Sequence record: PP488543.1
Length of the DNA: 64,000 bases
Origin: Escherichia phage BP9
Direction: 5' to 3' (one strand)
A program made the translations under genes and the position numbers. The notes beneath the pieces were generated by a model. It had not been told where the DNA came from. It made no database searches and was given only the letters and a program-made list of their open reading frames with translations. Of this stretch, positions 1 to 64,000 are shown piece after piece (positions within the stretch are counted from its first letter, which is position 1; each line of letters begins with the position of its first letter).

Positions 1-1
1 A

Positions 2-250
2 TGTGGGTGTGCAACCAGCGTTGAGAGAGAATACAAGATTGACCCTCCGGATGTAGGAAGGTTGATTGTTAAACCCCCAGAAGGTGCCATGAAACCACCT
101 GCTAAAGCTATGCCTTTGAAGAAAGGTGCGCCAGATGCAGTGAATTCTGGCATTATGAGGGATAATAATCTGTCTTGTAGCAATGATAGAGCTAAATTGA
201 TCATTTTGCAAGACTATATTAGAACACTGTTTCCAAAGGAGAGAGGTTAA
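2..250 (+). CDS. 5'-truncated ORF upstream of terminase (possibly small terminase subunit C-terminus)
   Basis: Reading frame is open from window edge to TAA at 248-250; stop overlaps terminase ATG (TAATG). Confidence 0.3.
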   Translation, partial: CGCATSVEREYKIDPPDVGRLIVKPPEGAMKPPAKAMPLKKGAPDAVNSGIMRDNNLSCSNDRAKLIILQDYIRTLFPKERG

Positions 251-1797
251 TGTCTAAGATTTACGGACCGTGTTCTGAAAAGCAGAAGATGATCCTCGAA
301 AACGATGCAGATATCTTGGTAATCGGCGGTGCCGCAGGGTCTGGCAAGTCGTTCCTCTTGCAGTTGATGCCACTTAAAATTATTGATGACCCCCACAGCT
401 CTGTGGTTATGTTCCGAAGAACAACCCCACAGTTAGAAGGTGAGGGTGGACTATGGCCTAAAGCAGTAGCTATTTATAGTGATCTGCCTGAAAACATTAA
501 GCCAAAGTTCAGAGAGAAGGATCATAAGTTCATTTTTCCACGGTTTGATCCGAACACTGGTAAGTGGGATAGAAGCAAAAAGGGAGCTGTTGTAAAATAC
601 TGCCATATGGAGTATGTACAAGATAAGCTTAACCATCAGGGGCTTGAGTACACCATGGTTTGCTTCGATGAGGGCACGCAGTTCGAATGGGAGCAGATAG
701 ACTACCTGATGTCTCGTCTGCGATCTCAGTCAAAGTATCCATCAAGAATGGTTATCAGCTGTAACCCCGATTCAGAACACATGCTTGCCAAACTGGTTAG
801 ATGGTGGTTGGACGATGAAGGGTATCCAGATCCGGAGAAATGCGGTAAGAAAAGATATTTTATCCGACGCGACGGTGAATTTATCTGGGGGGACTCTAAA
901 GAAGAGTTGATAGAGAAATACACCACGGTTAACGGACTTGGTGTGGAGATCAAGCCAAGACCGTTGTCATTCTCGTTTATAGGCGCAACAATATTCGATA
1001 ATCCTGTTTGCTTAAGAGACAACCCAGAATACCTTGCTTTCCTTGAAGGTCTGCCGGAACTGGAAAAAGCTCAGCTTCTTCATGGTAACTGGTTTGCAAA
1101 GCCTGAGGGCGCAAACTATTTTCAAAGATCTTTCCTTCGTGATGCCGATAGAGTACCCCTTGGATCAGTATCTTGCAGGGCATGGGATAAGGCAGGAACC
1201 GAGAGAACTTCCGGTAATAAATTTCCTGACTTTACCGCCAGTGTTAAGGTAAGTAAAGATAGCGACGGCTTTTATTACCTGTCCGGTGATTATTGTCCTG
1301 AGAACGTGGATGACGGGAGGTATTCCACAGGTATAGAAGGCAAGTTCTGTAAAAAGGCTGGTGAACGAGATGTGATCATCAGGAAACAGGCGCAGTTCGA
1401 TGGTGATGATTGCATAATCGTCTTCTCTGTGGACCCAGGGCAGGCAGGTAAGAGTGAGTTCTTAACATCCTCCAGATCCTTGCTCGCCGAAGGGTTCAGG
1501 GTTGAAGAAGACCCAATGCCTTCCAACAAATCTAAACTGACAAGGTTCTCACCTTTTGCCAATCTTGCCCAACAAGGAATGGTGAGAATTGTAAAATCCA
1601 GTTTCCATCCTGATACTCTGGAAGCATTTCTGACTGAACTTGAAAAATTCAACGGGGAAAGATCAACATTTAACAGAAAAGACGACTGGGCCGACTGTGT
1701 AGCTTCTGCGATTAATTTCCTGGAGAAAGAGGAGGTAGCACTTCCTTGTGTGATTCCATCAATCTCATCACCTTCTATGTTCAAGCGTTTTATCTAA
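250..1797 (+). CDS. terminase large subunit
   Basis: 515 aa; Walker A-like VIGGAAGSGKS near N-terminus; SD AGGAGA upstream; first gene of packaging/head module. Confidence 0.85.
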   Translation: MSKIYGPCSEKQKMILENDADILVIGGAAGSGKSFLLQLMPLKIIDDPHSSVVMFRRTTPQLEGEGGLWPKAVAIYSDLPENIKPKFREKDHKFIFPRFDPNTGKWDRSKKGAVVKYCHMEYVQDKLNHQGLEYTMVCFDEGTQFEWEQIDYLMSRLRSQSKYPSRMVISCNPDSEHMLAKLVRWWLDDEGYPDPEKCGKKRYFIRRDGEFIWGDSKEELIEKYTTVNGLGVEIKPRPLSFSFIGATIFDNPVCLRDNPEYLAFLEGLPELEKAQLLHGNWFAKPEGANYFQRSFLRDADRVPLGSVSCRAWDKAGTERTSGNKFPDFTASVKVSKDSDGFYYLSGDYCPENVDDGRYSTGIEGKFCKKAGERDVIIRKQAQFDGDDCIIVFSVDPGQAGKSEFLTSSRSLLAEGFRVEEDPMPSNKSKLTRFSPFANLAQQGMVRIVKSSFHPDTLEAFLTELEKFNGERSTFNRKDDWADCVASAINFLEKEEVALPCVIPSISSPSMFKRFI

Positions 1798-1846
1798 GTG
1801 TTGCCAATCTTAATTAGATGTGGTAGAATAGAGTAATCGGAGATAC

Positions 1847-1875
1847 TAGCCCTCTAACACGAGGGCTATTTTGTT
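1847..1875 (+). terminator. intrinsic terminator-like hairpin between terminase and portal
   Basis: TAGCCCTC-TAACAC-GAGGGCTA followed by TTTTGTT. Confidence 0.5.
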
Positions 1876-1899
1876 ATACTGTTTTGAGGGGTAAAGCTT

Positions 1900-3456
1900 G
1901 TGTCCAAAAAGAACCGCAGGAAACACAACGCCACAGCCAAAACTGTGAATAAATCTGGGAACGCAGGCGCACCAACTCATAATGTTCGTATGAGTGAGAT
2001 CGGTTCTGGCGCACTTTCCCAAATTATGGCAGAATCGCAATCTATGATGGTTGAGGAATTGCGTTGGCCTCAGCTGATTGCCACAGTGGAGACTATGAAA
2101 TGTGATTCCACAGTTGCTACTGCCTTAGATACAAAATATGTTTTCATCACGAAAGCATTCAATGATTTTAAGATCCTTTATAATGTTAAAAGTGAAGACT
2201 CTAAGAAAGCTGCCGAGCTTATAGAGTATTCTTTGCGTAATTTGGCAAACCAACAAACTCTTCGAGATATTGCAAGAAGCGCAGCTACCTTTAACGAGTA
2301 TGGTTTTTCACTGTTTGAGAAAGTATACCGCAGAGAGAAAGAAGGTAAATATGCCGGGATGCTTCTTATTGATAAAATTGCATTCCGACCTCAGGCCAGT
2401 TTGTCCAGATCAGAGCCGTTTGTCTTTGACAAGAATAGTAGAGCACTGACAGGTATTTATCAGTCACCTAATGCATTTCTAAACACTCAGAATGCACGCT
2501 GGGCTGGACCTCTTGCTGCAATGCCTTCAAAAGGCTTTAATGAGCCTGAAATTTTCATCCCTGCTAAAAAGCTTATGCTCATGACCCTGTCAGGAACAGA
2601 ATCTAACCCTGCAGGTGTGTCACCTATGATAGGTTGCTACAGATCTTTCCGTGAGAAAGTTCTGATTGAAAACCTTGAGGTTGTTGGCTGTTCCAAAGAC
2701 CTTGGTGGTGTGCTTGAGCTGAAAATTCCTTCCAATATTTTGAACAAGGCCAGCATTGACCCGAATTCAATGGAGGGGAGAATGGTTGCAGACCTTATGC
2801 TTGACGCAGCAAACGCCCATAGTGGTGAGCAAAGTTTCTTTATACTTCCGTCTGATAGAGATAAGTCTGGTAAAGAGCTTTACTCCATGACCCTGAAGGG
2901 GGTTGACGGTATGGGTAAGCAGTATTCCACTAAAGATTTGATTGATGCCCGTAAGAAGGCGATTCTTGACCGTTTCGGTGCTGGCTTTATTAACCTCGGT
3001 AACGATAACGTTGGATCCTTCTCTCTGTCTGAGTCAAAACAGTCTATCCATGGTCATTTTGTTCAGCGTGATATAGATATTATCACTGAAGCCTTCAATA
3101 AAGATCTTATTCCACAGCTTCTGGCATTGAATGGTATCATCCTTGAAGATGATGATATGCCTAAACTGAAACCTGGTCTGATTGAAGAAGTGGATATGGA
3201 GAGCTTCTCCAAGTTTGTCCAGAGGATCGGTGCTGTAGGTTACTTGCCAAAAACTCCTGCAGTAATTAATAAGATTCTTGAAGTAGGTGGGTTTGATGAA
3301 AGATTTGACGAGGACATGGATCAGGAAGAGCTGATGAAGCTCTTGGGCCAGGATATCAGTAGGGCTGGTGATGGAATGGCTGCAGGATCCACTGGTAACG
3401 GCACTTCTAAGATGTCATCAACCAGAGATAATTCCATATCCAACATGGAAAATTAA
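1900..3456 (+). CDS. portal protein
   Basis: 518 aa ORF immediately downstream of terminase; GTG start with SD GAGGGG; size and position typical of portal. Confidence 0.65.
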   Translation: MSKKNRRKHNATAKTVNKSGNAGAPTHNVRMSEIGSGALSQIMAESQSMMVEELRWPQLIATVETMKCDSTVATALDTKYVFITKAFNDFKILYNVKSEDSKKAAELIEYSLRNLANQQTLRDIARSAATFNEYGFSLFEKVYRREKEGKYAGMLLIDKIAFRPQASLSRSEPFVFDKNSRALTGIYQSPNAFLNTQNARWAGPLAAMPSKGFNEPEIFIPAKKLMLMTLSGTESNPAGVSPMIGCYRSFREKVLIENLEVVGCSKDLGGVLELKIPSNILNKASIDPNSMEGRMVADLMLDAANAHSGEQSFFILPSDRDKSGKELYSMTLKGVDGMGKQYSTKDLIDARKKAILDRFGAGFINLGNDNVGSFSLSESKQSIHGHFVQRDIDIITEAFNKDLIPQLLALNGIILEDDDMPKLKPGLIEEVDMESFSKFVQRIGAVGYLPKTPAVINKILEVGGFDERFDEDMDQEELMKLLGQDISRAGDGMAAGSTGNGTSKMSSTRDNSISNMEN

Positions 3457-3511
3457 AAATTATCAACACAGGTGGTTGCAAAACCTCCTTTGGCGTGATA
3501 AAATAATCCAC

Positions 3512-3943
3512 ATGGGGAATAAGATGCCACAGGAAGAAATGATTTCCTACGAAATCATCTACGAACCTGACACTAAAGATGCTCACGGTGAGTGGATGAG
3601 TAAAGACACCATCAAAAAGGCTAAAGATAACTGGGACGCAGCATACGCCGCAGGCCTAGTTTCTGAGAACCTTTTCCACTTGACCTCTACAGATGCTTTC
3701 ACCATTGAAAAGACGTGGATTCAAGAAGAGTTTGATGTTGTAGTGATTGGCACTGAGCAGGTCATCAAGGCTGGCTCTTGGGTTGCTAAAGTTAAATACA
3801 ATAATCCTGAACTATGGGAAGCTAAGAAGGCTGGCATTGTTGGTGGCCTAAGCATTCAGGCAACAGGTAATGTTGATGAAGAAACTGGTGAAATTACCAA
3901 CGTAAACTTCGGGATCAGTGTTGTAGAAGAGGGCAATGAATAA
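3512..3943 (+). CDS. putative prohead protease or head morphogenesis protein (XkdF-like)
   Basis: Motif EPDTKDAHGEWMS resembles XkdF-family signature; track ORF starts at 3368 overlapping portal, internal ATG 3512 or 3524 more plausible. Confidence 0.4.
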   Translation: MGNKMPQEEMISYEIIYEPDTKDAHGEWMSKDTIKKAKDNWDAAYAAGLVSENLFHLTSTDAFTIEKTWIQEEFDVVVIGTEQVIKAGSWVAKVKYNNPELWEAKKAGIVGGLSIQATGNVDEETGEITNVNFGISVVEEGNE

Positions 3944-4920
3944 TGTCTGAAAAAACGATTACTATTAAAGAGAAGGGGATTGCCCTGTGCCATAAGGCGC
4001 AAGGCTATAGCGCTAACAACAGACCTGTATCTCTTTTGATGAAGAGTGATCTTAAGCCTGAGCAGTTAACAGACGATATTGTTAAGGCACTTCGCCAAGT
4101 TACTGTGGAGCTTAGTTTTGAAGAATACCTGCGTCGTTTCTTCGATATGTGGTATGATGATGCTAAAGCACTTGCACACATGCTTGGTTTTGAGATTGAA
4201 GAGGAGGCTTGGGCTAAAGAGCATCCTGATTGGGAATGGGCGCAAGCTGACGCAGAGTCTTGTATTGCATGGCTGGAAGAGCGTTGTGATAACGTGACCA
4301 TTCATAAAGCTGCAAAAGAAGGTAAGCAGCTTAGTGTGGTAGATCAGTACAGCCTGTTAAAAACACAACAGATTTTTGAACAAGTAACCGCTGATCTCTT
4401 CGATAAAGAAGGGAACCTGATCAAGGCGGTACAGGAACCTGCTGAGGTGGATAAAACTACCGAGGTGGATGATGTTGCAAAATCCGCAAATACCGAGGAG
4501 AATCCGGTGGACGTAACCAAAACTAAAGAGTATCTGGATCTGCTGAAGCAAGTAGAAGAGCTGAAAGCAACCCAGAGTAAAGCTGAAGAAATCATCAAGG
4601 CCCAGGTTGAAGTTGAAAAAGCTAAAATGCTGACTAAGGCTCAAGCTTTAAGCTTTGTTGGTGAAGAAGATCACGCAACCCTGGTTGACTTCATGCTGGA
4701 GAAAGCTAACGAACCTATCGTAGCTATGCTGGAGAAAGCTCAAGCAAAAATTGAAGAGCTGGAAGCAGAGGTGCATAAAACTAAAGAAGAGTTTGCCACC
4801 ACTGAACATGGTAATGATGGCGAACCTGTTGTGGATGATGTTGCAAAATCCGCAGAAGAAATTCTTGCTGAAAACGTTGCAAAAGCACTTGCTCGTGCAC
4901 GTGCAGAATCTAACAAATAA
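3943..4920 (+). CDS. scaffolding protein
   Basis: 325 aa, acidic, long predicted helical/coiled-coil stretches, located between protease-like gene and capsid genes; TAATG coupling. Confidence 0.55.
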   Translation: MSEKTITIKEKGIALCHKAQGYSANNRPVSLLMKSDLKPEQLTDDIVKALRQVTVELSFEEYLRRFFDMWYDDAKALAHMLGFEIEEEAWAKEHPDWEWAQADAESCIAWLEERCDNVTIHKAAKEGKQLSVVDQYSLLKTQQIFEQVTADLFDKEGNLIKAVQEPAEVDKTTEVDDVAKSANTEENPVDVTKTKEYLDLLKQVEELKATQSKAEEIIKAQVEVEKAKMLTKAQALSFVGEEDHATLVDFMLEKANEPIVAMLEKAQAKIEELEAEVHKTKEEFATTEHGNDGEPVVDDVAKSAEEILAENVAKALARARAESNK

Positions 4921-4940
4921 GACATTAACGGGGGAAATAA

Positions 4941-5330
4941 ATGATTACCGCTCAATATTCTGATATCGTGCTCGGCAAAGTTGATTCTAGCGATGCTGGC
5001 TACAATTTTAAAGAGATGGAAATTACACTGACAGAGCACCATCATGCTGGTACTGTTGTAACAAAAACTGGCACTATCGCTAACGATGATGGCTCAGACG
5101 TTTATGGCGTTCTCGTAGACCGAGCTCTGGTAAAAGATGCAGGAAAAGTTCATCTCGCTGAGCCTCTGCAAACAGGTCAGAAATATAAACTGGTTGTTGC
5201 AGTTCACGGTGTTACCTTTGCAAAAGATAAGCTGCTGGGGTCTAACGGTGAAGCAGCTAAGCAGGCTGTTCTTGAAAAGCTGGAAGCTCTGGGTAACAAA
5301 GTTCACGTCCAGACTCTTGGTGAAGAGTAA
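4941..5330 (+). CDS. head decoration protein (lambda gpD-like)
   Basis: 129 aa directly upstream of major capsid gene; resemblance to gpD-type decoration proteins; SD GGGGGAA. Confidence 0.45.
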   Translation: MITAQYSDIVLGKVDSSDAGYNFKEMEITLTEHHHAGTVVTKTGTIANDDGSDVYGVLVDRALVKDAGKVHLAEPLQTGQKYKLVVAVHGVTFAKDKLLGSNGEAAKQAVLEKLEALGNKVHVQTLGEE

Positions 5331-5378
5331 GCCCTAAATTGTTCGGGAAAATATTTAAGTTTTACTTTGGAGAAATAA

Positions 5379-6386
5379 ATGATTACTCGTAAAGATGAAT
5401 TTGGCATTGTTGATTTAGGTGCTACTCTGGACCTTGTTCCGCGCCAATTCCGACTGATCACCGGTATGGATCTGTTCGAAACCCGTCTCGGCACCTCAAC
5501 AATTGCTCAGATCGAGCGTGTTGATGAAGTTGTAACCGACATTCCGGCACGCCGTCGTGGTGGTGAGCGTAACTACGTTGGTAATGAACGTGCTCAGGTT
5601 AAAAACCTGAACATCCCGTTCTTCCCTCTGGATAAAGGTATCACTGCTGCAGATGTCCAGAACTTCCGTCGTTACTTCACTCCTGATGCTCCAAAAACTG
5701 TTCAGGACGTAGTAACCCGCGTTGTTCGCCGTATCCGTGTTTCCCATGAAGCACTGCGTGAGAAAGCGCTGTTCCAGGCTATTCTGGGTAAATCCTATGC
5801 ACCTGGTGACACAACCTGTCAGTATGACTACTACACTCTGTGGGGTGTGTCTCAGAAGTCTGTTGAGATCGACCCTGCAAAAGCAGATCAGGATCCTATG
5901 GAGGTTCTGGAAGAAGCTCGTCTGCACATCGCACTGCAAGCTGGTGATAACGCAGCTGGCTATCGCATTGTAGCTCTGTGCTCACCGGAGTTCTTCAGTG
6001 CTGTTACTCATCACCCGCTGGTAGAACTGGCATACACCTATTACGGCTCTGCTCAGGAACCTCTGCGTCGCCGTCTGGGTGCTGGCGGTCAAGACAGCGT
6101 ATATCGTGTGTTTGAGCATAAAGGTATCACCTTTATCGAAGATATCTCTGGCAATATTCCTAAGAAAGAAGCTCGCATTCTGCCGATGGGTATTGATCAG
6201 ATGTTCCAGCTGCACTTTGCTCCGGCAGACGATGTTAACGAAGCAAACACTCCAGCACAGGAACTGTACATGTGGTACAAACACTCTGCATACCTGCGTG
6301 AAGAGAAGATTGAATCTGAAACTTCCATGCTGGCAGTTAACACCCGCCCAGAGCTGGTTGTTAAAGCAACTCTGAAAGGTGACTAA
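5379..6386 (+). CDS. major capsid protein (lambda gpE-like family)
   Basis: 335 aa; position after scaffold and decoration genes; followed by strong terminator. Confidence 0.75.
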   Translation: MITRKDEFGIVDLGATLDLVPRQFRLITGMDLFETRLGTSTIAQIERVDEVVTDIPARRRGGERNYVGNERAQVKNLNIPFFPLDKGITAADVQNFRRYFTPDAPKTVQDVVTRVVRRIRVSHEALREKALFQAILGKSYAPGDTTCQYDYYTLWGVSQKSVEIDPAKADQDPMEVLEEARLHIALQAGDNAAGYRIVALCSPEFFSAVTHHPLVELAYTYYGSAQEPLRRRLGAGGQDSVYRVFEHKGITFIEDISGNIPKKEARILPMGIDQMFQLHFAPADDVNEANTPAQELYMWYKHSAYLREEKIESETSMLAVNTRPELVVKATLKGD

Positions 6387-6410
6387 TCACTAAGGTGATT
6401 CATCCCATAT

Positions 6411-6444
6411 GGGGAGGGGGTTCTCCCCCTCCCCTTTTTTATTT
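6411..6444 (+). terminator. strong intrinsic terminator after major capsid gene
   Basis: GGGGAGGGGG-TTCT-CCCCCTCCCC followed by TTTTTTATTT. Confidence 0.85.
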
Positions 6445-6468
6445 ATTAGGGTTTAACAGGAGTGTCCC

Positions 6469-7314
6469 GTGAAGAGAGCCGTATATCCAGTTGAGTATGA
6501 TCCTCTATTAAGAGTTTTCAACAATCAGTTAAGTTTTTATCAATTTTTAGCACAATATAACCCAGAAATCAATGTTGGTTTATCAGCCCTGCTGCCACCA
6601 ACAGAATTCGTTATCGGCAGTGTTCACTATCCATGTAGAACGATTGTAGACTTCTTCGAGAAGATTGCAAAACACACAGGCCTGCCAATTGATACTGGTA
6701 TTTCAACTATCCGTATGGGTGTTATTCTTCTGTTCTTCACAGAGAACCTTGATGAAAGCACTTTAACACTGCAAAGTGGGGATGTCAATATCACACTCAC
6801 CCCGTCAGTGTTTAAAGAGGTAGATGCGGCTTTCCAAGTTTCCGTGGCAGAGGGCCATCTATGGGACCCTGTAGGGATGCCTAAAAAGGTGACCATAAAC
6901 GATGAGCAATGCAACGTTGTTTATGAAGAAGATACCCAAACTTTCACCATTGAGTGGCCTAAGAAACGTTCTCAGGTTGTAAATCTTGGGCTGGTCTCTA
7001 CGATAGCTCCACCGCCTCAACCAGAGCCGGAGCCGCCTGTAGGTCCTACTGAACCTGGTGGTGGTGAAGAATCCCAAGGTCCGACTGTACCGGAGGGAGG
7101 CACTGAGCAGGATCCTGAACAGGCACAAGAATCAAGATCTTCTCGCAGTGATGTTGATGCCCTACTACAGCAGGCCGCAGCTCTTAACAACGAAGATGAC
7201 AAAAGTGGTTCAAAAGATGCACTCCAAACCTTCGCCAAAGAGCACGGTGTTACCTTAAGTAAGGCAAAAACTTTCCAAAATATGATGAAAGATTTTGAGG
7301 CTGCACTGGCATAA
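6469..7314 (+). CDS. hypothetical structural protein with Pro/Glu-rich linker
   Basis: 281 aa; GTG start with SD AGGAG; internal PPPQPEPEPPVGPTEPGGGEE linker suggests two-domain surface protein. Confidence 0.35.
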   Translation: MKRAVYPVEYDPLLRVFNNQLSFYQFLAQYNPEINVGLSALLPPTEFVIGSVHYPCRTIVDFFEKIAKHTGLPIDTGISTIRMGVILLFFTENLDESTLTLQSGDVNITLTPSVFKEVDAAFQVSVAEGHLWDPVGMPKKVTINDEQCNVVYEEDTQTFTIEWPKKRSQVVNLGLVSTIAPPPQPEPEPPVGPTEPGGGEESQGPTVPEGGTEQDPEQAQESRSSRSDVDALLQQAAALNNEDDKSGSKDALQTFAKEHGVTLSKAKTFQNMMKDFEAALA

Positions 7315-7323
7315 TTTTGTTAA

Positions 7324-7358
7324 GGCCCCTTCCAAATTAGGAATGGGGCTTTATTTTT
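7324..7358 (+). terminator. intrinsic terminator
   Basis: GCCCCTTCC-AAATTA-GGAATGGGGC hairpin then TTTATTTTT. Confidence 0.6.
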
Positions 7359-7373
7359 ACGAGGTATTTTCAA

Positions 7374-7994
7374 ATGGCATGGTATGAAGATGAAGAGATT
7401 ATCCCGTCCCCGCCTAACCATGATGGTGCAGTAGATACCCCAGAAGAACCACCAAAAGAAGATCCTGTACCTCCGGAACCTGATCCAGACCAACCTCTTA
7501 TTAATATTATGAGGTTGTTGCTTGGCAATGTTGATGAGGAAACCCTCCCTGACGAGGTAATTAAAACATTCCTTGACATGGAGAAGTTGAAACTAAATTA
7601 TCCGGCAGATCCTGATAAGCTGCCTCTGCTTAAGTACAATGTGCTTGTGCAGCTTGTGCGGTGGCTGATGATGCAGGAAGTGTCCAGCGGTAATGCAAGT
7701 ATAACTTCCCGTCTGGAAAAAATAGGTGATGAGACCATAGAGATTCGTGGTGGATCTTCCTACGCCCAATGGAAAGATTTCCTTGATTGGCTGCTGGCAC
7801 ACCCAGACTATGTAGATTCTGAGTTAGATGCTTACAGCAGAATGATTATCATTGGTGGTGTCCGTGTAGACGAAGGAATTCGGGTTAAATTTAATGAAAA
7901 CAGCAACGGACCGTTCGATGTCCAGGGGATTACACCTATCAGTGGTCTAAATAACCAACCTCCTCGCCACCCAAGACGCAAACGCAGTTTTTAA
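7374..7994 (+). CDS. hypothetical head-tail joining region protein
   Basis: 206 aa ORF, acidic Pro-rich N-terminus; position between capsid and tail genes. Confidence 0.3.
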   Translation: MAWYEDEEIIPSPPNHDGAVDTPEEPPKEDPVPPEPDPDQPLINIMRLLLGNVDEETLPDEVIKTFLDMEKLKLNYPADPDKLPLLKYNVLVQLVRWLMMQEVSSGNASITSRLEKIGDETIEIRGGSSYAQWKDFLDWLLAHPDYVDSELDAYSRMIIIGGVRVDEGIRVKFNENSNGPFDVQGITPISGLNNQPPRHPRRKRSF

Positions 7995-8000
7995 AAATTG

Positions 8001-8029
8001 TTGCTTTTGATGTATCTTTGTGGTAAAAT
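8001..8029 (+). promoter_or_regulatory. sigma70-type promoter (TTGCTT, 17 bp, TAAAAT with upstream TGG)
   Basis: -35 TTGCTT 8001-8006, 17-bp spacer, -10 TAAAAT 8024-8029; member of recurring TGGTAAAATAC family. Confidence 0.6.
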
Positions 8030-8047
8030 ACATTAGTGAGGGATATA

Positions 8048-8506
8048 ATGCTAAAGGTTAAATGTCAAACAAGGTTCAACCTAAAGCGTTTAGATCGCTT
8101 CTACAAAGAACTTGTGAGACTTGAAAGTAAAACAATAACCTACGGCTTTTATGACGAACCTCACCCGTCAGGCTTAAATATGGCAACATTGGCAGCCATT
8201 CACAACTTCGGTTGGAACGGGCTGCCTGTTCGCAATTTCATGGAGACAGCCTTTGCATTTCACAGCACTCAACTACAGACCTTGACAGAAAAATTGTTGA
8301 GAGCTATGGCTAGAGGATCAAGTGCAGAGGCTATTCTTAAGCAGATGGGGGACACAGGGGCCAAAGCTATCCAGTTTGTTATTGAGGCTGGGCAGTTTAG
8401 TAATCCTACTGTTAGCGAGCAGTGGGCACAAGAGAAAGGCTTCAACGAGGCTATGCGGCATTACGATGTGCTGCTTGAATCTGCAACCTTTAAAATCGGA
8501 CAGTAA
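8048..8506 (+). CDS. hypothetical head completion/connector protein
   Basis: ATG 8048 with SD GAGGG; track GTG start 8036 lies too close to promoter -10. Confidence 0.3.
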   Translation: MLKVKCQTRFNLKRLDRFYKELVRLESKTITYGFYDEPHPSGLNMATLAAIHNFGWNGLPVRNFMETAFAFHSTQLQTLTEKLLRAMARGSSAEAILKQMGDTGAKAIQFVIEAGQFSNPTVSEQWAQEKGFNEAMRHYDVLLESATFKIGQ

Positions 8507-8520
8507 AATAAGGGGGTTGA

Positions 8521-8946
8521 GTGGCAGCAGGTTATAAGCTGATAGGAAAGAACAGACTAATACCTCGTAAAACATTCAAAGGTCGCCACAGAGTGTATAA
8601 CAAAACAGTTGGTGGCCCTTTTGCCAACGAGGGGTTAGAACTTGAGTATGAAGAGTTTGATGTCTTAGAGTGTGTTGTGCAGCCGTTGACAGGAAGGGCG
8701 GCTAAAGATTACTCCTCTCAAATAAACCCTGAAGGTGACAGACAGTACGAGGCTTTTACAGTTTACTCCTCAACCAAGTTGTATAGTCCGGATGAAGGAA
8801 CATACGCAATGGCTGATCAAATTCAACTTCCTGACATCCGTGGTGACTTGAAATGGTTTACCGTTTTAAAATGCGATGCATATGTTACCTCTGGTGGTGG
8901 GAGATATAGATTTTTTGTGGTAGAAGAGCCTGAAGGAGAAAACTAA
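8521..8946 (+). CDS. hypothetical neck/head-closure protein
   Basis: 141 aa; GTG start with SD AAGGGGG. Confidence 0.3.
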   Translation: MAAGYKLIGKNRLIPRKTFKGRHRVYNKTVGGPFANEGLELEYEEFDVLECVVQPLTGRAAKDYSSQINPEGDRQYEAFTVYSSTKLYSPDEGTYAMADQIQLPDIRGDLKWFTVLKCDAYVTSGGGRYRFFVVEEPEGEN

Positions 8947-9497
8947 TGGAAGCTTTCGAAAAAGTTTTTTCTGATCTTGAAACAACCATTGCTAAGCTTG
9001 TCAAGGTTGCCACAGGAAGAACTGTAGTTCTGGCAGAAAGCTCTACCATACCGAAGCCGGAAGGTGAGTTTGTACTTTTACAAACCTTGGCGATCAATCC
9101 TACCACTTGGGAAGATAATGAGTTTCAAGATGCGGAGGGTAATGCTTACGTCACCCACAGCTATACTGTTACCTATCTGCTAACAGCTTATCGTGGCAGG
9201 GCATATGCTGCACTTAGCAGAGTATTGCAAGCAATAAATCTTCCAATGTTTTATGACAAGTATTTCCCTCTGGGGTCGTGCTTTGCCTACTCTAACAATT
9301 CAACAATCTCACCTCAAAGAGTGCCGTTGAATAAGCAGACGTATGAAAATAGAGCCACTGTGATGCTGACATTTAACGTAAGGTTTGTTGAAACAGACAT
9401 TGGGGCTTTTGAGGATCTTCAGGGAATTAAGGCTGAAATAACCACACACTTCCCTTCACCCAATTCTGGTAAAGCGGTTACAGACAGTGGTCAGTAA
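8946..9497 (+). CDS. hypothetical tail completion protein
   Basis: 183 aa; TAATG coupling to upstream gene. Confidence 0.3.
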   Translation: MEAFEKVFSDLETTIAKLVKVATGRTVVLAESSTIPKPEGEFVLLQTLAINPTTWEDNEFQDAEGNAYVTHSYTVTYLLTAYRGRAYAALSRVLQAINLPMFYDKYFPLGSCFAYSNNSTISPQRVPLNKQTYENRATVMLTFNVRFVETDIGAFEDLQGIKAEITTHFPSPNSGKAVTDSGQ

Positions 9498-9507
9498 TCG
9501 TTATAAT
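9478..9507 (+). promoter_or_regulatory. sigma70-type promoter upstream of sheath gene
   Basis: -35 TTACAG 9478-9483, -10 TATAAT 9502-9507, spacer 17-18 bp; overlaps 3' end of previous gene. Confidence 0.45.
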
Positions 9508-9512
9508 TGTGT

Positions 9513-9556
9513 AGTGTAATGATTACACTGCGTGTTTGATATCCGTGCACAGATAT
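9513..9556 (+). promoter_or_regulatory. two palindromic operator-like elements in sheath gene leader
   Basis: AGTGTAAT-G-ATTACACT (9513-9529) and ATATCcGTGCACaGATAT (9539-9556) between promoter and SD. Confidence 0.4.
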
Positions 9557-9569
9557 TAAGAGGAAACAA

Positions 9570-10946
9570 ATGCCATATTTAGATAAGGTGGTAGATGTTA
9601 CAGTTAACCTCGGAACCCAGCCTATTGACACTGTAGGTTTCGAAACTCCCCTGTTCATCGCTATCCACAACAACTTTACTGAGCGAGCTCGCGTATATGC
9701 GGAGCTGGATCAGATGGTGGAAGATGGTTTCGCACAAGGCTCTGCAGCGTATGAGTTTGCAGCAAAAGCTTTTGGTGGTGTATTCCCTCCACAATACGTT
9801 ATGATCGGCAGACAGGCCAAAGAAAAGACCACTGTAGATTTTAAAGGTATTGCTGCCGCAGCTGATACCGATGTCGTAATGACTATTGCAAAAGGTAGCT
9901 ACAATACTTCTTTGATAGTGCCTATCTCTGGTGGAACAGGTGCAACTCAGATTGCAGAGTCAATGAAGACTAAAATTGAAGCAGATGATAGCTTGAACGA
10001 TATCACTGTAGAGGCTGCTGAAGGTGTTCTCACCATCACTGGTAACTGCACTGTTGGTTATCATACTGGTAACTACACAATCAAAAATATCGCCAATGCT
10101 GAAAAACCTTCTACAGTAGTTGATAAGATCAATGCTGAGCGTGACAATTGGTACTTCCTGTGCCATGAAGACCACACCGACATTGAAGCATGTGCCAAGT
10201 GGGCTCAGGCTAACTATAAGCTGCATGTCTACTCTACTGCAGAAGATGTGACTGGCAAAGATAATAACATCGCCACCAAACTGATGGCTGCACAGTATGA
10301 CAGTGTCGGCATGTACGATCCTCGTGCTGATAAAGATTTTCCAGAGGGTGGTATCGTAGGCGCTATGGCATCCAACGATCCGTCTTACGGTGACAGCTTG
10401 CACTTAAAACAGATGCCGGGTGTGATTGCACCATCTCTGACTTTAACTCAGCGCATGGCGATTTGGGAAAACCACGTTAACTTCTATAGAATGATTAACG
10501 GTGTTGGTGCTTTCTGGGAAGGTAAGTGTGCTTCAGGTCAGTATGCAGACGCTATTCGTTTTGCACACTGGATCAAGTTCAGATCTGAAGAATCTATGTT
10601 TGGGTACATGCATCGCCGCTCCAACATGGGTTTAAGCATGAAGATGTCTGATGATGATCTTCCGGTTATCAAGTCTGTCTTGATGAACAACCCAATCAAC
10701 ACTGGCATTAAGAATGGTGCGATCCTGACAGGTTTCGACGAAGACAATAATGTATTCTACGACCCGATCATTACAGTTCCTAAACGTGCAGAAATCCCAA
10801 CTAATCAGTTGGCTGCTCGTGTTCTGGAAGGTGTGAAAGTAGAACTGGTGTATAACAACGCCCTGCACTTCGTTCGTATCCGGATCAACGTCCTTCTGGA
10901 CAAAGTTGGTTCTAAATCCACCAATGCTGTTGCAATGACTGAATAA
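9570..10946 (+). CDS. putative tail sheath protein (alternatively major tail protein)
   Basis: 458 aa; gene order large protein, 157-aa protein, chaperone pair, tape measure; baseplate genes downstream support a contractile tail. Confidence 0.5.
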   Translation: MPYLDKVVDVTVNLGTQPIDTVGFETPLFIAIHNNFTERARVYAELDQMVEDGFAQGSAAYEFAAKAFGGVFPPQYVMIGRQAKEKTTVDFKGIAAAADTDVVMTIAKGSYNTSLIVPISGGTGATQIAESMKTKIEADDSLNDITVEAAEGVLTITGNCTVGYHTGNYTIKNIANAEKPSTVVDKINAERDNWYFLCHEDHTDIEACAKWAQANYKLHVYSTAEDVTGKDNNIATKLMAAQYDSVGMYDPRADKDFPEGGIVGAMASNDPSYGDSLHLKQMPGVIAPSLTLTQRMAIWENHVNFYRMINGVGAFWEGKCASGQYADAIRFAHWIKFRSEESMFGYMHRRSNMGLSMKMSDDDLPVIKSVLMNNPINTGIKNGAILTGFDEDNNVFYDPIITVPKRAEIPTNQLAARVLEGVKVELVYNNALHFVRIRINVLLDKVGSKSTNAVAMTE

Positions 10947-10956
10947 GGAAGCCTAG

Positions 10957-11430
10957 ATGGAAACTCAAATTTTAACTCCTTATGCGTATGACCCTAAAAA
11001 GGTCAAACTGTATCTGATGCAGCAGCGTGTCACTGGCTTCGCTGCTGACACCAAGATTGTTGTTTCAAGAAACGAAGACAACATTTATCCTCACGTTGGT
11101 GTGGATGGTGAAATGTCTGCGGCTCTGTCCCGTAACCAATCTGGTGTTATGACTGTATCTTTGCAGAACACTTCTGTATGGAACGCTTACCTTTCTGACT
11201 GGCAGAAACAGGCATCGATCACTGGCCTGGTATTCTTCCCGGTTCTGCTGGAAGGTAGCCAGGGCCCCGGTATTTCCACAATCGGTTGGATCCAGAAACA
11301 GCCTGACCTGACTTACGGAACCGAAGTAGGTCAACTGGACTGGGATATCGGTATTCTGGATGCATGGCTCAACCGTGACAACATCACTGGTGCTCTCACT
11401 GGCCTCGCAGGTCTTGCAGGTATTATCTAA
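10957..11430 (+). CDS. putative tail tube protein
   Basis: 157 aa directly after sheath candidate. Confidence 0.45.
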   Translation: METQILTPYAYDPKKVKLYLMQQRVTGFAADTKIVVSRNEDNIYPHVGVDGEMSAALSRNQSGVMTVSLQNTSVWNAYLSDWQKQASITGLVFFPVLLEGSQGPGISTIGWIQKQPDLTYGTEVGQLDWDIGILDAWLNRDNITGALTGLAGLAGII

Positions 11431-11448
11431 GGGCACACTTTAGCATAG

Positions 11449-11478
11449 GCCTCACCTTCGGGTGGGGCTTTTTGCTTT
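11449..11478 (+). terminator. intrinsic terminator
   Basis: GCCTCACC-TTCG-GGTGGGGC then TTTTTGCTTTT. Confidence 0.75.
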
Positions 11479-11520
11479 TATGGTTTTGACACACGTTCTT
11501 GAATTGCTTGAAAGGTTAAA

Positions 11521-11549
11521 TTGACAATGCACCATAATCATGGTAAAAT
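11521..11549 (+). promoter_or_regulatory. sigma70-type promoter (TTGACA, 17 bp, TAAAAT) with flanking inverted repeat
   Basis: -35 TTGACA 11521-11526; -10 TAAAAT 11544-11549; 9-bp inverted repeat TGCACCATA (11528-11536) / TATGGTGCA (11557-11565) brackets the -10. Confidence 0.65.
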
Positions 11550-11592
11550 ACACAAATATGGTGCACAACATGACTAATAAGGATGCTATAAA

Positions 11593-12066
11593 ATGGCTAT
11601 AAACTTTAGACCTACAACAGAGATTGATTTAGCAGGGCACAACTTTGTGATCACCCACTGGGGACCGATGAAAGCAATGAAAAATATGCCTAAAATCGGT
11701 AAGATTGTGGCTGTCCCGCTAGGTGCTATCGGTGGATCTATTATCTCAGGTGGTCAGAATATGGCAGAGGTCCTTCCTACTGCTCTGGCTTACCTGTTCC
11801 AAGAACTTGATGATAACTCTATTGAAGAGTTATTTAAAATTTTGTTCGAAGATATTACCGTAGATGGTGTGGATAAGCTTAACCCGGATGTTGTGTTTGC
11901 AGGGCATCTGCTGGAGATGATTAAGCTGGCAGGTAAGGTTCTGGAGGTTAACTACGGCTGTTTTTTCACACAAGACGGTTTAGGAAGCCTTCTGGAGATG
12001 TTACAGCAGATGGGTATGATTCAGCAGGTGAACAACCTGGATCAGACTCCGGAAGAGCAGGAATAA
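11593..12066 (+). CDS. tail assembly chaperone (G-like)
   Basis: 157 aa between tube and tape measure; contains slippery heptamer; acidic C-terminus. Confidence 0.6.
   Translation: MAINFRPTTEIDLAGHNFVITHWGPMKAMKNMPKIGKIVAVPLGAIGGSIISGGQNMAEVLPTALAYLFQELDDNSIEELFKILFEDITVDGVDKLNPDVVFAGHLLEMIKLAGKVLEVNYGCFFTQDGLGSLLEMLQQMGMIQQVNNLDQTPEEQE
11961..11967 (+). promoter_or_regulatory. -1 programmed ribosomal frameshift slippery site T_TTT_TTC
   Basis: Heptamer in zero frame of chaperone gene; -1 frame is open from 11952 to 12326. Confidence 0.5.
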
Positions 12067-12077
12067 GCAAGGTTGTT

Positions 12078-12326
12078 GTGAGGGCCAGTGAGTGGGCAGC
12101 CAAGAACAGTTCACTAAACTGGTTCGACTTTCTTTGGTGCAGGGTGCTCAAGAATTTCAAAGGGGAAAATTTTGAATCGCTAAATCTTGCAGATATGGCG
12201 TATTTCCTGAAGCTCTGTGAGTATCTTGATATCGAAGAATTCCTAGATACCGTCCAAAACAGGGAAATGGAGCGGGAGCAGAAGGCTGCCGCAGCTGCTG
12301 CGAAAGCTAAGCGCAGGAGAGGATAA
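12078..12326 (+). CDS. frameshift extension ORF of tail assembly chaperone (GT-like product)
   Basis: ORF in -1 frame relative to chaperone, open from 11952; basic Ala/Lys-rich C-terminus. Confidence 0.5.
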   Translation: MRASEWAAKNSSLNWFDFLWCRVLKNFKGENFESLNLADMAYFLKLCEYLDIEEFLDTVQNREMEREQKAAAAAAKAKRRRG

Positions 12327-12330
12327 TCTA

Positions 12331-12368
12331 AGGGCCGGATTCCTTTTCTGGGATCTGGCCCTTTTTAT
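12331..12368 (+). terminator. intrinsic terminator
   Basis: AGGGCCGGATTCC-TTTTCT-GGGATCTGGCCCT imperfect hairpin then TTTTTATT. Confidence 0.55.
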
Positions 12369-12380
12369 TATGAGGAAACC

Positions 12381-14717
12381 ATGGCTACAAACAAAATAGT
12401 TGCCACAACAGTCAACAAGATTGGCTTTGAGATAGAGAACTCCTCCTACAAAAAAGCTGTAGAGAAAATTCGCAGTATTGGGAGGGAGTTCAGGAAACTG
12501 GGCGAAGATTTTAACTCAGCCAACCCCATGAGTAGATGGCAGGCGGTAGCTGTTAAAACCCAGCAGACAATGCAGCGGGTTGCCAGACAGCAATCTCAGG
12601 CAAATGCTAAGCTGCACAGGGAGAGCGTAGCACAGGCCAAGAAAGAGGCTGCAGTAAGGGCTGCAATAGAACGTAGGGAGAATGCGAGACGTAAACAAGC
12701 TGTAGGTAATCTTACCGCTAAAAATCCAGAAATGGCTAGGATGCGTAAGTTCTACCAGCAGCAAGCTAAAGAGGCCAAAAAGGCTGCCAAATCTGCACCA
12801 GTGTCTTACGGTGGTTATAAGGCACCTAAGGCAAGAGTTCTTGCTAACGCCAAGTCTTTCAGATATATTCCAGGCAACCCGAACATGGGTGGGGTGGCTT
12901 CAGATCCTAATCTTGTTAAAGCCCAGACCGCTGCCATGAACCGTTATCACAGACAGCTAAGAAGGGACGGTAAAGCTGGTATGGATAATAGGCTTATGTC
13001 GGATCGTGAGGCAAGAAGAACCCACCTCTACAACTCCGCGATAAGACTTTCTGCCAAGTATGGTGCCGGATTCCGTGGAAGCTTGCCAGGATACTCAGAG
13101 TTAGAGTCCAGGTTTGCTCGCGGGGAGATGAAAAAGTCAACATTTAACGCCCACTTGTCAGCGCTGCAGTCTGGATTTAAAAGCGCCACCAGCCAAACGC
13201 TTACACTAGGCGATGCCATGAGAGACTTACGTAGATCTGTTATTAATGCAACAGCTGCGTATACAGCTTTTTCTGGATTTGCTGCGGTTAACAGATCCGG
13301 TCACATGATGGAGGGGGCAAGTGCTGCTCTTACTGCTGTTACTGGAGATCCAAACAAAGCCAACAGTGAGGTTGCGTTTGTCCAGCAAGAGGCTATGCGT
13401 CTTGGTTTTGATCTCAAATCTGGTCTTCAAGGTTACGCCCAGATGTCGGTAAACGCCAAAAACCAGATGACAAATCAGGAAGTGCATGAGCTGTTTTCTG
13501 CATACTCCCAGTATGCTGCTGCTTATGGTGCTGATGAGGTAAAATATCAGCGCGGTATCATGGCAATCCAGCAGATGCTTGGCAAGGGACAAGTAATGTC
13601 CGAGGAACTGAAGCAACAGCTTGCTGAAGCATTACCTGGTGCATACGAACCTTTTATCAAGGCCACCAAAGAGGCTTTTGGTCTTTCTGAACTCTCCATG
13701 GATCAGTTCATGGACATGATGAAGAAAGGTGAGGTTAAAACAGCCAAGATCATGAAGTATGTGGCTAAGTACATGAACGAGGCATCTGCAGCTGGTTATG
13801 AAAGAATGCAGAAGTCTAACGTGCTGGCAGAAAACAGACTGAAAACCTTCATTGAACTGACTCGTCAGAAACTGTTCACCCGTTGGTCTGACGAACTAAC
13901 AGAGTTCTATTATACACTAATCCGCACTGGTGAGACTCTGCAATTTGTGTGGGATGCCTCTGGTGATTTTGTTAGCGGGTTTGTGAGAGGCCTTAACTGG
14001 GTAGTTGGTGAACTAAACAACACTATAGTCAAGATCCGCATGTTTTTCCTTGAATGGGGGATTAAATGGGGATTCATAACAGCTAAGACGAAGGAATATT
14101 CTGAAGAGCTTCATGACACCTTTAGCTATGCTAGATGGGCAGGGTTTGCTGCTGCCATCATGCTGGTAGTCAACGCCCTAACAAAAGGTTTTGTCATGGC
14201 ATCCATGCTTGTAAAAACCTTTAAATTCCTTAACTCTTTAAGAGGTGCAGCTGGAGCAGCTGGTGTCGCTACTGCAGAAGGATCTGGTGGTGGAGCTCCG
14301 GCAGGAAAAGGTGGAGGTGGCCTCAAGACACCTGGTGGCAAAGTTGGTCTGCTTGGTAAGCTGGGTATTATCGGTACAATATTAAGCGCAGGGGAATTAT
14401 TTAATGACCGTTTCAACCCACTAAGTGAAAGAAATCAGCAGCTGGACACTATCAGCGATATGATTCGCAAAGATATCATATCAGGAGGTAACGGGTTTGT
14501 TAATCCTTTGGACACCTTACCGGGCGGGACTCTTCCGTTGCCAGGTGGCCCCGGTTTTGCTTCTCAATTAAGAACTATGGAAATGCTACCTTTAGAGATC
14601 AGTGATGGGAAAATCACGATTTCAATAGATGAGGGTGAGTTTAACAAAATATTTGATGCAAAACTTGAGTGGGAGAACAATAAAGATATCAACTTCATGT
14701 CTACCGACCTTTGGTAA
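12381..14717 (+). CDS. tail tape measure protein
   Basis: 778 aa; helical repeats, Gly-rich hydrophobic segment (GGGAPAGKGGGGLK...GIIGTILSAG); follows chaperone pair. Confidence 0.8.
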   Translation: MATNKIVATTVNKIGFEIENSSYKKAVEKIRSIGREFRKLGEDFNSANPMSRWQAVAVKTQQTMQRVARQQSQANAKLHRESVAQAKKEAAVRAAIERRENARRKQAVGNLTAKNPEMARMRKFYQQQAKEAKKAAKSAPVSYGGYKAPKARVLANAKSFRYIPGNPNMGGVASDPNLVKAQTAAMNRYHRQLRRDGKAGMDNRLMSDREARRTHLYNSAIRLSAKYGAGFRGSLPGYSELESRFARGEMKKSTFNAHLSALQSGFKSATSQTLTLGDAMRDLRRSVINATAAYTAFSGFAAVNRSGHMMEGASAALTAVTGDPNKANSEVAFVQQEAMRLGFDLKSGLQGYAQMSVNAKNQMTNQEVHELFSAYSQYAAAYGADEVKYQRGIMAIQQMLGKGQVMSEELKQQLAEALPGAYEPFIKATKEAFGLSELSMDQFMDMMKKGEVKTAKIMKYVAKYMNEASAAGYERMQKSNVLAENRLKTFIELTRQKLFTRWSDELTEFYYTLIRTGETLQFVWDASGDFVSGFVRGLNWVVGELNNTIVKIRMFFLEWGIKWGFITAKTKEYSEELHDTFSYARWAGFAAAIMLVVNALTKGFVMASMLVKTFKFLNSLRGAAGAAGVATAEGSGGGAPAGKGGGGLKTPGGKVGLLGKLGIIGTILSAGELFNDRFNPLSERNQQLDTISDMIRKDIISGGNGFVNPLDTLPGGTLPLPGGPGFASQLRTMEMLPLEISDGKITISIDEGEFNKIFDAKLEWENNKDINFMSTDLW

Positions 14718-14727
14718 TAAACTGTGC

Positions 14728-14755
14728 AGGGGGCTCCGGCCCCCTTTATTTTATC
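14728..14755 (+). terminator. intrinsic terminator
   Basis: GGGGGC-TCCG-GCCCCC then TTTATTTT. Confidence 0.8.
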
Positions 14756-14759
14756 GGTG

Positions 14760-14788
14760 TTGTAAAAACAGCTATTTTATGATACAAT
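14760..14788 (+). promoter_or_regulatory. sigma70-type promoter (TTGTAA, 17 bp, TACAAT with TG extension)
   Basis: -35 14760-14765, -10 14783-14788 preceded by TGA; palindrome ATCTAGAT 14789-14796. Confidence 0.5.
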
Positions 14789-14821
14789 ATCTAGATGGTA
14801 TCGGAGTGTCCTGGAGAGGTT

Positions 14822-15706
14822 ATGCCAAGCAATATAGTTGATGAAAAAGACCTGTACAAGCCTCAAGAGGTTAAATCTCCAAAGGCTGAAAAGGCAGAGC
14901 AGCAAACTGAAAGCGATGTAAAGTACACTATGTTTGTCAGCGGTCTTAACTATGGTGGTCGCAATACGGAGATGAAGGGTAAAAACTTTACTAACGATCT
15001 TGCCATTATCTTCGACCAGGTTGAGAACTATTCTTTCAAACATTCTGTTGATAAGACTGATTTTGCAGTGGAAGATAAATCTACCCTGTCAGACCACGCT
15101 GTAATTAAAGATGGTGTATTTTCTTTTACTGGTAGGGTAAATACATCACCACATATAATCTATGAGCAAAACTACATTGACAGGAATACTGACTCTAAAA
15201 ACCCTGCAGCATCTATGCGACCGGGCGCTGCACTGGAGGCTTTGACTGAAATCATTAATAAGCGCCAATTGGTTTCTTTGGTTACCGAGGAAAGACTCCT
15301 TGAGAACTACATTATAACCAGCCTTTCTGCCAGCAAGTCTGTTGGCGAAGGTGCTGCAATGGTTTTTGATGTAGAGCTTACAGAGTTCCGCACATTCTAC
15401 TTGAACAAGGTTGTTAATGCAACTGTATACAGCAATCCTAAGAAAGTAGGCAAGACCCAACAAAAAGGTGCTGTCAACGACTGTAAGAATGGTAGTAACG
15501 TAGGTAACAAGAGGGACACAGGAGCATTCGCAGACACTGCATCCACAAACGCTGCAGAGGAGTGGCAGCCATACAAATCTATGATGTGGACAGATGAAAA
15601 CGGTGTTACCCAATCGGCTGCGGATTGGTATTATCAGGAATATGGAAGACCTTCTACCATAGTCCCATCTGAGCAGGGAAACTACAACAAAGTTAACGGG
15701 AAATAA
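14822..15706 (+). CDS. hypothetical tail/baseplate protein
   Basis: ATG 14822 with SD GGAGAGG (track start 14795); first gene after tape measure. Confidence 0.4.
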   Translation: MPSNIVDEKDLYKPQEVKSPKAEKAEQQTESDVKYTMFVSGLNYGGRNTEMKGKNFTNDLAIIFDQVENYSFKHSVDKTDFAVEDKSTLSDHAVIKDGVFSFTGRVNTSPHIIYEQNYIDRNTDSKNPAASMRPGAALEALTEIINKRQLVSLVTEERLLENYIITSLSASKSVGEGAAMVFDVELTEFRTFYLNKVVNATVYSNPKKVGKTQQKGAVNDCKNGSNVGNKRDTGAFADTASTNAAEEWQPYKSMMWTDENGVTQSAADWYYQEYGRPSTIVPSEQGNYNKVNGK

Positions 15707-15718
15707 GGGGAGCGTATA

Positions 15719-16099
15719 ATGGAGCTTAAAGATTGGTGCATAATCACCTTTGTGTGGGACATTGACGGCTTTCCTGATCAAACCATGCGTGTTGTTTTAG
15801 ACAACGAAACGTATGAAATGCGTATGCAATGGAATGAGAGGGATGAGTCTTGGTGGTTATCTCTTGGTCCAGTAGGTGACAGCCCTTTAGTAACCAGAAA
15901 AGTAACAGCTTGTCAAGATATCTTAGACGGACTGCATTATAGAGACGATTTACCGAAAGGTAGATTGATGGCACTGTCGTTTAAAGATGATCAATATTGG
16001 GGCAGGGTTGGAAGATACAACCTTGGAGCAAGATCCGAGCTACAACTTGTATACGGCACTCCAGTTGATCTTTACAAGGAACAGCAAGGGTTAGAATAA
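15719..16099 (+). CDS. hypothetical baseplate protein
   Basis: 126 aa; SD GGGGAG; TAATG coupling downstream. Confidence 0.35.
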   Translation: MELKDWCIITFVWDIDGFPDQTMRVVLDNETYEMRMQWNERDESWWLSLGPVGDSPLVTRKVTACQDILDGLHYRDDLPKGRLMALSFKDDQYWGRVGRYNLGARSELQLVYGTPVDLYKEQQGLE

Positions 16100-17103
16100 T
16101 GGCAGAGTACAGACGTAGAACATGGCGATTATTGTTTGGTCGTCCTGTAGAACATGGCGGTAAATCAAAAACCAATATCCCAAAATCTGTTGAAAAGAAA
16201 GGGGAGAGTGATTCCGGAGTTTATGAAGTTAGCTCAGACACTGGTGCTGCCAATATAGAGTTTGACATACAAAAGGACAATACCAAAGAGCCAAACAAAG
16301 GTTATGTGACAGTTTACAACCTGTCCGACGATACAGTTAACTATCTGGATATGCATCAGGCTGATGCTCTTGCAGTTATGTTTGAAGCTGGCTATGATAA
16401 TGAGAACCAGTTGATATTCTCCGGAACTGTGGAGTTTGTTGAAGACAGATGGGAAGGTCCTACCAGAAAAACTAAGTTCATCTTTGGGGATGGCACTGAG
16501 AACATCATTAAGTGCCAAAGCACAAGATCTTATCAGAAAGGCACACCTCTGAACTCTGTGCTTAATGACTTACTGAAGGATATGAACTTGCCAAAAGGTA
16601 GGGTTGTTGGTTTTGGAAACCAGACTTTGCAATACTCTATGGCTTTCTCTGGAAACACTGCAGAGAACCTCCGCAGGTTTGCAAGGCTGACCAACTCAAC
16701 ATTTAGCGTTCAGGATGGGGCTTTGTATTGGACCAAGGTTGGAAAAAGGTTCAAAGACTCTGTGTTTGAAATAAGCGCAGAGTCTGGGATGCACGGATCT
16801 CCTACCCCTAAAAACCCAGAACCTGCTAAAAAACGAAAAGCTAAAGCTGCTGCCAAAGGTGGTTCGACATCTAAAAAGAAAAAGAAAAACCCGAGAGAGG
16901 ATGTTGGCCTTACTGTAACCACATGCCTTAACGGAGCTATCCTCCCAGAGTCCACTATTTATCTTAAAAGCAAGCAATATACAGGCTTCTATAAGGTGAT
17001 CACGGTGCATCATAAGGGCACCATAGAAGGTGGTGATTACACTACAGAGCTTGGCCTTGGGGAAACAGTGGGTGGAGTTGTTGACAAAACTGAGGAGGTA
17101 TAA
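16099..17103 (+). CDS. putative baseplate hub protein (XkdQ / gpD-like)
   Basis: 334 aa; position after tape measure; Lys-rich internal segment; resembles hub-type proteins. Confidence 0.4.
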   Translation: MAEYRRRTWRLLFGRPVEHGGKSKTNIPKSVEKKGESDSGVYEVSSDTGAANIEFDIQKDNTKEPNKGYVTVYNLSDDTVNYLDMHQADALAVMFEAGYDNENQLIFSGTVEFVEDRWEGPTRKTKFIFGDGTENIIKCQSTRSYQKGTPLNSVLNDLLKDMNLPKGRVVGFGNQTLQYSMAFSGNTAENLRRFARLTNSTFSVQDGALYWTKVGKRFKDSVFEISAESGMHGSPTPKNPEPAKKRKAKAAAKGGSTSKKKKKNPREDVGLTVTTCLNGAILPESTIYLKSKQYTGFYKVITVHHKGTIEGGDYTTELGLGETVGGVVDKTEEV

Positions 17104-17780
17104 TGGCAATAAATAGGAAAGATGCTGCTGTAAGATCCTTCATAGAAAAAATAATGAGGGACTACCACACCAGTATCAGGGCCAGAGTTGTCAGTGTAGA
17201 CTACAGTATCCCTTCTGCATCTGTGCAGCCAATAGCTGAAACCACGTTTGATGACGGAGATGTGGAGAGATACCCCCTTATCTATGACGTTCCAATTCAG
17301 GTGATGTCTGCAAACAGCGGAAAGGCAAGGTTAACACTTCCTATTAAGGCCGGAGATGTTGTAGGATTGCAGTTTTCAGAGAGGAATGAAAACAATAACG
17401 ACGATCAACAAACTCACGGCCTGTTTCCAGGGTGGGCAATCACCTCCGTTCATTCAGACTCAAACGCTTTACAGATCGATCCTGATAACGTAGAGTTATG
17501 GAATGATAGGGTTTATTTTAAACTGACACCTTCTGGCGATTTTGAGCTTCAGACACCGGGTGGAACATTACGGTGCGACAGCAGCGGGGAGTTTTCTTTC
17601 ACTAACGGTGCTGCCAATTTGCGAGCTGCTGTGGATGGAAATATCAGAATGAATGGTGCCACAATAGACCCATCTGGTAGAATTATAACTGCTGCTGGCG
17701 TGGATTTGGATTCATTCTATGCAGAATATAAAGGTCATACCCACTCTTGCCCTGATGGCGAGACAAGTGGACCGCACTAA
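17103..17780 (+). CDS. putative baseplate central spike (gpV-like)
   Basis: 225 aa; C-terminal GHTHSCPDGETSGPH His/Cys motif typical of spike tips. Confidence 0.4.
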   Translation: MAINRKDAAVRSFIEKIMRDYHTSIRARVVSVDYSIPSASVQPIAETTFDDGDVERYPLIYDVPIQVMSANSGKARLTLPIKAGDVVGLQFSERNENNNDDQQTHGLFPGWAITSVHSDSNALQIDPDNVELWNDRVYFKLTPSGDFELQTPGGTLRCDSSGEFSFTNGAANLRAAVDGNIRMNGATIDPSGRIITAAGVDLDSFYAEYKGHTHSCPDGETSGPH

Positions 17781-17792
17781 TAGAGGGCTTTC

Positions 17793-18509
17793 ATGGCTAC
17801 GCTTTATAGTGATATATTGATGGACCCACAGACAGGCGATTTGGCGATAGACAAAGGTCTTGAGTTGATAGATTCAAACCAGGTAAGTCTGCGCCAGCGC
17901 TTGTGGATGAGATTTAATACGTGGAAGGGGAGCTGGTACTTTGACGAGCTGTTTGGCTTCCCTTATATGGACTTTCTCAGCAAGAAGGTCATGAAGACTG
18001 TTCTTGATAACAAGATTATGGAAGTGGCAAGACAAGAGCCGGATGTGCTAAACATCATAAACTTCCAATCTACCATGGATAGAAGATCGAGAACATACCA
18101 AGCGTTCTTTGAGGTTGTTACCAAAGAGAACGAGATTGTAAGGCTGGCTTTTGTAGGTCTTGATCAGTTCACCTACCCACAGCCTGATTCTGGGACAACC
18201 TCCCTCTGTGATGATGAGGGTTGGATTAAGTGGGCTAATAAACTGTACTATCTGATCAACTTCAGATTGCCTAGAACCGGAGATGCCACATGGTGGAACC
18301 AGTATGCTGGTCCTGAGATGGAAAACCCGATCCCTGTAGGCTCTCTGTTGACTCAGGATAAAGATCTGCTGATGACTGAGGCAGAACAAACCATTAACCG
18401 CAATACCTGGACGCTTGCTCCAGATGAGCGCGAATACTCTGGTGTTATTGCTACCTCCAATGATGAGGCTATTGCCAACCAGTCTGGTCGTGCTATTGAT
18501 GTTAACTAA
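17793..18509 (+). CDS. putative baseplate wedge protein (gp25 / XkdS-like)
   Basis: 238 aa; N-terminal motif LRQRLWMRFNTWKGSWYFDELFGFPY resembles gp25/XkdS family. Confidence 0.4.
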   Translation: MATLYSDILMDPQTGDLAIDKGLELIDSNQVSLRQRLWMRFNTWKGSWYFDELFGFPYMDFLSKKVMKTVLDNKIMEVARQEPDVLNIINFQSTMDRRSRTYQAFFEVVTKENEIVRLAFVGLDQFTYPQPDSGTTSLCDDEGWIKWANKLYYLINFRLPRTGDATWWNQYAGPEMENPIPVGSLLTQDKDLLMTEAEQTINRNTWTLAPDEREYSGVIATSNDEAIANQSGRAIDVN

Positions 18510-18518
18510 GGAGAAATC

Positions 18519-19187
18519 ATGGCTGTAGCTTATCCTACAATACCAATTCCAGATCTTGAAGATGCAGAAACAGTCCTGAGTGATGACTTCTTGGTTGTCA
18601 ACCAGACTGATGGGACAAGAAAGGCTAAGATTGACGATGTTGTCAACGATCTTAGCATCACTAAGATAGTCTATTTCACAGAGGGTGGTTATCTTAAGAG
18701 CAAGAAGGACTTTGCTTATGATCCAGAAACTAAGCGCTACTACACGTGGAACGGGGATTATCCTAAAATAATCCTCCCAGACTCCACTGTAGAGGGTGCT
18801 GGGGGTGTGTCTGCAAATGCCTGGTCTGTTTTTGGTGAGCTTGCTGCAACTTCTTCTGGCAGAATAGTTGATTACGGATCTATCGGTGGTCAGCTTGATA
18901 TGGATCTTGAAGTTGCGGATACCTTTAAGGTTCGACTAACTTCAAATACCACAATCTCTTTTGAAAATCAAACAGAAGGTCTTGAAGGGGTGGCGAGAAC
19001 TATAACCGTATGCATTACTCAGACCTCTGGCGGCAACAAAGTCTATTGGCCAGGTAATGTTAAATGGTCCTACGGAAGAGATCCTATCCTAACATTTACA
19101 GCTGGTGCAACAGACATTTTCAAGTTGGAAACCTACGACAACGGGTTAACTTGGTACGGGGCACTGATTATCGCAGGAGCTATCTAA
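18519..19187 (+). CDS. fibre-anchor domain protein (paralog of N-terminus of the 1270-aa fibre)
   Basis: N-terminus DDFLVVNQTDGTRKAKIDDVV...KDFAY parallels DDYLVVQQPDLTRRVKIGDVV...MDFAY of ORF 21823. Confidence 0.55.
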   Translation: MAVAYPTIPIPDLEDAETVLSDDFLVVNQTDGTRKAKIDDVVNDLSITKIVYFTEGGYLKSKKDFAYDPETKRYYTWNGDYPKIILPDSTVEGAGGVSANAWSVFGELAATSSGRIVDYGSIGGQLDMDLEVADTFKVRLTSNTTISFENQTEGLEGVARTITVCITQTSGGNKVYWPGNVKWSYGRDPILTFTAGATDIFKLETYDNGLTWYGALIIAGAI

Positions 19188-19188
19188 G

Positions 19189-21786
19189 ATGCGTATTCAA
19201 CATAACATTGATAACGTATTTCAGATGATTGAGGGGCACAGGAAGTGCCTCGATAACAACACAGGCATTACCAATCTCCCTACGCAGAACAAGCTGGTAA
19301 ACCCTGATGGTCTTATAGCTGCAGGGTGGGCAGGTAATAAGATAAATAATGATTGGGCAATGCATGAGTCCCAAGCTGTGTTGATTCTGGGATACATTGA
19401 AGCATACAGGGCATCGAAAAGCGATTTCTATCTGGATAGGGCAAAAGATGCTTGGGAAGCTTACAATAGTCATCTTCTGGGTGCATATGCAGTAGAAAGT
19501 AAAATGCAAAGATTGTCCCACTACCCTCTATCTACAGATGGGGTTCCATCACATGGTGGGTTTAAAGATGTGGTGGTGTCTTTTACCAATGGTAGAGGAA
19601 AAATCCCAGCTGGATCTCCGACATGGGGAGAATACCTGGACAAGGCATTCCAAGCGTATAACGGTGTGTTAGGAAGAAACACGGTAGACTCCGATGTTTA
19701 CGGTGGCACAGATGCTAACCCAGATTGGACAACATCCGGATTAAGTTGGTGGGTTGAGTGGTATATAGCATGGGATGGTAACCGCTATTGGGCTAACGGT
19801 AGCATAGCCGACAGTGGGCATACGTCTGTAGAGTTCGGCACAATCCAATTACAAGATAAGGGTGTTACAGGAAGCCACAAGGTAACCTATTGTGTAAGAT
19901 TACCTCAAGAGCAGGGTGGATCGGTGATACCTGCAGGATCCCCTGTAATTGTGAATCCTATAAACGTGGTTGCAGACAATCAAGCCCCAGAGTTGGACGG
20001 GGAAGAAATGTGGTGTGACGCTTGTTATCAACTCTACACCTTGACAGGTGAGGAAAAGTATTACACCGCGTTTAAACAGTCTTACAACAAGTTGCTTAAT
20101 TTCAGTGATATAAACGCCTACGACAAACTGTTTAGAAAGACCACGTTGATTAAGGCACCATTTACAGATGGTGCTTGTCTTGTTGCAGGAACAGTTCCTG
20201 TCATGATCAGGGATAGTGACGGGTATATCAATTTTAGAATGAACGCACGCCAGCCTTGCGAAATAATTCAAAAAGGGACTACATACAAAATAGGCAGAGA
20301 TGCTGAAATTGTTATGAATTTCGGAGGAGAAGGGGTTCTGTTCCAGCCACATTTCATCCTTAATGATGGCAACAATAACAAAAAACAGTACAGGATAGGT
20401 GTTCCTTTTGGAGGTGCAGAGGTAACAGAAATAGTTGCCAAGGTTACTGATTTCGTAGAGGTAGTTGGTAAAGACGGTAATCCGTACCTCTTACCTAAAG
20501 AGGAAAACATTGCCGTGAGCGGTGGTGCCAGTGTTAGTATGCAGTACGATACCGACATTTACAACCACTCTGACAACTTCACCCGTTGTAATATAGCAAG
20601 GGGCAAAGTAACTTTCAATTTTGGAAGAGAGATTTCTTTAAACTCAGTAACTTATCGATCAGATGATGAGATGGTAAGGGTCAAATTTCTTGACAAAGAC
20701 AGGTGGTTATGGTATGCTGATCTATATGCCACTAATGGACAATGGATAACAGAAACTCTTACTCTAGGAGATTTCAAACTAGATCCGACACAACCTCATC
20801 ACACCGAAGAAGAGATTAAACCTTTCTTTGCTAATCCTAAGGGGCTCACCTCTGTAGATTTCAGCCTAAGCGACAGGCAGATAGGTAATGGCTTGTTTGA
20901 CCTATATTGTGTCAACACACTGCCGCAATTTTATATTGCAGATAGAGATGCTTATCTAATCTGGTTTAGCGTATGGATGGCAAGCAAGACAGAATCAACC
21001 GCTAGGGTTGGCGATTGCTATGTCAGAAACTACAAGCAAGGCGCATACAGGCACACACCGGGTGTGTTCCCTGCCGGAAAGGTGATAGATAAGGAAAACT
21101 ATCTCTTAGAGGAAAAGCCAAATTGGCCCTACCCTGGCATGCAATATCCAGCAGTCTACTGCATGGGTGCAGAAAACATAGATCGCCATAGATTGTCAAA
21201 TACAATAGGCTTTCTGTATGACGCTCAAGTCTGGTATAATAATACATTTAAGACAGAGGGTCCAGTTGCCTCGCGTTATGTATGGCAGAGAGGTAATGAA
21301 GGGCTGACTGGTTGGTGGGAGATGGTAGATAACTCTAAACTCCAGTCAAGATCTTTTGTTGCTGCGTGCCGCACAATATATGAGCTCAAGAAACATAAAG
21401 AACCTGTTGATGAAAGACTATTCCTGTTCTGCCAGAAATGGGCATGGTTCCTCAACAGATTCCAGTCATCTCATTCAGGAAATCTGCCCACAGACTTTAA
21501 CACCTCTGGGGGATATTCTTATCAAGACAGAGGAGACAGGATGTGGGTGGTAGGTGAATGGCTTGCAGGTTGCTGCTGGCTAGGTCTGTGCGGGTATTCA
21601 GAGACAATACCTCAAATAGATATTGTTGTGGAAGCCTGTGTGAAGCTACTGCAAAAGCACCACTTCATTAATGGGGATAATATTTTAAACGGCTGCTGGG
21701 CAGTTTCTGATCCGGTTGGCTATCACTCTGGCGAAATCCTTCGCGGTCTGGGCCTTTATGCTCAATACCGTGGATTGTACCTTTAA
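19189..21786 (+). CDS. large tail-associated protein, enzyme-like (possible polysaccharide depolymerase)
   Basis: 865 aa; Trp/Tyr-rich, no fibre anchor domain; translationally coupled to preceding anchor-domain gene (TAA-G-ATG). Confidence 0.35.
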   Translation: MRIQHNIDNVFQMIEGHRKCLDNNTGITNLPTQNKLVNPDGLIAAGWAGNKINNDWAMHESQAVLILGYIEAYRASKSDFYLDRAKDAWEAYNSHLLGAYAVESKMQRLSHYPLSTDGVPSHGGFKDVVVSFTNGRGKIPAGSPTWGEYLDKAFQAYNGVLGRNTVDSDVYGGTDANPDWTTSGLSWWVEWYIAWDGNRYWANGSIADSGHTSVEFGTIQLQDKGVTGSHKVTYCVRLPQEQGGSVIPAGSPVIVNPINVVADNQAPELDGEEMWCDACYQLYTLTGEEKYYTAFKQSYNKLLNFSDINAYDKLFRKTTLIKAPFTDGACLVAGTVPVMIRDSDGYINFRMNARQPCEIIQKGTTYKIGRDAEIVMNFGGEGVLFQPHFILNDGNNNKKQYRIGVPFGGAEVTEIVAKVTDFVEVVGKDGNPYLLPKEENIAVSGGASVSMQYDTDIYNHSDNFTRCNIARGKVTFNFGREISLNSVTYRSDDEMVRVKFLDKDRWLWYADLYATNGQWITETLTLGDFKLDPTQPHHTEEEIKPFFANPKGLTSVDFSLSDRQIGNGLFDLYCVNTLPQFYIADRDAYLIWFSVWMASKTESTARVGDCYVRNYKQGAYRHTPGVFPAGKVIDKENYLLEEKPNWPYPGMQYPAVYCMGAENIDRHRLSNTIGFLYDAQVWYNNTFKTEGPVASRYVWQRGNEGLTGWWEMVDNSKLQSRSFVAACRTIYELKKHKEPVDERLFLFCQKWAWFLNRFQSSHSGNLPTDFNTSGGYSYQDRGDRMWVVGEWLAGCCWLGLCGYSETIPQIDIVVEACVKLLQKHHFINGDNILNGCWAVSDPVGYHSGEILRGLGLYAQYRGLYL

Positions 21787-21790
21787 CATA

Positions 21791-21813
21791 GGGGGGCTGT
21801 TTGCCCCCTTTCA
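21791..21813 (+). terminator. hairpin, weak terminator or attenuator
   Basis: GGGGGC-TGTTT-GCCCCC then TTTC. Confidence 0.4.
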
Positions 21814-21822
21814 GGAGAAAGA

Positions 21823-24800
21823 ATGGCTGATATTAAAGTTGTCAGAATTGAATCTCTTCCTGCCACTACCGCAGTGACAGAGGATGATTACCTGGTTGTT
21901 CAACAACCAGACCTGACCCGTCGTGTAAAAATTGGCGATGTTGTCCATGTTGATGGGACTGTTTCTCATGTAATCTCCTTTAAGGAAGGTGGTAAGTTAA
22001 ACGGCCCAATGGATTTTGCCTACTTCGAAGAGGAAGACCTCTACCTGCGTTGGAAAGGCGAATTTCCGCACACTGTTCCTGCACTATCTTCACCGTACTC
22101 CGATGGCGGGATTACTGACGCTGCATGGATGGTATATACTGACCCGTCCTTAAGGGAGGAGCTGGAATCTACCATTGGCGCATCCATGATCATGACAGCC
22201 GAAGGGCAGTCTGTCCAGGATGTAATGGATGTTACTGTTCAGACAGCTAACGATGCCAAAGCACTTGCACAGCGTGTAGATTTTGGTACAGTGCACACTG
22301 TAGGCGATGTTATTCACCTTGATAACTTTGTTGGCCCTGCAGTTATTGAAGAGGGAAGAACTACCAACTACCCTTCTGTAGCAGCTGGTGAAAAATTTCT
22401 GAACGGTGTGGTATCTCGTCGTGATACTACAACTGTTGATGGTATTTTCCGTGGCGCTACCTCCGGAGCAATGTATACCATTGCAGTAACCAACGGTGTA
22501 GCAACAACAAAAAGAATAGCACTTCGTGATGAATTTAAACGCCTGGAGGCAAACAACCAAACAAGAACAATTATCCGTGCTGGAGATGATTTAAACACGG
22601 CAGGGTACTTGCAGCTTGATGCAACAGGCCGTTGGGGTATGTGGAACCAACAAACAGCTTCTTGGCAGCCTCTTGCTATAGAGCAGGGCGGCACAGGGGC
22701 TAGAGATGCCGCTGGAATCCGTACCAATATCGGTGCTTTCTATAAGCAACGTGCAGCCCTTGAGCCAAATTTCAATATCAATAACTTGACTGGTAATCAG
22801 GATGGTATATACTACCAGCCGATGACTGCTTATGCAACTGAGGCAAATGGTTATCCTGCAGGTTCTGGTGCTGGTCACTTGATTGTTTGGCAGAACAATG
22901 CTAACGGTGGTACAGGTTGTCGTCAGGAATACTATCCATTCTCCAACGTAGATGTTTGGTATTTGAGAACCTATCAGGCCAACACAAATCAGTGGACTGC
23001 ATGGCAGCCGATGGTCAGACCTCGTAACGATGATACCTTTAGAGCGCACATCGGTCTCGGGTCTAGAAACTCCCCTACCTTCGGGCACCTTTACCTGTCT
23101 CAAAGCTCTGCGGATGTTAAGTCAGCATCAGGTATTGTTAACGGAGACAAATACAACGCTGACGGTGTCCTTGAGCATGGGTATAGGATCTACTCTGAGG
23201 TAAGGAACGACAATAAGGCTTGGTTGACAATCCACCTGCACAAAGGTGCAAAAGGATCTGAAACTCATAGATATTTAGGCTTCCGTGAGGATGGGGTCTT
23301 AGATTGTCCTAAATATATGCAGGTTGGTGATCTGAACGGTCAGATGGCAAACTGGGGACTTGGAGAATGGATCCGCAGTTCAGGAGCAGAAAGAGGTTTC
23401 TGGGGATCTAAGAAAGCCGCCAAGATGGTCATCTGGGATGGCGGTATGGACGAGCAAGGTGAAGGAACGCTTGAGTGGGGTGTTTATAACAACCGGAAAG
23501 CCAAATGGGAACCACTACCGATAGCTTGTGGTGGTACCAGTGCCAGGACTGTAGGGGATGCTCAAGCACAATTCAGAATCCCTCTGGCAGCAGGTACTAG
23601 ACCATATGTAAACCTGCCTAGAACTGCAGCTATGCAGGACGGTAAGTATTATCCTATTATCGTCAGAACTGACCCCAACTTTGCAGCAACTATCGGGACA
23701 GATTTAACCATTGTCACCAGATCTTCTTCTGGCGGCGACCCAATGAACTGTGCTACACTACAGTGTCACTACAGAATTGGTGGCTGGACAGACAGAGGTG
23801 ATTCTTTCCAAGGGGTTATTAATTTCTACCAAAACGAGAAAGCAATCCTCGGATGTGTATCTCCAACCAGAGGTAAGCAGGAGTATGTTGCATTCTATGT
23901 AGAGGCACGTGCATTCCCTGTTACAGTATATGCTGGCGCTACTGTAATAGAAGTGTCAACCAGGGAGGTTGATTGGCAGGTAGGCAACGTGGAAGGTAAC
24001 CAAGATGGTGTCAAGTTCTGTGCTCCTCTGGCATCTGCAGATTTGAGTCTTGCAATCAAAGGTGATGATGTAACAAACACTAGACCTCTGGTTGAGTTCA
24101 AAGGGACATCAGGTTTCTACACTGGTGGTGGAACTATGTGGCACTACCTGGGAACTCCTGAACGCTATGCAGTGATGAGCAAAATGAACATGCCTAAAGT
24201 CGAGCTTTGGGCAGACGGTATTGACTACATTTGTCCTGGTAGTCAGACCACTAGAAAAGCACTGTTCTCTAACGCAGGGTTCCAAGCTGCATCGGAAGGA
24301 ACAGAGGATCTGATCAACAACACCTTTACCTCTAAATGTGGTAATGGTGCAAGACTACAAGGCCAGGCAGAGTTCAGATCTACTCCAGAGGCTGGTCAAG
24401 TTATTGTTCGTGATGTTGTAGGCACAGCTCATAGATTCTATAACTTCAACAAAGATGGCACTTTCTCAGCCCCTGGTGGTTTTGTATGTCATACTGGTGC
24501 AGACTGGAACAACCAGTTTGGGCCTAACAACCCTTCTAAAATAATGGCAGGCAATGTCAACGGACCTGAAGGATCGATGGTTGTTGGTGGGTTGTCTGTG
24601 GCGTTTTCTGGAAACTATGCCTTCCAAATGGCTGGTCGCCTTGATCAGTTATACACCAGATCTATCGAGGGTGGTAACCATAGGGCATGGAACAAAGTTA
24701 TTCAGCACCGTGGTCAAGGTCTGGGGACAGAAGACCTTAATGACTACGATGGTAGCCGTGAAGGTTTCTATCACCAGGGTTCAAACGCTGACGCACTTGT

Positions 24801-25635
24801 AATAGCTCGTCACTACCCTGCTCCGTACGCTGGTACGCTGCTTGTTTACAAAAACACAGCCAACAGACCGCAAGGTTGTGTGCAGGAATACATTACCTAT
24901 TTTGGTGACAGATATACTCGTGCTGGTAACTACGTTGGCGATGTCTTTACTTGGGAAGAATGGAGACACGATGCTGGTAAGGGCATTCAGTTAAGACCTA
25001 ATTACACTTTCGGTGAAAACAGTACTCAGCTGGAAATTCATGTTGGTGCTAATGGTCTTCCATCCAACGCCGATAACTTACCTACCAACAATGCTATACT
25101 CCATTATTGGGGTAACGGCAGTGCAGGGACTCGTCCAAACGTGTTAGAGTTTAAGGTTCTTGACGAGTCTCAATCGGCTTATGTATGGCATTGCGGTACC
25201 TTGCCGGATAAATCAAGATATCTTTCTGTAAACGGTGCTGTGAATTGCACATCTGTCAATCAGAGTTCTGACAGAGATCTGAAAGATAACATAGCTGTTA
25301 TTCCTGATGCGTTAGAAGCTATCCGGAAGATGAGGGGTTATACTTACACTCTTAAAGAGAACGGTATGCCTTATGCAGGTGTTATAGCACAAGAAGTTCT
25401 TGAAGCGCTGCCGGAAGCAGTTAGCTCTTTCGTGCAAAGAAAGGAAATCCCAAACCCTGATCAGGATGGAACTCCTTTAATAACAGAGGAAAGATTCTAC
25501 AGCGTGGATTACGCAGCTGTAACAGGCTTGCTTGTCCAGGTTTGCAGGGAACAGGATGATAAAATAACCGCCCTTGAGGAGCAGGTTAAAAAATTGACAG
25601 AGGTTGTTACTGGGTTGCAAGAGAAACTGAAGTAA
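21823..25635 (+). CDS. long tail fibre with C-terminal intramolecular chaperone (peptidase S74-like) domain
   Basis: 1270 aa; C-terminal SSDRDLKDNIAVIPDALEAIRKMRGYTYTL...AGVIAQEV...coiled coil matches auto-cleaving chaperone domain. Confidence 0.75.
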   Translation: MADIKVVRIESLPATTAVTEDDYLVVQQPDLTRRVKIGDVVHVDGTVSHVISFKEGGKLNGPMDFAYFEEEDLYLRWKGEFPHTVPALSSPYSDGGITDAAWMVYTDPSLREELESTIGASMIMTAEGQSVQDVMDVTVQTANDAKALAQRVDFGTVHTVGDVIHLDNFVGPAVIEEGRTTNYPSVAAGEKFLNGVVSRRDTTTVDGIFRGATSGAMYTIAVTNGVATTKRIALRDEFKRLEANNQTRTIIRAGDDLNTAGYLQLDATGRWGMWNQQTASWQPLAIEQGGTGARDAAGIRTNIGAFYKQRAALEPNFNINNLTGNQDGIYYQPMTAYATEANGYPAGSGAGHLIVWQNNANGGTGCRQEYYPFSNVDVWYLRTYQANTNQWTAWQPMVRPRNDDTFRAHIGLGSRNSPTFGHLYLSQSSADVKSASGIVNGDKYNADGVLEHGYRIYSEVRNDNKAWLTIHLHKGAKGSETHRYLGFREDGVLDCPKYMQVGDLNGQMANWGLGEWIRSSGAERGFWGSKKAAKMVIWDGGMDEQGEGTLEWGVYNNRKAKWEPLPIACGGTSARTVGDAQAQFRIPLAAGTRPYVNLPRTAAMQDGKYYPIIVRTDPNFAATIGTDLTIVTRSSSGGDPMNCATLQCHYRIGGWTDRGDSFQGVINFYQNEKAILGCVSPTRGKQEYVAFYVEARAFPVTVYAGATVIEVSTREVDWQVGNVEGNQDGVKFCAPLASADLSLAIKGDDVTNTRPLVEFKGTSGFYTGGGTMWHYLGTPERYAVMSKMNMPKVELWADGIDYICPGSQTTRKALFSNAGFQAASEGTEDLINNTFTSKCGNGARLQGQAEFRSTPEAGQVIVRDVVGTAHRFYNFNKDGTFSAPGGFVCHTGADWNNQFGPNNPSKIMAGNVNGPEGSMVVGGLSVAFSGNYAFQMAGRLDQLYTRSIEGGNHRAWNKVIQHRGQGLGTEDLNDYDGSREGFYHQGSNADALVIARHYPAPYAGTLLVYKNTANRPQGCVQEYITYFGDRYTRAGNYVGDVFTWEEWRHDAGKGIQLRPNYTFGENSTQLEIHVGANGLPSNADNLPTNNAILHYWGNGSAGTRPNVLEFKVLDESQSAYVWHCGTLPDKSRYLSVNGAVNCTSVNQSSDRDLKDNIAVIPDALEAIRKMRGYTYTLKENGMPYAGVIAQEVLEALPEAVSSFVQRKEIPNPDQDGTPLITEERFYSVDYAAVTGLLVQVCREQDDKITALEEQVKKLTEVVTGLQEKLK

Positions 25636-25642
25636 CTGTTTT

Positions 25643-25672
25643 GCCCCCGCTTCGGCGGGGGCTTTTTGTTTG
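25643..25672 (+). terminator. intrinsic terminator (CCCCGCTTCGGCGGGG family)
   Basis: GCCCCCGC-TTCG-GCGGGGGC then TTTTTGTTTGT. Confidence 0.85.
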
Positions 25673-25674
25673 TA

Positions 25675-25703
25675 TTGCGTATTAACTCAAAATCTGGTAA
25701 AAT
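25675..25703 (+). promoter_or_regulatory. sigma70-type promoter (TTGCGT, 17 bp, TAAAAT with upstream TGG)
   Basis: -35 25675-25680, -10 25698-25703. Confidence 0.6.
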
Positions 25704-25734
25704 AACTATCATGATTGTTTAACCGGGAGGCACA

Positions 25735-26325
25735 ATGTTTTTATGGGAAAGGCCTAGATACCTTCCAGATATTAGATTGGAGCTGCTGGCAGATATTGTT
25801 ACGTTTAAAAGTCCGTTTACAGGTAAAACGCAAAAAGTAACCTATGCCACACCTAACTGGAAAGGCACTTTGACGGTTTCCAATATCAGCGAGTCACAGT
25901 TGCTAGAGCTTAAGAGCTTTGTTGATCAGGTGTATAAAGATGGAAACATCTTTCTTATTAAAACTTACGGTCACTCAGTAACAGCTAATGAGCCAATCGC
26001 CCTCGGGCCTACTGGTAACGATGATTTTTTGAGGACGGTTGGGTGGGAGCCAAACAGAGACATAGCCAGAGCTGGGGATAAAATATCTGTCAATGATGAA
26101 TTGAAAGTGGTAACAGCTCCAGTGCGTAGCGATGGTGTTGGGTCTGCTGTTATAAGCATATCTCCAAGACTTAGAAAACCTATTGCCGCAGGGGACACTA
26201 TGAAGATAATAACTCAATCCCCGAAGGGTAGGTTTCATATCAGAGATATTTATAAAATTAAGCAAAAAGTCGATGCTATGCAAAAAGGGGATAATATAGT
26301 TATCAACTTCTTTGAGGATTTCTAA
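25735..26325 (+). CDS. putative distal tail protein (lambda gpM-like)
   Basis: 196 aa; segment WKGTLTVSNISESQLLELKSFV resembles gpM; first gene of a lambda-like tip cluster ending in a J-like protein. Confidence 0.4.
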   Translation: MFLWERPRYLPDIRLELLADIVTFKSPFTGKTQKVTYATPNWKGTLTVSNISESQLLELKSFVDQVYKDGNIFLIKTYGHSVTANEPIALGPTGNDDFLRTVGWEPNRDIARAGDKISVNDELKVVTAPVRSDGVGSAVISISPRLRKPIAAGDTMKIITQSPKGRFHIRDIYKIKQKVDAMQKGDNIVINFFEDF

Positions 26326-26430
26326 GATGATCAGAGCGCCATTAGATAATTTATTTCTTGAAAGCTGGAGCTTGATGGTGTTGAGATCTTAATTGCTGCA
26401 AAGCTGGAGCTACCGACAGGAACTGTCAGG

Positions 26431-26877
26431 GTGTGCTCAGGCACTGGTGTTGTAGTAATTGAGGGGCAACATTTTATAGGGATAGGTGGGTCAGCAACAT
26501 TAACCGCTGTGTCTGAGAAAGATGCCACCAACTTCGGATCTGTGGTAGCGACATTGAACGGGTTTGATCCTAAGTATGTGGGTGATCTGCTGAAGACGGA
26601 GTATTCTGGTTGTCGTGCCACGTTGTACATTACCGCTATGGAGAATGGTCTGCCTGTTACAACTAATGGCTTGTTTGACGGCCTTATAACAGATATGGCT
26701 ATTCAGACGGGTGAGAATAGCGCTTTGTCCATATCCATCTCTTCCATCTTCAACAGTTGGTTAAGAGGTTTTCCTTATCGGTACACGGAGGAAAGCCACA
26801 GCTCAAGAAACGATAACGACAGATTTTTTAAATATGTGGATCAGGTGGCGAGCCGCCCGATCATTTGGGAGGTTTAA
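26431..26877 (+). CDS. hypothetical minor tail protein (gpL-like position); 5' end uncertain
   Basis: GTG start 26431 with SD AGGA; frame is open upstream to 26362 and encodes a KLEL repeat. Confidence 0.35.
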   Translation: MCSGTGVVVIEGQHFIGIGGSATLTAVSEKDATNFGSVVATLNGFDPKYVGDLLKTEYSGCRATLYITAMENGLPVTTNGLFDGLITDMAIQTGENSALSISISSIFNSWLRGFPYRYTEESHSSRNDNDRFFKYVDQVASRPIIWEV

Positions 26878-27302
26878 TGAGCACACATCCTCGTCTAGTG
26901 GACTGGCAAGAAAGATTGTGGAAAGTGTTTGACGAAGAGGCCACCATACCTTTTGAATGGGGATTCCACGATTGTTGCACCTTTGCAGCTAAGTGTGTTG
27001 ATGCCCAATACGGAACAGATTTTCTTTCTAACTTCGAAGGAACGTATAAAACAGAGTTGGAAAGCAAAAGATGGTGCATGCTCCGTTTCAAAACCACACA
27101 CCTGCCTACTATTTTTGATCTCTTTATGACTCGGCTGGATACTCCTAAACAGGTTCAGCGTGGAGATATTGTCATTTTCGAAGGTCTGAACGGCCTCACC
27201 GCTGGTGTGTTCTGGAACAACCAGATTTGGGCGAAAGGTGATAAAGGGGTCTTTATGTTCGATATGAAAGATTCTATCGTTGTTGATGTCTGGAGGTATT
27301 AA
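26877..27302 (+). CDS. hypothetical tail assembly protein (gpK-like position), Cys/His motif HDCC
   Basis: ATG 26877 with SD GGGAGG, TAATG coupling (track start 26865). Confidence 0.35.
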   Translation: MSTHPRLVDWQERLWKVFDEEATIPFEWGFHDCCTFAAKCVDAQYGTDFLSNFEGTYKTELESKRWCMLRFKTTHLPTIFDLFMTRLDTPKQVQRGDIVIFEGLNGLTAGVFWNNQIWAKGDKGVFMFDMKDSIVVDVWRY

Positions 27303-30300
27303 TGCCAATTGCAATGATTGATAACATCGTTGCTTCTGCAAGATCTTCAAGTTATGACTGGAACGCATCCAAGGCAGCTCTGGCTGACAGCCTGAACACT
27401 GTTACCACCAGAACTCTGGATAAGATTTTTGAGGGTAACAAATCTTACAGAAGTCAGCAAGATAGACAAAAGCTTCTCAGATCTTCTGCTGCACCCTGCT
27501 CTGTAGTGTATGGAAAGACACGCACATCTGGATTGCTTGCGTTTTTGGAGCAGGATAGAGACAAAACCCTCCATTGTGCTATTGTTCTTGCCAATCACCC
27601 TCTGGAAGGTATAGAAGATATACTTATCGATGGTAATCCTATTTCCTCGTATGGAGATTTGGTATCGTGGGAGTTACATAACGACAGAAAAACGGCTGAT
27701 CCTTTCATGGGGACACACTGCCCATCGTGGTCACCAGACATGATAGGTAGAGGGATCAGTTGGCTACGTGCCAGCTTCAAGTTCGACCCTAACAAGTTTC
27801 CTTTTGGGTTGCCAAACGTTACACTCGTTAAGGTTGGTAAAAAATGCTATGATCCTCGTATCAGTAAAGAGGTGTACACCAATAACGCATCCTTGGTGAT
27901 CCTGGACTATTTAAGAACGTACCTTAAATGTCCTGACGAAACCATCAACTGGGAGTCCTTTAAGGAGGCTGCCAACATATGCGACGAGGCGGTAAAAAAC
28001 GCTGACGGAACCAGTGAGCGACGTTACACCATTAACGGTGAGTTTGACATGGATGAGGCCCCAGCAAGTATTATGGCAGAAATGCTGAAAGCTTGCGGTG
28101 CAGACCTTAGTTATGTTGCTGGTAAGTATGGTTTGCTGGTTGGTGCATACTATGGTCCGGCAACAATGACATTGAGTGAGGACTGTGTCTGTGGTGAGGT
28201 TAAGATCTATCCGGAAGCCTCATTTGACAAAAGATCTAACACAATAACTGGCAGATTCACTAGTCCGACCAAAGGGTATTCTGAAACAGATTTCCCATCA
28301 GTGTTTGTCCCAGAGTGGATAGAGAAGGATGGAGAAAGAAAGATAATCGATATAGACTATCGCTTTGTTACCAGTCCTTATCAAGCTCAACGTGTTTCTG
28401 CAATCTTCTTAAGACGTGCTAGAGCTGGCAGGATTATTGAAGTCACCTGCAATATGCGAGGTTTTAAATTTAAGCCTGGCCGTTACGTTACAATGAATCT
28501 CCCAAGTATTGGTATAGTAGGCCAAGAAATGAGGGTTCTTGAATGGGAGTTCACCAAAAAGGGTGGTGTCAAGGTAAAACTTCGTCAAGATGCTAAAGAG
28601 TGGAATGATGCCACAGGGCAACTTCCGGATTCTGGTGATGTAGATATTCCGATATCTCCATCTGGTGTAGCTCAACCGCAAAACTTCAGATACTCCGTCC
28701 TCCAAGCTGGGGAAATAACTCACGGTGTTCTGGCTTGGGACAACGTTGGGACTTACGCTCAAAATATTGTGCAGGTAAGAAAGAACGGAGAGATTGTTTG
28801 GACAGCACAGACAGTTGAGCAGTTTGTCCGAGTAGAAGGCTTGACCAAAGGGTCATACACAGCAACCGTGGTTGCAACATCTTATAAAGGTGGTGTATCT
28901 CCAGAAGCGTACTGCGAGTTTAACATTCAGGCACCTGAAGCTCCTGTTTCTGTAGAGGTTAAGCAGGGATACTTTGCTATCACCTTGATTCCACACAGCA
29001 GGGATTTAGCAAGTGTAAGCACCCAGTATGACTTTTGGACATCTGGTATGACAAGGTTGCCCGACACCAGCGATGCAACCGTTACTTCAAACGCCACCCG
29101 TATGGGTGTTGGTTCAACTTGGACATCCGAAGGTCTGCAGAACGATAAGGTTTATTATTGGTATATTCGAACCACAAACGCTTTTGGTAGCTCTCAGTTT
29201 GTAGAGTGTGCTGCACGCTGCTATACCTCCATTGAGGATTTGATGCCTCAGATAGATGCTGAATTCAAAAAGACAGAAACTTATAAAGAGTTGATGAGCA
29301 CTTTGGATTCCTCTATTGAAGAGGTTGAAAATCGTGTCACAGAACTTAACAGGTACATGGATGGTAGAGTTGACGAGGCTTTTGACCACATGGAAGGTGA
29401 GTTCTCTAGAGTAGACAAGCTGTATGCTCAGTTGGGAGATAGGGTTGGAATATTCATCCAAGAAACCCACGACAACTTCCAGGACGTTAATGGAACGCTT
29501 ACCACTCTAGATCAGAAACTGGTAGCCACTCAGAACAAGTTTGCAGATGATCTTTCTAAAGAAAGTGGCAAGCTTGCTTCTCTAATCCAGACCACTAACA
29601 AAGCTACAACCGATCTGTTAAATCAGAAAACTGAAGCTTTGGACGAGAAGATTGTTTCAACCAGGGGTGAGTTGGAAGATGCTTTAGCGCAGGAAAGCTC
29701 TGAGCTGAACTCCCTGATTGTATCAACCAATAAAACGACTACAGATCTCCTTAATCGGAAAACCGAGGCTTTAGACAATAAGCTGACGGCAACGAAAGGT
29801 GAGTTGACCAACAATCTGCAGAATGAGAGTGCTAAACTATCGTCCTTGATTGAGTCAACCAACAAATCCACCACTGATCTTCTTAATAAGAAAACAGAGG
29901 CGTTGGATGAAAAACTGGTTGCTGCACAGGGCGAGTTGACTGAGCAGATCGGAGATGTTGAAAAAGGCTATCTGGCTGGTGATAAGAGCCTAGAGGGCAA
30001 GTTGAATACTCAAAGATCTGAGTTGGATGCGAGCATTCTGAGCACTAACCAGGCCACTGTGGACTTGCTGAACAGAACTTCTGAGACTCTTGACCAGAAG
30101 ATTAGCCAGACCAACGCCACAGTGTCCAAAAACTACACCACGCTTGATGGTAAGATAAACACCGCCAAGTCTGATCTTAATACGTTGATTTCTACCACCA
30201 ACAAGGCCACAACTGACCTGTTGAATCAGAAAACGGCAGCTTTGACTGAGCAGTTAACCACTGCTAAAGGGCAGATTACAACCAACACCAATAATATTAC

Positions 30301-31447
30301 TGGGTTGGACAATAAGCTGACTCAGACGAAGAAAGACTTGTCTGCGAATATTTCTGAAACTAATAACGCCACTGTTGATCTGATTAACGGCACAGCGTCA
30401 GCTATTCGTCAAGAACTTGCTGTTGCTAAGCAGGAGATCATTGATGGTGTTGGCGATGTGTCCGAGATCAGGGCTGCAGTAGCTACAACAGCTAAGGCTG
30501 TGACCGACTTAGAGGGTAAAGTAAATGCTCAGTGGGGTACAAAAATACAGGTAGACTCCGCAGGGAATAAATATGTTGCAGGTATCCAGTTGGGGATGGA
30601 AGGGTCTGGGGGCCAAGTTCAATCCTACTTCATGGTTAGTGCAAACAATTTTGCGGTATACAATCCTGGCAATGGAACAGCAACCCTTGCTTTCGCAATC
30701 AAGAACAACCAAGCGTTCTTGAAAGACGCTTTTATAGAGAATGGCACGATCTCCTCTGCCAAGATCGCACAAGAAATTTCGTCAAACAACTACGATGGCA
30801 ACGGGTACCATAAATACGGTTGGTATATTAACAAGAACGGGCACGCCCAATTTATGGATGTGTGGGTGAAAGGCAACATCAACGCCAGTTCTGGTAACTT
30901 CACAGGGGCAGTTAACGCCACTAGTGGTACCTTCCGTGGGGATGTTTATGCCAATAATGGTAGCTTTAGAGGCACCATAGATGCAACCGGAGGTACCTTC
31001 CGTGGTCGTGTAGAAGCTTCTGTTATCCGTGCCAACCAGTTCGAAGGTGCAATTGTTGCACACAGGACTTACGGGGATTGTGCTCCAGTATATAACTCTC
31101 AGCAAAGGGTTTGCCGTTGGAGGTGGAGATACGTAGATAACGTTTCAGGTCAGGGTAAGAACGTAACATTCTTCTTTAAACTGAACGGTACTCTTGCCAG
31201 CTCCCAACTGAATGCATGGATAGCTGGTCATCAGATCCTTGCTGGCAAGAAGTATTTTAACGACAACAACGGCATGTGTGCGGTAGGGATAACAGGTCTG
31301 GGTGAACAAACTATAGACATTGTTATCGAGATTTACACACCGTGGTCAACGTCGAGCGTGACAGGTGTCACAATCTCCTGTCCCACTGTGATAGTAAGTC
31401 GTTCAAACTCTAGCTTCCAGGGACCTTGGAACGAGTCTCACGACTAA
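27302..31447 (+). CDS. central tail fibre / host specificity protein (lambda gpJ-like) with inserted coiled-coil repeats
   Basis: 1381 aa; FN3-like segment and YVAGIQLGMEGSGG...FMVSANNFAVYNPGNG region parallel lambda J; 5-6 tandem TNKxTTDLLNxKTEALDxKL repeats. Confidence 0.75.
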   Translation: MPIAMIDNIVASARSSSYDWNASKAALADSLNTVTTRTLDKIFEGNKSYRSQQDRQKLLRSSAAPCSVVYGKTRTSGLLAFLEQDRDKTLHCAIVLANHPLEGIEDILIDGNPISSYGDLVSWELHNDRKTADPFMGTHCPSWSPDMIGRGISWLRASFKFDPNKFPFGLPNVTLVKVGKKCYDPRISKEVYTNNASLVILDYLRTYLKCPDETINWESFKEAANICDEAVKNADGTSERRYTINGEFDMDEAPASIMAEMLKACGADLSYVAGKYGLLVGAYYGPATMTLSEDCVCGEVKIYPEASFDKRSNTITGRFTSPTKGYSETDFPSVFVPEWIEKDGERKIIDIDYRFVTSPYQAQRVSAIFLRRARAGRIIEVTCNMRGFKFKPGRYVTMNLPSIGIVGQEMRVLEWEFTKKGGVKVKLRQDAKEWNDATGQLPDSGDVDIPISPSGVAQPQNFRYSVLQAGEITHGVLAWDNVGTYAQNIVQVRKNGEIVWTAQTVEQFVRVEGLTKGSYTATVVATSYKGGVSPEAYCEFNIQAPEAPVSVEVKQGYFAITLIPHSRDLASVSTQYDFWTSGMTRLPDTSDATVTSNATRMGVGSTWTSEGLQNDKVYYWYIRTTNAFGSSQFVECAARCYTSIEDLMPQIDAEFKKTETYKELMSTLDSSIEEVENRVTELNRYMDGRVDEAFDHMEGEFSRVDKLYAQLGDRVGIFIQETHDNFQDVNGTLTTLDQKLVATQNKFADDLSKESGKLASLIQTTNKATTDLLNQKTEALDEKIVSTRGELEDALAQESSELNSLIVSTNKTTTDLLNRKTEALDNKLTATKGELTNNLQNESAKLSSLIESTNKSTTDLLNKKTEALDEKLVAAQGELTEQIGDVEKGYLAGDKSLEGKLNTQRSELDASILSTNQATVDLLNRTSETLDQKISQTNATVSKNYTTLDGKINTAKSDLNTLISTTNKATTDLLNQKTAALTEQLTTAKGQITTNTNNITGLDNKLTQTKKDLSANISETNNATVDLINGTASAIRQELAVAKQEIIDGVGDVSEIRAAVATTAKAVTDLEGKVNAQWGTKIQVDSAGNKYVAGIQLGMEGSGGQVQSYFMVSANNFAVYNPGNGTATLAFAIKNNQAFLKDAFIENGTISSAKIAQEISSNNYDGNGYHKYGWYINKNGHAQFMDVWVKGNINASSGNFTGAVNATSGTFRGDVYANNGSFRGTIDATGGTFRGRVEASVIRANQFEGAIVAHRTYGDCAPVYNSQQRVCRWRWRYVDNVSGQGKNVTFFFKLNGTLASSQLNAWIAGHQILAGKKYFNDNNGMCAVGITGLGEQTIDIVIEIYTPWSTSSVTGVTISCPTVIVSRSNSSFQGPWNESHD
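29560..30440 (+). repeat. in-frame tandem coiled-coil repeats (about 37-40 aa units) inside J-like gene
   Basis: Protein-level repeats with synonymous divergence at DNA level. Confidence 0.7.
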
Positions 31448-31454
31448 CCTTTAA

Positions 31455-31483
31455 AGCCCCGCTTCGGCGGGGTTTATTTTTAT
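31455..31483 (+). terminator. intrinsic terminator (CCCCGCTTCGGCGGGG family)
   Basis: AGCCCCGC-TTCG-GCGGGGT then TTATTTTTAT. Confidence 0.85.
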
Positions 31484-31490
31484 GCTCAGA

Positions 31491-31519
31491 TTGACTATTG
31501 TTACAAAATTTGGTAAAAT
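31491..31519 (+). promoter_or_regulatory. sigma70-type promoter (TTGACT, 17 bp, TAAAAT with upstream TGG)
   Basis: -35 31491-31496, -10 31514-31519. Confidence 0.65.
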
Positions 31520-31552
31520 ACCTTGTAGAGATTTTCATACCGGAGGAGTGAC

Positions 31553-33043
31553 GTGGCTAAGTATGGATTGACAGAGGCTGGTTTCGTTATACCAACCCTA
31601 AATGACCTAATCGTTGAAACTAAGCAAAGCCTGATCCGTGCTTTTGGCGAAAACTTCAACGTACAGAGTAACTCCGTTGCAGATAAGCTGACCACTATCT
31701 TCAACGAGCGAGAGTATCAACTTATTCTTATGGCAGCATCTGTATACGCATCACAGACGCTGTATGGGGCAGAAGGTATTTACCTAGATGAGCTTCTTGG
31801 AAGACAGGGTATTTACCGAAGAGGCCGTTCTAAATCATCAGGTACCTGCCAGTTGACAATCAACACAACTGTGCCGTACAATATGATTTATGATTCCAAA
31901 ACTTATACGCTGGACAGTGGCAACTTTGTTCTTAGCAACGATGTGCAAGTAGCAGGGAATCTTATTGCTCACAGAATAAATGCTCCAGACCTAAGGATTG
32001 GGAAATACAACTTCCAAATTACCAACCAGACAGATGGAAGTATCAAAACAAAAAGCCTGGTTTTAACAGATAAGTCTCTGGACTCTTCTGATTTGCCAAG
32101 CTTTTACGGAGAGATTAAGCAATTCATTGTCGATAATACAACCCTGTTGAACGACGATTTGATTCAGATCGATATGTTGACAGGGACGTTGTGGATAGGG
32201 TACAATTCAAATCTTGATCAAGTTGGACTTAATAGCAGAGTAGATTTCAGAGTATCCCCGATTGTAGGGGAAAGAACTATCACACTGGATGTTATCGCTA
32301 ACGAGGCTGGTGAGCTGTCAAGAGAAGCAGAAACCGTGACAACAATGTCGCCTACTCCTAGTGGATTTATCAAGCTTACCAACCGAGAAAGATTCAATGA
32401 GGGCAGGGATGTTGAGAAAGACTCAGAGTATCGCTTAAGAGCTTCCAGCACAAAACAGTTAACATCGAAGGCTACCCGTCCTGCAATCCTTAGCGCTGTA
32501 AGCGAGGTAAAAGGTGTTGAGAAAGTGAGAGTGTTCTCCAACAACACCGATAAAACTGATGCTAAAGGTATACCTCCTTACAAGTTCCAAGTGGTTGTGT
32601 TTGGTGGTGCAACGGAGGACATTTGCCAAGCACTTTACCAAACTATAGCCTGTACGAACAGGACTTATGGTAATATTTTCTACGATATCACTACATCTGA
32701 CGGTCAAACTGAAAGAATTTATTACTCCAGGGCAAATACCTACCGCCTAGATGTAAGAATTACCTATTCCGGCGCTGCGCTTTCCACAACCGAAAAAGAT
32801 GCCATTGTAGAGGCTCTTTTGCAGGTTGTTAACGGACTTGATGTTGCAGATACGTTGTACAATATCCAATTGGTCGGTGCTGCATCCGCTGCTGTGTCGA
32901 TAGGTAGATTTAATAGACTGGTAATTCAAGTTAAACCAGTAGGAGCTTCTGATGAAGCTTACACGACAAACGATATTGTTGCGAACATGACCGAGGTGTT
33001 TGACCTCGACGAAAGTAATATAACTTTCCAACAAACTATTTAA
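31553..33043 (+). CDS. putative baseplate wedge protein (Baseplate_J-like)
   Basis: 496 aa; N-terminus MAKYGLTEAGFVIPTLNDL resembles baseplate J family; GTG start with SD GGAGG. Confidence 0.5.
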   Translation: MAKYGLTEAGFVIPTLNDLIVETKQSLIRAFGENFNVQSNSVADKLTTIFNEREYQLILMAASVYASQTLYGAEGIYLDELLGRQGIYRRGRSKSSGTCQLTINTTVPYNMIYDSKTYTLDSGNFVLSNDVQVAGNLIAHRINAPDLRIGKYNFQITNQTDGSIKTKSLVLTDKSLDSSDLPSFYGEIKQFIVDNTTLLNDDLIQIDMLTGTLWIGYNSNLDQVGLNSRVDFRVSPIVGERTITLDVIANEAGELSREAETVTTMSPTPSGFIKLTNRERFNEGRDVEKDSEYRLRASSTKQLTSKATRPAILSAVSEVKGVEKVRVFSNNTDKTDAKGIPPYKFQVVVFGGATEDICQALYQTIACTNRTYGNIFYDITTSDGQTERIYYSRANTYRLDVRITYSGAALSTTEKDAIVEALLQVVNGLDVADTLYNIQLVGAASAAVSIGRFNRLVIQVKPVGASDEAYTTNDIVANMTEVFDLDESNITFQQTI

Positions 33044-33054
33044 GGCGGCGAGAT

Positions 33055-33741
33055 ATGGCAGAGATTAAGTCGGATGTTAACCACATCCACACTCTGCCAG
33101 ATTTTGTTCAGGGAGGTCTTGACTACCTACCTGGAGATTTTCTGGCTGAGAAGGTTAATTTAGTCACATTCTTAACCGTATACCTTAAAAGGTTGGAGGA
33201 TGTTGATAAGATGCTGGTAGGTTTGGCTGAAGGAAGATTGCTTAACAATGCCAGCGGAAGATACCTTGACGAAGTTGGTAATCAATTTGGTATTCTTAGG
33301 AATGGACTTTCAGATGCTGATTTTCGTGCCACACTAATTATTCAGCAGGCCGCAGCATCAAGGGGCGGGACTCGCGAAGATGTCATCTCCACCTTGCGAC
33401 AATTGTTCGGAAGAGACAATTTCGATACGTGGAAAGGAGACAACTTCAGGTTTGACATAAATATTAGAAAAACTTGCTTTGACATATTGCAGTCTATCGA
33501 TCAGATCTTAGATATGCTACCATTGCCTTGTCATTTGCGTCTTACAGAATCGCAAGGGCAAGCTTTTGGTTTTGAAGGGGACTCTACAGCTCTTGGCTTC
33601 GGATCGGTGTGGGAAGAAAACCAATTCGGAGTTGGTGGGCTGGCTACTTTGCTGTATGTTCCTGACGTAAGACCTGATTGGGACACCACAACCATTTATT
33701 GTGAAAGTATTACAGTAAACGCAACTAGACAGGAGGGTTAA
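33055..33741 (+). CDS. hypothetical baseplate protein (gpI-like position)
   Basis: 228 aa following J-like baseplate gene. Confidence 0.3.
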   Translation: MAEIKSDVNHIHTLPDFVQGGLDYLPGDFLAEKVNLVTFLTVYLKRLEDVDKMLVGLAEGRLLNNASGRYLDEVGNQFGILRNGLSDADFRATLIIQQAAASRGGTREDVISTLRQLFGRDNFDTWKGDNFRFDINIRKTCFDILQSIDQILDMLPLPCHLRLTESQGQAFGFEGDSTALGFGSVWEENQFGVGGLATLLYVPDVRPDWDTTTIYCESITVNATRQEG

Positions 33742-35813
33742 TGGCAACAGCTGTTTTTAAACCTTACCGTGATTACTCTACAATGGCTGCACAGTTTCAT
33801 TACCGAACAGTTCAGGATACTGCCGTTCCTGGTAGGGATTATAATCATGTTGAGGGCGATGTAACTATCCCAATTGGGGCAACCAGTATTGAAATCCCAG
33901 TGGAAATTGTTGACAAATTACCCAACAGGTTACCAAGAAGCTTCTTTATGGAGTTTTCATCAAAATCTCAAGGGGTGATGATTGGGACACAAAGGGCAAA
34001 ATGTACAATAGTTTCAGATGAGAATCTTGACAGGATATCTTGGGATACTGTTGAGGAGAGAATGTTTCACCCAAGATATTGGGTTACAACCACCCAGCAG
34101 ACTGAAAGTACCTGTATTGTTGCAGATGACAACTGTTGTATTAACCGTTTAGTGTCAAGAACATATGGGGGTATGGCTGGGTGCATTTGGGAAACAGTTG
34201 ACAAGTATGACCATTTCGGTATTGGGTTTGATGATCACTATGAGATGAGAAATACCAAGCTTTGGTTCAGAATGTCAATAACCAATGCCAGCAACTTCTC
34301 CACTCCTGAAAAGATGATTATGACTGTAGACCTTGTTGATGGCACAATCATCTATGTTCCTTTAGCTCAATATGCTGTCAGCATCTCAGAGGATAAGAAT
34401 GTTGCAGAAATTCATATTGATTTTGAGGACTGCGTCGGGATGGACCAGAACAACAACATGATGGGTGTTGATCCTCGGCAGGTGAGAAGGATTTTAATAC
34501 CGCTCATGCCTAAAGACTGGGTAAGTAATAGCACAGACCCGAGAACGGAAAATGTAGAGTGCGAGTTGCGCTTAGACCTGCTTCAGCCAGACACAGGTTG
34601 GAAAATGATGCAACTTAACAATATTCAGGTTAAAGAGCACGACGTTGGGATCTGCACTGCATATGACGATATGTGGAACGTATCCCCTTTAAGGGTGTTG
34701 AACAATATCAAGCGTCTGGGCTATACCGGAACCATAAACCATTATGTTGGTATGAGTCATTATTATGACTACACGTGGTCAGGAACCCAATGGTCTATAA
34801 ACAGAACAGGGGCGCTAAACGCTGCAGCTTATAAATGGCATGATGATTTTATGTACAATGCCAAACGACATAACTTCGACGTTATGCAGTCTGTAAGTTT
34901 TGAGCTTTACAGCGATGCCTGCCCGTTGGAATGGACCCAAAGAGACTGGAACGATAACTACGCTAAAACAGGGTATACACCTTGTAGCTACCTCCTGTCT
35001 CCAACCATTGAAGAGGGTATGAATTTCCTTACTGCAGTATTTAAGAATTTTGCATCAGCCGCTATGAGAAACAACCTGCCAGTGATTATGCAGGTTGGTG
35101 AACCGTGGTGGTGGTACAATACCGATACTCGTAGACCTTGTATTTATGATTACCCTACAAAACAGGCGTTTTATGATGAGACAGGCGAGTATGCATTAGA
35201 TATTGGGACTATTGACGATCCTAAAACTGGCGGTGTTTACGATAAGTATGTAGCATTTTGTCGTGGTAAGCTTGGCGCTCGTATTGCGGCTATTTCAAAG
35301 GCAATAAAGGCACACGCTGCATCAGCTCAGATGACAGCTCTGCTGTTTTTCCCAACCATTATGGAAACCGAGCTTACGCAAAAGCTTAACCTTGCTGACC
35401 AATATAAAAAGGAAGCAGGTGCTCTTGATTTCTTCTGCACCGAGTGCTACGATTGGGTGATGCAGGGAGGTATTGAAAAGGCAAAAGAGTCTGTAAACAT
35501 ACCTATCGTTAAGTTAGGTTGGCAACCGTCTGAAATACAATACCTTGCAGGGTTCGTTCCTAGCAAAGAGCTTGCTCCGGTATATGGCTACGACCCAACC
35601 AGGAATTACCAAGAATTCTTATGGAGATGTATCTGCGGAAACATGGCAACTATAGAGTATAGATACCCTGAGGTAAAACAGTATGTGTGGGCATACCCGC
35701 AAGTAATGTCTGACAGCATTACTGTTACCGCTAGAGATTCTACCGTGCTTCATATGGGGCAGGTTGCTCTGAAAGGGTATGTAGAGGATGTTGTCCCGCC
35801 AGACTTCTCATAA
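33741..35813 (+). CDS. large baseplate/fibre-associated protein with N-terminal Calx-beta-like segment
   Basis: 690 aa; GRDYNHVEGDVTIPIGATSIEIPVEIVD resembles Calx-beta motif; Trp-rich C-terminal domain. Confidence 0.3.
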   Translation: MATAVFKPYRDYSTMAAQFHYRTVQDTAVPGRDYNHVEGDVTIPIGATSIEIPVEIVDKLPNRLPRSFFMEFSSKSQGVMIGTQRAKCTIVSDENLDRISWDTVEERMFHPRYWVTTTQQTESTCIVADDNCCINRLVSRTYGGMAGCIWETVDKYDHFGIGFDDHYEMRNTKLWFRMSITNASNFSTPEKMIMTVDLVDGTIIYVPLAQYAVSISEDKNVAEIHIDFEDCVGMDQNNNMMGVDPRQVRRILIPLMPKDWVSNSTDPRTENVECELRLDLLQPDTGWKMMQLNNIQVKEHDVGICTAYDDMWNVSPLRVLNNIKRLGYTGTINHYVGMSHYYDYTWSGTQWSINRTGALNAAAYKWHDDFMYNAKRHNFDVMQSVSFELYSDACPLEWTQRDWNDNYAKTGYTPCSYLLSPTIEEGMNFLTAVFKNFASAAMRNNLPVIMQVGEPWWWYNTDTRRPCIYDYPTKQAFYDETGEYALDIGTIDDPKTGGVYDKYVAFCRGKLGARIAAISKAIKAHAASAQMTALLFFPTIMETELTQKLNLADQYKKEAGALDFFCTECYDWVMQGGIEKAKESVNIPIVKLGWQPSEIQYLAGFVPSKELAPVYGYDPTRNYQEFLWRCICGNMATIEYRYPEVKQYVWAYPQVMSDSITVTARDSTVLHMGQVALKGYVEDVVPPDFS

Positions 35814-35825
35814 TCAGGAGATAAA

Positions 35826-36866
35826 ATGTCAAAACCTAGTTTTCCATTAGAGATTTGGGCAGAGGAGGATCAGGTTCTGCCTAACACCCACAGACAGAAC
35901 AGGCTACGCCCGATTGATGATTTGTGGAGAAAAGGTTGGGATCTTGGTCAAAAGCCCTCATGTGAAGAACTTAACTATATTTTCAATATGCTCGGAACTT
36001 GGGCAAAATACATTGCTGACGAGCAGATCCCCGCTCAAGAAGGCCGTTATCTGGTACGTGATAATAACTTGAGTGATCTTTTGAACATCCCTGTTGCCCG
36101 TAGAAACCTTGGGATTATTACCAAGGAAGAGGCAGACGCCAGGTATGTAAAAGTTACAGGTGATACAATGACAGGCCCGTTGGGTTTGCAACGTATCAAC
36201 TTTAAAGCTGCCGAGACAGATAAGGCTTGGATAGAGACAACTATTGGCCCAGATAAGACAACTCTCGACTTCGGGTTAAGTGATAATATTGGGTCGTTTG
36301 ATGATGGTGGTACATCTACAGTAGATGCGTTTCGTTGGAGATTCCAGCCAACTCAGCCGGATATTAATCCAGAGTTCACTTTGATGTACCTTAACGCGAT
36401 CACGGCGAACCGTGCGCTGTTGAAAGTGGTAGGCAATGTTGAAGTTGTCGATAACATGAGGTGCAATAACCTTACTATCAGCAATACAGCAACATTCACC
36501 AACTGTAATGTGGCTAGTCAGTTGACGGCCGGGTCAGTATATGTTAATGGTGGTGCAAGTTGTGACAGCATGGTTGTAAGAAGTCAGCACTGTGTTGTCG
36601 GTAACAGAAATGTGGTTCGCTCTGTGAACGGAGTGACGGCTAACGGTAACGGTGATGTAACGATCACTATCCCGCAGACAGGTGTGCAAGACATCAGAAT
36701 CGGTGCAAGACTTGTTGACGGCGTTTCTGAATCTCCAATTCGCAACGGCTACGTTGTCACAGGCTGGCATTTCGGTGACAAAAAAGAGATGCGTGGTTCA
36801 ACCTACTGGGCAGGACCTTTACAAAAACTTGTAAATGGTCAATGGATCACTGTTAATTATGCATAG
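35826..36866 (+). CDS. tail fibre protein (P2 gpH-like) copy 1
   Basis: 346 aa; conserved N-terminus (PLEIWAEED...KGWDLGQKP) and C-terminal tip QKLVNGQWITVNYA; followed by Tfa chaperone. Confidence 0.7.
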   Translation: MSKPSFPLEIWAEEDQVLPNTHRQNRLRPIDDLWRKGWDLGQKPSCEELNYIFNMLGTWAKYIADEQIPAQEGRYLVRDNNLSDLLNIPVARRNLGIITKEEADARYVKVTGDTMTGPLGLQRINFKAAETDKAWIETTIGPDKTTLDFGLSDNIGSFDDGGTSTVDAFRWRFQPTQPDINPEFTLMYLNAITANRALLKVVGNVEVVDNMRCNNLTISNTATFTNCNVASQLTAGSVYVNGGASCDSMVVRSQHCVVGNRNVVRSVNGVTANGNGDVTITIPQTGVQDIRIGARLVDGVSESPIRNGYVVTGWHFGDKKEMRGSTYWAGPLQKLVNGQWITVNYA

Positions 36867-36880
36867 ATCGGAGGACTAGC

Positions 36881-37465
36881 ATGAAAATACTTCAAGAGTT
36901 TAAACTTTACCAACCGGGATCTGGCGAATACCACGCCAACAAGGAAACCAAAGAGCTGACCCCTCAAGAGGTTGAGGATTACACCGCATACACTGGGTAT
37001 TTTTTACGTAATGATGATGGCGATTGGTATGTGCAGTCACGAACATTACGACAAGAAAATCCGGGTTGTATCTTCCTACTTGTTGACGAGAAGGGAATTC
37101 TTAAGACATCTACAGAAGAACCTGATGCCTTATGGCCTGCTCCAGGTCTTCGTGTGGTTATCGCCAAAAAAGAAGAGGTACCAGAAAACATTATGCTTCA
37201 CCACGACGCTTTGCGTTTAGTTGGTGATGAATTTGTCACAGATAATGAATTCTTTGTTCAACAGGCAGAGGGTGTCATAGAGACAGAACTTGCTTGGGCT
37301 ACTGCTAGAATTGGTGCCTATCAAGACATGATTGACCTTGAATATGATCTTACTGATGACCAGAAACGTAACATCAGGGATTTGAAAATGTACAGGGTAA
37401 AACTTCTTGAAATAGATACATCTAAAGCCCCTGACATTTTCTTCCCGGAGCGACCTACCCTCTAA
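36881..37465 (+). CDS. tail fibre assembly chaperone (Tfa / gpG-like)
   Basis: 194 aa; C-terminal ...AWATARIGAYQDMIDLEYDLT...LKMYRVKLLEID...FFPERP typical of Tfa family. Confidence 0.75.
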   Translation: MKILQEFKLYQPGSGEYHANKETKELTPQEVEDYTAYTGYFLRNDDGDWYVQSRTLRQENPGCIFLLVDEKGILKTSTEEPDALWPAPGLRVVIAKKEEVPENIMLHHDALRLVGDEFVTDNEFFVQQAEGVIETELAWATARIGAYQDMIDLEYDLTDDQKRNIRDLKMYRVKLLEIDTSKAPDIFFPERPTL

Positions 37466-37476
37466 GAGGAGGTGTT

Positions 37477-37791
37477 GTGGAGTTGGATTTGGCGGCATTG
37501 TACGGTATCTGCATGGGTACCGTTGTCCCGATCTGTGTATGGGCTTTCAACCAGTGGCACACCAAATGGAAAGGCATTTCCAAGAGGCTGGATGAACTGG
37601 AGAAAGACCTCATCTTAGTGAAAAACAGTATGGTTACAAAAGATAAACTTGATTCCGTTATCGAGACCCGGTTAAGCAAGCTAGAGGCCGATATTAACGA
37701 CCTTAAGCAGGATGTCAGGACAGATGTCTCCGGCATCAGAGCTGATGTACAAAAGATTTTGCACATGCTTGTAGAGCATAGTAAAAGGTAA
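37477..37791 (+). CDS. small membrane-anchored coiled-coil protein of unknown function
   Basis: 104 aa; N-terminal hydrophobic helix LAALYGICMGTVVPICVWAF then heptad-rich region; strong SD AAGAGGAGG; last gene before terminator. Confidence 0.5.
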   Translation: MELDLAALYGICMGTVVPICVWAFNQWHTKWKGISKRLDELEKDLILVKNSMVTKDKLDSVIETRLSKLEADINDLKQDVRTDVSGIRADVQKILHMLVEHSKR

Positions 37792-37800
37792 ACAAAGGTC

Positions 37801-37830
37801 AGAACGGAAAGGACTCCGTTCTTGCATTTT
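37801..37830 (+). terminator. intrinsic terminator
   Basis: AGAACGG-AAAGGACT-CCGTTCT then TGCATTTTGTT. Confidence 0.7.
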
Positions 37831-37850
37831 GTTCTCTAAAGTGTTAAAAT
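37822..37850 (+). promoter_or_regulatory. sigma70-type promoter (TTGCAT, 17 bp, TAAAAT)
   Basis: -35 37822-37827 overlaps terminator tail; -10 37845-37850. Confidence 0.55.
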
Positions 37851-37877
37851 AGTTCTAAGGAATTTTCTCAGGAGAAC

Positions 37878-38924
37878 GTGATGACTAAACCAGTTATCCC
37901 TCTTGATATTTGGGCCAATCAGGATGTTGTGCTTGAAAATACGGGAGAGTTGAATAAATCTCAACCAAAAAAAGAAGAGAGATTGAAAGGTTGGGATATG
38001 ACACAAAGAATGGCATGTGAAGTTGTTAACTTTGAACTTCACATGCTTTCTGCGTGGTTGAAGCATTTAACAGAAGATGTTGTCCCTGGATGGGATAATA
38101 GATTCTTAAGGGTCACTAATAATCTGGCAGACGTTCCAGACAAAGCTGCTGCACGTCAAGTTCTCAATGTATACTCGCCTGAAGAAATGGATGACCTTTA
38201 TGTTGACAAGACTGGAGACACAATGATCCAGACTCAAACTTTAGGTCTTCAAAGGATCGAGTTTGCATCTGCGTCAACAGACAATGCGGCGATATACACC
38301 ACCATAACTCCAGACAAGACGATGATGGATTTCTGGATTATGGACAACATCGGTGGTGCTGACGGCACAGACCTTGATGACCCTTCTCACCAAATAGACG
38401 GTTTCCGTTGGAGATTTCAACCTTCTGGTGGGCAGCCTGTGTTTTCGGCTATGAAGCTCAATGCTATAACTGCCAACCGTGCAAGACTGGCTATCCAAGG
38501 AAATCTTGAATGCAATGATGCAAAAAGCTCCTCTGCAAATGCTAATGCGGTAACGATACCAAGAGCCACTGTTAATGGGCAACAATCCTGCGGCAGCGCT
38601 CAAATAGGTGGAAGAGTAGATTGTAACGATAAAACCGCCAGGGGTCAATATGCAACAGTTGGTGGAAGAAACGTGGTCCGCAGGGTAAATGGTAGTAGCG
38701 CAGATAGCAGTGGTAACCTTACTATTCCTATGCCTAGTAGGGGTGTTGAAGATGTAAGGATAGCAAACCGTTTCAGAACCACCTATAGAGAATCAAGAGT
38801 ATACCCTGGGCATGTAATGTGCTCCGGCAATTACGCCTATAAACACCCGTATCAGGGCGACTATTGGACTGGAGCTATTCAAAAATTTGTAAACGGTCAA
38901 TGGATCACCATATCTTATGCTTAA
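37878..38924 (+). CDS. tail fibre protein (P2 gpH-like) copy 2
   Basis: 348 aa; paralog of 35826 ORF (PLDIWANQD...KGWDMTQRM; tip QKFVNGQWITISYA); start GTG 37878 or ATG 37881 after SD AGGAGA. Confidence 0.7.
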   Translation: MMTKPVIPLDIWANQDVVLENTGELNKSQPKKEERLKGWDMTQRMACEVVNFELHMLSAWLKHLTEDVVPGWDNRFLRVTNNLADVPDKAAARQVLNVYSPEEMDDLYVDKTGDTMIQTQTLGLQRIEFASASTDNAAIYTTITPDKTMMDFWIMDNIGGADGTDLDDPSHQIDGFRWRFQPSGGQPVFSAMKLNAITANRARLAIQGNLECNDAKSSSANANAVTIPRATVNGQQSCGSAQIGGRVDCNDKTARGQYATVGGRNVVRRVNGSSADSSGNLTIPMPSRGVEDVRIANRFRTTYRESRVYPGHVMCSGNYAYKHPYQGDYWTGAIQKFVNGQWITISYA

Positions 38925-38933
38925 AGAGGGTAA

Positions 38934-39200
38934 ATGAAATTAACTCAGTTTTTATGGGGACTGGTTGCAGCATCTGATGACCCTACAAAAGTGTCCCAAT
39001 CTAAGCTATGGTCAAACATAGGCATGGCAGTGATGACTGGGGTGTTTATTCATATGGGGTACAATGATACGCTTCCTGAATGGTATGCGTGGATATACGC
39101 ACCTTCGGTAGCCTGCCCCCAGCTTATTAGCAAATTCATCTCGCTCCGGTGGGGTTGCCAGCACCCTGACCACGTTAAAAACGAAGAGCAAAAAGCTTAA
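38934..39200 (+). CDS. small membrane protein of unknown function
   Basis: 88 aa; hydrophobic segment NIGMAVMTGVFIHMGY; directly downstream of fibre copy 2. Confidence 0.4.
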   Translation: MKLTQFLWGLVAASDDPTKVSQSKLWSNIGMAVMTGVFIHMGYNDTLPEWYAWIYAPSVACPQLISKFISLRWGCQHPDHVKNEEQKA

Positions 39201-39209
39201 GGAGAAATC

Positions 39210-40955
39210 ATGGCGCAAGACATGACAAGCTTCGAGCAGGCGGTAGATCAAGTAATTGTTGATTCTGAACGTTTGCACTTGATTGTCAACGGTAACGCTG
39301 TGGATGAAGTTGTCGTAGAGGATGGGACCACTATCCCTACGGTACGAAAAGCCATGCTTGACACCCTTTATTTTAAAACGCCACCAATCCCTTGGGCGTA
39401 TGGTGCATCCACAACAGTTTTTAACCAGTTGTATGAGTTTAAAGGGGATACAGGCACTCAGTGGTGGTACGCCCCAGCAGCATCAAAATCTAACCCAGTT
39501 AGGATGCCAGCAGATCCTTCACAATCTCCGAACTGGAGATTATATACAGATTCTGCAGTAATGGCAAAATACTACGCAAAACTTAACAGCCCAAGGTTCG
39601 AAGGTGATCCGAGAGCACCTACACCTCCAATGGACGATAAGTCCGAGTCTATAGCAAACACAGAGTTTGTTGTTGACTATGTGGATAGTATATTCAAAGC
39701 CATGGAGGGGATGAAAGTAACTGTAGGGTCTTTGGTAGTGAAAGGTCTTACAGAACTGGCTAACACCATAGTTGGTGGCACCCTTACCATACACGGGCCT
39801 GTTAATGGGGCTGATTCTACTGCACGCTTCAGGAACCTAATCCTTACTGCAAATACTTCTACACTAACTTTTGCGTGGAGCGATCCTAAGCATGCAGACT
39901 GGAGAAGCACAGAGCTGCAACCTCATGAAGTGGTCACCCACAGAGTTATAGCTGACACTATAACTTCTGGGAAACCAGTGGCTAATAACAACGATGTGCA
40001 TTTTGATGGTCTAGGTAATAACTTTTTTGACTACGTGTACATTCGTGGTAATGCCATGAAGGCAGCAACCGAACCGACATTGCAGGTTGATGGGACCACC
40101 AGGGTTAAGAACCTTGAGGTGACAGGCACCGTTACAGGGATAACCTACTCTGTGGATGGCACCATGATCTACCCTAGCTATATTGAAAGCACAGGGGATG
40201 CACTGATCAATGGGGATTTAGAGGTTGGCGGATCTATAGTCATTCGTGGCACAGCATCTGTTCAGAACATATCTTTAAATACTCTGAGGGTGAATGAGCG
40301 TGCCACTTTTGAAGGGGAAGGGCTTACTGCCAACAAAGGTGTGATTACCGAGCTGACAGCCACCACTCTAACTGCAACAACTGCAAACTCTGAAAACTGC
40401 AACGTTACCCGCAACTTGCAGGTAAATGGAGATGTTAGTTTAAACGCAGCAGGTACGGGTACCACCTCTGTTCACAACCTTGAAATATCTGGCACGGTGA
40501 CTGGGTGGCTGCCAGACTTCTCTAATGTCAACTTTGTCTGCAACGGCATTAACTCTAGTGGTAAGATAACCACCTCTCAAGAAATTGAGGCTGGTAAAAC
40601 TATTACTGCCCCTACTTTCCACGCAGGGAAGGTAGATTTTGATCTAGAGGAGGTTGACGCATCAGGTGGGACATGGACACCTAACGGGCAGGCCAGCATG
40701 TATGTTGTCCACGCGAAAGGGGATTTTACAATAGGCCAATGGCCTGGAACATCGGCTGAAGATAAACCTTACCCGTTTACTGCAATCATCTATGTCATTC
40801 AAGATGCTGTAGGCCACAACGTGACTTTGCACGATAAATATGCCATACTGTCGGCTACCCCTGTCATTAACAACAAAGCCAACAGCGTTACCTTGCTACA
40901 ATTGACATATTGTGGTGTTGGTGATATTGTGGATGTGGTTATTGCACAACGTTAA
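39210..40955 (+). CDS. tail fibre / tailspike-like protein
   Basis: 581 aa; repetitive TGTVTG-type beta-rich segments; SD AAGGAGA. Confidence 0.45.
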   Translation: MAQDMTSFEQAVDQVIVDSERLHLIVNGNAVDEVVVEDGTTIPTVRKAMLDTLYFKTPPIPWAYGASTTVFNQLYEFKGDTGTQWWYAPAASKSNPVRMPADPSQSPNWRLYTDSAVMAKYYAKLNSPRFEGDPRAPTPPMDDKSESIANTEFVVDYVDSIFKAMEGMKVTVGSLVVKGLTELANTIVGGTLTIHGPVNGADSTARFRNLILTANTSTLTFAWSDPKHADWRSTELQPHEVVTHRVIADTITSGKPVANNNDVHFDGLGNNFFDYVYIRGNAMKAATEPTLQVDGTTRVKNLEVTGTVTGITYSVDGTMIYPSYIESTGDALINGDLEVGGSIVIRGTASVQNISLNTLRVNERATFEGEGLTANKGVITELTATTLTATTANSENCNVTRNLQVNGDVSLNAAGTGTTSVHNLEISGTVTGWLPDFSNVNFVCNGINSSGKITTSQEIEAGKTITAPTFHAGKVDFDLEEVDASGGTWTPNGQASMYVVHAKGDFTIGQWPGTSAEDKPYPFTAIIYVIQDAVGHNVTLHDKYAILSATPVINNKANSVTLLQLTYCGVGDIVDVVIAQR

Positions 40956-40963
40956 TATATCTG

Positions 40964-40990
40964 ACCGCTCCTGACGGGGCGGTTTTCTTA
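40964..40990 (+). terminator. hairpin, probable terminator
   Basis: ACCGCTCC-TGAC-GGGGCGGT then TTTCTT. Confidence 0.45.
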
Positions 40991-41003
40991 TCTGGAGAAC
41001 ACA

Positions 41004-44000
41004 ATGCTTCCAATCCCTTTGCTAAAACTTGGTCGTCATTTCCTCGATAAGAGGGGTGGAGTTAAGGAACTTGCTGTTCTGTCATACCCAATAGACAACA
41101 GTGACGGTACAAGCACTACAGTAGCCTATGTAAATAGTTTAGCTATACTTTTTGACGACGGTCAACTTAATATTACAGGGTACAACAGGTTCGGGGAGTG
41201 TAGGACTGGGGATCTTGACACGATAAACTACCCTAATGAGGCTGCCTGGAACGTTGATCATGTGTGGAGAGCAGATCGTGCGTTTGTGATCCGAACTTTT
41301 GATAATCAGTTTTTCTACATCGGCTGTACTGCAGGGCTTATTGGGTCTGATGCTGCAGGCGGTAATGATGTTTGTGTAAGGGAGTGGACACCTCTTCCTG
41401 AACAAATCGTTAAAGGATTGCACCTTGACACCCACCCAGAGCGCCTTGTTGAGGTGATGGGTGGTATTAACAACACCGTCTGGGTTATGGCAGAGGCAGA
41501 AGGTACTGGCATTTTACACCTGTACGGATCTGGTAACAACACCTACGGATCTTTGCATGTGGATAAAAACCAGCATGCAACTCCTGTAAAGATTGGTGAA
41601 ACATCGGAAAATCCTGAAACAGGTCCTTGGAAAAACCCAAGCATCAACTGTGAGGTGCATGATAACTCTGTTATTTTCGGCGGTCCTAAAGGTTTCTGGA
41701 TTGCGGGATACGACTTTCTGAGAAACAACAGTAGAAACGACCTTGTTTGGCCTCCTGCTCAGATTACTCGTGACGATTTGAGAGGTATTCCTGCAGATGA
41801 GGAGTGGAAAGGGTTCATGTGTGGTCCGAACGGGGCAGTGGTTGTAACACAAAGAATGCACAGACCTGATGACCAGCAACTTGTTAACGTATTCTACGGG
41901 CAAAACATCTGGGGAGATGATACATGGCGTTCCTTAAATCTTACCTACACCCATGAAGTAATAATGGCGCGTGGGTACGGAACAAGCGGCATTTTCTTCA
42001 ATAATGGCACTAAGCAGTACCGTGGATTCTCTCGCAACTTATGTAATGATATTGGTGCACAGTCTGCAAACAATAGCCCTAGGGATAATTTTATCCACTA
42101 TCAAGCCCTTGCTACAGCTAAATATGTTGAGCAAAGACTGCCAGTCAGCTGGACAGAGAGTGTTTATTTCCAAGGCATTCACAGAGAAGGTTTTTTAGGA
42201 ACTTTTACCGTTGTTAATGGTAAACTTTGGTGGTCAGGTATCCCAAGGGGAAGTTTTGCAGGCTCTAATAACCTGTTTGGCGGCAGACTTAATAGCCAAG
42301 GGTTCACGGAGGTCCCTGAGAATTGGTATAAAAATGTCCCAGTAGATAGTTGGGGTGTTGATGATATTTTCGACGTTAACGGTGTTAGCAGCGTTAGCAA
42401 TATCTACATTGGCGACACGGTCAAGATGAAATTGAAGCCTCAGCCAGAGGGGGCTACGTTCATTATTGACAAGATTGAACTGGTAAATGCTGCAGGTACG
42501 GTTGTTACAGATGCAAATTACCAATTCTCTACCAACTGGAACCACGGCGGGGCCAACGAAGTTATTGTTACCCAGTATAACAGGAATGTTAACAGACGTG
42601 GACTGTACTCCGTAAAAATAACCTATCATGACAAACATGGCACAGGCAGGACCCACACAACAAGGACTTTGAACTGGAACACTATTGTCCCTGCGTATCC
42701 GTCTGATGGTAAATGGCATACTGTCGGTAGAAACAAACAGTTCCATGTTAATGACACTGTATACTTTGGACTAAATGCGGCCCAGCCTGCAGTAGAAGGG
42801 GATACATCGTATATGGTCAGACTCCATAGAATGGATGCTGGGTCAGTAACCTATGATGTTACCCAAGAGATTTATAATCAGCGACGAAATACCTATGATA
42901 ACTTGGTGCAGACACAGGCCCTATGGGAGTTCAACCCAAACGGAAGGGGTGGTAAAATGTTGCAGGTCAACGAACAAAACGGGACATCGTTGACTGTTCA
43001 CGAACACCCAAACCCTTGGCCTGATCCTGGAAAACCTAACTCTGGTGCTCGTACACTAAAAATTGTCAGCCATGACGTAGGATATTTCGGAATACGCTGG
43101 GAAGCCACAGTAAGATATGCCGACGGGACAACAAACAATATAGGGATTACCCTTGGTGGCACCAGTGAGAATAACTCGCTGAAAATTGCCTACACTCCTA
43201 GAGGTATTTCTATTGATAATATGGATGTTGTTCGCAACGGTTACGGGGATGTGAACATCAAAGTTACTCTTGGTGAACATCTTGGCGGGGAAAGGATCAT
43301 CATGTATGCCTTTGATCATGACCCTCGCACCAACGGAACATATGCAGACCAGGCGTGGAGCTACCTGATAAGCGCACCTGAGCCAAATACCAAAGAATTC
43401 TACTACGGTATGAAGCGAGATGTGTGCAAGAAAACAGGGACACATGACTGGATTGCGATCTGTGTTAAAGATGAACGTACCGCTTGGAACGAGCCTGTTA
43501 ACAGATGGTTCATAGGTATTCCCACCCGAAGTGATAAATACGTTGAAGAATACATTGTGTGCATGGGCGGCACCAACCTTAATATGTGTTGGAACGGGGA
43601 TGCAAACAACAAATACTCTGATTATGACTATATGCGGGACTATTCTTGCAATCAGTGGTTTAACCAACCTGGATATGCTGATCGACAGGCAAGAGTGAAT
43701 CCTGCAATCTTTACAGATACGCAGGTTTTCTTGACAAAACAGGCCAACGAGGTTCAGACCTTCAAGAACAAATACGACCCTAACAAGTGGTTTTATAACT
43801 GTTATGGCGCATTTTTCTGGGGTCCTGGGGAACTACCTGGCGGGGGATCTTGCTTCGAGTCTGCAACTTACGCCAGTGACTACATCATGGGGCAGGTTAA
43901 GAAGTATAAGATAATCCCCGGCCCTGAAACTTTGGGCAATGCCGTTGACCCTTATATCGTCATGACTGCGCTGAGATCAAACATGGATGGGACATCCATG

Positions 44001-46640
44001 TCTATGCAAATCCCAGTAACAAATGGGTACAAACGTGTTGTAATGATCATTAAGTGCGACCTAATAGGTAAACAAGTTCTTGCGGAAAACGGTACCTCCA
44101 CACATCCTTTTGAGATCGCTCTACACTATCAGTTTGCTGACTCGCCTTTTGCAGGTGATAAGAGAATATCTGATACAGATACACAGCGTTGTAAGAAGGT
44201 GTTGTTAGGTGCAGGTTGGTGGTGGTATGAATTTGATTTAACAGACAAATTCACCGACACGTCAAAAGTTGTAACGGGTCTTCGCCTAGACCTTGGCGAG
44301 AACATGCATAAAGCTGTTTGTGATGGCACCTATGGTGATCCTACAGTATATCTAAAGTATGTCTCTTTTGAGCATCCGGAAGATGTTGTTTACGGTCCAA
44401 AACTGAGATTGTTTGGCAGTTGGATTGCAAAAGACAGGGTAGGCATGGGTAAAAAGGTAAGAGGGTTCTTAGTTGATGCAGGAACAGAGGACATGCTGGT
44501 TAATGCAGTATGGCCTGAATTGCCCGGCACTCAGTGGGATAACTCTGCCAAATCTATAAACTGGTTCAACATTCACAGGGCTATGTGGACCACTAACTGC
44601 TACTTGTGGAGAGAGCTTAACGATCAGGCTTTTGGCTTCAGCAACGGCAGAAGGATGGCAATCATTTGCTGGACAACGCTGCAAAGGTGCTATGACCATG
44701 ACTACGAGATTGGCGGTAGGGCATGGAAAAATATCAGGGATAGAATCATAACCAATTTTGCAGACGACAACGGAGGTGGAGCACATAACTTCGGCACAAG
44801 TAGACTTATTCACTTGAATGGGTCATCTGCATATAAGAAAGAGGGTTATTCTGGGTCTATGATCGAGTGGGGTCTGGTGAAAGATGCTCGCGTATTGATG
44901 GGTCAACAACTTGCTGCTGCAATAGGACCTAACGCAGTGCAGTCTGTTAAACCAGCGTGGTTCGATATCCCAATATGGTCATCTGGAACACCAGGAACTG
45001 CGGCAATCAACCCTACCACTGGGGATCTGGAAATCTCTTGGGAGGACTTAAAGCAGGTTGGTGGCTGGGATAAGACTGGGTACCAAGTGCAATGGTGGAG
45101 ATCTGACGGATCGTTAGCGGCTGATGAGTTTGTTAAGGACAATTTCTACACTATGTCCTCTGCAAAAGCACAGCAATTGTTTGGTCAAGCAACTCCGTCA
45201 ACGATCACTATGTCTATGTGCTGTAAAGATACCAGGACTGGAGCTCTGGGGCCAAGGGTTGCTAAAGTTTTCTCAGGTATTAAGTGGAATCTTCCTGTTC
45301 AAAGTGTTTCATGGAAGCAAATAGGTGATAACAAGCTACTGGTTACTCCTGCCTGCCAGTTCAACGCAACTCTCAACGTTGACCCAGCTGTTGCAGCAAA
45401 CTCGGCTAGAGCTTCTGACTTCTCTGTGTCTAACACTGCCATGGCAGATGTGAGAAAGATTGACACACTGAATGCCAGAATTACCTGTAAAAACACTTAT
45501 GGCACATTCCAGATCATCAACAACTTTACAGATGTTGATTCTAAGGCAGTGAGGACAGCCAGCCAGACTATGCAGTTAGGCACTCTGGCATACTCTGCAC
45601 TGATCACTGAACAGTCTCCTACCCTTCAGGGTGGGGGTGTTGGTAAGTTGATTACAACTCCTGTATGGAAGCCAAATGAGTGGGTTGTATTCGATTTGAC
45701 TGTGGACTTCTCCAGTGATAATAACTGGACATGGGTAAGGAATTGTTTGTCACAGCTGATGGGTGGCCCAAACTCCATTAGTGATAGCCATGACTCTACT
45801 GACCCGAGTGTGTTCCAGGTTGGTAAAACTCACCCAGAAACTGGGGCACAGTTGCCTGACAGGAAGTATGCTTTGGTTTGCATCTCCAACGGCAAGGCAG
45901 ATGTAACCTTCTCAGGGACACACACATATAACGGCACTTACAACTTCTCTAAAAAGTACAGCCTCAAGGCAGGTAACATTGTAGACGAGGTTGGTGCGTT
46001 GTATAATCCGGGAAACGGGATAGGGATTGTAGGTGGTAAACTGCAGATGCAGGAACCTTCTATTACCCCTTCCAATGTGCCAGGAATCAGAAAGACTTGG
46101 GAAAGTAGTAATACCAACATTGCAACAGTGGATGCCACCACAGGATTGGTAACATTTAAAGCTACTGGGAATGTCACCATAAAGTTTGTAGTTACAGATG
46201 ATGCAGGGCGCAAAACGTCTTCAACATCTTTTACTGTCAAACAGATGGCACCGCAGTGGAGAATGTGGATAGGTACAGCAACAAACGGGGCATACCCTAA
46301 TCCGGCAGGTACTTCTGGTATGAAGACTTTCTCTACAAGCAAACCGATGGAGTACGGCAGCGGTCCTAAGGTAGGGCAGATGGTGTACTTTGGTGCGTAT
46401 ATTCCTGAAATTATAGGGCTTCCGAGAAGTCAGCTTCAGTTGCTGTTTGGGGCTGGTGTTGACGATCTTGCCACTTTCGGGTATAGCGACAACATCGAGG
46501 CTGCAAGGAGTTCAGGATGGGTAGGGTTCAGAATGGAGTCTGGAAAGGAAGGCAGGATTCTAGGGACAGCCTCTATAGGTGTTATGTTCCCTGGTGACCA
46601 GCAGTATCGTCTAGAAGCCTACGCAACCTTTTCTCGTTAA
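41004..46640 (+). CDS. giant virion-associated protein with RCC1-like repeats and Big_2-like domain
   Basis: 1878 aa; N-terminal GSGNNTYGSLHVDKN-type repeats; near C-terminus TWESSNTNIATVDATTGLVTFKATGNVTIKFVVTDDAG (Ig-like). Confidence 0.5.
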   Translation: MLPIPLLKLGRHFLDKRGGVKELAVLSYPIDNSDGTSTTVAYVNSLAILFDDGQLNITGYNRFGECRTGDLDTINYPNEAAWNVDHVWRADRAFVIRTFDNQFFYIGCTAGLIGSDAAGGNDVCVREWTPLPEQIVKGLHLDTHPERLVEVMGGINNTVWVMAEAEGTGILHLYGSGNNTYGSLHVDKNQHATPVKIGETSENPETGPWKNPSINCEVHDNSVIFGGPKGFWIAGYDFLRNNSRNDLVWPPAQITRDDLRGIPADEEWKGFMCGPNGAVVVTQRMHRPDDQQLVNVFYGQNIWGDDTWRSLNLTYTHEVIMARGYGTSGIFFNNGTKQYRGFSRNLCNDIGAQSANNSPRDNFIHYQALATAKYVEQRLPVSWTESVYFQGIHREGFLGTFTVVNGKLWWSGIPRGSFAGSNNLFGGRLNSQGFTEVPENWYKNVPVDSWGVDDIFDVNGVSSVSNIYIGDTVKMKLKPQPEGATFIIDKIELVNAAGTVVTDANYQFSTNWNHGGANEVIVTQYNRNVNRRGLYSVKITYHDKHGTGRTHTTRTLNWNTIVPAYPSDGKWHTVGRNKQFHVNDTVYFGLNAAQPAVEGDTSYMVRLHRMDAGSVTYDVTQEIYNQRRNTYDNLVQTQALWEFNPNGRGGKMLQVNEQNGTSLTVHEHPNPWPDPGKPNSGARTLKIVSHDVGYFGIRWEATVRYADGTTNNIGITLGGTSENNSLKIAYTPRGISIDNMDVVRNGYGDVNIKVTLGEHLGGERIIMYAFDHDPRTNGTYADQAWSYLISAPEPNTKEFYYGMKRDVCKKTGTHDWIAICVKDERTAWNEPVNRWFIGIPTRSDKYVEEYIVCMGGTNLNMCWNGDANNKYSDYDYMRDYSCNQWFNQPGYADRQARVNPAIFTDTQVFLTKQANEVQTFKNKYDPNKWFYNCYGAFFWGPGELPGGGSCFESATYASDYIMGQVKKYKIIPGPETLGNAVDPYIVMTALRSNMDGTSMSMQIPVTNGYKRVVMIIKCDLIGKQVLAENGTSTHPFEIALHYQFADSPFAGDKRISDTDTQRCKKVLLGAGWWWYEFDLTDKFTDTSKVVTGLRLDLGENMHKAVCDGTYGDPTVYLKYVSFEHPEDVVYGPKLRLFGSWIAKDRVGMGKKVRGFLVDAGTEDMLVNAVWPELPGTQWDNSAKSINWFNIHRAMWTTNCYLWRELNDQAFGFSNGRRMAIICWTTLQRCYDHDYEIGGRAWKNIRDRIITNFADDNGGGAHNFGTSRLIHLNGSSAYKKEGYSGSMIEWGLVKDARVLMGQQLAAAIGPNAVQSVKPAWFDIPIWSSGTPGTAAINPTTGDLEISWEDLKQVGGWDKTGYQVQWWRSDGSLAADEFVKDNFYTMSSAKAQQLFGQATPSTITMSMCCKDTRTGALGPRVAKVFSGIKWNLPVQSVSWKQIGDNKLLVTPACQFNATLNVDPAVAANSARASDFSVSNTAMADVRKIDTLNARITCKNTYGTFQIINNFTDVDSKAVRTASQTMQLGTLAYSALITEQSPTLQGGGVGKLITTPVWKPNEWVVFDLTVDFSSDNNWTWVRNCLSQLMGGPNSISDSHDSTDPSVFQVGKTHPETGAQLPDRKYALVCISNGKADVTFSGTHTYNGTYNFSKKYSLKAGNIVDEVGALYNPGNGIGIVGGKLQMQEPSITPSNVPGIRKTWESSNTNIATVDATTGLVTFKATGNVTIKFVVTDDAGRKTSSTSFTVKQMAPQWRMWIGTATNGAYPNPAGTSGMKTFSTSKPMEYGSGPKVGQMVYFGAYIPEIIGLPRSQLQLLFGAGVDDLATFGYSDNIEAARSSGWVGFRMESGKEGRILGTASIGVMFPGDQQYRLEAYATFSR

Positions 46641-46650
46641 CAAGGGGTAA

Positions 46651-46682
46651 ATAAAAAGGGGCCGTTTGGCCCCTTTCTTTTT
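46651..46682. terminator. bidirectional intrinsic terminator between convergent operons
   Basis: A-run, GGGGCC-GTTT-GGCCCC, T-run. Confidence 0.85.
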
Positions 46683-46686
46683 ATAG

Positions 46687-46887
46687 TTAGTAATACTCCC
46701 AACATGCCCCATCTTCAGACGGCTTGACGCGCTTACCTTTATGGTCAACATAGGTATAGCCACAACCTTCACAAATAACAGGTGCTGCATAGCCTTCCTT
46801 CCACTGATCCTCAGTGATCAGACCTTCCAAATCTTTGCAGTCAAAGCCAAACAACTCTTCAGAGCAATCTTTACAAAAATCAGCCAT
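46687..46887 (-). CDS. small zinc-ribbon protein
   Basis: 66 aa; CKDCS ... CEGCGY paired Cys motifs. Confidence 0.45.
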   Translation of the reverse strand: MADFCKDCSEELFGFDCKDLEGLITEDQWKEGYAAPVICEGCGYTYVDHKGKRVKPSEDGACWEYY

Positions 46888-46890
46888 TTC

Positions 46891-47337
46891 TCAGTCCTCG
46901 CATTTAACAAATTTTTCTACAGATCCACCAAGCACAGCTTGTTGTTTGATGGCACTTTCTTCATCATAGTGGATAGACTTATGTTCCGTACCTCCAAACT
47001 TACCTGTGTGGAAGGTGTGCACCCAAATCTCTTTAGGAAGGGATTTATTCTCTTCTTCCACCAACTCCCACATTCCCCATAAGTGATCTGTGATATCTCT
47101 GATGAAATATCCCTCGCCGAGGTTTGTATTCACACTATAAGCTGATTCGTGATTTCCACAAATATAACGGAAGGCTGTGTACTCTTTACCTGGTGTGAAG
47201 TGAGTGTCCATTAGTATAGCTGTTAAAGAATAAGGGTCTCGAAAGCCCAAGAACTTTAGTTTAACAATTTCGACATTTACATCTGCAAGATTGTTCATGA
47301 CGATCTCCTCTGTTTGGTTGGTGAGATAATCATACAT
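46891..47337 (-). CDS. hypothetical protein
   Basis: 148 aa ORF in minus-strand operon. Confidence 0.4.
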   Translation of the reverse strand: MYDYLTNQTEEIVMNNLADVNVEIVKLKFLGFRDPYSLTAILMDTHFTPGKEYTAFRYICGNHESAYSVNTNLGEGYFIRDITDHLWGMWELVEEENKSLPKEIWVHTFHTGKFGGTEHKSIHYDEESAIKQQAVLGGSVEKFVKCED

Positions 47338-47462
47338 AGATCTGATGTTGGAGTCAAGCTTAATTTTAAACGATTTTGGGGAGGTATTTTGTTCAGGAGG
47401 GTAATCACATAGGGTAGGACAATTTATGAAGGCACAGGCCTCGTTTGAGGCCTTAAAATCGA

Positions 47463-47843
47463 TTATGACACTTTGACGTAACGCTCTGACAGAGCTGGAA
47501 AGCCAAAAGCAGTACCTATACTACCGTATGCTACCCACCATTGAAGTTCATCGTGACACCATTTTCCGATCAGGAAGGTGCTGGGGTAGCGGGTCAGTAT
47601 TTTGGCATAAGCTTTAGGGTCTGCATCTTCTGGGATAATGATACTTGGAACATCTTTGTTATGACCACAGCAGCAGTTTAGAGTTTTCAATCCTGCCGCC
47701 CATAGACTCATGATAGGCTTAGCCATGCACTTATCAAGGCACACACGTTTTTTGCCGTCACGGAGCTTTTTAGGCACATCAACGATAACATTTTGATGCT
47801 TGGCACCTTTCACTTTCCAATTATAGGATTTACACTTGCACAT
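47463..47843 (-). CDS. Cys-rich hypothetical protein
   Basis: 126 aa; SD GGAGA; multiple Cys/His (CKCK, CLDKC, CCCGHN, WCHDE). Confidence 0.4.
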   Translation of the reverse strand: MCKCKSYNWKVKGAKHQNVIVDVPKKLRDGKKRVCLDKCMAKPIMSLWAAGLKTLNCCCGHNKDVPSIIIPEDADPKAYAKILTRYPSTFLIGKWCHDELQWWVAYGSIGTAFGFPALSERYVKVS

Positions 47844-47873
47844 TTAATCAGTCTCCATCTAGAAAGCAATACT

Positions 47874-48044
47874 TTACTTAAAATCTTTGTCACCTATTAC
47901 GATTGCACGAATCCACTCATTGTGATGTTCAATGGCGGCAAGGCGTAACATAATGCAGTGATTGTCATTACTAAACACGGTGCGGTAAGCTTTAGCAGCA
48001 CCATGATATAACTTCCACATCAGGTAATGATATCTTCGCCTCAT
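47874..48044 (-). CDS. small hypothetical ORF (56 aa)
   Basis: ATG with SD GGAG located 5 nt after upstream stop; below track size cut-off. Confidence 0.25.
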   Translation of the reverse strand: MRRRYHYLMWKLYHGAAKAYRTVFSNDNHCIMLRLAAIEHHNEWIRAIVIGDKDFK

Positions 48045-48049
48045 AGCTC

Positions 48050-48521
48050 TTACTCCGGTTCAGGATCTGGGTAATCTTCAATAATAAAGGGCCATCCGTT
48101 CCGCTTAGCCTCAGACTTATACTCAATCTCCTTCATTGCAAACTCTAACTGATTCTTAGCCGGAATACATGCCGGAGAATCATCAATCCAGATGTCTGGG
48201 TAGATATCAAACTGCGCCAGATAGGCTGCCTTCTGAACACCTCCAGTATAAAACACACCAACATCAAGCTCCTTGCGCCAATACTCAATGTCTACATTGT
48301 CTTGAGTAATGAATCGGAAAGTCACAAGGTAGACTGTCCACCCCCTCCTTCTTCAGATCCCTGATCAGGCGGGAGAAGATGAAAGGGCTCGCATTAAATG
48401 TTCCATCAAAGTCAATGGCAATGATGTGTGTGCCGTGGCGTGTCTCATATGGATTGCTTGTGGTAAGATTGCTGTAGTTAAAAGGGACCTCTTCCCCGCA
48501 GTAGCTGTAGTCCATATTCAC
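48050..48521 (-). pseudogene. HAD-family phosphatase split by frameshift
   Basis: ORF 48285-48521 carries motif I IAIDFDGT; ORF 48050-48325 carries DD motif (IWIDD); the two overlap in different frames at a G5 run (plus-strand C5 at 48341-48345). Confidence 0.5.
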
Positions 48522-48793
48522 ACCTTCTCGTTGATAAATTTACGGGCGGTTTGGTGAGTTGTTTCTGCTGTCTTCAGAATGATATTAATTTTATCGTCAA
48601 GATCATTCATCTCAGCAGTTAATTCAGGAATCTCTCCGGCATGCATGGTGAAATCATACATAGACATGCCAAGGATCTCATTGATTCGGCGGTTGCATTC
48701 TGCAGCACGCTGGTTCATTTTCCAAGCCAACACCAGAGCCTCTTGCGTAGCCTCCAGTGCAAAGTCTAATACGTCAGCTTCTTCTTTCGTCAT
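48518..48793 (-). CDS. hypothetical protein
   Basis: 91 aa ORF. Confidence 0.35.
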   Translation of the reverse strand: MTKEEADVLDFALEATQEALVLAWKMNQRAAECNRRINEILGMSMYDFTMHAGEIPELTAEMNDLDDKINIILKTAETTHQTARKFINEKV

Positions 48794-48848
48794 CTCAGTC
48801 TCTCTTGTTGTATTGTTAGTAGGTGCATGAACACCTTATATCTCACTT

Positions 48849-49415
48849 TTATTCAAACTGCAATAGCAAGTCCACCACCGCGCTAGGTCTGTCAACAAAT
48901 TCCCCAGGTCCACATGCCCACAGAGGGTATCCGTCCACATACCGCCAAATCCAACCTGCAGTGTGGAGTTCGAGCAGGGCAGTACCGTCCTTACTGTCAA
49001 CCACTCTTTCCCACAGTGTTGGGCAGCGAAGCTTGAGAATCGGATCACCTCCCTTATACCCGTCCATGTAGATACCCATTGCAAAGTTCAGCATCATCTT
49101 TTTGTGCACTGATCTCTTACTGAGGGTGCTCATCACTTCCTCTTTGTGAATGTTTGTAAGCTTCTCTTTGGCTACCTGCAGATCGTTGCAACCATTGTTC
49201 AGCAGATCTTCCAGACACTTGATCCGGAGGTCGTGAATGTCTTTGTCGTGTACCGTTGGCACAGGGTCGTAGCGGTATAGCACTGTTGATACAAGGTTGC
49301 TCGGGTGTGGGTCTGACAGCAACCCATAACCCCAATACTCTTCTGTATCTGAAAGGACAAGACACCCAATGTCTCTGTCAAGCTTTCCTGTGTTGTAAGC
49401 CACATTGACCGCCAT
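48849..49415 (-). CDS. hypothetical protein
   Basis: 188 aa ORF. Confidence 0.4.
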   Translation of the reverse strand: MAVNVAYNTGKLDRDIGCLVLSDTEEYWGYGLLSDPHPSNLVSTVLYRYDPVPTVHDKDIHDLRIKCLEDLLNNGCNDLQVAKEKLTNIHKEEVMSTLSKRSVHKKMMLNFAMGIYMDGYKGGDPILKLRCPTLWERVVDSKDGTALLELHTAGWIWRYVDGYPLWACGPGEFVDRPSAVVDLLLQFE

Positions 49416-49417
49416 GA

Positions 49418-49663
49418 CTATAGCTCCACTAGCAAAGTGCTTTCAAAGTGCCGTTCATGCAGACCGTTGTAAGGGACCACTTCCACAACACCATCACGGA
49501 CATACGGGGCCATCATAGTGGTATAATCTCCAAACGGGTTGGTATTGTCACTAACCACAACCACCTTCTGCCCTTCCTTGGCAGAGTGCCAAATAGATCT
49601 ACACTTCATCAGGTGTTCGAGAGCTCCAGGTAAAATTTTGTTACGTTCTTTACGGGTCTTCAT
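49418..49663 (-). CDS. hypothetical protein
   Basis: 81 aa ORF, tightly packed. Confidence 0.35.
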   Translation of the reverse strand: MKTRKERNKILPGALEHLMKCRSIWHSAKEGQKVVVVSDNTNPFGDYTTMMAPYVRDGVVEVVPYNGLHERHFESTLLVEL

Positions 49664-50109
49664 AACAGATATAGCTCCTTATGAAAGTGGTCTTTTAATT
49701 TCTCACTGAGAAACTTCTTGATACCTTCCTCTAAAGTGTTTTCGATGTAGTCCAGCTTAACTGCTTCGATGGACATATCATAGATCGCCAGCTCTAAGCT
49801 GTCAAGTCCCATCATAGCATGAACCATAAGATTTTCATCTTCAGATACATTCAGGGGACTTCCTATAACATCTGTAGGTAGGATAGTTTCCCAATTATTC
49901 TGAGTGGTAGTTCTCCCACCATCCACTTTACGGCGCAGTTCGAAGGTGTTCTTAGTGTAGAACACTTCATAAGAAACGATACGACTATCGCTCTCATAAT
50001 AAACGAAGTTCAGGTAGGAGCCTAGCCGCAGTCGGCAAACTTCTACCCCAAACCATTGTTTCTTATAAGAATTCAGGCTAATGCTGTCGCATTCACGCTT
50101 GCTCAACAC
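49660..50109 (-). CDS. hypothetical protein
   Basis: 149 aa ORF, 4-nt overlap with downstream gene. Confidence 0.4.
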   Translation of the reverse strand: MLSKRECDSISLNSYKKQWFGVEVCRLRLGSYLNFVYYESDSRIVSYEVFYTKNTFELRRKVDGGRTTTQNNWETILPTDVIGSPLNVSEDENLMVHAMMGLDSLELAIYDMSIEAVKLDYIENTLEEGIKKFLSEKLKDHFHKELYLL

Positions 50110-50125
50110 GGCTATCTCCTTTTTG

Positions 50126-50359
50126 TTAATCTTCGTAAATCAGGATTTCTGCTTTAGGTTTTCGTGCTTTCAAGTCCAGCTCTATCCAGTGCACCATAGC
50201 TGTTTCAAGAAAAACAGCTTGGATGCATCCGTCCTCAGCGTGCCCCACCAACATAACAAGATCTTCACCTTCGTCATCTGCATCACGAACATACAGAATA
50301 TCTCCAGATTCAAAGTCTTTCACAACCTGATTGCTGGATAATTTACGAATTTTTGCCAT
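50126..50359 (-). CDS. hypothetical acidic protein
   Basis: 77 aa ORF. Confidence 0.35.
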   Translation of the reverse strand: MAKIRKLSSNQVVKDFESGDILYVRDADDEGEDLVMLVGHAEDGCIQAVFLETAMVHWIELDLKARKPKAEILIYED

Positions 50360-50360
50360 A

Positions 50361-50624
50361 TCAGAAACCCTCTAAAAAGCTCTTGTAGAAAACAATCTCA
50401 GTATCAACACCAGTCACGATCTTGTCGTTCCGGATTTCATCGGTAAGATAGGTGTCAAAACGCAGAACCTGTGTGGTGTTGTCACACATCCACTCAGCTG
50501 TGACCATTGCGAAAATCTTAGCATCTTCATTATCTGGTGTGAATGTTACCACCTCGCCGCATTTAAACTTTTCGATAGGTTGCGTGTTAGCTTTCGGTTC
50601 TGCAATAGTGATTTTCGTGGTCAT
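50361..50624 (-). CDS. hypothetical protein
   Basis: 87 aa ORF. Confidence 0.35.
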   Translation of the reverse strand: MTTKITIAEPKANTQPIEKFKCGEVVTFTPDNEDAKIFAMVTAEWMCDNTTQVLRFDTYLTDEIRNDKIVTGVDTEIVFYKSFLEGF

Positions 50625-50890
50625 TACTCTTCCTCCATAGTTTCACCAAATACTTCGATACGAGCATCGAGCTCGGTTGCTTTCAGCTCCCCAACAAAAT
50701 CTTTTAGTTCTTTCTCATCCAGATCGTAAGCCCACACACAAGAAGAACATGCAGATTTCACAATCAGCAGCGTAGATACACGACCTGACTCTGTGATCAT
50801 GCTCACAATGGTCCCCACAGGGAACGTGTTGATAGCTTTTTTAACTGGACGTTCAGCTTTAATTACTACCTCTGTTGCCATAAATAACAT
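50624..50890 (-). CDS. hypothetical protein
   Basis: 88 aa ORF. Confidence 0.35.
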   Translation of the reverse strand: MLFMATEVVIKAERPVKKAINTFPVGTIVSMITESGRVSTLLIVKSACSSCVWAYDLDEKELKDFVGELKATELDARIEVFGETMEEE

Positions 50891-50896
50891 CCTCTC

Positions 50897-52378
50897 TTAC
50901 TTAGCGTACTCGATTAATTCCACAGTTTTACCAAAGCTAGGGATATAATTTTTATTATACCCTTCGGTGAGAACCCATAAAGTATCGTACTTTTTCCACT
51001 TGTTGTCAACAGCCTTTTGTTCAAAGTTATGCTCAAAGTATAGGTCGGTCAGGACGATGACATCTTTTGCATTTGGTATGTTGGCATCCAGATACTCGAA
51101 CACGCAAGCAGCTGTTGTGCCCCATGTTGAGTGGACCTCATAGTTGATCATTTCGTCTATGTTGCCGCGAGTATATACTTTAACCTCTCCGACTTCAGTT
51201 GACCAACAGAACATTGTAACCTTAAACTCTTTATACAGATTGCACAATCCGGTGATTTCATTGAACATTTTCTTTAAAGTTCTTTGAGAGATCGAGCCAG
51301 AAACGTCTAAAGCTACCACAATATCTATGGTGTTTTCCGGATTACGACCAGGAACAATAACGTGCTGGTTCTTGTTTATAGCCCCAACTTTTCGCATTGT
51401 GCTGGTCAAAGACCCAGATCGGCGACCAGGTTTTCTGTAGGTCAGTTCGGCCTTTCGTTTAGACAACATGCGTTGCTTAATGATGTCTATATAGTTGATT
51501 ACAGGCTTACCTCTGTTCTTGACAAACTCACGCACCGCCTCGGGGCAACGACCTCCGGAAGCTTGCATTGCTGCTTCCAGCATGTCACCAGAGTCTTGCA
51601 TGGCCTGATCTTTATCAGATTGGCTGATTACAGGTTGTGGCTGATCATACCCCATAGCCTTTCCAAGATCATCGCTGGTGCCACCGTTCCCACTCATGTG
51701 ATCATCGGTTTGTCGCTTATCCCCTTGAGAGTTCTCACCTTTACCGCTCTTACTTTTACCGTTATTCTGATCTCTTTGCTTATCAAGAACCGCATAGACG
51801 TTCTCAGCAATCCATCCATGAAACCTCATGTCGCAGTAGCAGCTGGCTAAGAAACCAAAAGGCTTACCTTTCACGAACGTAGTGCTTTTCCCCTTCGGGA
51901 AGAAAACACAGGGAGGCTTGCTAAAGTCAACCACAAGACCTGTGTTGATAACATGATCACAAGCAATATTAAACAGTTCCGGCTCGAAGCTTTTACCACG
52001 GACCAGGTGATCACAGATAATATGCCCCACCTCGTGTGACAGAAGAAAAGCCACCTCTTTCACAGATTTGGGAGAATAGAAAACCTCAGCCATCTCAAAC
52101 TGTTCGTCAGTTAGAGAAGCCTTAAGAATAGCCTTGCGTTCATCAGCCAATCCCATAATGAACTCAGGGCTGTAATAGATGCGTTTATGGTCGGTTGCCA
52201 TGGTGGAGCACCATGTGTGGTTTTCTACGAACTGCAATCCTGACAGCAGTGTGCCATAAAACGGCAGCTTTTCAAGGAGATACATACGTGCAGCCTGCAA
52301 CATTCTCAGGGCATCATCTTTCTGTGAGGCAATGATTTCTGAACTTCTGCTATCCATTAAAACTCCAGAAGGGGCCAA
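50897..52378 (-). CDS. VWA-domain protein with N-terminal HExxH metallopeptidase-like motif (CobT / DUF2201-like)
   Basis: 493 aa; HEVGHIICDHL motif; C-terminal VVALDVSGSIS MIDAS-like motif. Confidence 0.6.
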   Translation of the reverse strand: MAPSGVLMDSRSSEIIASQKDDALRMLQAARMYLLEKLPFYGTLLSGLQFVENHTWCSTMATDHKRIYYSPEFIMGLADERKAILKASLTDEQFEMAEVFYSPKSVKEVAFLLSHEVGHIICDHLVRGKSFEPELFNIACDHVINTGLVVDFSKPPCVFFPKGKSTTFVKGKPFGFLASCYCDMRFHGWIAENVYAVLDKQRDQNNGKSKSGKGENSQGDKRQTDDHMSGNGGTSDDLGKAMGYDQPQPVISQSDKDQAMQDSGDMLEAAMQASGGRCPEAVREFVKNRGKPVINYIDIIKQRMLSKRKAELTYRKPGRRSGSLTSTMRKVGAINKNQHVIVPGRNPENTIDIVVALDVSGSISQRTLKKMFNEITGLCNLYKEFKVTMFCWSTEVGEVKVYTRGNIDEMINYEVHSTWGTTAACVFEYLDANIPNAKDVIVLTDLYFEHNFEQKAVDNKWKKYDTLWVLTEGYNKNYIPSFGKTVELIEYAK

Positions 52379-52390
52379 TGGCCCCTGTCA

Positions 52391-53380
52391 TTATTTAACG
52401 TGTTTGAAAATACCTGCCAACTCGGTCATTGTCATGCGGGTGGTCTTCATAAGATCTGTCATAGCTTTCTCCATAATTGGAGATACTACCATAAAGTTAC
52501 CCTTGGTGAAACCTTTATTCCAGTCGGTCACTAATAGTGGTTTAAGTCCGACCCCGAGACGCTCACCAGTTAAAGCACAACATTTTCGAATGTACGTGCT
52601 CTTAAATTGACTGAATGACAGATCAACTTTCATACCTGCATCGTAGAACGTCTGACAATAGAAAGTGTAAGCTTTGGCAATCTCAACATCGTCAGGCAGT
52701 GCAGGAACCTCTTCTGTGAGCTCTTCTTCGTCCCCTTGAGGCTCTTTTTCCTCTTCGTAAGCCTGTTGCGCCACTTCTTTAATCTCCTCTGCTGCAGGCT
52801 CGTTTACAATGTCAGAAATGTGCTTGTTGGCTCCACGGTTAGCCATGAAGTTTTTAAAATCCTGCATTGGTGACATATCTTCCTCCCATTCTTCGTCAAA
52901 GAGTGCCAGTTTATCCTCTTCCGTCCCATATTGCAAGATGAAATCTTCAAAAGTGTAATCACCTTTCAATTTCTCCATGCGCTCTTCGCTCAGGTGGAGC
53001 ATCATCTGCTGGACAATTTTTCGATCAGTTTTGTCTTTAATCAAGATTGCGGTCTTTTTATCTACCAGGCAGTCTTTCAGAGAGTTACACCTCAATCCTA
53101 CCACACAACAGTTATCAATTGCGTAAGGACCTTCATCATCTATCCGCTCCAGAGATGGGTAGAAAGGATTCCCCAGCCCGTTTTCATCTGTGTACATGTC
53201 GAAAGGTATAAGGGTATAGTCGCATACCCCCTCTCCTAAAAGTTTTTTACCAAATAGGAGGTATTCTTCCCATGACAGGTTGAACTCTATATCCCGTTTC
53301 CGTGCATTATTCTGTTTGCGTCTATATTTTTTGAGCAGGCGCTCTAACTCTTCTGGTGTATAATATTTTTCAAGATTCAT
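52391..53380 (-). CDS. hypothetical early protein with Cys-containing N-terminal domain
   Basis: ATG at 53380 chosen because track TTG start 53446 lies upstream of the predicted promoter; first gene of minus operon. Confidence 0.4.
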   Translation of the reverse strand: MNLEKYYTPEELERLLKKYRRKQNNARKRDIEFNLSWEEYLLFGKKLLGEGVCDYTLIPFDMYTDENGLGNPFYPSLERIDDEGPYAIDNCCVVGLRCNSLKDCLVDKKTAILIKDKTDRKIVQQMMLHLSEERMEKLKGDYTFEDFILQYGTEEDKLALFDEEWEEDMSPMQDFKNFMANRGANKHISDIVNEPAAEEIKEVAQQAYEEEKEPQGDEEELTEEVPALPDDVEIAKAYTFYCQTFYDAGMKVDLSFSQFKSTYIRKCCALTGERLGVGLKPLLVTDWNKGFTKGNFMVVSPIMEKAMTDLMKTTRMTMTELAGIFKHVK

Positions 53381-53411
53381 GAGTTGTCTCTTGTGCTCTG
53401 TAGGTGAAGAA

Positions 53412-53440
53412 ATCTTATCAAGTGCCTCAACAGATGTCAA
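53412..53440 (-). promoter_or_regulatory. sigma70-type promoter for minus-strand early operon
   Basis: On minus strand: -35 TTGACA (plus 53435-53440), 17 bp, -10 TAAGAT (plus 53412-53417). Confidence 0.5.
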
Positions 53441-53453
53441 CCTCAAAAACGTG

Positions 53454-53482
53454 TTGACTTTACCCTAAATCCACGATATAGT
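53454..53482 (+). promoter_or_regulatory. sigma70-type promoter for plus-strand early operon
   Basis: -35 TTGACT 53454-53459, 17 bp, -10 TATAGT 53477-53482; -35 elements of the divergent pair form inverted repeat GTCAAC/GTTGAC. Confidence 0.55.
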
Positions 53483-53522
53483 GCACCCATTCGAAAGAAA
53501 ACGAACACAGGAGTACTTAATC

Positions 53523-54422
53523 ATGGCAAATCTTAACAGCTTTAGCACTCGGTGGAAACAAGATATCACAACCAATCTCTCAGCAGGCGATATCCTTTCT
53601 GCAATTTACGAGGCTTTGGATGATAAAGCTACTTCAAAAGCGGTTTGTACCAACCCACTAATTCCTGTAGTGATGAAGGTTATTGAGCGTAGATTGGTAT
53701 CTGGGTCTGATAAGTGGACATATTTAGATAATGAAGGACACACCTATTCCAATGGGTACGTCGATATAAAAGTAGAATACGCGGTATCATACCGCCGGAG
53801 CGGTTCTGTAACTTTCAACTTCTCTGGAGGTTTTCGATCTCTGGCTACCTCACCTTTTGTTTCCTCAGAGGAGAAGTATGAGCTTCCATTTCTTTGGATG
53901 ATGGCTAACGCGACAGGAAAAACCCCCGTTAGCATCCGAGTAAAATACAACTACAACGGATCTAGTAAGATCTATGCCGAGAGTGTCTCAGCAAGTTTTT
54001 ATTTTGTGATGGGGGATGGAATCCTCAAACATATAAAGATGTGCGATATGCATGATGTTATAAATGAAGTGACTGATAAGAATGTTCTGGTGAAGGATCT
54101 CAACAATTTTTATACACCCGGAGACTATTACGTCAGCCGTCCACTGTGCATCTTTAATGCCGCACACCCTCTAGGTGAGTATTTGATCGCCAATAGCGAT
54201 ATTGCCAATAACCGCTTCGAGGTAGCAAGAGTACAGAATGAGGTATTGACATCTTGCAAGAGCGGTGATAAGTTTACCGAAGAAGAGATGGGTGTTTTAG
54301 AAATGATGGGATATAAGTGTAGCCTTTGGGTAGATGAGGTGTTTAATGATTGCATCTATGGACAGGATATTTACCCATTAAAGAAGTATACTGATTCCAG
54401 TTTAATTTACGCGGAGATTTGA
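53523..54422 (+). CDS. hypothetical early protein
   Basis: ATG 53523 with SD AGGAG (track GTG 53481 overlaps promoter -10). Confidence 0.4.
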   Translation: MANLNSFSTRWKQDITTNLSAGDILSAIYEALDDKATSKAVCTNPLIPVVMKVIERRLVSGSDKWTYLDNEGHTYSNGYVDIKVEYAVSYRRSGSVTFNFSGGFRSLATSPFVSSEEKYELPFLWMMANATGKTPVSIRVKYNYNGSSKIYAESVSASFYFVMGDGILKHIKMCDMHDVINEVTDKNVLVKDLNNFYTPGDYYVSRPLCIFNAAHPLGEYLIANSDIANNRFEVARVQNEVLTSCKSGDKFTEEEMGVLEMMGYKCSLWVDEVFNDCIYGQDIYPLKKYTDSSLIYAEI

Positions 54423-54697
54423 CTATGATGAAGTCATGTGGTAGTGTATATTATGTTGGTGAGAATGTTCAGGCAGATAGTGTGTGGAAATCCATTAAGT
54501 CCACCACCGATGATGCCTTTCTGAGCGGGTTATGCTTTCCCAGCCCAGGGGACACTCTCCCTTACCCTGGAGATTTTGTTGTCAACAAGATGGACGGTTA
54601 TACCGTGTGCCTGATGGTTGAAAAAATCTTTTTAGACACTAGACACAATCACCGTCTTGTGTTAAAATTTCAAGAATGTAAAATGACAATTGCCTAA
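54419..54697 (+). CDS. hypothetical protein
   Basis: 92 aa; ATGA overlap with upstream gene. Confidence 0.35.
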   Translation: MTMMKSCGSVYYVGENVQADSVWKSIKSTTDDAFLSGLCFPSPGDTLPYPGDFVVNKMDGYTVCLMVEKIFLDTRHNHRLVLKFQECKMTIA

Positions 54698-54710
54698 GGA
54701 GACCTTGCCG

Positions 54711-55067
54711 ATGTCTAAAGTTACTTATCGTGCAGCTATTTACTGCAATGAACACCCAATCTATAATGATGGTCACTGCCTTTTTAAAGAAAATCAATTG
54801 GGCTGTATTGTCCTCCCTGATGAAGGTGAAGGTTATCTGATTGCGTTGACAGGGTTTGAACCTGAAGCTCTGGAAACCAATCTTGACTACCTGGTAGAAG
54901 AGGGTGCTGCAGACCTGGTTGCCAATGGCCTATCCGTAAGCCTTGATGAAGTGGAGCGCTTCATGGGCAATTACCGTGTAGTGCGTGAGTTTACTATCGA
55001 GGTGGAAACTCCAGAGTGGGGTAGCACTGAAACTAATGCCGAAGAAAAAGAAGAGGAGGTAGAATAA
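54711..55067 (+). CDS. small acidic protein
   Basis: ATG 54711 with SD AAGGAGA (track TTG 54690); Glu-rich C-terminus EEKEEEVE. Confidence 0.4.
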   Translation: MSKVTYRAAIYCNEHPIYNDGHCLFKENQLGCIVLPDEGEGYLIALTGFEPEALETNLDYLVEEGAADLVANGLSVSLDEVERFMGNYRVVREFTIEVETPEWGSTETNAEEKEEEVE

Positions 55068-55324
55068 TGAAAGTGCAGATCTTGACTAATGCCGAGAAGA
55101 TGTTTATTGAAGATACACCTTTTGAAGCTGGTGAGCTACAGTTCGTTTATTTTGTTGACTTAGATAAGGTGTTCCCTGCACTGAATCTGGGTCTGGATGA
55201 AGTTCCTCATAAGGTTTTGTGCCAAGTTGTTCGTGCCTTAGCGGCAGAGGGGGAGTTCCACACCCTTCAAGATATCCAGACCTACGGGTATCTTGAACTA
55301 CAACGAGAAGAAGAGGTGGACTGA
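55067..55324 (+). CDS. small acidic protein
   Basis: 85 aa; SD GGAGG; TAATG coupling. Confidence 0.4.
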   Translation: MKVQILTNAEKMFIEDTPFEAGELQFVYFVDLDKVFPALNLGLDEVPHKVLCQVVRALAAEGEFHTLQDIQTYGYLELQREEEVD

Positions 55325-55326
55325 TA

Positions 55327-55707
55327 ATGGCTCAGTGGAAGACAACAGTTGACCTTCATGATCAGTGGTTAGGACGCATCACTGAAGACGGGAAGTTAGT
55401 TGAGTGGGACAATAAGCATGTTAGCGAGTTGGCAAGTATTGTGGCTGGCAAGTTACGATCCAAGTTCCCTGAACAACTGGATCCTGATAGTTCAAAGTTC
55501 GATCCTGAGTTGGAGGATGTTGTATACTACTTCGACACCGTGGATGACTACGATGCGTGGTTTGCAGCACGGGAGCTTTACCCACAAGGATCTGCTATGC
55601 GCCAGATGGAAGAAGATTATCCTCCGTGCGAGCAATTCAATAGTGCAATGACTTGCCTCTACGATTGGGCAGATAAGAACCTTGTCTGGATTCGGACTGC
55701 ATTTTAG
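55327..55707 (+). CDS. hypothetical protein
   Basis: 126 aa. Confidence 0.4.
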   Translation: MAQWKTTVDLHDQWLGRITEDGKLVEWDNKHVSELASIVAGKLRSKFPEQLDPDSSKFDPELEDVVYYFDTVDDYDAWFAARELYPQGSAMRQMEEDYPPCEQFNSAMTCLYDWADKNLVWIRTAF

Positions 55708-55751
55708 TGGGCAGGAATGGCGGCAAGGATGCTGCTTAAGGAGTAGTAGAG

Positions 55752-56021
55752 ATGTTATACCAGCAATATGAACTTCGTGCAGAAAAAGAGTTAAATTTTG
55801 ACAAAGATATTCACAGATATTATTATGGGAAAGTTAGAGGGCAAGCAAGAAAGTGTACTCCAACACTCTTTTATGCCAGCAGACGACTAGCGCCAGAAGA
55901 GGCAACAGCAGAAAGGGTTGCGTACAACTGGAGAGTCACGTATGATATTGACAGATCCGATGTGATATCTGTTTTGGAAAACTTTGAAAACACTTACACA
56001 CAAGTAGAGGACTTTTACTAA
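55752..56021 (+). CDS. hypothetical protein
   Basis: 89 aa; SD AAGGAG; overlaps ATPase start. Confidence 0.4.
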   Translation: MLYQQYELRAEKELNFDKDIHRYYYGKVRGQARKCTPTLFYASRRLAPEEATAERVAYNWRVTYDIDRSDVISVLENFENTYTQVEDFY

Positions 56022-57205
56022 TGTCAAGAAACGTATTTGAAAGTGGTCAAATCACTGTCCGTGAGTTGCCAGCTATCATTCAGTTTGCCCAGCGTCATAA
56101 CCGATCTGTCCTGATTTTAGGACCAATGGGTGTGGGAAAGAGCCAGGTGATGAAGCAGATCGCAGACAATATGTTCGGTGAGCGAGATGACAACTTGGTT
56201 GACGTGCGGTTGTCAGATAAAGATCCTGCCGACTTATCTGGGCTACCTATCCCTGTAGAAGCGGATGGAACTACACGTACAGTGTTTGCAATTCCAGAAT
56301 TTTGGCCTGCGGATCCTGGCTGGAGCGGAATTATCTTTCTGGATGAGCTCACTCATGCAGATAACTACCTGCAAAAGGTTGCAATGCAAATTATGCTCGA
56401 CCACAAGTGCGGTACCTATGCATTCCCTAAAGGTTCTGTTTTTGTGGCTGCTGGTAACCGTTCTACAGATGGTGCGGTTCTTTCGGCGCTCGAAGCCCCT
56501 CTGGCTAACCGTTTTATCATTGTAGAAGTTACAAGCAATGCAGAGGTGTTTATTGAGGACTACGCATTCCTTAATGGGGTGCACTCCTCTGTAATTGGAT
56601 ATTTGAAAAGAGTTCCATCAGCTATCGATAATTATGAGGCTATGGCTGAGATTAATTGTCCATCTTTTGCCACACCACGATCTTGGGTTGCTGCATCTGA
56701 CATCTTGCACGATTTTGACAGCGGTATTATTTCTGACGCTATGGCCCGTGTTCTTCTGCAAGGTGCTGTTGGTCACACTGCAGCGGTAGAGATCTGGACT
56801 TACCACATCAAGAAACGTAACTTACCGGAAATCGGTCGGATTATGGCAGGAGGTTGCAAAGAATATGTAGGTCCTAAACAGCCAGACATCTTGTGGATTC
56901 TTGGATCTGAAGGTTGTATCGCTATTCGTAATATGATGGAAAATGCAAGTATCTCCGACGAAGATCTTGTTAGCTGTGTGGCAAACTTCCTCGATTTCCT
57001 TTGGGAAAATTTCAAGGACGAGAACCGAGATTTTGTATTCTCAGTCTTTATGGCGATGATGAAACCTAATGCCTTAGGAAATGCCTTGCTTATCGGTAAA
57101 GGGCGTGACAAGATTGTTGCTCAGCTGATCAAAGCATACCCAAACCTAATGAAGATTGTAAAAGAGTTTGGTGAAGAGTTTAGCGCCATTTTGGCTAAAG
57201 CTTGA
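56021..57205 (+). CDS. AAA+ ATPase, MoxR/CobS-like
   Basis: 394 aa; Walker A GPMGVGKS, Walker B IIFLDELTHAD. Confidence 0.75.
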   Translation: MSRNVFESGQITVRELPAIIQFAQRHNRSVLILGPMGVGKSQVMKQIADNMFGERDDNLVDVRLSDKDPADLSGLPIPVEADGTTRTVFAIPEFWPADPGWSGIIFLDELTHADNYLQKVAMQIMLDHKCGTYAFPKGSVFVAAGNRSTDGAVLSALEAPLANRFIIVEVTSNAEVFIEDYAFLNGVHSSVIGYLKRVPSAIDNYEAMAEINCPSFATPRSWVAASDILHDFDSGIISDAMARVLLQGAVGHTAAVEIWTYHIKKRNLPEIGRIMAGGCKEYVGPKQPDILWILGSEGCIAIRNMMENASISDEDLVSCVANFLDFLWENFKDENRDFVFSVFMAMMKPNALGNALLIGKGRDKIVAQLIKAYPNLMKIVKEFGEEFSAILAKA

Positions 57206-57214
57206 GGAGGTTGT

Positions 57215-57595
57215 ATGGCTAAAGTAGGTAAGCGGGGAAACTACTTGGTAGTATTGACCGAGGAGCCGGAGAAGGAGTACGAATGCAGCTCCACTTGCGT
57301 GATCGATATCCGAGAAAAAGATGTAGATGAAATCTGGTTTGAAATATTAGACGCTTGCGACAGCAGTGATTATTTCTTCATCTATGTCAACGATAAAGCC
57401 GGGTTCTTCCATGACGACGGAGAGTTGCCGTATGAAATCTATGAGCTTGTAGAGGCTTGCCATCGTGGAGATGCGGAGTTGTTTGGCTTACGGCTGAAAA
57501 GCGGTAAATTCTTCTATCAAGATGAGTGCATGAATCTTCATAACTTTGTAGAGGGAACTTGCAACGATGGAGAGATTTTGGTACACTACGATTAA
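57215..57595 (+). CDS. small highly acidic protein
   Basis: 126 aa; very high Asp/Glu content; SD GAGGAGG. Confidence 0.4.
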   Translation: MAKVGKRGNYLVVLTEEPEKEYECSSTCVIDIREKDVDEIWFEILDACDSSDYFFIYVNDKAGFFHDDGELPYEIYELVEACHRGDAELFGLRLKSGKFFYQDECMNLHNFVEGTCNDGEILVHYD

Positions 57596-57605
57596 TTTCT
57601 AAGAC

Positions 57606-57634
57606 ACCCCCGCTTCGGCGGGGATTTTCTATTT
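57606..57634 (+). terminator. intrinsic terminator (CCCCGCTTCGGCGGGG family)
   Basis: CCCCCGC-TTCG-GCGGGGG then ATTTTCTATTT. Confidence 0.8.
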
Positions 57635-57643
57635 GGAGTTATT

Positions 57644-58144
57644 GTGAAAATTAAGATCTTTGCTATTATTTTGAGCGCACTTTTATCGCTGCCTGTTGTT
57701 GCAGCACCAAAACAAAAAGTATATCATACTTGCAAGCCATCGGATACTAAGGAAAACATTCTGGCATGCAATATCTACAGGGAAGCTAGAGGAGATGGCA
57801 CGATGGGTATGCTGGCATCTGGGTTTGCCACCCTAAACAGGAAATCTCATCCCAAATACCCGGACACTATAAGAAAGATTGTCTACCAACCTAATCAGTT
57901 TTCGTGGACAACCTACGGCAAAACTTTTAAGGTGACAGAAAAAGATTCATGGGATCACGCTAAAAGTCTTGCAAAGATGCTTCTAAAGGTCTATAATAAC
58001 AACCATGTTGCATACATGGCTATGGATATAACAGGTGGAGCAACACACTACCATACGACCAAAGTACGACCGAAATGGGCAAAAAAGATGCAGAGGACAG
58101 CTCAATTCGGGAGTCATATCTACTACAAGGAGCGCAATAAATGA
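57644..58144 (+). CDS. secreted cell wall hydrolase, SleB-like
   Basis: 166 aa; N-terminal signal peptide MKIKIFAIILSALLSLPVVAAP; motif NIYREARGDG...LNR...IVYQPNQFSW; GTG start with SD GGAG. Confidence 0.6.
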   Translation: MKIKIFAIILSALLSLPVVAAPKQKVYHTCKPSDTKENILACNIYREARGDGTMGMLASGFATLNRKSHPKYPDTIRKIVYQPNQFSWTTYGKTFKVTEKDSWDHAKSLAKMLLKVYNNNHVAYMAMDITGGATHYHTTKVRPKWAKKMQRTAQFGSHIYYKERNK

Positions 58145-60123
58145 TTGTAAACAGTAATGAAACTAAAGCAGTGCTAACTGGAAATATGGAGGTCACCAGG
58201 GGCTCAATTTCTCTGAACAAAGAGACTTTTGGGCTAATCATTAAAGGGATTTACGAAGATAAGGTGCTGGCAAGCTGCCGTGAACCAATCTTCAATGCTG
58301 TGGACTCTCATGTTGAGTCTGGACGGGGTGATGTACCGATCATCATTCACTCTCCTACAGACCTTGAACCATACTTCTTTGTGCAGGACGTTGGATTAGG
58401 CATGTCAGAAGAGATGGTCCGCAACACTTTCATGAACCTCGGAGAGTCAACCAAGCGCAACAGCAACGCTCTGGTGGGTAATAAAGGTGTTGGTTCAAAG
58501 GCCCCGTTCAGCATGGTGGACACTTTCGATGTGATCAGTGTACACAATGGTGTTGAAAGCACATATCTATTGTTCTTGGATCAGGGTATCCCAAACGTTA
58601 CCAAAATCCGCGAGCGGAAGACCGAAGAGCACAATGGGGTAAAAGTTCAGTTCCATGTTAAGAAAGAGCATGTTCTGAAATATCGCACTGCTATTGCATC
58701 ATGCCTACGCTATGCAAAGTTTCCGTTTACCGTTACCGATCCTATGACCAATAAGATGCTGGAAGGTGACAAGGTTGAGGCGCAGTATCGCTACGAGAAA
58801 GATGGTTGGAAAATGACCATCCTAAAGGGCTATACCAGCTCTGACGAGAGTCGCGTGGTAATGGGTCACCAACCTTACCGTTCTAAGTTCCTGGAGACAT
58901 TAACAGACTACCCTGCAATCTGTGTAGAGATCCCTATCGGGGATTGCAATATTAACCCTGGGCGCGAATGGACCATAGAGGGGCACGACGATGGTGGATT
59001 CCAAGAGCGGTTGGAGGCTTTTGTCAAAGAGGGTATCCGTCTTCGTGGGGCAGAAGTTGTTGCGGAATTGGAGACAGCAAAAACATCCTCAGAAGCACGT
59101 GAGATGATGAAGAACAGTGGAGTGTTCGGGCACATCTTCGGTAAGAATTTTATGTGGGACCGATGGGAAGAGACAGGACTAGGAAGTTTGGGAGATTGTG
59201 AGATCTTCGCTGGCGGCTTAAATAAAGGCCGCATAGGTTACGCCTGCTACGGAAAGTCGGAGTTCTTACGAGGGGTCTACTTAGTGTTTAACGACGGAGA
59301 CGGCAAATATAACCGAAATAAGTGTAACTACTTAAGCGAGATCACCGGACGCAACGTTTTCTATTGCCGTAACACGGATTTGGTGGAAGAGTTTAAAGAA
59401 GCGGCACACCACCCGTTCTTTGCAGATACGGTCAAATTGTTATCAGAGCTTCCTCGCCGACCTGTGAAGAAAGGTGAAACCAAAACTCGTTACGAGCCAG
59501 GCTATTGGGTTAAAAAACTTGAGAAGGATGGTTACTTCCGTCGTGAGCGTATTACTAAGGCAGAGTTCAGGAAGATTAAGCACTGCATTCCTTATGAGGG
59601 TGATATCCAACGTGGAAGTTGTTGGCTGGGACAGCTGAGTAACATCTACCAGCAAAATTATGACCGTGTGCGTGCGGCACTCCAGATTCCTGAAGGGGAA
59701 GATCTGTACCTAGTATCAGAATCTCGTCTGCTTTGGACTGATCCTGATTGCCAGTATGTTACAGAGAAGAATGTGGAACATTTGTTGAAAGAGGACGCCT
59801 GGAAATTCTTACTGACTCGCGCAGCAAATGAAACTTCATATGACAGCCTGTATAGACAATTAGGGAAAATTATTCCCATGCAAGATTTTGGAAATTATCG
59901 GCCACATTTCCACAAGTGGGAAGGTAACACCGCGTGGAAGCACAGTGAGCTAAATCATCGTGCCAAAATCTTAATCGCCAACCGAGTTAAATGCGGGAAG
60001 GCCTATATTGCAAGATTGGAAAAGAAATACCCACTTTTGAAGCATGTAGGCTTGAAATATTGGGACACTCCTGCTATGATTGAATACCGTGAACTGATCG
60101 ATACAAAGAATAACATCAAATAA
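58141..60123 (+). CDS. rIIA: rIIA-like protein
   Basis: 660 aa; N-terminal region parallels T4 rIIA (...DVGLGMSEE...GNKGVGSKAPFSMVDTF...). Confidence 0.8.
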   Translation: MIVNSNETKAVLTGNMEVTRGSISLNKETFGLIIKGIYEDKVLASCREPIFNAVDSHVESGRGDVPIIIHSPTDLEPYFFVQDVGLGMSEEMVRNTFMNLGESTKRNSNALVGNKGVGSKAPFSMVDTFDVISVHNGVESTYLLFLDQGIPNVTKIRERKTEEHNGVKVQFHVKKEHVLKYRTAIASCLRYAKFPFTVTDPMTNKMLEGDKVEAQYRYEKDGWKMTILKGYTSSDESRVVMGHQPYRSKFLETLTDYPAICVEIPIGDCNINPGREWTIEGHDDGGFQERLEAFVKEGIRLRGAEVVAELETAKTSSEAREMMKNSGVFGHIFGKNFMWDRWEETGLGSLGDCEIFAGGLNKGRIGYACYGKSEFLRGVYLVFNDGDGKYNRNKCNYLSEITGRNVFYCRNTDLVEEFKEAAHHPFFADTVKLLSELPRRPVKKGETKTRYEPGYWVKKLEKDGYFRRERITKAEFRKIKHCIPYEGDIQRGSCWLGQLSNIYQQNYDRVRAALQIPEGEDLYLVSESRLLWTDPDCQYVTEKNVEHLLKEDAWKFLLTRAANETSYDSLYRQLGKIIPMQDFGNYRPHFHKWEGNTAWKHSELNHRAKILIANRVKCGKAYIARLEKKYPLLKHVGLKYWDTPAMIEYRELIDTKNNIK

Positions 60124-60133
60124 GGAGACCAAG

Positions 60134-60984
60134 ATGATTTTCATCTACGAACATTTCAAAACCCGTAAAGAAGCAAGAGACCGCCGTGCAGAACTTGAGA
60201 AGAAGGGTTTCATATGTGCCATTGAGAAAGGCGACACAACCTGGACACTGGCAGTTGGTGCCCCAGAGTTGTTCGATCCTGACCGTGACAGCGTCTGCTA
60301 CACCCGTGAAGATTTTGAAACCCGCGAAGAGGCCCGTTTATTTCGATACGGTCTGGAAGATAACGGTAAGTACGCCATGATCTTAGATTTAGGCGAAGGG
60401 TCCGTTAAACGTTGGGGCGTGGTATACCCACTGTGTGTTGTTCATGGTGTGGGGTTCACTGGGGTAGCAATCAAGTCAGAAGAACCTTTAGTAGAAGTCA
60501 AAGATCCGGTGCTGGAGGTGGTGAGCAGTGTATCTCAGCAACAGACTCGAAGTATTGAGCCTTTGGTAGTTATTTGTGGGGAACTCCTCCAGATCACCTG
60601 CAACGAAGGCATTTTTGAAATTCGCCGCAGTGAAAGTGAGGAAGTTTACCAGAAAGTCTTCGACCATATCTCTGTCCAGAAATATGACGAGGCAATTGGT
60701 GAAATCCTTGTCTGGTTGGAACGCAAGAATGAGTTCACTACACTTGCAGACAACCTGATCATGAAAGATGGTAAGCTCTACTACTACGGTGTAGAGATGC
60801 GATCCACCATTGCAAAGAAAATTGAGAAAGATTATGCAGACGGAACACTAGATGACCGCTATGTGAAATTCCTAGTTCGCCTGCTACGCAATCCTTCTGC
60901 AAAATCTGTAAACATGCTCTACGATTTTATGCAGGCCAACGATATCCAGCTTGCAGAAGATGGTCGAATCATTTGCTACAAAGG
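60134..60984 (+). pseudogene. rIIB: rIIB-like gene, 3'-truncated at junction with IS2 remnant
   Basis: Matches T4 rIIB through ...[25 protein letters not shown]; ORF then runs into IS2 sequence to a stop at 61033. Confidence 0.75.
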
Positions 60985-61271
60985 AGTTCATTTTCCATCG
61001 TTTTTTTGCCGAGCAGGAGCTGGAGTTCTTTAATCTGCTTCATGGCAGCAGCAAGTTCAGAGGCAGGAACGACCTGTTCTCCTGCGGCCACAGCAGTAAG
61101 ACTTCCCTCCTGGTATTGCTTGCGCCAGAGAAATAACTGGCTGGCTGCCACACCGTGTTGCCGGGCAACAAGGGAGACCGTCATTCCCGGTTCAAAGCTC
61201 TGCTGAACAATAGCGATCTTTTCCTGTGTAGTACGCCGTCTGCGTTTCTCCGGTCCTAAGACATCAATCAT
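60985..61271 (-). pseudogene. insC: IS2 insC (orfA) 3'-truncated
   Basis: First 97 or so codons of IS2 OrfA present; remainder of IS2 absent. Confidence 0.8.
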
Positions 61272-61362
61272 CTGCTCTCCAATGACTAGTCTAAAAACTA
61301 GTATTAAGACTATCACTTATTTAAGTGATATTGGTTGTCTGGAGATTCAGGGGGCCAGTCTA
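60985..61362 (-). mobile_element. IS2 left-end remnant (terminal inverted repeat plus 5' part of insC/orfA)
   Basis: Minus strand reads TAGACTGGCCCCCTGAATCTCCAGACAACC... and encodes [56 protein letters not shown]...; match stops after ...KTMENELL near 60985. Confidence 0.85.
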
Positions 61363-61384
61363 TATTCCACGCTGTACTGCAGTG

Positions 61385-61681
61385 ATGAATGGAGTATCTT
61401 CTGATCTTATCGGTTCAAATTCGTTTCAGGTAAACCCATCTATTTTTCACAAACATACTAGTTCAATCGATGTCAATAATGGAATTCATTCTATGGCATA
61501 CGATAATCACATGGCCTCTGGTAACATTGCAGAAACTGAAATATCTGAACTTACTCAGGATATTGTATCTAAAATAAAACTTGGTTATGCAAGTGAAACG
61601 ACTTCTGGAGTTGATGTTGTTATTGCCAGAGTGCAGGTTATTTTTGATGGATTAACATCATCTGGAGTTTGCAGGAAATAA
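61385..61681 (+). CDS. hypothetical protein adjacent to IS2 end
   Basis: ATG at 61385; track ORF (61325) extends upstream into IS2 and is probably artefactual; weak SD. Confidence 0.3.
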
Positions 61682-61856
61682 ATTTTGGCAACTAATAAAC
61701 CGCCTTACATTTATGGTTGTTTATGAATATTGTCATCAAAAACCAATGAATTGATAGTTATTTCAGAATATCTGATGGTTAAACATATATGGTTTGTTGT
61801 GTGTGGTGAGCTGTAAGTGAAGAGGTTCGATATGTACAAAAAAAATGGTGTGTGCT

Positions 61857-62261
61857 ATGTCGGTTAACATAACAACTGAGTCTTTAAATCAATGGCTTAG
61901 TGTGAGCTCTCTTGCTGCGGTTATCGTAGGCGTTCCGCCAGAGGTGGCGCTCGGTGCTCTTGCTGGCGCGGTAATTTTTGTTACCTCTGCGGTAGAGTAT
62001 CCAATTCGTCGTCGCGTACTCTTGTCGATGCTCAGCTTTCTCTGCGGACTTCTTTTCTACAAACCAGCAGCATCAATTCTTATCGGCATAGCCAGCCTGA
62101 TCCCTACCATCACGCAGGACTCTTTTGAAAAAGGTATTGTTTTCTCTGCTGGCGCATTCGTGTCAGCAATTGTCGCTGTGCGTATTGGTATATGGCTCTA
62201 CCACCGTTCAGACAATCCACGCGATTTAATTCCGGGGAGAAAAGACGATGGTAACGCATGA
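61857..62261 (+). CDS. multi-pass membrane protein, holin/antiholin-like
   Basis: Three to four hydrophobic helices; first gene of lysis cassette; alternative start 61845. Confidence 0.45.
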   Translation: MSVNITTESLNQWLSVSSLAAVIVGVPPEVALGALAGAVIFVTSAVEYPIRRRVLLSMLSFLCGLLFYKPAASILIGIASLIPTITQDSFEKGIVFSAGAFVSAIVAVRIGIWLYHRSDNPRDLIPGRKDDGNA

Positions 62262-62556
62262 GTTTTTTTTGCTTATCACCAATGCAGTTATTTGTACTGG
62301 CATAGCAATTCGCGTTGTCACATTCCGGCGTAACGGATCTCAACACCGAAGATGGGGTGGGTGGATTGCTTATTTCCTGATTGTTGCTGCGGCCAGTATT
62401 CCTGTTCGTGTCGTTTATGCAATCTGGTTACGCACGCCAATGGCTGTGGATTTATCTGAGGTCATTATCAACGCTGTCATGCTTGCTGCGGTTATTAAAA
62501 CGCGCGGTAACGTCGTTCAGATTTTCAAAATAACGAGGTCTAAACATGGAGATTAA
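62248..62556 (+). CDS. membrane protein, holin-like
   Basis: 102 aa; three hydrophobic segments; overlaps upstream gene; immediately upstream of endolysin. Confidence 0.45.
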
Positions 62557-63175
62557 ACAATTCCAGCGAGCTGCTGGTATTAGAGAGGCGCTGGCCGCTC
62601 GCTGGTTCTCGCATATAACTTCTGCGATGAAAGAGTTTGGTATCAGCAAAGCAGAGGATCAGGCAATGTTTATTGCTCAGGTCGGGCATGAATCTGTGGG
62701 CTTCACCAGATTGCAGGAGAATTTCAACTACAGTGTCAGCGGTCTGGCTAACTTCGTTCGGGCTGGGCGTCTCACTCAGGGGCAGGCTAATGCACTGGGT
62801 CGCCGTGCTGGTGAACCACCATTGCCACTCGAGCGCCAGCGAGCGATCGCCAATCTGGTGTACAGCAAACGCATGGGGAACAATTCCCCTGGTGACGGCT
62901 GGAATTACCGAGGCCGTGGACTTATCCAGATTACCGGTTTGAATAACTATCGTGACTGCGGAAACGGCCTGAAAGTGGACCTGCTGGAGAATCCTGAACT
63001 GTTAGCGCAGGACGAATATGCGGCTCGTAGCGCGGCGTGGTTCTTCTCCAGCAAAGGTTGCATGAAGTATACCGGCGATATTGCACGTGTAACTTTGATT
63101 ATCAATGGTGGCAGGAACGGCATCGACGACCGGAGAGCGCGGTACATCACTGCCAGTAAGGTGCTGGCGGTATGA
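62546..63175 (+). CDS. endolysin, GH19 chitinase-like lysozyme
   Basis: 209 aa; motifs VGHESVGF and [11 protein letters not shown]. Confidence 0.75.
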
Positions 63176-63654
63176 TCTGGGCATTCGTAAAAGCATACTG
63201 GAAACAGTTGCTTATCGTGGCGGTGCTTGCTGTTCTGGTCATATCAGGGGTTGTTGCCTGGAATGTACACGGTAGTCGTCAGTACGACGCCGGGTATGCA
63301 CAGGCGAAAGAAGACCGCAAAACCGAAGATGAGAGAGTTCGTCAGCACTACGAACAGGAGAAATCGATCAATGAACGTGAAGCGCAGCAGAGGATCGACC
63401 AGGCGCGCAATGATGCTCTTGATGCTGCCGCTCGCGCTGGCCGGTTGCAGCAACAGCTCGTTGCCATCCGTGAGCAGCTCAGGCAGTATAACGCCATTGT
63501 CGGCGCTGGGACGTCAGCCGCAGACACCGGAGTTTTGCTTGCCGACGTGCTCAGTAAATCTCTCGAGAGAAACAGACAACTGGCAGAGTATGCTGACCGG
63601 GCAGCCGAAGCCGGAAGAGTCTGTGAAAAACAGTACGACACCCTGACCAGATAG
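63172..63654 (+). CDS. i-spanin (Rz-like)
   Basis: 160 aa; N-terminal TM helix [18 protein letters not shown] then coiled-coil; ATGA overlap with endolysin; embedded Rz1 frame. Confidence 0.7.
63371..63646 (+). CDS. o-spanin (Rz1-like lipoprotein) embedded in Rz
   Basis: +1 frame within Rz; signal peptide with lipobox LAGC; Pro-rich mature region. Confidence 0.6.
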   Translation: MNVKRSRGSTRRAMMLLMLPLALAGCSNSSLPSVSSSGSITPLSALGRQPQTPEFCLPTCSVNLSRETDNWQSMLTGQPKPEESVKNSTTP

Positions 63655-63825
63655 CATGGCATTTTTCATGGTACTGATTTCCGGTGACGGTATATAAAAC
63701 GGTACGGTAAAAATTGAGATTTGGAAAAATGTTATCACTCAATTGGTTATGGTATCCGTAAATAATTGAGTGGGAATGATTAACAGCTAACTCATAGCAA
63801 ATCATTCCTATTCAGATGCTAACTC

Positions 63826-63859
63826 AACCCTCTGTTTTTGCAGAGGGTTTTTGTTTTTA
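63826..63859 (+). terminator. intrinsic terminator downstream of lysis cassette
   Basis: CCCTCTG-TTTTTG-CAGAGGG then TTTTTGTTTTT. Confidence 0.75.
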
Positions 63860-64000
63860 TGTATTCATTTCTATTCACTCTACACCATATTTTTCGGCGG
63901 TACAGGTGACGGTATTACCTTAAAGGTATACTCTCATACCGTCATGAAAATGGTTTCTATATGGGTGAATTGTGCTTACCGATACAAAATTAAAAAACCT

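Follow-up and report, generated by a model that had tools for sequence, protein, structure and literature searches.

The window analysed here, a stretch of 64,000 nucleotides from Escherichia phage BP9 (record PP488543.1), contains an open reading frame for a J-like virion protein of 1381 aa at 27302..31447 on the + strand. Its nucleotides are 99.9% identical to those of the tail fibre gene in Escherichia phage VB-EcoM-WM, and its product matches the PHROG family phrog_31, 'central tail fiber J' (E=5.6e-160). It is the long allele of rV5 gp37, the lambda-J-like virion protein of the Vequintavirus myophages. The rV5 protein (1279 aa) was found in virions by mass spectrometry (PMC3606486). The rV5 gp37 gene has been published before, as have its coiled coil and the variation among its alleles: BASEL annotates the orthologues as 'lateral tail fiber protein with fibronectin type III domain' and already remarked on the strong allelic variation of the gene, and RBPseg assigns them to structural class TC5, characterised by large coiled-coil domains, an N-terminus resembling central fibres and a C-terminal beta-helix. 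In the literature searched, we found no description of 44-aa/hendecad repeats, of whole-unit polymorphism or of variation restricted to the stalk. The features of the locus, in positions of the window, are as follows.

25735..26325, + strand: Dit-position gene, 196 aa, first of the siphophage-type tip set (phrog_1302 'distal tail protein', E=5e-50)
26327..26877, + strand: gpL-position tail-tip gene, 183 aa in relatives (phrog_2048)
26877..27302, + strand: DUF6950 gene, third of the tip set (Pfam PF22262, E=2.7e-33)
27302..31447, + strand: J-like virion protein, long-stalk allele of rV5 gp37, 1381 aa (ORF, phrog_31, VB-EcoM-WM identity)
27443..28711, + strand: N-terminal hub-like region, aa 48-470 (similarity to the ChristophMerian J-like protein)
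28778..29257, + strand: two Ig/FN3-like domains, Ig_J at aa 493-545 and Ig_J_second at aa 547-652 (Pfam, lambda J alignment)
29255..30526, + strand: alpha-helical stalk of 424 aa, aa 652-1075, reaching from motif DAEF to motif AQWG (no proline, period, AlphaFold2)
29567..29698, + strand: repeat unit R1, aa 756-799, 44 aa or four hendecads
29699..29830, + strand: repeat unit R2, aa 800-843
29831..29962, + strand: repeat unit R3, aa 844-887
29975..29986, + strand: sole predicted helix break, aa 892-895, 'AGDK' within GYLAGDK (AlphaFold2 secondary structure)
30017..30148, + strand: repeat unit R4, aa 906-949, a diverged copy
30170..30301, + strand: repeat unit R5, aa 957-1000
30332..30463, + strand: repeat unit R6, aa 1011-1054, the most diverged copy
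30476..30898, + strand: tail-tip fibre domain PF09327, aa 1059-1199 (133 bits, cut-off 22)
30890..31021, + strand: second, unrelated tandem repeat of four 11-aa units xG.F.G.v.A, predicted beta (read from the translation)
31082..31444, + strand: C-terminal head, aa 1261-1381, invariant across alleles (allele comparison)

The likeness to lambda J proposed in a first-pass annotation is borne out by the domains on both sides of the stalk. The hub-like region is 98-99% identical across Vequintavirus alleles and shares 55-59% of its residues with a J-like tail tip protein from siphophage ChristophMerian; Pfam Phage-tail_3 reached only E=0.1 against it, and Kropinski et al. matched the N-terminal region of rV5 gp37 to a gp27-like hub by HHpred (PMC3606486). 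In the Ig/FN3-like region PF24489 scored 106 bits against a cut-off of 27 and PF24421 24.5 bits, below its cut-off of 29; both Ig_J_second and Phage_Tail_Tip exceed their cut-offs. Lambda gpJ is matched in the PDB, with lambda residues 666-844 and 850-991 aligned to aa 497-678 and 1065-1218 of the BP9 protein, so the latter indeed holds an extra block relative to lambda J. The tail-tip domain, which also aligns with the J proteins of T1 and the F2 pyocin, is 92-99% identical between alleles. The 11-aa units beyond it (SGNFTGAVNAT, SGTFRGDVYAN, NGSFRGTIDAT and GGTFRGRVEAS) are modelled by AlphaFold2 as short strands of low confidence. The C-terminal head, modelled as all-beta (pLDDT 56), is 100% identical in the magaca and DrSchubert alleles, and a search for its homologues gave none outside these proteins except a V18 fragment.

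The repeat block comprises aa 756-1054, nt 29567-30463, within about 25 nt of the limits first proposed (29560-30440). The motif [ST]N.[AST]T.DL[LI]N, expected by chance 5e-5 times in stalk shuffles, occurs six times (at aa 765, 809, 853, 915, 966 and 1020); five to six repeats had first been noticed. The strongest ungapped self-alignment diagonal has an offset of 44 aa and a score of 316, where 100 shuffles gave at most 59; it is followed by offsets of 88, 157, 106, 113, 51, 22 and 54. The unit is thus 44 aa, or 4 x 11 residues, rather than the 37-40 aa first suggested, and its start-to-start spacing is 44, 44, 62, 51 and 54 aa. A length of 37-40 aa approximates the conserved core of one unit. 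At the DNA level a gapless search recovered five copies, 60-80% identical across a 60-nt core; Tandem Repeats Finder reported no repeat here. Whole units share 41-62% of nucleotides and 30-61% of amino acids pairwise, and no two have an exact run in common longer than 12 nt. The repeats first noticed are real, and since synonymous sites between units are saturated (pS 0.63-0.92), the duplications are old, as had been supposed. The further idea of selection against recombinational collapse found no support. The same codon is used at 32 of the 80 amino-acid-matched sites, where codons chosen at random would give 28.8 (z=+0.8; z=+1.1 for all six units together), so codon use gives no sign of such selection; neutral saturation is enough to account for the synonymous divergence between units. 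Natural collapse alleles also exist (see below).

The stalk contains no proline in its 424 aa and is predicted to be almost wholly alpha-helical. Its hydrophobic period is 3.64 residues (power 30, against 9 for the 99th percentile of shuffles), with a power of 0.5 at 3.50, and a period of 3.63-3.64 was found in all five Vequintavirus alleles tested, including one only ~50% identical. A straight helix has 3.63 residues per turn, heptads 3.5 and hendecads 3.67 (PMC4786415). Because the period is 3.64 with almost no power at 3.5, the stalk points to a hendecad-type bundle and not to a canonical heptad coiled coil. AlphaFold2 (monomer, single sequence without alignment; mean pLDDT 67, pTM 0.31) places one stalk helix of about 232 aa at aa ~660-891 and another of about 187 aa at ~896-1082, on either side of the AGDK break, and at this break the stalk could fold back. 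The bundle would then be antiparallel, as a trimer of hairpins, in which repeats thicken the structure and the tip lies near the Ig domains. We consider this unlikely, although the model has just one break and the surrounding GYLAGDKSLEG is glycine-rich: a conserved hairpin needs matched arms, and these differ greatly between alleles (~232+187, ~130+187 and ~130+82 aa). Moreover, the break segment is wholly missing from the DrSchubert-type allele, and the hydrophobic period stays uniform across it.

Comparison of repeat number among related phages revealed alleles with six, four, three or two units, e.g., six in VB-EcoM-WM, four in rV5 and two in O157 typing phage 14. The 6-unit, 1381-aa allele is the rarer one, with 12 phage records against ~60 for the 4-unit and ~44 for the 3-unit divergent type. 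Relative to the BP9 protein, the 1279-aa allele lacks exactly 88 aa (2 x 44), corresponding to aa 769-856 and mostly within R2, and its first unit resembles a hybrid of R1 and R3 of the long allele. In typing phage 14 the stalk lacks 105 aa, motif to motif, and units 4 and 6 are fused in register at a junction within 13 nt of identity. In-register collapse alleles with four and two units thus occur naturally. Allele length differences are not all multiples of 11 (102 aa, i.e., 88+14; 105; 80). Outside the stalk, dS of the flanks against magaca is 0.09-0.15 with 92-100% amino-acid identity, and in the DrSchubert allele dS reaches 0.48 in the Ig and tail-tip segments; between stalk alleles pS is 0.69-0.97. 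Variation between alleles is restricted to the stalk, where a dN/dS of 0.06-0.19 indicates purifying selection, and the stalk behaves as an old recombining cassette under such selection.

This selection bears on the view that the repeats are neutral slippage filler in an indel-tolerant region, devoid of any length function, with allelic diversity as hitch-hiking mosaicism. Unit gain and loss are tolerated, as this view expects, and unrelated tandem helical repeats occupy the same position in the J-like proteins P0123 and P0125. Nevertheless it is highly improbable in light of the low dN/dS, of duplications that are old yet retained, and of a period and a lack of proline kept in alleles only about half identical. 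The stalk might also be mainly a docking scaffold, its rod bound by other proteins of a branched fibre network and its alleles differing with the partners. Vequintavirus fibres do form interconnected networks in which several fibre proteins remain unplaced, and confinement of variation to the stalk, while the distal head stays invariant, is not usual in a receptor-binding protein and would suit a partner-binding surface. However, in a coarse comparison with one partner gene, the neighbouring variable fibre gene, stalk alleles do not go with fibre alleles: those fibre alleles that accompany the long stalk match that of BP9 at 99.9%, 91.9%, 87.6% and 85.9% identity, and BP9-like fibre alleles are found with short stalks (EI-SP-GF) and with DrSchubert-type stalks (Murica). 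Whole-unit loss, too, exists in a deposited phage genome sequence. We thus give the scaffold a small but real chance, and a length function of the repeats remains our preferred reading.

Together with its three upstream neighbours, the gene makes up a tip set of siphophage type. The Dit-position, gpL-position and DUF6950 genes are 31%, 37-38% (bas19_0017) and 47% (bas19_0018) identical to their ChristophMerian counterparts, the first of which lies directly 3' of the tape measure gene. In BP9 the gpL-position gene is broken by a 1-nt deletion in an A-run after ~nt 26360 (relative to magaca, RudolfGeigy and DrSchubert); it is intact in VB-EcoM-WM and YN3. All four genes being present, and the N-terminal 470 aa resembling a genuine tip protein of a siphophage (55-59% identity), one could imagine a central fibre that truly lies on the tail axis, as in lambda, but the set lies ~12.6 kb downstream of the tape measure gene, amid fibre genes, and is absent from phi92 and PVP-SE1. 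Beside the tape measure gene the phage has, like phi92, its own hub (phrog_196), a probable spike and a gp25-like sheath initiator, whose counterparts occupy the tail axis in the solved phi92 baseplate. Furthermore, rV5 micrographs show five to six thin fibres of ~70 nm, not one (PMC3606486). An axial position is thus quite improbable, and the initial label 'central fibre' is doubtful for a contractile-tailed Vequintavirus so equipped; the protein would rather sit at the baseplate periphery. None of the published maps places the J-like virion protein: in two Vequintavirus phages, three fibres close to the baseplate were resolved by cryo-EM, and the rV5 gp37 orthologue is not among the placed proteins. 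In published Vequintavirus work, binding of the primary receptor (NGR glycan) is attributed to another fibre, and terminal attachment to LPS to the short fibres.

Among known systems, the Vequintavirus orthologues carry the same gene in the same four-gene neighbourhood, with the N-terminal 650 aa and the C-terminal 320 aa 92-100% identical to BP9. Lambda gpJ (PDB 8iyk and others) and T1 gp33 (PDB 9l9p) align in the Ig/FN3 and tail-tip fibre domains and share the order hub, Ig, helical linker, beta tip. In contrast to BP9, lambda J has ~6 unaligned residues where the BP9 protein has ~386, its C-terminal head is unrelated, and the BP9 virion is contractile-tailed with its own hub and spike; against NCBIfam lambda_TipJ, with its cut-off of 1950 bits, the BP9 protein scores 147. 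Outside the genus, its closest relatives are the Queuovirinae J-like tail tip proteins (ChristophMerian bas19_0019, CAjan), 55-59% identical over aa 48-713 and 50-64% in the tail-tip domain, with the three upstream genes in the same order. Their protein, however, has 879 aa and a 67-aa stalk of heptad period 3.50 without TN.ATTDLLN units, and there the tip set comes right after the tape measure gene of a non-contractile tail. In J-like P0123 (2158 aa), P0125 (1162 aa) and RBPseg TC9 ('elongated coiled coil') tandem helical repeats stand between FN3 and tip domains as in BP9, but these are unrelated families with the canonical period of 3.50. Of 1.84 billion representatives, just 6 proteins matched the Vequintavirus unit itself at E<=1e-3. 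Among solved structures, sequence similarity to the stalk was detected in one alone, the P22-type tail needle gp26 (4lin_A), a weak match with E=0.0026 over ~160 aa. As a trimeric coiled-coil fibre, gp26 serves as tail plug or needle and is not J-like; 4LIN is an engineered, lengthened form. Trimeric autotransporter adhesins have trimeric stalks with non-heptad periodicities, polar core layers and a length given by repeat number. Their resemblance to the BP9 stalk is one of analogy only; the family is treated in PMC4786415.

We infer that the repeat block would make up the core of an alpha-helical rod that is long and stiff, has essentially no supercoiling and is most likely a trimer of parallel chains, as the domains flanking the stalk may be, joining the proximal hub and Ig part to the invariant, beta-structured distal tip and head. 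The stalk lies between Ig and tail-tip domains that are contiguous in lambda J, which is the position of a spacer. Stalk length changes by whole units, and six, four, three and two would give ~63, 48, 36 and 32 nm in a fully extended rod at ~0.148 nm per residue; a stalk of 48 nm together with Ig domains and tip would fit the length of the thin rV5 fibres. New alleles probably arise by rare in-register recombination at the conserved TN.ATTDLLN motif, or by exchange of entire stalk cassettes between phages via the near-identical flanks. Since the number of units varies and the ends of the protein are nearly identical, the repeats most likely set fibre length. As each 44-residue unit of four hendecads would add ~6.5 nm, the extended rod probably acts as a length-setting spacer between the hub/Ig part and the distal tip, and may in this way set the reach of the fibre.

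An open reading frame at 27302-31447 on the + strand encodes the 1381-aa J-like protein, exactly where the first-pass annotation had placed a lambda-J-like central fibre. The source phage is a Vequintavirus, i.e., an rV5-like contractile-tailed E. coli phage, and its J-like gene has matches in 116 phage records, among them the tail fibre gene of VB-EcoM-WM at 99.9% identity. Judging by gene order, it corresponds to rV5 gp37, which Kropinski et al. described as a protein of 1279 aa (COG4733) found in virions by mass spectrometry (PMC3606486). The numbering of gp37 is confirmed by PVP-SE1, in whose annotation the wedge carries a cross-reference to rV5 gp36. Among the MG0656xx records (e.g., L006 and A135), 18 are named 'Campylobacter phage' and some are flagged UNVERIFIED; these are Vequintavirus genomes in which the gene is 93-97% identical, and their host labels look doubtful. 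The copy in A135 appears truncated past aa 1168, and this points to a frameshift in the deposited sequence.

The likeness to lambda J is well founded. The protein matches phrog_31, 'central tail fiber J', with E=5.6e-160 (aa 143-1239), it carries Pfam domains of this family, and its sequence matches in the PDB include lambda gpJ, T1 gp33 and an F2-pyocin fibre. The entry 9l9p was considered as a myophage structure and rejected, as it represents siphophage T1. The N-terminal hub-forming region expected of a family member is 55-59% identical to that of a siphophage J-like tip protein, and Pfam Phage-tail_3 is found there only at E=0.1. The Ig/FN3-like region typical of the J family is also present: Ig_J_second (PF24489) reaches 106 bits (cut-off 27), and PF24421 (Ig/FN3-like) scores 24.5 bits, under its cut-off of 29. 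Further downstream, Phage_Tail_Tip (PF09327) scores 133 bits against a cut-off of 22. With the NCBIfam lambda_TipJ equivalog model the score was only 147 bits, where the curated cut-off is 1950, thus the protein is J-like and not a lambda J equivalog. Its parts are arranged as follows.

Domain anatomy of the J-like protein (27302-31447, + strand)
aa 48-470: hub-like region
aa 493-652: two Ig/FN3-like domains
aa 652-1075: stalk
aa 1059-1199: tail-tip domain
aa ~1197-1240 (nt 30890-31021): four 11-aa xG.F.G repeats
aa 1261-1381: all-beta head

Residues 497-678 align with lambda J 666-844 (Ig/FN3 region) and residues 1065-1218 with lambda J 850-991 (tail-tip domain). Since both sides are aligned, the junction can be measured as ~386 residues here versus ~6 in lambda J, and the earlier description of the repeats as inserted is a fair one. 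The 11-aa units (SGNFTGAVNAT, SGTFRGDVYAN, NGSFRGTIDAT and GGTFRGRVEAS) form a second tandem repeat, unrelated to that of the stalk; they are predicted to be beta and are invariant between alleles. A homologue search with the C-terminal 157 aa returned a V18 fragment as the sole match, and a Foldseek comparison of the C-terminal model (pLDDT 56) with the PDB gave generic beta-sandwich matches only, at TM ~0.3, too unspecific to be informative.

The stalk holds six copies of [ST]N.[ATS]T.DL[LI]N, a motif that starts at aa 765, 809, 853, 915, 966 and 1020, where 5e-5 occurrences are expected from stalk shuffles; the repeat block covers aa 756-1054 (nt 29567-30463). The self-comparison suggested earlier bears this out at the protein level, as the top ungapped diagonal has an offset of 44 aa and a score of 316, compared to a maximum of 59 in 100 shuffles. 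The region is thus periodic, with six units. However, the unit length of 37-40 aa proposed from first inspection does not hold: the start-to-start spacing is 44, 44, 62, 51 and 54 aa. A 22-aa sub-period is also visible within the 44-aa unit (offset 22 scores 122). Tandem Repeats Finder reported only a trivial 10-nt repeat in the J-like gene and none of the stalk repeats, because the units have diverged too far at the DNA level; a gapless DNA search recovered five copies with 60-80% identity over a 60-nt core.

The stalk has 0 proline in 424 aa, as expected of a long helix-forming sequence, and a single-sequence AlphaFold2 prediction (mean pLDDT 67) is helical from aa ~660 to 891 and again from ~896 to 1082, interrupted only by the four residues AGDK. 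When residues 740-883 are written in rows of 11, column 1 is L or I throughout. For aa 645-1075, hydrophobic power is highest at a period of 3.64, where it is 27 versus a shuffle 99th percentile of ~10; over the stalk spectra taken together, the figures are 27-30 versus 9-10. At the canonical heptad period of 3.50 the power is 0.7 for the same residues and only 0.3-1.7 across all Vequintavirus alleles. Taking the reference range of coiled-coil periods from PMC4786415, we find that the coiled-coil assignment made previously stands as regards helicity and a period within this range, but not as a canonical heptad coiled coil (3.64, not 3.50). The 44-aa unit is four hendecads (11-residue helical repeats), the longer spacings fit hendecads plus at least one heptad, and the overall stalk period is that of an unsupercoiled helix. 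A match to Apolipoprotein A1/A4/E (PF01442) was rejected at 32 bits against a cut-off of 90; both this match and the 'omp-alpha' labels of some GenBank records reflect the 11/22-residue helical periodicity, not homology.

Tail needle gp26 is a trimeric coiled-coil fibre. Its structure, 4lin_A, is the sole solved one with sequence similarity to the stalk (E=0.0026), and a Foldseek search of the PDB with the stalk model gave nothing better than E=7, which is likewise uninformative. From this weak needle match and from the trimeric J-type domains that flank the stalk, we infer a parallel trimer, which would be extended. The same helices could also fold back on themselves into a bundle; however, the helix arms are very unequal between alleles, which speaks against a conserved hairpin. 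The segment TNKATTDL was considered as a beta-layer of the kind described in alpha/beta coiled coils (PMC4786415) and set aside, because the motif keeps the 11-residue register, lacking any insertion of 2 or 6 residues, and is helical in the AlphaFold2 model. In the motif hendecads (nt 29594-29626, e.g., IVSTNKTTTDL, and five other sites) the expected core positions are T, N and T, which predicts one polar layer per unit. Polar or ion-binding core layers occur in trimeric adhesin stalks, and the motif layer recalls them.

With aa 740-1060 as query, 1.84 billion representative proteins yielded six matches at E<=1e-3, two of them strong and both from the same family. Two weak matches, P0123 and P0125, are other J-like proteins in which tandem helical repeats of an unrelated kind occupy this position, with a period of 3.50. 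Expansion of the stalk by repeats thus recurs in J-like proteins, but the hendecad unit is genus-specific. An unrelated library protein of 482 aa (P0124) has 22-aa repeats, SNYTTLDTKIDNTKTELNTSIS, that resemble the window spacer SKNYTTLDGKINTAKSDLNTLIS, and its period is also 3.64.

Whole units share 30-61% of amino acids and 41-62% of nucleotides. Between units pS is 0.63-0.92, i.e., synonymous sites are saturated, and the longest exact shared run is at most 12 nt. Both the synonymous divergence of the DNA and the old age of the duplications, which follows from the saturation and the short shared runs, therefore agree with what had been proposed. The accompanying idea, that selection against recombinational collapse keeps the units apart, finds no such support. 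Where the first three units (R1-R3) have the same residue, they use the same codon in 32 of 80 cases, versus 28.8 expected from phage codon usage (z=+0.8); for all six units the figures are 110 of 280 versus 101.5 (z=+1.1). As shared codons are not in deficit, neutral saturation accounts for the DNA divergence.

Repeat number was also compared among related phages, as had been recommended, with stalk lengths counted from the DAEF motif to the AQWG motif.

Stalk length and unit number in the alleles of the J-like protein
Window allele: stalk 424 aa, 6 units
rV5/magaca common allele (1279 aa): stalk 322 aa, 4 units
DrSchubert/FFH2/JES2013 type (1199 aa): stalk 242 aa, 3 units
O157 typing phage 14 (1174 aa): stalk 217 aa, 2 units
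Siphophage ChristophMerian: stalk 67 aa, 0 units

In the phage collection the long stalk is found in ~12 records, the 4-unit stalk in ~60 and the divergent 3-unit stalk in ~44. The 1279-aa allele lacks exactly 88 aa (2 x 44) of the window allele, and 14 aa more upstream; the first half of its unit 1 resembles R1 of the long allele and the second half R3. The best explanation of this pattern is that a deletion, in register, shortened an ancestor that had more units. In typing phage 14 the 4-unit allele has lost a further 105 aa, and the motifs of units 4 and 6 are fused. Both the 88-aa and the 105-aa junctions fall within the conserved motif, and the latter lies within a 13-nt identity, AAGCCACTGTGGA, which indicates that unit loss happens even with diverged DNA. 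An assembly artefact is unlikely, since the units have so little sequence in common.

The differences between alleles are confined to the stalk, as seen in the comparison with magaca (common 1279-aa allele) and DrSchubert (1199-aa allele).

Amino acid identity of the J-like protein to two related phages, by region
Hub: magaca 99%, DrSchubert 98%
Ig domains: magaca 100%, DrSchubert 96-99%
Proximal stalk: magaca 78%, DrSchubert 48%
Repeat block: magaca 83%, DrSchubert 50%
Tail-tip domain: magaca 99%, DrSchubert 92%
Last 180 aa: magaca 100%, DrSchubert 100%

The flanks differ from those of magaca by a dS of 0.09-0.15, and the stalk has a pS of 0.69-0.97 and a dN/dS of 0.06-0.19. The low dS of the flanks together with the saturated stalk indicates that the stalk alleles are old lineages, held under purifying selection and recombined into near-identical flanks. 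With dS saturated and dN/dS this low, positive selection, or recent adaptive change in the stalk, was rejected. All alleles keep the period of 3.63-3.64 and the absence of proline. A stalk that differs so much between phages might be neutral filler; purifying selection and the conserved period speak against this. Alternatively, it could be a docking scaffold for other fibres, but a coarse test, in which no co-variation of the stalk allele with the upstream fibre allele was apparent, speaks against that reading as well. The strong allelic variation of the J-like gene had already been noted by BASEL (PMC8594841), and RBPseg reported 'large coiled-coil domains' in a Vequintavirinae fibre with an N-terminal region like that of central fibres (PMC12143355).

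Whether the protein is a central fibre depends on its place in the tail, and the surrounding genes bear on this question.

Tail genes of the window
12381-14717: tape measure protein
16099-17103: baseplate hub (phrog_196)
17103-17780: probable spike
17793-18509: gp25-like protein
31553-33741: wedge proteins

The window thus carries a conventional contractile-tail core. The phi92 homologues of its hub and spike lie on the tail axis in the baseplate structure (PMC13450770); the J-like protein is absent from the phi92 and phiTE structure papers. We found no published location for it in the literature searched, and no solved Vequintavirus structure places it. The gene belongs to a tip set at 25735-31447, made up of a Dit-position gene (phrog_1302), a gpL-position gene (phrog_2048), a DUF6950 gene and, last, the J-like gene. 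In the J family such a set directly follows the tape measure gene of a non-contractile tail; here it is ~12.6 kb away from that gene, among the fibre genes of a contractile-tailed phage. A true axial fibre, closing the tube, was what the name 'central fibre' implied; in a phage with its own hub, probable spike and gp25-like protein such a position is improbable. The context argues against an axial location, and we infer a peripheral one.

The closest counterpart of the tip set is found in ChristophMerian, a Queuovirinae siphophage, which has the same four genes in the same order and of similar sizes, but directly after the tape measure gene. Identities to the window are 31% for the Dit-position, 37-38% for the gpL-position, 47% for the DUF6950 and 55-57% for the J-like protein. 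Outside the genus, the best matches of the N-terminal region are Queuovirinae siphophages; there are no matches at 60-95% identity. None of the four tip genes turned up in the tail regions of phi92 or PVP-SE1, where hub and wedge genes did match as positive controls; the set is thus genus-specific, although the rest of the myophage tail cluster is shared. Searching the PDB by sequence with the Dit-position, gpL-position and DUF6950 proteins yielded no matches, nor did Pfam and NCBIfam at permissive thresholds for the first two.

The gpL-position gene (26327-26877) has a 1-nt deletion in an A-run at nt ~26360 (TTGAAAAGC to TTGAAAGC) that shifts the frame after ~11 codons. The gene is intact in magaca, RudolfGeigy, DrSchubert, VB-EcoM-WM and YN3; a homopolymer sequencing error and a private mutation are the two candidate causes of the deletion. 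The product of the adjacent fibre gene (21823-25635, 1270 aa) has a Tail_spike_N domain and, at its C-terminus, a Peptidase_S74 chaperone domain. This fibre gene is strongly allelic in the genus (most records are 80-90% identical, many in two pieces or at 77% coverage) and assorts independently of the stalk allele. At 33741-35813 lies a 690-aa product with Pfam 'non-contractile tail sheath' TIM-barrel and N-terminal domains and a Calx-beta domain. This product is the deacetylase fibre resembling N4 gp65, to which a 2026 preprint attributes NGR glycan binding in Vequintavirus; its phi92 counterpart is gp142.

Most likely, the repeats would build a straight trimeric helical rod that sets the projection distance of the invariant distal head. 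The helix rise is ~0.148 nm per residue, and each 44-aa unit would add ~6.5 nm. The 48-nm stalk of the 4-unit allele, together with the Ig domains and the tip, would be compatible with the ~70 nm thin fibres seen on rV5 (PMC3606486). Length changes would come about by rare motif-to-motif recombination and by exchange of whole stalk cassettes. In this picture the repeats, their helicity and period, the polymorphism, the junctions and the cassette pattern come directly from the analysis, and the extended trimer, its peripheral place and its role in reach are the interpretive part. As a broader and tentative history, to which we give rather less than even weight, the ancestor of one myophage genus may have captured a siphophage tip set, with Queuovirinae coliphages as the closest relatives, and redeployed it off-axis as an accessory fibre. 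A short heptad linker would then have become a 5- to 6-fold longer straight hendecad rod, and several old cassettes of 2-6 units would be maintained under an invariant head, so that the variable trait is reach or geometry and not the receptor-binding surface.

The gene, its broad virion location, the coiled-coil domain and the allelic variation have been published, and the original observation describes a known phage protein correctly and is of modest importance. What our analysis adds is the 44-residue hendecad units and the series of alleles that differ by whole units. It further confines the variation to an old stalk cassette, rejects selection against recombination, and recognises that a myophage carries tip genes of the siphophage type. 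It offers a concrete, testable anatomy for one unassigned fibre of rV5-like phages, and the straight 3.63-period rod of 44-residue blocks could serve engineered fibres as a modular spacer. The alleles with 6, 4, 3 and 2 units between identical ends are a ready series for testing reach through O-antigen or capsule. The siphophage tip set in a myophage, missing from phi92 and PVP-SE1, is a clear example of structural genes captured by a phage with another type of tail. If the reading of capture and reach is true, these phages would adapt their host range along an unusual axis and would provide a natural, length-graded set of fibres.

Follow-up and report, generated by a model that had tools for sequence, protein, structure and literature searches.

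The baseplate locus of Escherichia phage BP9 raises a simple question: why should a phage encode two related short tail fibres, when only one of the two genes is followed by a gene for a fibre assembly chaperone? The window analysed here is a whole stretch of 64,000 nucleotides from sequence record PP488543.1. An earlier note on this DNA suggested that the pair could be a cassette duplication providing alternative receptor specificity. As detailed below, the evidence leads to a reading that is, taken as a whole, very probably correct: the phage is an rV5-like Vequintavirus whose two short tail fibre genes are paralogs, with a single chaperone gene, tfa, lying between them.

Identity of the locus

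The window belongs to an rV5-like Vequintavirus, an E. coli myophage, its DNA being 97-99% identical to that of vB_EcoM_YN3, JES2013 and rV5, and the genes across the locus can be matched one by one to rV5 gp36-gp27. The gene pair is that of the published rV5 short tail fibre paralogs gp33 and gp30, with the single chaperone gp32. The fibre genes are preceded by two baseplate wedge genes, both on the plus strand. The first (31,553-33,043) encodes the orthologue of rV5 gp36, a Baseplate_J protein (PF04865, E 4.5e-9; phrog_6) annotated in rV5 as a baseplate wedge subunit, to which the short tail fibres probably dock. The second (33,055-33,741) encodes the orthologue of rV5 gp35, assigned through phrog_4056 (baseplate protein, E 3e-103) and the rV5 annotation.

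The first fibre gene (35,826-36,866, plus strand) encodes a protein of 346 aa that shares 99.7% of its residues with rV5 gp33. It follows the two wedge genes and is itself followed by tfa, which is the arrangement typical of the Vequintavirinae short tail fibre. The second fibre gene (37,881-38,924, plus strand; 347 aa, 96.5% identical to rV5 gp30) is placed two genes further 3′, past tfa and gp31, precisely as in rV5. Both products match phrog_4465 'tail fiber protein', the Vequintavirinae short tail fibre family that includes rV5 gp30 and gp33 and corresponds to RBPseg class TC1, and each covers positions 1-342 of its 342 (E 9e-172 for gp33 and 3e-164 for gp30). The gp30 allele of BP9 is nearest to those of phages JEP1 (99.7% aa identity) and FV3; its 3′ half differs from rV5 by about 10% in DNA and forms a mosaic patch when Vequintavirus genomes are compared.

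Two fibres homologous from end to end

The relationship between the two fibres extends over their entire length. Pairwise BLASTP aligned them with 43% identity over 346/347 aa (E 7e-96), thereby ruling out chance similarity, and the alignment bore out the shared C-terminus VNGQWIT(V/I)(N/S)YA. The N-terminal attachment region is likewise common to both, each being homologous by phmmer to the solved anchor 9cuy, from the short tail fibre of phiTE (E 1.4e-19 for gp33 and 1.4e-8 for gp30). On the other hand, the proposal that the two proteins differ in their central region proved imprecise: residues 106-150, which are central, form the best conserved part (60-67% identity), and the most divergent blocks fall at residues 205-245 (23%) and 291-330 (27-30%). 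Specifically, the last 20 or so residues and a GRNVVRxVNG block are nearly unchanged between the paralogs, whereas the loops between them have diverged.

In the distal part, the C-terminus of gp33 resembles the Mu fibre GpS (5yvq; phmmer, E 1.7e-6), and a Foldseek search with a model of gp33 returned the same Mu fibre-chaperone complex as its sole significant match (E 4.4e-6). The monomer model is poor (mean pLDDT 63, pTM 0.33), as is to be expected of a fibre that is trimeric, and its usable part is this local match to the Mu fibre. The C-terminus of gp30 gave no direct significant match to Mu GpS 5YVQ and is linked to it solely via its 43% identity to gp33.

At the DNA level, the two genes share no stretch longer than one of 63 nt at 78%, and their synonymous sites are saturated. 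A recent duplication or ongoing gene conversion can be rejected on these grounds.

Start and predicted upstream signals of the second fibre gene

The second fibre had been described as an open reading frame beginning at position 37,878. The frame exists, but its start needs correction: translation begins at the ATG at 37,881, preceded by the ribosome-binding site AGGAGA (37,870-37,875), and not at the GTG at 37,878, which reads GCG in rV5. The terminator and promoter ascribed to this gene were recovered as predicted elements between gp31 and the second fibre. In particular, a pattern scan located a terminator-like hairpin (37,801-37,822, plus strand) with a folding energy of -16 kcal/mol (z -3.2), and a weaker hairpin (-6 kcal/mol) occupies the equivalent place in L008, which represents a divergent Vequintavirus lineage. 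The hairpin leads into a promoter-like site (37,822-37,851, plus strand) of the form TTGCAT-17 nt-TGnTAAAAT, with an extended -10 element, ending at 37,850. It is conserved in L008 and rV5 and matches the 'late promoter' motif described earlier for rV5 (PMC3606486). The motif TGKTAAAATA occurs in the window five times against 0.47 expected, and all five copies are intergenic and on the plus strand, with 25-45 nt separating each from the gene 3′ of it.

A single chaperone among conserved neighbours

The gene directly 3′ of gp33 (36,881-37,465, plus strand) encodes the tail fibre assembly chaperone Tfa, a protein of 194 aa that is 99.5% identical to rV5 gp32, with a Caudo_TAP domain (PF02413) at residues 121-192 (E 8e-12) and a match to phrog_136 (E 2e-36). 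A tblastn search of the 64 kb with a sister-genus Tfa found no second copy, so that the claim of a chaperone after the first fibre only holds. In other words, the PF02413 chaperone gene that stands directly 3′ of each fibre gene in the Mu GpS/GpU type of arrangement is present for gp33 and not for gp30.

Two small proteins were considered as hidden second chaperones. The first is gp31 (37,477-37,791, plus strand), of 104 aa, which combines an N-terminal hydrophobic helix with a coiled coil (phrog_5345, E 1e-48). The second is gp29 (38,934-39,200, plus strand), the 88-aa orthologue of rV5 gp29 (phrog_1322, E 3e-32). Both candidates were rejected, as both are membrane-type proteins. The gp31 gene comes after tfa in every Vequintavirinae genus checked, including a homologue in Av-05 (tblastn, E 5e-17). 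Similarly, gp29 is 51% identical to its Av-05 homologue, and every Vequintavirinae genus checked keeps it 3′ of the fibre genes, so that it is not specific to the second fibre; it is missing at the phAPEC8-like and phi92-like loci. Moreover, since both genes hold the same positions in the single-fibre genera Avunavirus, Seunavirus, Mydovirus and Certrevirus, neither is specific to gp30.

No sign of a switching cassette

Two related genes of the Mu GpS type lying close together recall, at least superficially, the invertible system of Mu, and the locus could be imagined as a cassette of the Mu G segment or P1 C segment type, in which recombination selects the fibre that is made. The organisation of the locus makes this extremely improbable. 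In Mu G and P1 C, 3′ segments in opposite orientation are joined alternately to one constant 5′ segment, flanked by inverted crossover sites and accompanied by an adjacent serine invertase (Gin or Cin). In BP9, both open reading frames are complete, lie on the plus strand and have their own N-terminus, start codon and ribosome-binding site, and the arrangement is identical in about 115 genomes. The invertase or recombination sites suggested for the neighbourhood did not materialise: the best inverted repeats between 33,000 and 41,500 are of 14-19 nt with mismatches, none of them flanking the fibre genes, and no recombinase is annotated over the corresponding 64 kb of a genome that is 97% identical, or appeared among the unannotated mid-size open reading frames scanned. 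An invertible or recombining cassette was rejected accordingly: the two genes share one orientation, no inverted repeats flank them, and no invertase turned up in the annotation and reading frames covered.

Origin and maintenance of the second fibre

The distribution of the two genes points to a duplication confined to Vequintavirus. All of the approximately 115 Vequintavirus records carry two fibre loci of the gp30/gp33 type, whereas each inspected record of Avunavirus, Seunavirus, Mydovirus, Certrevirus, Phapecoctavirus and Justusliebigvirus has one. The L008-type lineage, only 77-87% identical, retains both copies. With respect to the single fibre of the sister genera, gp33 is 47-51% identical and retains 31 of the 36 N-terminal positions that are invariant there. 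Judged by its position and sequence, gp33 is the ancestral copy. Conversely, gp30 retains just 24 of these positions, with PIDDLW replaced by PKKEER; the 12 lost are invariant from phiTE to Av-05, and the changes are kept in both Vequintavirus lineages. In addition, its distal loop reads CSGNYAYKHPYQG, where TGWxFGxKKExRG is found otherwise. On these sequence features, gp30 is regarded as a derived, Vequintavirus-specific extra paralog.

The nearest relative of gp30, and its best non-self match among 5.8 billion proteins, is gp33. This match, together with the single copy of the sister genera, upholds the duplication part of the idea of a cassette duplication; the cassette part is not supported, as the fibre gene alone was duplicated and the chaperone was not. 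The comparison thus supports an origin of gp30 by duplication within the Vequintavirus lineage, and the gene duplication is old and fixed.

A different history, which we consider unlikely but not negligible, is horizontal transfer: gp30 would have come from a related but unsampled phage, as a moron bringing its own promoter, with no duplication in situ. Such a transfer would account for the hairpin and promoter-like site of its own, for the location of gp30 where sister genera hold another gene (one for a 157-aa membrane protein, which the moron would have replaced), and for the mosaic nature of its 3′ half; moreover, its 44% identity to gp33 barely exceeds the 37-43% found with the single-copy orthologues of the sister genera. 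However, no donor closer than gp33 appeared among the 5.8 billion proteins or among 50,697 phage records, and the paralogs share the ending QKxVNGQWITxxYA, the exact form of which is absent from the sister genera.

With respect to its maintenance, the possibility that gp30 has no separate function, being redundant or a decaying spare, might find support in the full viability of single-fibre relatives on the same host and in its faster change across Vequintavirus lineages (77% identity, against 87% for gp33). Nevertheless, it is very unlikely: gp30 is intact in all of the 115-116 or so records and the protein has been found in virions (PMC3606486). Both fibre copies are under strong purifying selection, with dN/dS of 0.03-0.05 (0.05 for gp30 against rV5) and pN far below pS (0.15 and 0.82 for gp30 against the divergent lineage).

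Placement in the virion and receptor recognition

The preferred model, of two fixed paralogs, can be outlined as follows. Each fibre would be a trimer of the Mu GpS type, whose N-terminal 90-110 or so residues would dock at the periphery of the baseplate wedge, a site assigned to gp30 by extension, and whose C-terminal domain would bind the LPS core. The ancestral fibre, common to all relatives, is gp33, and gp30 stems from an old duplication in the Vequintavirus lineage. It now follows tfa and gp31, at the place held in sister genera by the gene for a 157-aa membrane protein, and is preceded by a hairpin and a promoter-like site of its own. Both genes would be expressed late and both products would be present in one virion, without any switching. 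As to the chaperone, both fibres are most likely folded by the one Tfa, a proposal based only on their conserved C-terminal residues.

Attachment of gp30 outside the canonical wedge site, that is, to another fibre, to a second wedge surface or within heterotrimers with gp33, is conceivable in view of its loss of 12 of the 36 invariant N-terminal positions, PIDDLW included, in both Vequintavirus lineages, and of the fact that phiTE and phi92 carry one short-fibre site per wedge. We nonetheless hold it to be improbable. The N-terminal domain of gp30 is still homologous to the phiTE anchor, and the phi92-like and phAPEC8-like fibres, which bind the wedge, have diverged more (20-21 of the 36 positions). 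The baseplates of Bas49 and Bas54 display short fibre density in cryo-EM, in which the paralogs are indistinguishable at 7-9 Å (PMC12143355).

Alternative receptor specificity of the two fibres is plausible and fits the sequence divergence, most of which falls distally in the protein. In particular, the conservation of the C-terminal end and of GRNVVRxVNG, combined with diverged loops, accords with a broadened LPS-core specificity or with a second one. Genetic evidence from phage LL12 shows a dependence on LPS outer-core Glc I (PMC7229145), and Maffei et al. considered that all Vequintavirinae may share one terminal receptor, and single-fibre relatives infect the same K-12 host (PMC8594841). 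A second specificity is therefore not required by the data. As a tentative proposal, which we think less likely than not, the remodelled N-terminal anchor and distal loop of gp30 could give it a docking position other than that of gp33, or have the two fibres share the six wedge sites between them, and could also give it another LPS-core specificity, while it would still need the shared Tfa. If this were true, one baseplate would be bivalent for terminal receptors. The matter has some practical weight, as rV5-like phages are common candidates for E. coli therapy and biocontrol, including O157:H7, and their terminal receptor step is assigned, on genetic grounds only, to LPS outer-core glucose I. 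Knowledge of the fibre roles would aid host-range engineering, and would amount to the refinement of a known system and not to the discovery of a new one.

Comparison with known systems

The same role is proposed for gp12 of T4, which, as a fibre of the baseplate, attaches irreversibly to the LPS core during adsorption. T4 gp12 requires gp57A rather than Tfa, and no match to it (1PDI/1H6W) was obtained with phmmer, with an hmmsearch profile search or with Foldseek. By HHpred, Kropinski and colleagues reported similarity to T4 gp12 (PDB 1PDI) with probabilities of 97-98% (PMC3606486).

The distal domain of gp33 finds its counterpart in residues 440-501 of Mu GpS (5YVQ), including the motif GHVxTG...PxQKxxNGxW, and in both phages the PF02413 chaperone, GpU (TfaMu) in Mu, is encoded directly 3′ of the fibre; one report contains the statement that TfaMu remains attached to the fibre tip (PMC9608196). 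In Mu, two S/U pairs alternate by way of an invertible segment and the Gin invertase. BP9, unlike Mu, encodes a single chaperone and two fibres that are both full-length and point the same way, and no invertase was found; the N-terminal anchor of the Mu fibre is unrelated to that of the BP9 fibres. When the fibre family profile was searched against the PDB, Mu GpS 5yvq was not recovered at E <= 0.1 and the match to the phiTE anchor was strengthened (E 3.5e-29).

It is in phiTE (9CUY/9MJN) and phi92 (fibre III, gp147) that the N-terminal anchor of the short fibre is homologous to that of the BP9 fibres. The gene occupies the same place, straight after two wedge genes and before tfa, and the fibre attaches at the wedge periphery (PMC13450770, PMC11972413). 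These phages have a single short fibre gene, in contrast to the two of BP9, and the phiTE fibre, a proposed flagella binder, is a protein of 554 aa that includes Ig-like domains and a coiled coil.

The closest comparison is with rV5 itself, whose gp33, gp32 and gp30 genes stand in the order seen in BP9, the differences being allelic only. Kropinski and colleagues reported in 2013 that gp33 and gp30 are 42.3% identical, used mass spectrometry to identify gp30, gp32 and gp33 in virions of rV5, and put forward two LPS chemotypes for the fibre pair (PMC3606486). Maffei and colleagues, in the BASEL collection of 2021, annotated two paralogous 'short tail fiber protein' genes and a 'tail fiber chaperone', related to Mu GpS/GpU (PMC8594841). 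Paralogy, the single chaperone and the idea of two receptors are thus all already published (PMC3606486, PMC8594841), and the present description of the fibre pair correctly rediscovers what was in print. What the present analysis adds is the position of gp30 in place of a sister-genus gene, the strong purifying selection on both copies and their presence in all of the 115 or so genomes, the case against a switching cassette, and the polarity of the pair: gp33 is the ancestral fibre, and gp30 is specific to Vequintavirus, with a remodelled N-terminal anchor motif and distal loop.

Gene organization and paralogy of the two short tail fibres

The interval 35000-40000 is matched by 116 phage records in megablast; 111 of them, essentially all rV5-like Vequintavirus genomes from E. 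coli, have at least 80% query coverage at 95-99% identity. Gene-by-gene comparison with rV5 (NC_011041) and the curated BASEL phage JohannBauhin assigned, on the plus strand, gp33 (35826-36866, short tail fibre 1), gp32 (36881-37465, tail fibre assembly protein, Tfa), gp31 (37477-37791) and gp30 (37881-38924, short tail fibre 2), followed by gp29 (38934-39200) and gp28 (39210-40955). The BASEL labels are 'short tail fiber protein' twice, with 'tail fiber chaperone' in between. Separately, 16-21 GenBank 'Campylobacter phage' records (MG065635-MG065682; megablast matches H6, H9-H11 and others), whose listed host is Campylobacter jejuni, share ~97% identity over the fibre locus with the present E. 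coli Vequintavirus; their host or name is probably mis-assigned.

The two fibre ORFs are homologous beyond doubt, as pairwise alignment by BLASTP gives 43% identity over the whole length (E 7e-96), and both match PHROG 4465 from the first to the last profile position. The C-terminal ending ...VNGQWIT(V/I)(N/S)YA is indeed common to both. The earlier note had described shared ends around a different centre; the last ~20 residues are alike, but the centre is not divergent, residues 106-150 (60-67% identity) being, with those last residues, the most conserved part, and the identity minima lie at residues 205-245 (23%) and 291-330 (27-30%). The second ORF is likewise real, but starts at the ATG at 37881 rather than at the GTG at 37878, since a ribosome-binding site (AGGAGA, 37870-37875) precedes it and rV5 has GCG in place of the GTG.

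As for a cassette duplication, the duplication itself stands and is old, given the 43% identity and a longest DNA repeat between the genes of 63 nt at 78% identity; the cassette or switch does not. A switching cassette was ruled out: both genes are complete and co-directional, no inverted repeats flank them and no recombinase was found, neither in the curated annotation of a close relative's equivalent 64 kb nor among ten unannotated window ORFs scanned against Pfam. Such inverted repeats as occur in 33000-41500 span 14-19 nt, are imperfect and do not bracket the two genes.

Ancestral and derived copies

A single short fibre gene is present in the inspected Avunavirus, Seunavirus, Mydovirus, Certrevirus, phAPEC8-like and phi92-like phages, and two in all ~115 Vequintavirus records. 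In four single-fibre Vequintavirinae genera, two wedge genes are followed in order by the fibre, Tfa, a 104-aa gene, a gene for a 157-aa polytopic membrane protein, an 88-aa gene and a gp28-like fibre; in Vequintavirus the slot of the 157-aa gene is taken by gp30 with its hairpin and promoter-like site, and no homologue of the 157-aa gene was found anywhere in the window. On sequence comparison, gp33 is the ancestral copy, because it is closer to the single-copy orthologues (47-51% identity, versus 37-43% for gp30), keeps 31 of 36 N-terminal positions invariant in five single-fibre phages (gp30, 24 of 36) and retains the distal motif GHVxTGWxFGxKKExRG, present also in the phi92-like fibre. In gp30 the anchor reads PKKEER in place of PIDDLW and the distal motif is replaced by CSGNYAYKHPYQG; both changes are conserved in the second Vequintavirus lineage. 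Transfer of gp30 from an unsampled relative is possible. Its best non-self match among 5.8 billion proteins is, however, gp33 (six proteins found in total), and therefore in-lineage duplication is the simplest origin.

Both copies are functional genes: they are intact in the divergent lineage (87% identity for gp33, 77% for gp30), in comparison with which pN (0.09 and 0.15, respectively) is far below pS (about 0.8), and relative to rV5 they show a low dN/dS (0.03 and 0.05). Within gp30, the 3' half (38500-39000) is a local mosaic patch with ~10% DNA divergence from rV5, compared with only 1-3% in gp33, Tfa and gp31; its changes are almost all synonymous (dS 0.305 vs 0.073), and the allele is nearest to those of phages JEP1 and FV3. 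This pattern suggests that the distal part of gp30 may be exchanged allelically among Vequintavirus genomes.

Predicted regulatory elements upstream of gp30

Fibre 2 had been credited with its own terminator and promoter, and candidates for both occur in the gp31-gp30 spacer: a stable hairpin (37801-37822; -16 kcal/mol, z -3.2) followed by TTGCAT, 17 nt and TGnTAAAAT. The promoter-like element is kept in rV5 and one divergent lineage. The window has five copies of TGKTAAAATA (8021, 11541, 25695, 31511 and 37842, plus strand), where 0.47 would be expected; all are intergenic, stand 25-45 nt ahead of a plus-strand structural gene and have a TTGACA-like hexamer 17 nt before the motif. The five sites look like extended -10 sigma-70-type promoters, agree with the rV5 'late promoter' motif TggTAaAAtA of Kropinski et al. 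(PMC3606486), and bear on how rV5 late genes are transcribed.

Neighbouring genes and window end

Small membrane-type genes lie within the tail fibre module of all four single-fibre genera checked (Avunavirus, Seunavirus, Mydovirus, Certrevirus). The module has three small genes, namely a 104-aa (TM helix plus coiled coil), a 157-aa polytopic and an 88-aa gene; membrane-type genes occupy 37477-37791 and 38934-39200 in the window, and 6138-7201, 6150-7219 and 6728-7805 in comparison loci L003, L005 and L011. Vequintavirus has lost the 157-aa gene at the present gp30 position. Directly upstream of fibre 1, rV5 gp34 (33741-35813) has Pfam matches to the TIM-barrel and N-terminal domains of 'non-contractile tail sheath protein' and to Calx-beta, and is the N4 gp65-like deacetylase fibre, tied to the N4 glycan receptor in the literature; the gene is present in the single-fibre phage Av-05 and absent at the Seunavirus, Mydovirus and phiTE loci. 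At 27302-31447, the J-like central or lateral fibre protein, one of the genus's known allelically variable fibre genes, has 1381 aa vs 1279 aa in rV5 gp37 and ~six tandem ~45-aa coiled-coil units (...STNKxTTDLLNxKTEALDxKL...).

The window end (60995-64000) is not phage throughout. Homology to rV5-like phages ends at ~60994, inside rIIB (ORF 60134-61033, 299 aa vs 401 aa). Multi-copy E. coli sequence of about 370 nt follows (found in 7441 records, at a median of 4 places per genome), a putative IS fragment resembling IS3-family OrfA, and from ~61362 E. coli prophage DNA of phiV10/epsilon15 type, with an SGNH hydrolase, a holin, a GH19 endolysin (62546-63175) and a DUF2514 Rz-like gene (63172-63654). 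This end is either an assembly chimera through a repeat or an IS-mediated join.

Chaperone, receptors and comparison with known systems

Tfa follows fibre 1 only, as proposed (Pfam PF02413, E 8e-12; phrog_136), and tblastn with a sister-genus Tfa as query found no second one in the window. The Pfam match covers residues 121-192 only, the conserved C-terminal part. TfaMu contacts the fibre tip through its variable N-terminal domain, trimerises by its conserved C-terminal helices and remains on the virion (PMC9608196). One chaperone, gp32, could serve both fibres; the main argument for this, an indirect one, is the near-constancy of the final 20 residues of either paralog across Vequintavirus lineages.

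The fibre pair is a correct rediscovery of a feature already known: Kropinski et al. 2013 reported gp30 and gp33 to be 42.3% identical and to resemble short tail fibres (PMC3606486). The evolutionary anatomy of the pair, with an ancestral and a derived copy and gp30 in the 157-aa slot, is what the present analysis adds. Maffei et al. describe little allelic variation and, after LL12 genetics (PMC7229145), propose LPS outer-core glucose I as common terminal receptor (PMC8594841). Alternative receptor specificity of the two fibres, already proposed in print, would be plausible.

Over their N-terminal ~110 residues, both paralogs show homology to the phiTE short tail fibre of solved structure (PDB 9CUY; gp33 E 1.4e-19, gp30 E 1.4e-8, family profile E 3.5e-29), in which residues 3-92 form a joint binding the outer wedge (PMC11972413). 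Since its anchor motif and distal loop have diverged, gp30 might have a distinct docking mode or specificity, a rather doubtful prospect; wedge-binding phi92-like fibres have diverged still further at the same anchor positions, which speaks against distinct docking. The RBPseg study, with two Vequintavirus baseplates resolved at 7-9 A, reports density for the short fibre, a Mu-like C-terminus and a likely need for Tfa (PMC12143355). The sole significant Foldseek match of the AlphaFold monomer, a model poor overall (mean pLDDT 63), is the Mu fibre-chaperone complex (E 4.4e-6). The gp33 C-terminal domain resembles Mu GpS residues 440-501 (PDB 5YVQ, E 1.7e-6), and the GHVxTG core of its distal motif occurs also in Mu GpS. 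The phi92 orthologue, gp147, is 'fibre III', which points downward from its attachment at the bottom of the wedge protein (PMC13450770).

What the first reader, a model, noticed from the sequence alone, without database searches (positions are those of the whole stretch)
37477..39200. Small membrane proteins encoded immediately after each of the two gpH-like fibre genes
Fibre copy 1 is followed by its Tfa chaperone and then a 104-aa protein with one N-terminal transmembrane helix plus a coiled coil. Fibre copy 2 is followed directly by an 88-aa membrane protein. Neither has a lipobox or an embedded spanin partner. This placement resembles receptor-masking or superinfection-exclusion genes that sit beside receptor-binding genes in other phages, but they could instead be lysis-timing or fibre-maturation factors.
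Basis: inference. Interest (0 to 1): 0.65.

Follow-up and report, generated by a model that had tools for sequence, protein, structure and literature searches.

The report
Probable lysis proteins among tail-fibre genes
The two small membrane proteins next to the tail-fibre genes of this rV5-like coliphage are real, deeply conserved genes that most likely control host-cell lysis (one may be the long-missing holin) rather than mask the phage receptor.

Summary
The window is an rV5-like Vequintavirus (97-99% nucleotide identity). The two ORFs are rV5 gp31 (ORF A, 37477-37791, 104 aa) and gp29 (ORF B, 38934-39200, 88 aa). Both are already annotated, without function.

A has one N-terminal TMD plus a long helix. 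B has two weak hydrophobic segments. Neither has a lipobox or an embedded partner.

The "one membrane protein per fibre" pairing is accidental. In Seunavirus and Certrevirus the order is fibre-Tfa-A-X-B-fibre. rV5-likes have a paralogous fibre where X sits.

B belongs to phrog_1322, which includes Pfam DUF2644. In three Mu-like phages this family lies directly between the endolysin and the i-spanin, the holin slot (hhalign 95% to ORF B's family).

A is predicted N-out/C-in in 95 of 95 relatives. It resembles DUF2730, the family of the Mu gp25 releasin, only remotely (hhalign 77%; no Pfam hit).

The rV5 endolysin is soluble, and lysis specialists could not identify the holin of rV5-like phages.

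Best reading (about 0.5): B is the holin and A a cytoplasm-facing lysis regulator. Receptor masking is unlikely, because B is conserved like baseplate proteins, across phages with different fibres. All function is inferred; nothing was tested experimentally.

The parts
35826..36866 (+). Tail fibre copy 1 (rV5 gp33 homologue, 346 aa)
   Evidence: phrog_4465 tail fiber, E 8.9e-172. Annotated short tail fiber / tail fiber protein in relatives.
36881..37465 (+). Tail fibre assembly chaperone Tfa (rV5 gp32 homologue, 194 aa)
   Evidence: Pfam Caudo_TAP, E 8.4e-12. phrog_136, E 2.1e-36.
37477..37791 (+). ORF A (rV5 gp31 homologue, 104 aa). An N-terminal TMD followed by a long helix, predicted N-out/C-in. 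Candidate DUF2730-like (releasin-like) lysis regulator.
   Evidence: phrog_5345, E 1.1e-48. Topology statistics on 95 relatives. AF2 single helix, pLDDT 80. hhalign against DUF2730: 76.7% probability, E 2.1e-5, z about 7 against 100 block permutations.
37489..37557 (+). TMD of ORF A (residues ~5-27)
   Evidence: Kyte-Doolittle mean up to 1.9. Family mean 2.17, with the TMD starting at about residue 5.
37801..37822 (+). Terminator-like hairpin between ORF A and fibre copy 2
   Evidence: Stem of 8-9 pairs followed by a T-rich tail. This is a consensus scan only. Its function was not tested.
37878..38924 (+). Tail fibre copy 2 (rV5 gp30 homologue, 348 aa). It occupies the slot where relatives carry membrane protein X.
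   Evidence: phrog_4465, E 2.8e-164. 43% identical to copy 1. X has no homologue in the window.
38934..39200 (+). ORF B (rV5 gp29 homologue, 88 aa). Two-TMD small membrane protein of phrog_1322 / DUF2644-related family. Candidate holin.
   Evidence: phrog_1322, E 2.7e-32. hhalign against the Mu-like lysis-cassette trio: 95.4% probability, E 1.8e-8. The only recurring Pfam hit among 70 family representatives is DUF2644.
39006..39062 (+). TMD1 of ORF B (residues ~25-43), preceded by the family motif S-x-x-K-x-W
   Evidence: S21, K24 and W26 are nearly invariant in 70 representatives.
39081..39143 (+). Weakly hydrophobic TMD2 of ORF B (residues ~50-70)
   Evidence: KD 0.95 here, but 1.5-2.0 at the aligned segment in the Pasteurella, Mendera and ACP17 relatives.
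39210..40955 (+). Larger tail fibre (rV5 gp28 homologue, 581 aa), directly downstream of B
   Evidence: phrog_4549, E 2.2e-248. Annotated as a lateral tail fiber.

Best explanation
ORF B and ORF A are two non-structural inner-membrane proteins expressed from the late tail-fibre operon, and they act in host lysis.

ORF B is the phage's holin, or at least a holin-type component. It is a small hairpin of two TMDs, predicted N-in/C-in, with a charged C-terminus. It would accumulate in the inner membrane late in infection and, on triggering, let the soluble lambda-R-like endolysin reach the cell wall.

ORF A is an N-out/C-in membrane-tethered cytoplasmic helical protein of the same architecture as the Mu gp25 'releasin' family (DUF2730), and probably distantly related to it. 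It would modulate the timing or efficiency of that step, as a holin regulator or antiholin-like partner.

Shown here: the genes, their conservation, family membership (phrog_1322), predicted topology, and the position of relatives in lysis cassettes.

Inferred: every functional step, namely hole formation, timing control and any A-B interaction.

The position beside the fibre genes is a matter of late-operon organisation, as with T4 t after gene 38 and T7 17.5 after gene 17 (textbook knowledge, not tested here). It is not a link to receptor binding.
For: 1. B's family lies in the holin slot of Mu-like phages.
- ORF B matches phrog_1322 at E 2.7e-32.
- The same family matches the small membrane protein lying directly between endolysin and i-spanin in three phages:
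  - Pseudomonas phage Bise, E 1.2e-19, with an M15 peptidase that has no signal sequence;
  - Ralstonia phage RS138, E 8.6e-23, where RefSeq labels the neighbours endolysin and Rz-like spanin;
  - Pasteurella phage AFS-2018a, E 1.4e-24, where the protein is also Pfam DUF2644 at E 4.5e-33.
- A profile built only from Vequintavirus-type B proteins aligns to these three with hhalign probability 95.4%, E 1.8e-8. The score is 47.3, against 11.0 +/- 2.9 in 100 column permutations.
- In Pseudoalteromonas phage HS6 the cassette has a GTA_holin_3TM holin and no small TMD ORF after the endolysin.

2. A holin is needed and missing.
- The rV5 endolysin is a soluble lambda-R-like enzyme without a SAR or signal segment.
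- The spanins are accounted for next to TerL.
- The Center for Phage Technology states that the holin of the rV5-like phage LL12 'could not be positively identified'. The same is reported for Marzo/Mendera-type phages, which also carry a phrog_1322 gene.
- The 2013 candidate, rV5 gp129, is restricted to the genus and lies in the early small-ORF block.

3. B has holin-like features: 80-90 aa, two conserved hydrophobic segments, an acidic loop and a charged C-terminus. It sits in the late structural operon.

4. A resembles the releasin family.
- Predicted N-out/C-in in 95 of 95 relatives, as reported for Mu gp25 (PMC9239132).
- hhalign of the A family against DUF2730 gives 76.7% probability, E 2.1e-5, over the TMD and the first half of the helix. 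The reversed control gives 1.4%. Block permutations give 13.2 +/- 2.8 (maximum 23.6) against an observed score of 33.9.
- The most frequent cross-family PHROG hit of 97 A members is phrog_462 (35 of 97). That is the family of the protein in the gp25 position of the Bise cassette.

5. The two families co-occur in two unrelated phage lineages: A-X-B in Seunavirus and Certrevirus, and DUF2644 with DUF2730 in AFS-2018a.

6. Neither protein was seen in virions.
- No gp29 or gp31 peptides in the rV5 mass-spectrometry table.
- The CB7 virion analysis detected CB7_29-31 and 36-37 but not 32-35. By synteny these are Tfa, A, X and B (the synteny step is my inference).
Against: - No experiment exists for any member of phrog_1322 / DUF2644. 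No paper in the library mentions DUF2644.
- ORF B does not hit the Pfam DUF2644 model, and only 3 of 70 family representatives do.
- ORF B is not related to lambda S105 or S21 68.
- Its hydrophobic segments are weak: TMD2 contains P, Q and K, and no TMD was called in 2013. The AF2 model is of low confidence.
- In this phage the endolysin is about 50 kb away, so there is no local lysis cassette.
- None of 97 A members hits the Pfam DUF2730 model. The A family also gives weak PHROG hits to Rz-like spanin families (16 and 12 of 97). hhalign to the single Bise 92-aa protein gives nothing.
- A always follows the Tfa and has diverged as much as the Tfa has (32%), which also fits a role with the fibre.
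Confidence: 0.5

Rival explanations
1. Fibre or baseplate assembly factors. A and/or B are non-virion helpers anchored in the inner membrane that assist folding, trimerisation or attachment of the fibres encoded next to them. They would be absent from the finished particle, like a chaperone.
For: - Synteny is strict across distant lineages. A or an A-like protein directly follows the Tfa in Vequintavirus, Seunavirus, Certrevirus, phi92-like phages and Aeromonas phiA047.
- In SSE121 the Tfa, A and X reading frames overlap.
- B directly precedes a fibre gene or the wedge gene.
- A has diverged as much as the Tfa, 32% each.
- Neither protein was detected in virions, as for chaperones.
Against: - Relatives of B lie in lysis cassettes of Mu-like phages, away from tail genes. 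In Mendera and ACP17 they lie as lone genes beside the DNA polymerase gene.
- B is much better conserved than the fibres.
- No similarity to Caudo_TAP or any chaperone family.
- Membrane anchoring of fibre chaperones is not an established mechanism (my knowledge).
Confidence: 0.2
2. Superinfection exclusion or receptor masking. The proteins change the envelope of the infected cell so that further phages cannot adsorb or inject.
For: - Location beside receptor-binding genes.
- PHROGs files phrog_1322 under 'moron, auxiliary metabolic gene and host takeover'.
- In Mendera and ACP17 the homologue is a lone gene next to DNA polymerase gp43, the neighbourhood where T4 carries imm.
- An inner-membrane protein could in principle block DNA entry.
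Against: - A's soluble domain is predicted to be cytoplasmic.
- No lipobox, unlike Llp and Cor.
- B against T4 Imm: hhalign probability 0.2%.
- Conservation is independent of host and fibre type.
- The genes sit in a late operon, whereas known exclusion genes act early (my knowledge).
- Homologues lie between endolysin and spanin in Mu-like phages.
Confidence: 0.1
3. ORF A is an i-spanin (Rz-like): an N-terminal TMD with a periplasmic coiled coil that joins an outer-membrane partner to disrupt the outer membrane at lysis.
For: - N-terminal TMD plus coiled coil.
- Weak PHROG hits of some A members to Rz-like spanin families: phrog_7686 in 16 of 97 and phrog_739 in 12 of 97.
Against: - The charge distribution predicts the opposite topology (N-out/C-in) in 95 of 95 members.
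- No embedded, overlapping or adjacent lipoprotein gene.
- A separate i-/o-spanin pair next to TerL is already assigned in rV5-like phages.
- hhalign to three i-spanins gives 0.4% probability or less.
Confidence: 0.03

Closest known systems
phrog_1322 / Pfam DUF2644 (PF10841): small membrane proteins next to the endolysin of Mu-like phages (Pasteurella AFS-2018a ORF16, Haemophilus SuMu, Pseudomonas Bise, Ralstonia RS138 ORF27)
   Same: - ORF B is a clear member of phrog_1322 (E 2.7e-32).
- It shares the S-x-x-K-x-W motif, two hydrophobic segments and a size of 75-90 aa.
- hhalign probability 95%.
   Different: - ORF B does not reach the Pfam DUF2644 model.
- Here the gene lies in the tail-fibre module of a 137-kb virulent myophage, about 50 kb from the endolysin.
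- The family has no tested function.
Mu gp25 'releasin', DUF2730 (PF10805); Chamblee et al. 2022, PMC9239132
   Same: - About 100 aa, with an N-terminal TMD.
- Predicted N-out/C-in with a cytoplasmic helical domain.
- Profile-profile match over the TMD and first helix half (76.7%).
- Co-occurs with a DUF2644-type protein.
   Different: - No Pfam DUF2730 hit in 97 members.
- Not in a transposable phage and not within 5 genes of the endolysin.
- The cognate endolysin is soluble, not SAR, so the Mu mechanism of SAR-endolysin release cannot apply as such.
Class II holins such as phage 21 S68 and T7 gp17.5
   Same: - Small size, two TMDs, charged C-terminus, late expression.
- T7 17.5 also follows the tail-fibre gene (textbook knowledge).
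   Different: - No detectable sequence relation.
- No dual-start motif.
- Hole formation is untested.
Receptor-blocking or exclusion proteins beside receptor-binding genes (T5 Llp, T1/phi80 Cor, T4 Imm and Sp)
   Same: Small envelope proteins; some are encoded next to receptor-binding genes.
   Different: - Llp and Cor are lipoproteins, and no lipobox is present here.
- T4 Imm is unrelated.
- A faces the cytoplasm.
- Conservation does not track the fibres.

Membership tests
phrog_1322 (includes DUF2644 proteins) | Significant match to the family HMM | tested here: met
   ORF B scores E 2.7e-32 over 1-87 of 87 profile positions. Bise, RS138, AFS-2018a, ACP17 and Mendera members score 1e-9 to 1e-24.
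Pfam DUF2644 (PF10841) | Match to PF10841 above the gathering score | tested here: not met
   ORF B has no Pfam hit at E<=1. Only 3 of 70 family representatives hit it, best E 2e-4. AFS-2018a ORF16 hits at 4.5e-33 and is also in phrog_1322. The link is therefore at the level of profiles, not of Pfam membership.
Holin | Small protein with at least one TMD and a hydrophilic charged C-terminus | tested here: met
   88 aa. Hydrophobic segments at ~25-43 and ~50-70. The C-terminus is LRWGCQHPDHVKNEEQKA.
Holin | Encoded next to endolysin and spanin genes | tested here: not met
   In rV5 the endolysin lies at 71.6 kb against gp29 at 20.9 kb. The feature is met for homologues in Bise, RS138 and AFS-2018a.
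Holin | Late expression | tested here: inconclusive
   The gene lies inside the co-directional late structural operon. No transcript data are available.
Holin | Lethal membrane hole formation that energy poisons can trigger, and that releases endolysin | not testable with these tools
   Needs expression and complementation experiments.
DUF2730 / releasin (Mu gp25) | Match to PF10805 above the gathering score | tested here: not met
   None of the 97 A-family members lists PF10805 at E<=1. Mu gp25 and five other DUF2730 proteins hit it at 1e-10 to 1e-31.
DUF2730 / releasin (Mu gp25) | N-terminal TMD with N-out/C-in topology | tested here: met
   95 of 95 members have no K/R in the N-flank (net charge -1) and a mean of 3.8 K/R in the 15 residues after the TMD. 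This is a prediction from the positive-inside rule only.
DUF2730 / releasin (Mu gp25) | Remote homology by profile-profile comparison | tested here: inconclusive
   hhalign probability 76.7%, E 2.1e-5, over 51 columns. The reversed control gives 1.4%. 100 block permutations reach at most 23.6 against an observed score of 33.9.
DUF2730 / releasin (Mu gp25) | [quoted passage not shown] | tested here: not met
   This is a virulent Vequintavirus, the gene lies in the fibre module, and the endolysin is soluble.
i-spanin (Rz-like) | N-in/C-out topology and a partner o-spanin lipoprotein gene (embedded, overlapping or adjacent) | tested here: not met
   The predicted topology is the opposite one. No + strand lipobox ORF lies in 37400-39300. 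The spanins are assigned elsewhere in the genome.
Receptor-masking lipoproteins (Llp, Cor) | Signal peptide with a lipobox | tested here: not met
   Neither ORF has a lipobox.
T4 Imm | Sequence or profile similarity to Imm | tested here: not met
   hhalign of the B family against T4 Imm gives probability 0.2%.

The most novel reading that the evidence does not exclude
phrog_1322 / DUF2644 is an unrecognised holin family that supplies the 'missing' holin of rV5-like, PVP-SE1-like, phi92-like and Mendera-like myophages. It would work together with a DUF2730-like, cytoplasm-facing membrane-tethered partner. A two-protein lysis-control module would then be shared between transposable Mu-like phages and large virulent myophages, and the releasin family would not be confined to transposable phages or to SAR endolysins.
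Probability: 0.35. Interest if true: 0.65.

Novelty: new variant of a known kind. Interest (0 to 1): 0.5.

Why it matters
rV5-like and related myophages are widely used in biocontrol and phage-therapy cocktails. Yet their holin, the protein that sets lysis time and burst size, has never been identified. Lysis specialists state this explicitly for LL12 and Marzo.

A concrete, testable candidate (gp29 and its family) would close that gap. It would also give a function to Pfam DUF2644.

[quoted passage not shown] The unexplained DUF2730 proteins that are paired with soluble endolysins would gain a plausible role as holin partners.

The analysis also removes a tempting but wrong annotation of these genes as receptor-masking or exclusion genes.

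Tried and rejected
Searches that gave no usable lead:
- Pfam and NCBIfam on A, B and X gave nothing beyond coiled-coil noise.
- The word-indexed homologue searches with single proteins found only close relatives.
With the Bise protein it found a single prophage locus in genome contigs. With Mu gp25 it found only 94-100% identical copies.
- No paper in the library mentions DUF2644. The Mannheimia and SuMu literature gives no holin assignment for this family.

Structure prediction:
- The AF2 model of B is too poor for fold search (pLDDT 58).
- The AF2 model of A is one featureless helix.
- I therefore ran no fold searches.

Ideas rejected:
- i-spanin for A: rejected on topology, absence of a partner gene, and the existing spanin pair.
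- T4 Imm homology for B: rejected.
- Relation of B to lambda S105 or S21 68: rejected.
- rV5 gp129 as the conserved holin: disfavoured, because it is restricted to the genus and lies in the early block.

Left open:
- I looked for a T4-type late promoter upstream of the Mendera and ACP17 homologues and could not decide.
- The phi92 virion paper (PMC3457257) is not held.
- hhalign of the A family against the single Bise 92-aa protein gave nothing, although the PHROG HMMs link the two families weakly.
Full report
**What the window is.** The region 35800-39300 is 97-98.7% identical at the nucleotide level to rV5-like coliphages (Vequintavirus: rV5, JES2013, YN3, BASEL phages). In rV5 numbering the local gene order is:
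- gp33, fibre copy 1 (35826-36866)
- gp32, Tfa (36881-37465)
- gp31, ORF A (37477-37791)
- gp30, fibre copy 2 (37878-38924)
- gp29, ORF B (38934-39200)
- gp28, a larger fibre (39210-40955)

These assignments rest. Both small genes are already annotated. They are called 'hypothetical protein' or 'membrane protein' and have no assigned function. The 2013 rV5 paper lists ORF31 as 'membrane protein, 1 TMD' and gives no prediction for ORF29 (PMC3606486, Table S3).

**Check of the observation.** The description is correct.
- ORF A starts at a GTG behind a GAGGAGG ribosome-binding site. It has one strongly hydrophobic N-terminal segment. AlphaFold2 models it as a single long helix (pLDDT 80).
- ORF B starts 9 nt after fibre copy 2. 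It has two moderately hydrophobic segments (KD 1.27 and 0.95). The aligned segments are clearly hydrophobic in relatives. Its AF2 model is unreliable (pLDDT 58).
- The Tfa is genuine (Caudo_TAP, E 8.4e-12).
- The two fibres are 43% identical paralogues.
- No + strand ORF with a lipobox lies in 37400-39300.
- Neither ORF is a chance reading frame. A has 185 relatives and matches in 225 phage records. B has 72 representative clusters in 1.84 billion proteins and matches in 390 phage records.

**The fibre/membrane-protein pairing is accidental.** Three comparisons show this.
- In Salmonella phage SSE121 (Seunavirus) and Cronobacter phage CR8 (Certrevirus) the order is fibre, Tfa, A, X, B, large fibre. 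X is a 152-157 aa polytopic membrane protein (phrog_7451). Its start overlaps the stop of A.
- rV5-like phages lack X anywhere in this 64-kb window. They carry the second fibre paralogue in that slot.
- In phi92-like and phAPEC8-like phages, B lies upstream of the baseplate wedge gene and an A-like protein follows the Tfa. In Aeromonas phiA047 the order is Tfa, A-like, B, fibre.

The ancestral state is therefore a small cluster of membrane-protein genes inside the late tail module. It is not one membrane protein per fibre.

**What ORF B is.** ORF B belongs to phrog_1322 (E 2.7e-32). The same family holds the small membrane protein lying directly between the endolysin and the i-spanin in three unrelated Mu-like phages:
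- Pseudomonas phage Bise: M15 peptidase, then an 80-aa protein (E 1.2e-19), then Rz with an embedded Rz1.
- Ralstonia phage RS138: endolysin, then ORF27 (E 8.6e-23), then Rz/Rz1.
- Pasteurella phage AFS-2018a: amidase, then ORF16 (E 1.4e-24), then a protein with an N-terminal TMD, then DUF2730. ORF16 is also Pfam DUF2644 at E 4.5e-33.

Further support for this family link:
- Related Pasteurellaceae Mu-like phages (SuMu, Pmp9, 3927AP2) have the same gene next to the amidase.
- A profile built only from Vequintavirus-type B proteins matches the three Mu-like proteins with hhalign probability 95.4% (E 1.8e-8). The score is 47.3, against 11.0 +/- 2.9 for 100 column permutations.
- Among 70 family representatives found by exhaustive HMMER, the only Pfam family hit more than once is DUF2644.
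- S21, K24, W26, Y55 and K67 are nearly invariant.
- ORF B itself does not reach the Pfam model. The link is therefore at the level of profiles.
- In Pseudoalteromonas phage HS6 the cassette carries a GTA_holin_3TM holin instead.
- Mendera and ACP17 (T4-like phages) carry a version with an extra N-terminal TMD, as a lone opposite-strand gene beside the DNA polymerase gene.

**Why a holin is the best reading for B.**
- The rV5 endolysin is a soluble lambda-R-like enzyme with no SAR or signal segment. A hole-forming holin is therefore required (established lysis biology).
- The spanin pair is already assigned next to TerL (PMC7344957; PMC6658697).
[quoted passage not shown] For Marzo, a Mendera-like phage, no holin or endolysin could be identified.
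- The older candidate, rV5 gp129, is confined to the genus (115 records, all Vequintavirus). It lies in the block of small early ORFs.
- B is small, has two TMDs, an acidic loop and a charged C-terminus. It sits in the late operon.
- B is conserved across every lineage examined. Between this window and SSE121 it is 56% identical. The baseplate proteins are 60-63% identical and the fibres 44-45%.
- The Bise M15 peptidase also lacks a signal sequence. There the phrog_1322 protein is the only plausible holin in the cassette.

**What ORF A is.**
- All 95 relatives have a TMD starting near residue 5. They have no K/R before it (net charge -1) and on average 3.8 K/R in the next 15 residues. By the positive-inside rule this predicts N-out/C-in.
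- That is the topology reported for the Mu gp25 releasin, a membrane-tethered cytoplasmic protein needed to release the Mu SAR endolysin (PMC9239132). It is the opposite of an i-spanin.
- No A member hits the Pfam DUF2730 model (0 of 97).
- A profile-profile comparison of the A family with six diverse DUF2730 proteins gives 76.7% probability (E 2.1e-5, 51 columns covering the TMD and the first half of the helix).
- Controls for that comparison: the reversed alignment gives 1.4%. One hundred permutations that keep the TMD block and the helix block give scores of 13.2 +/- 2.8 (maximum 23.6), against an observed 33.9.
- The commonest cross-family PHROG hit of A members is phrog_462 (35 of 97). 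This is the family of the 92-aa protein that occupies the gp25 position in the Bise cassette. Weaker hits go to the gp25 family phrog_736 (5 of 97) and to Rz-like families (16 and 12 of 97).

I regard A as architecturally equivalent to DUF2730 proteins and possibly a distant relative. It is not a demonstrated member. Because the rV5 endolysin is not a SAR enzyme, the Mu mechanism cannot apply as such. A role as a partner or regulator of the B-type holin is an inference. It rests on the co-occurrence of the two families in both lineages.

**Virion data.**
- No gp29 or gp31 peptide occurs in the rV5 mass-spectrometry table.
- The CB7 virion analysis found CB7_29-31 and CB7_36-37 but none of CB7_32-35. 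By synteny with CR8 these are Tfa, A, X and B (the numbering is my inference).
- The 2026 phi92 structure lists no small membrane protein among the baseplate components.
- Small hydrophobic proteins are easily missed by mass spectrometry, so this evidence is weak.

**Rivals.**
- A role in fibre or baseplate assembly (0.2) is kept alive by the strict Tfa-A synteny and by A diverging as much as the Tfa. It does not explain the Mu-like and Mendera contexts.
- Receptor masking or superinfection exclusion (0.1) is disfavoured by topology, by the absence of a lipobox, by the lack of similarity to T4 Imm, and by conservation that ignores host and fibre type.
- An i-spanin role for A (0.03) fails on topology and on the absence of a partner gene.

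**Verdict.** Its fallback (lysis timing) is the best-supported reading, at a confidence of about 0.5, and it rests on comparative evidence only. The result yields a directly testable candidate for the unidentified holin of rV5-like phages. It also suggests a possible extension of the releasin-type family beyond transposable phages.

Noticed in passing
window 37801-37822: A terminator-like hairpin (AGAACGGAAAGGACTCCGTTCT followed by a T-rich tail) lies directly after the ORF A stop and before fibre copy 2. It could split the fibre1-Tfa-A unit from the fibre2-B unit.
   Followed up: no
L003 5312-5785 (SSE121 gp45); L004 5336-5794 (CR8_031): A polytopic membrane protein X (152-157 aa, phrog_7451, no Pfam hit) sits between A and B in Seunavirus and Certrevirus. 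Its start overlaps the stop of A. It has no homologue in the 64-kb window. Its size and polytopic character recall P2 LysA-type lysis regulators (from memory, untested).
   Followed up: partly
GenBank MG0656xx records: Sixteen to twenty-one records named 'Campylobacter phage' with host C. jejuni are about 97% identical to rV5-like coliphages across this locus. They are probably contaminants or mislabelled.
   Followed up: no
L029 3851-4234 (Mendera gp032); L030 3914-4351 (ACP17 gp115): These are phrog_1322 proteins with an extra N-terminal TMD (three TMDs). Each is encoded as a lone opposite-strand gene between the DNA polymerase gp43 gene and the dUTPase/clamp-loader gene cluster (with regA in ACP17) of a T4-like phage. 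No holin has been identified for this phage group. A possible TATAAATA-like element lies about 105 nt upstream in Mendera and was not resolved.
   Followed up: partly
L011 5023-5244 (RS138 ORF30): A 73-aa protein with an N-terminal coiled coil and a C-terminal TMD (an XhlA-like arrangement) occupies the slot where Mu carries gp25. Its orientation is the reverse of the DUF2730 architecture.
   Followed up: no
window 33741-35813: A 690-aa protein carries Calx-beta, NCTSP_N and a 'non-contractile tail sheath protein' TIM-barrel domain (E 1.9e-79), although this is a contractile-tailed phage. BASEL records annotate it as a lateral tail fibre with glycosidase/deacetylase domains.
   Followed up: no
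P0010-P0019 (metagenomic B homologues): Several B homologues of 113-126 aa carry a C-terminal extension rich in Y, D, S and R (for example ...YPYDEYSDSGYRGYPDDKYPEYSGNRHSDPIESEDYRELRR) that is absent from the cultured phages.
   Followed up: no
L007 6110-6316 (rV5 ORF 90): The 68-aa ORF just downstream of the rV5 endolysin has a signal-peptide-like or lipoprotein-like N-terminus (MKDFLLAILFMAACLACG...). It looks exported rather than holin-like.
   Followed up: no
P0029: An A-family protein is named 'DUF2746 domain-containing protein [Staphylococcus haemolyticus]' by NCBI. It lies on 148-kb phage-sized contigs. The name and host are probably artefacts, and no such family was recovered in my scans.
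   Followed up: partly
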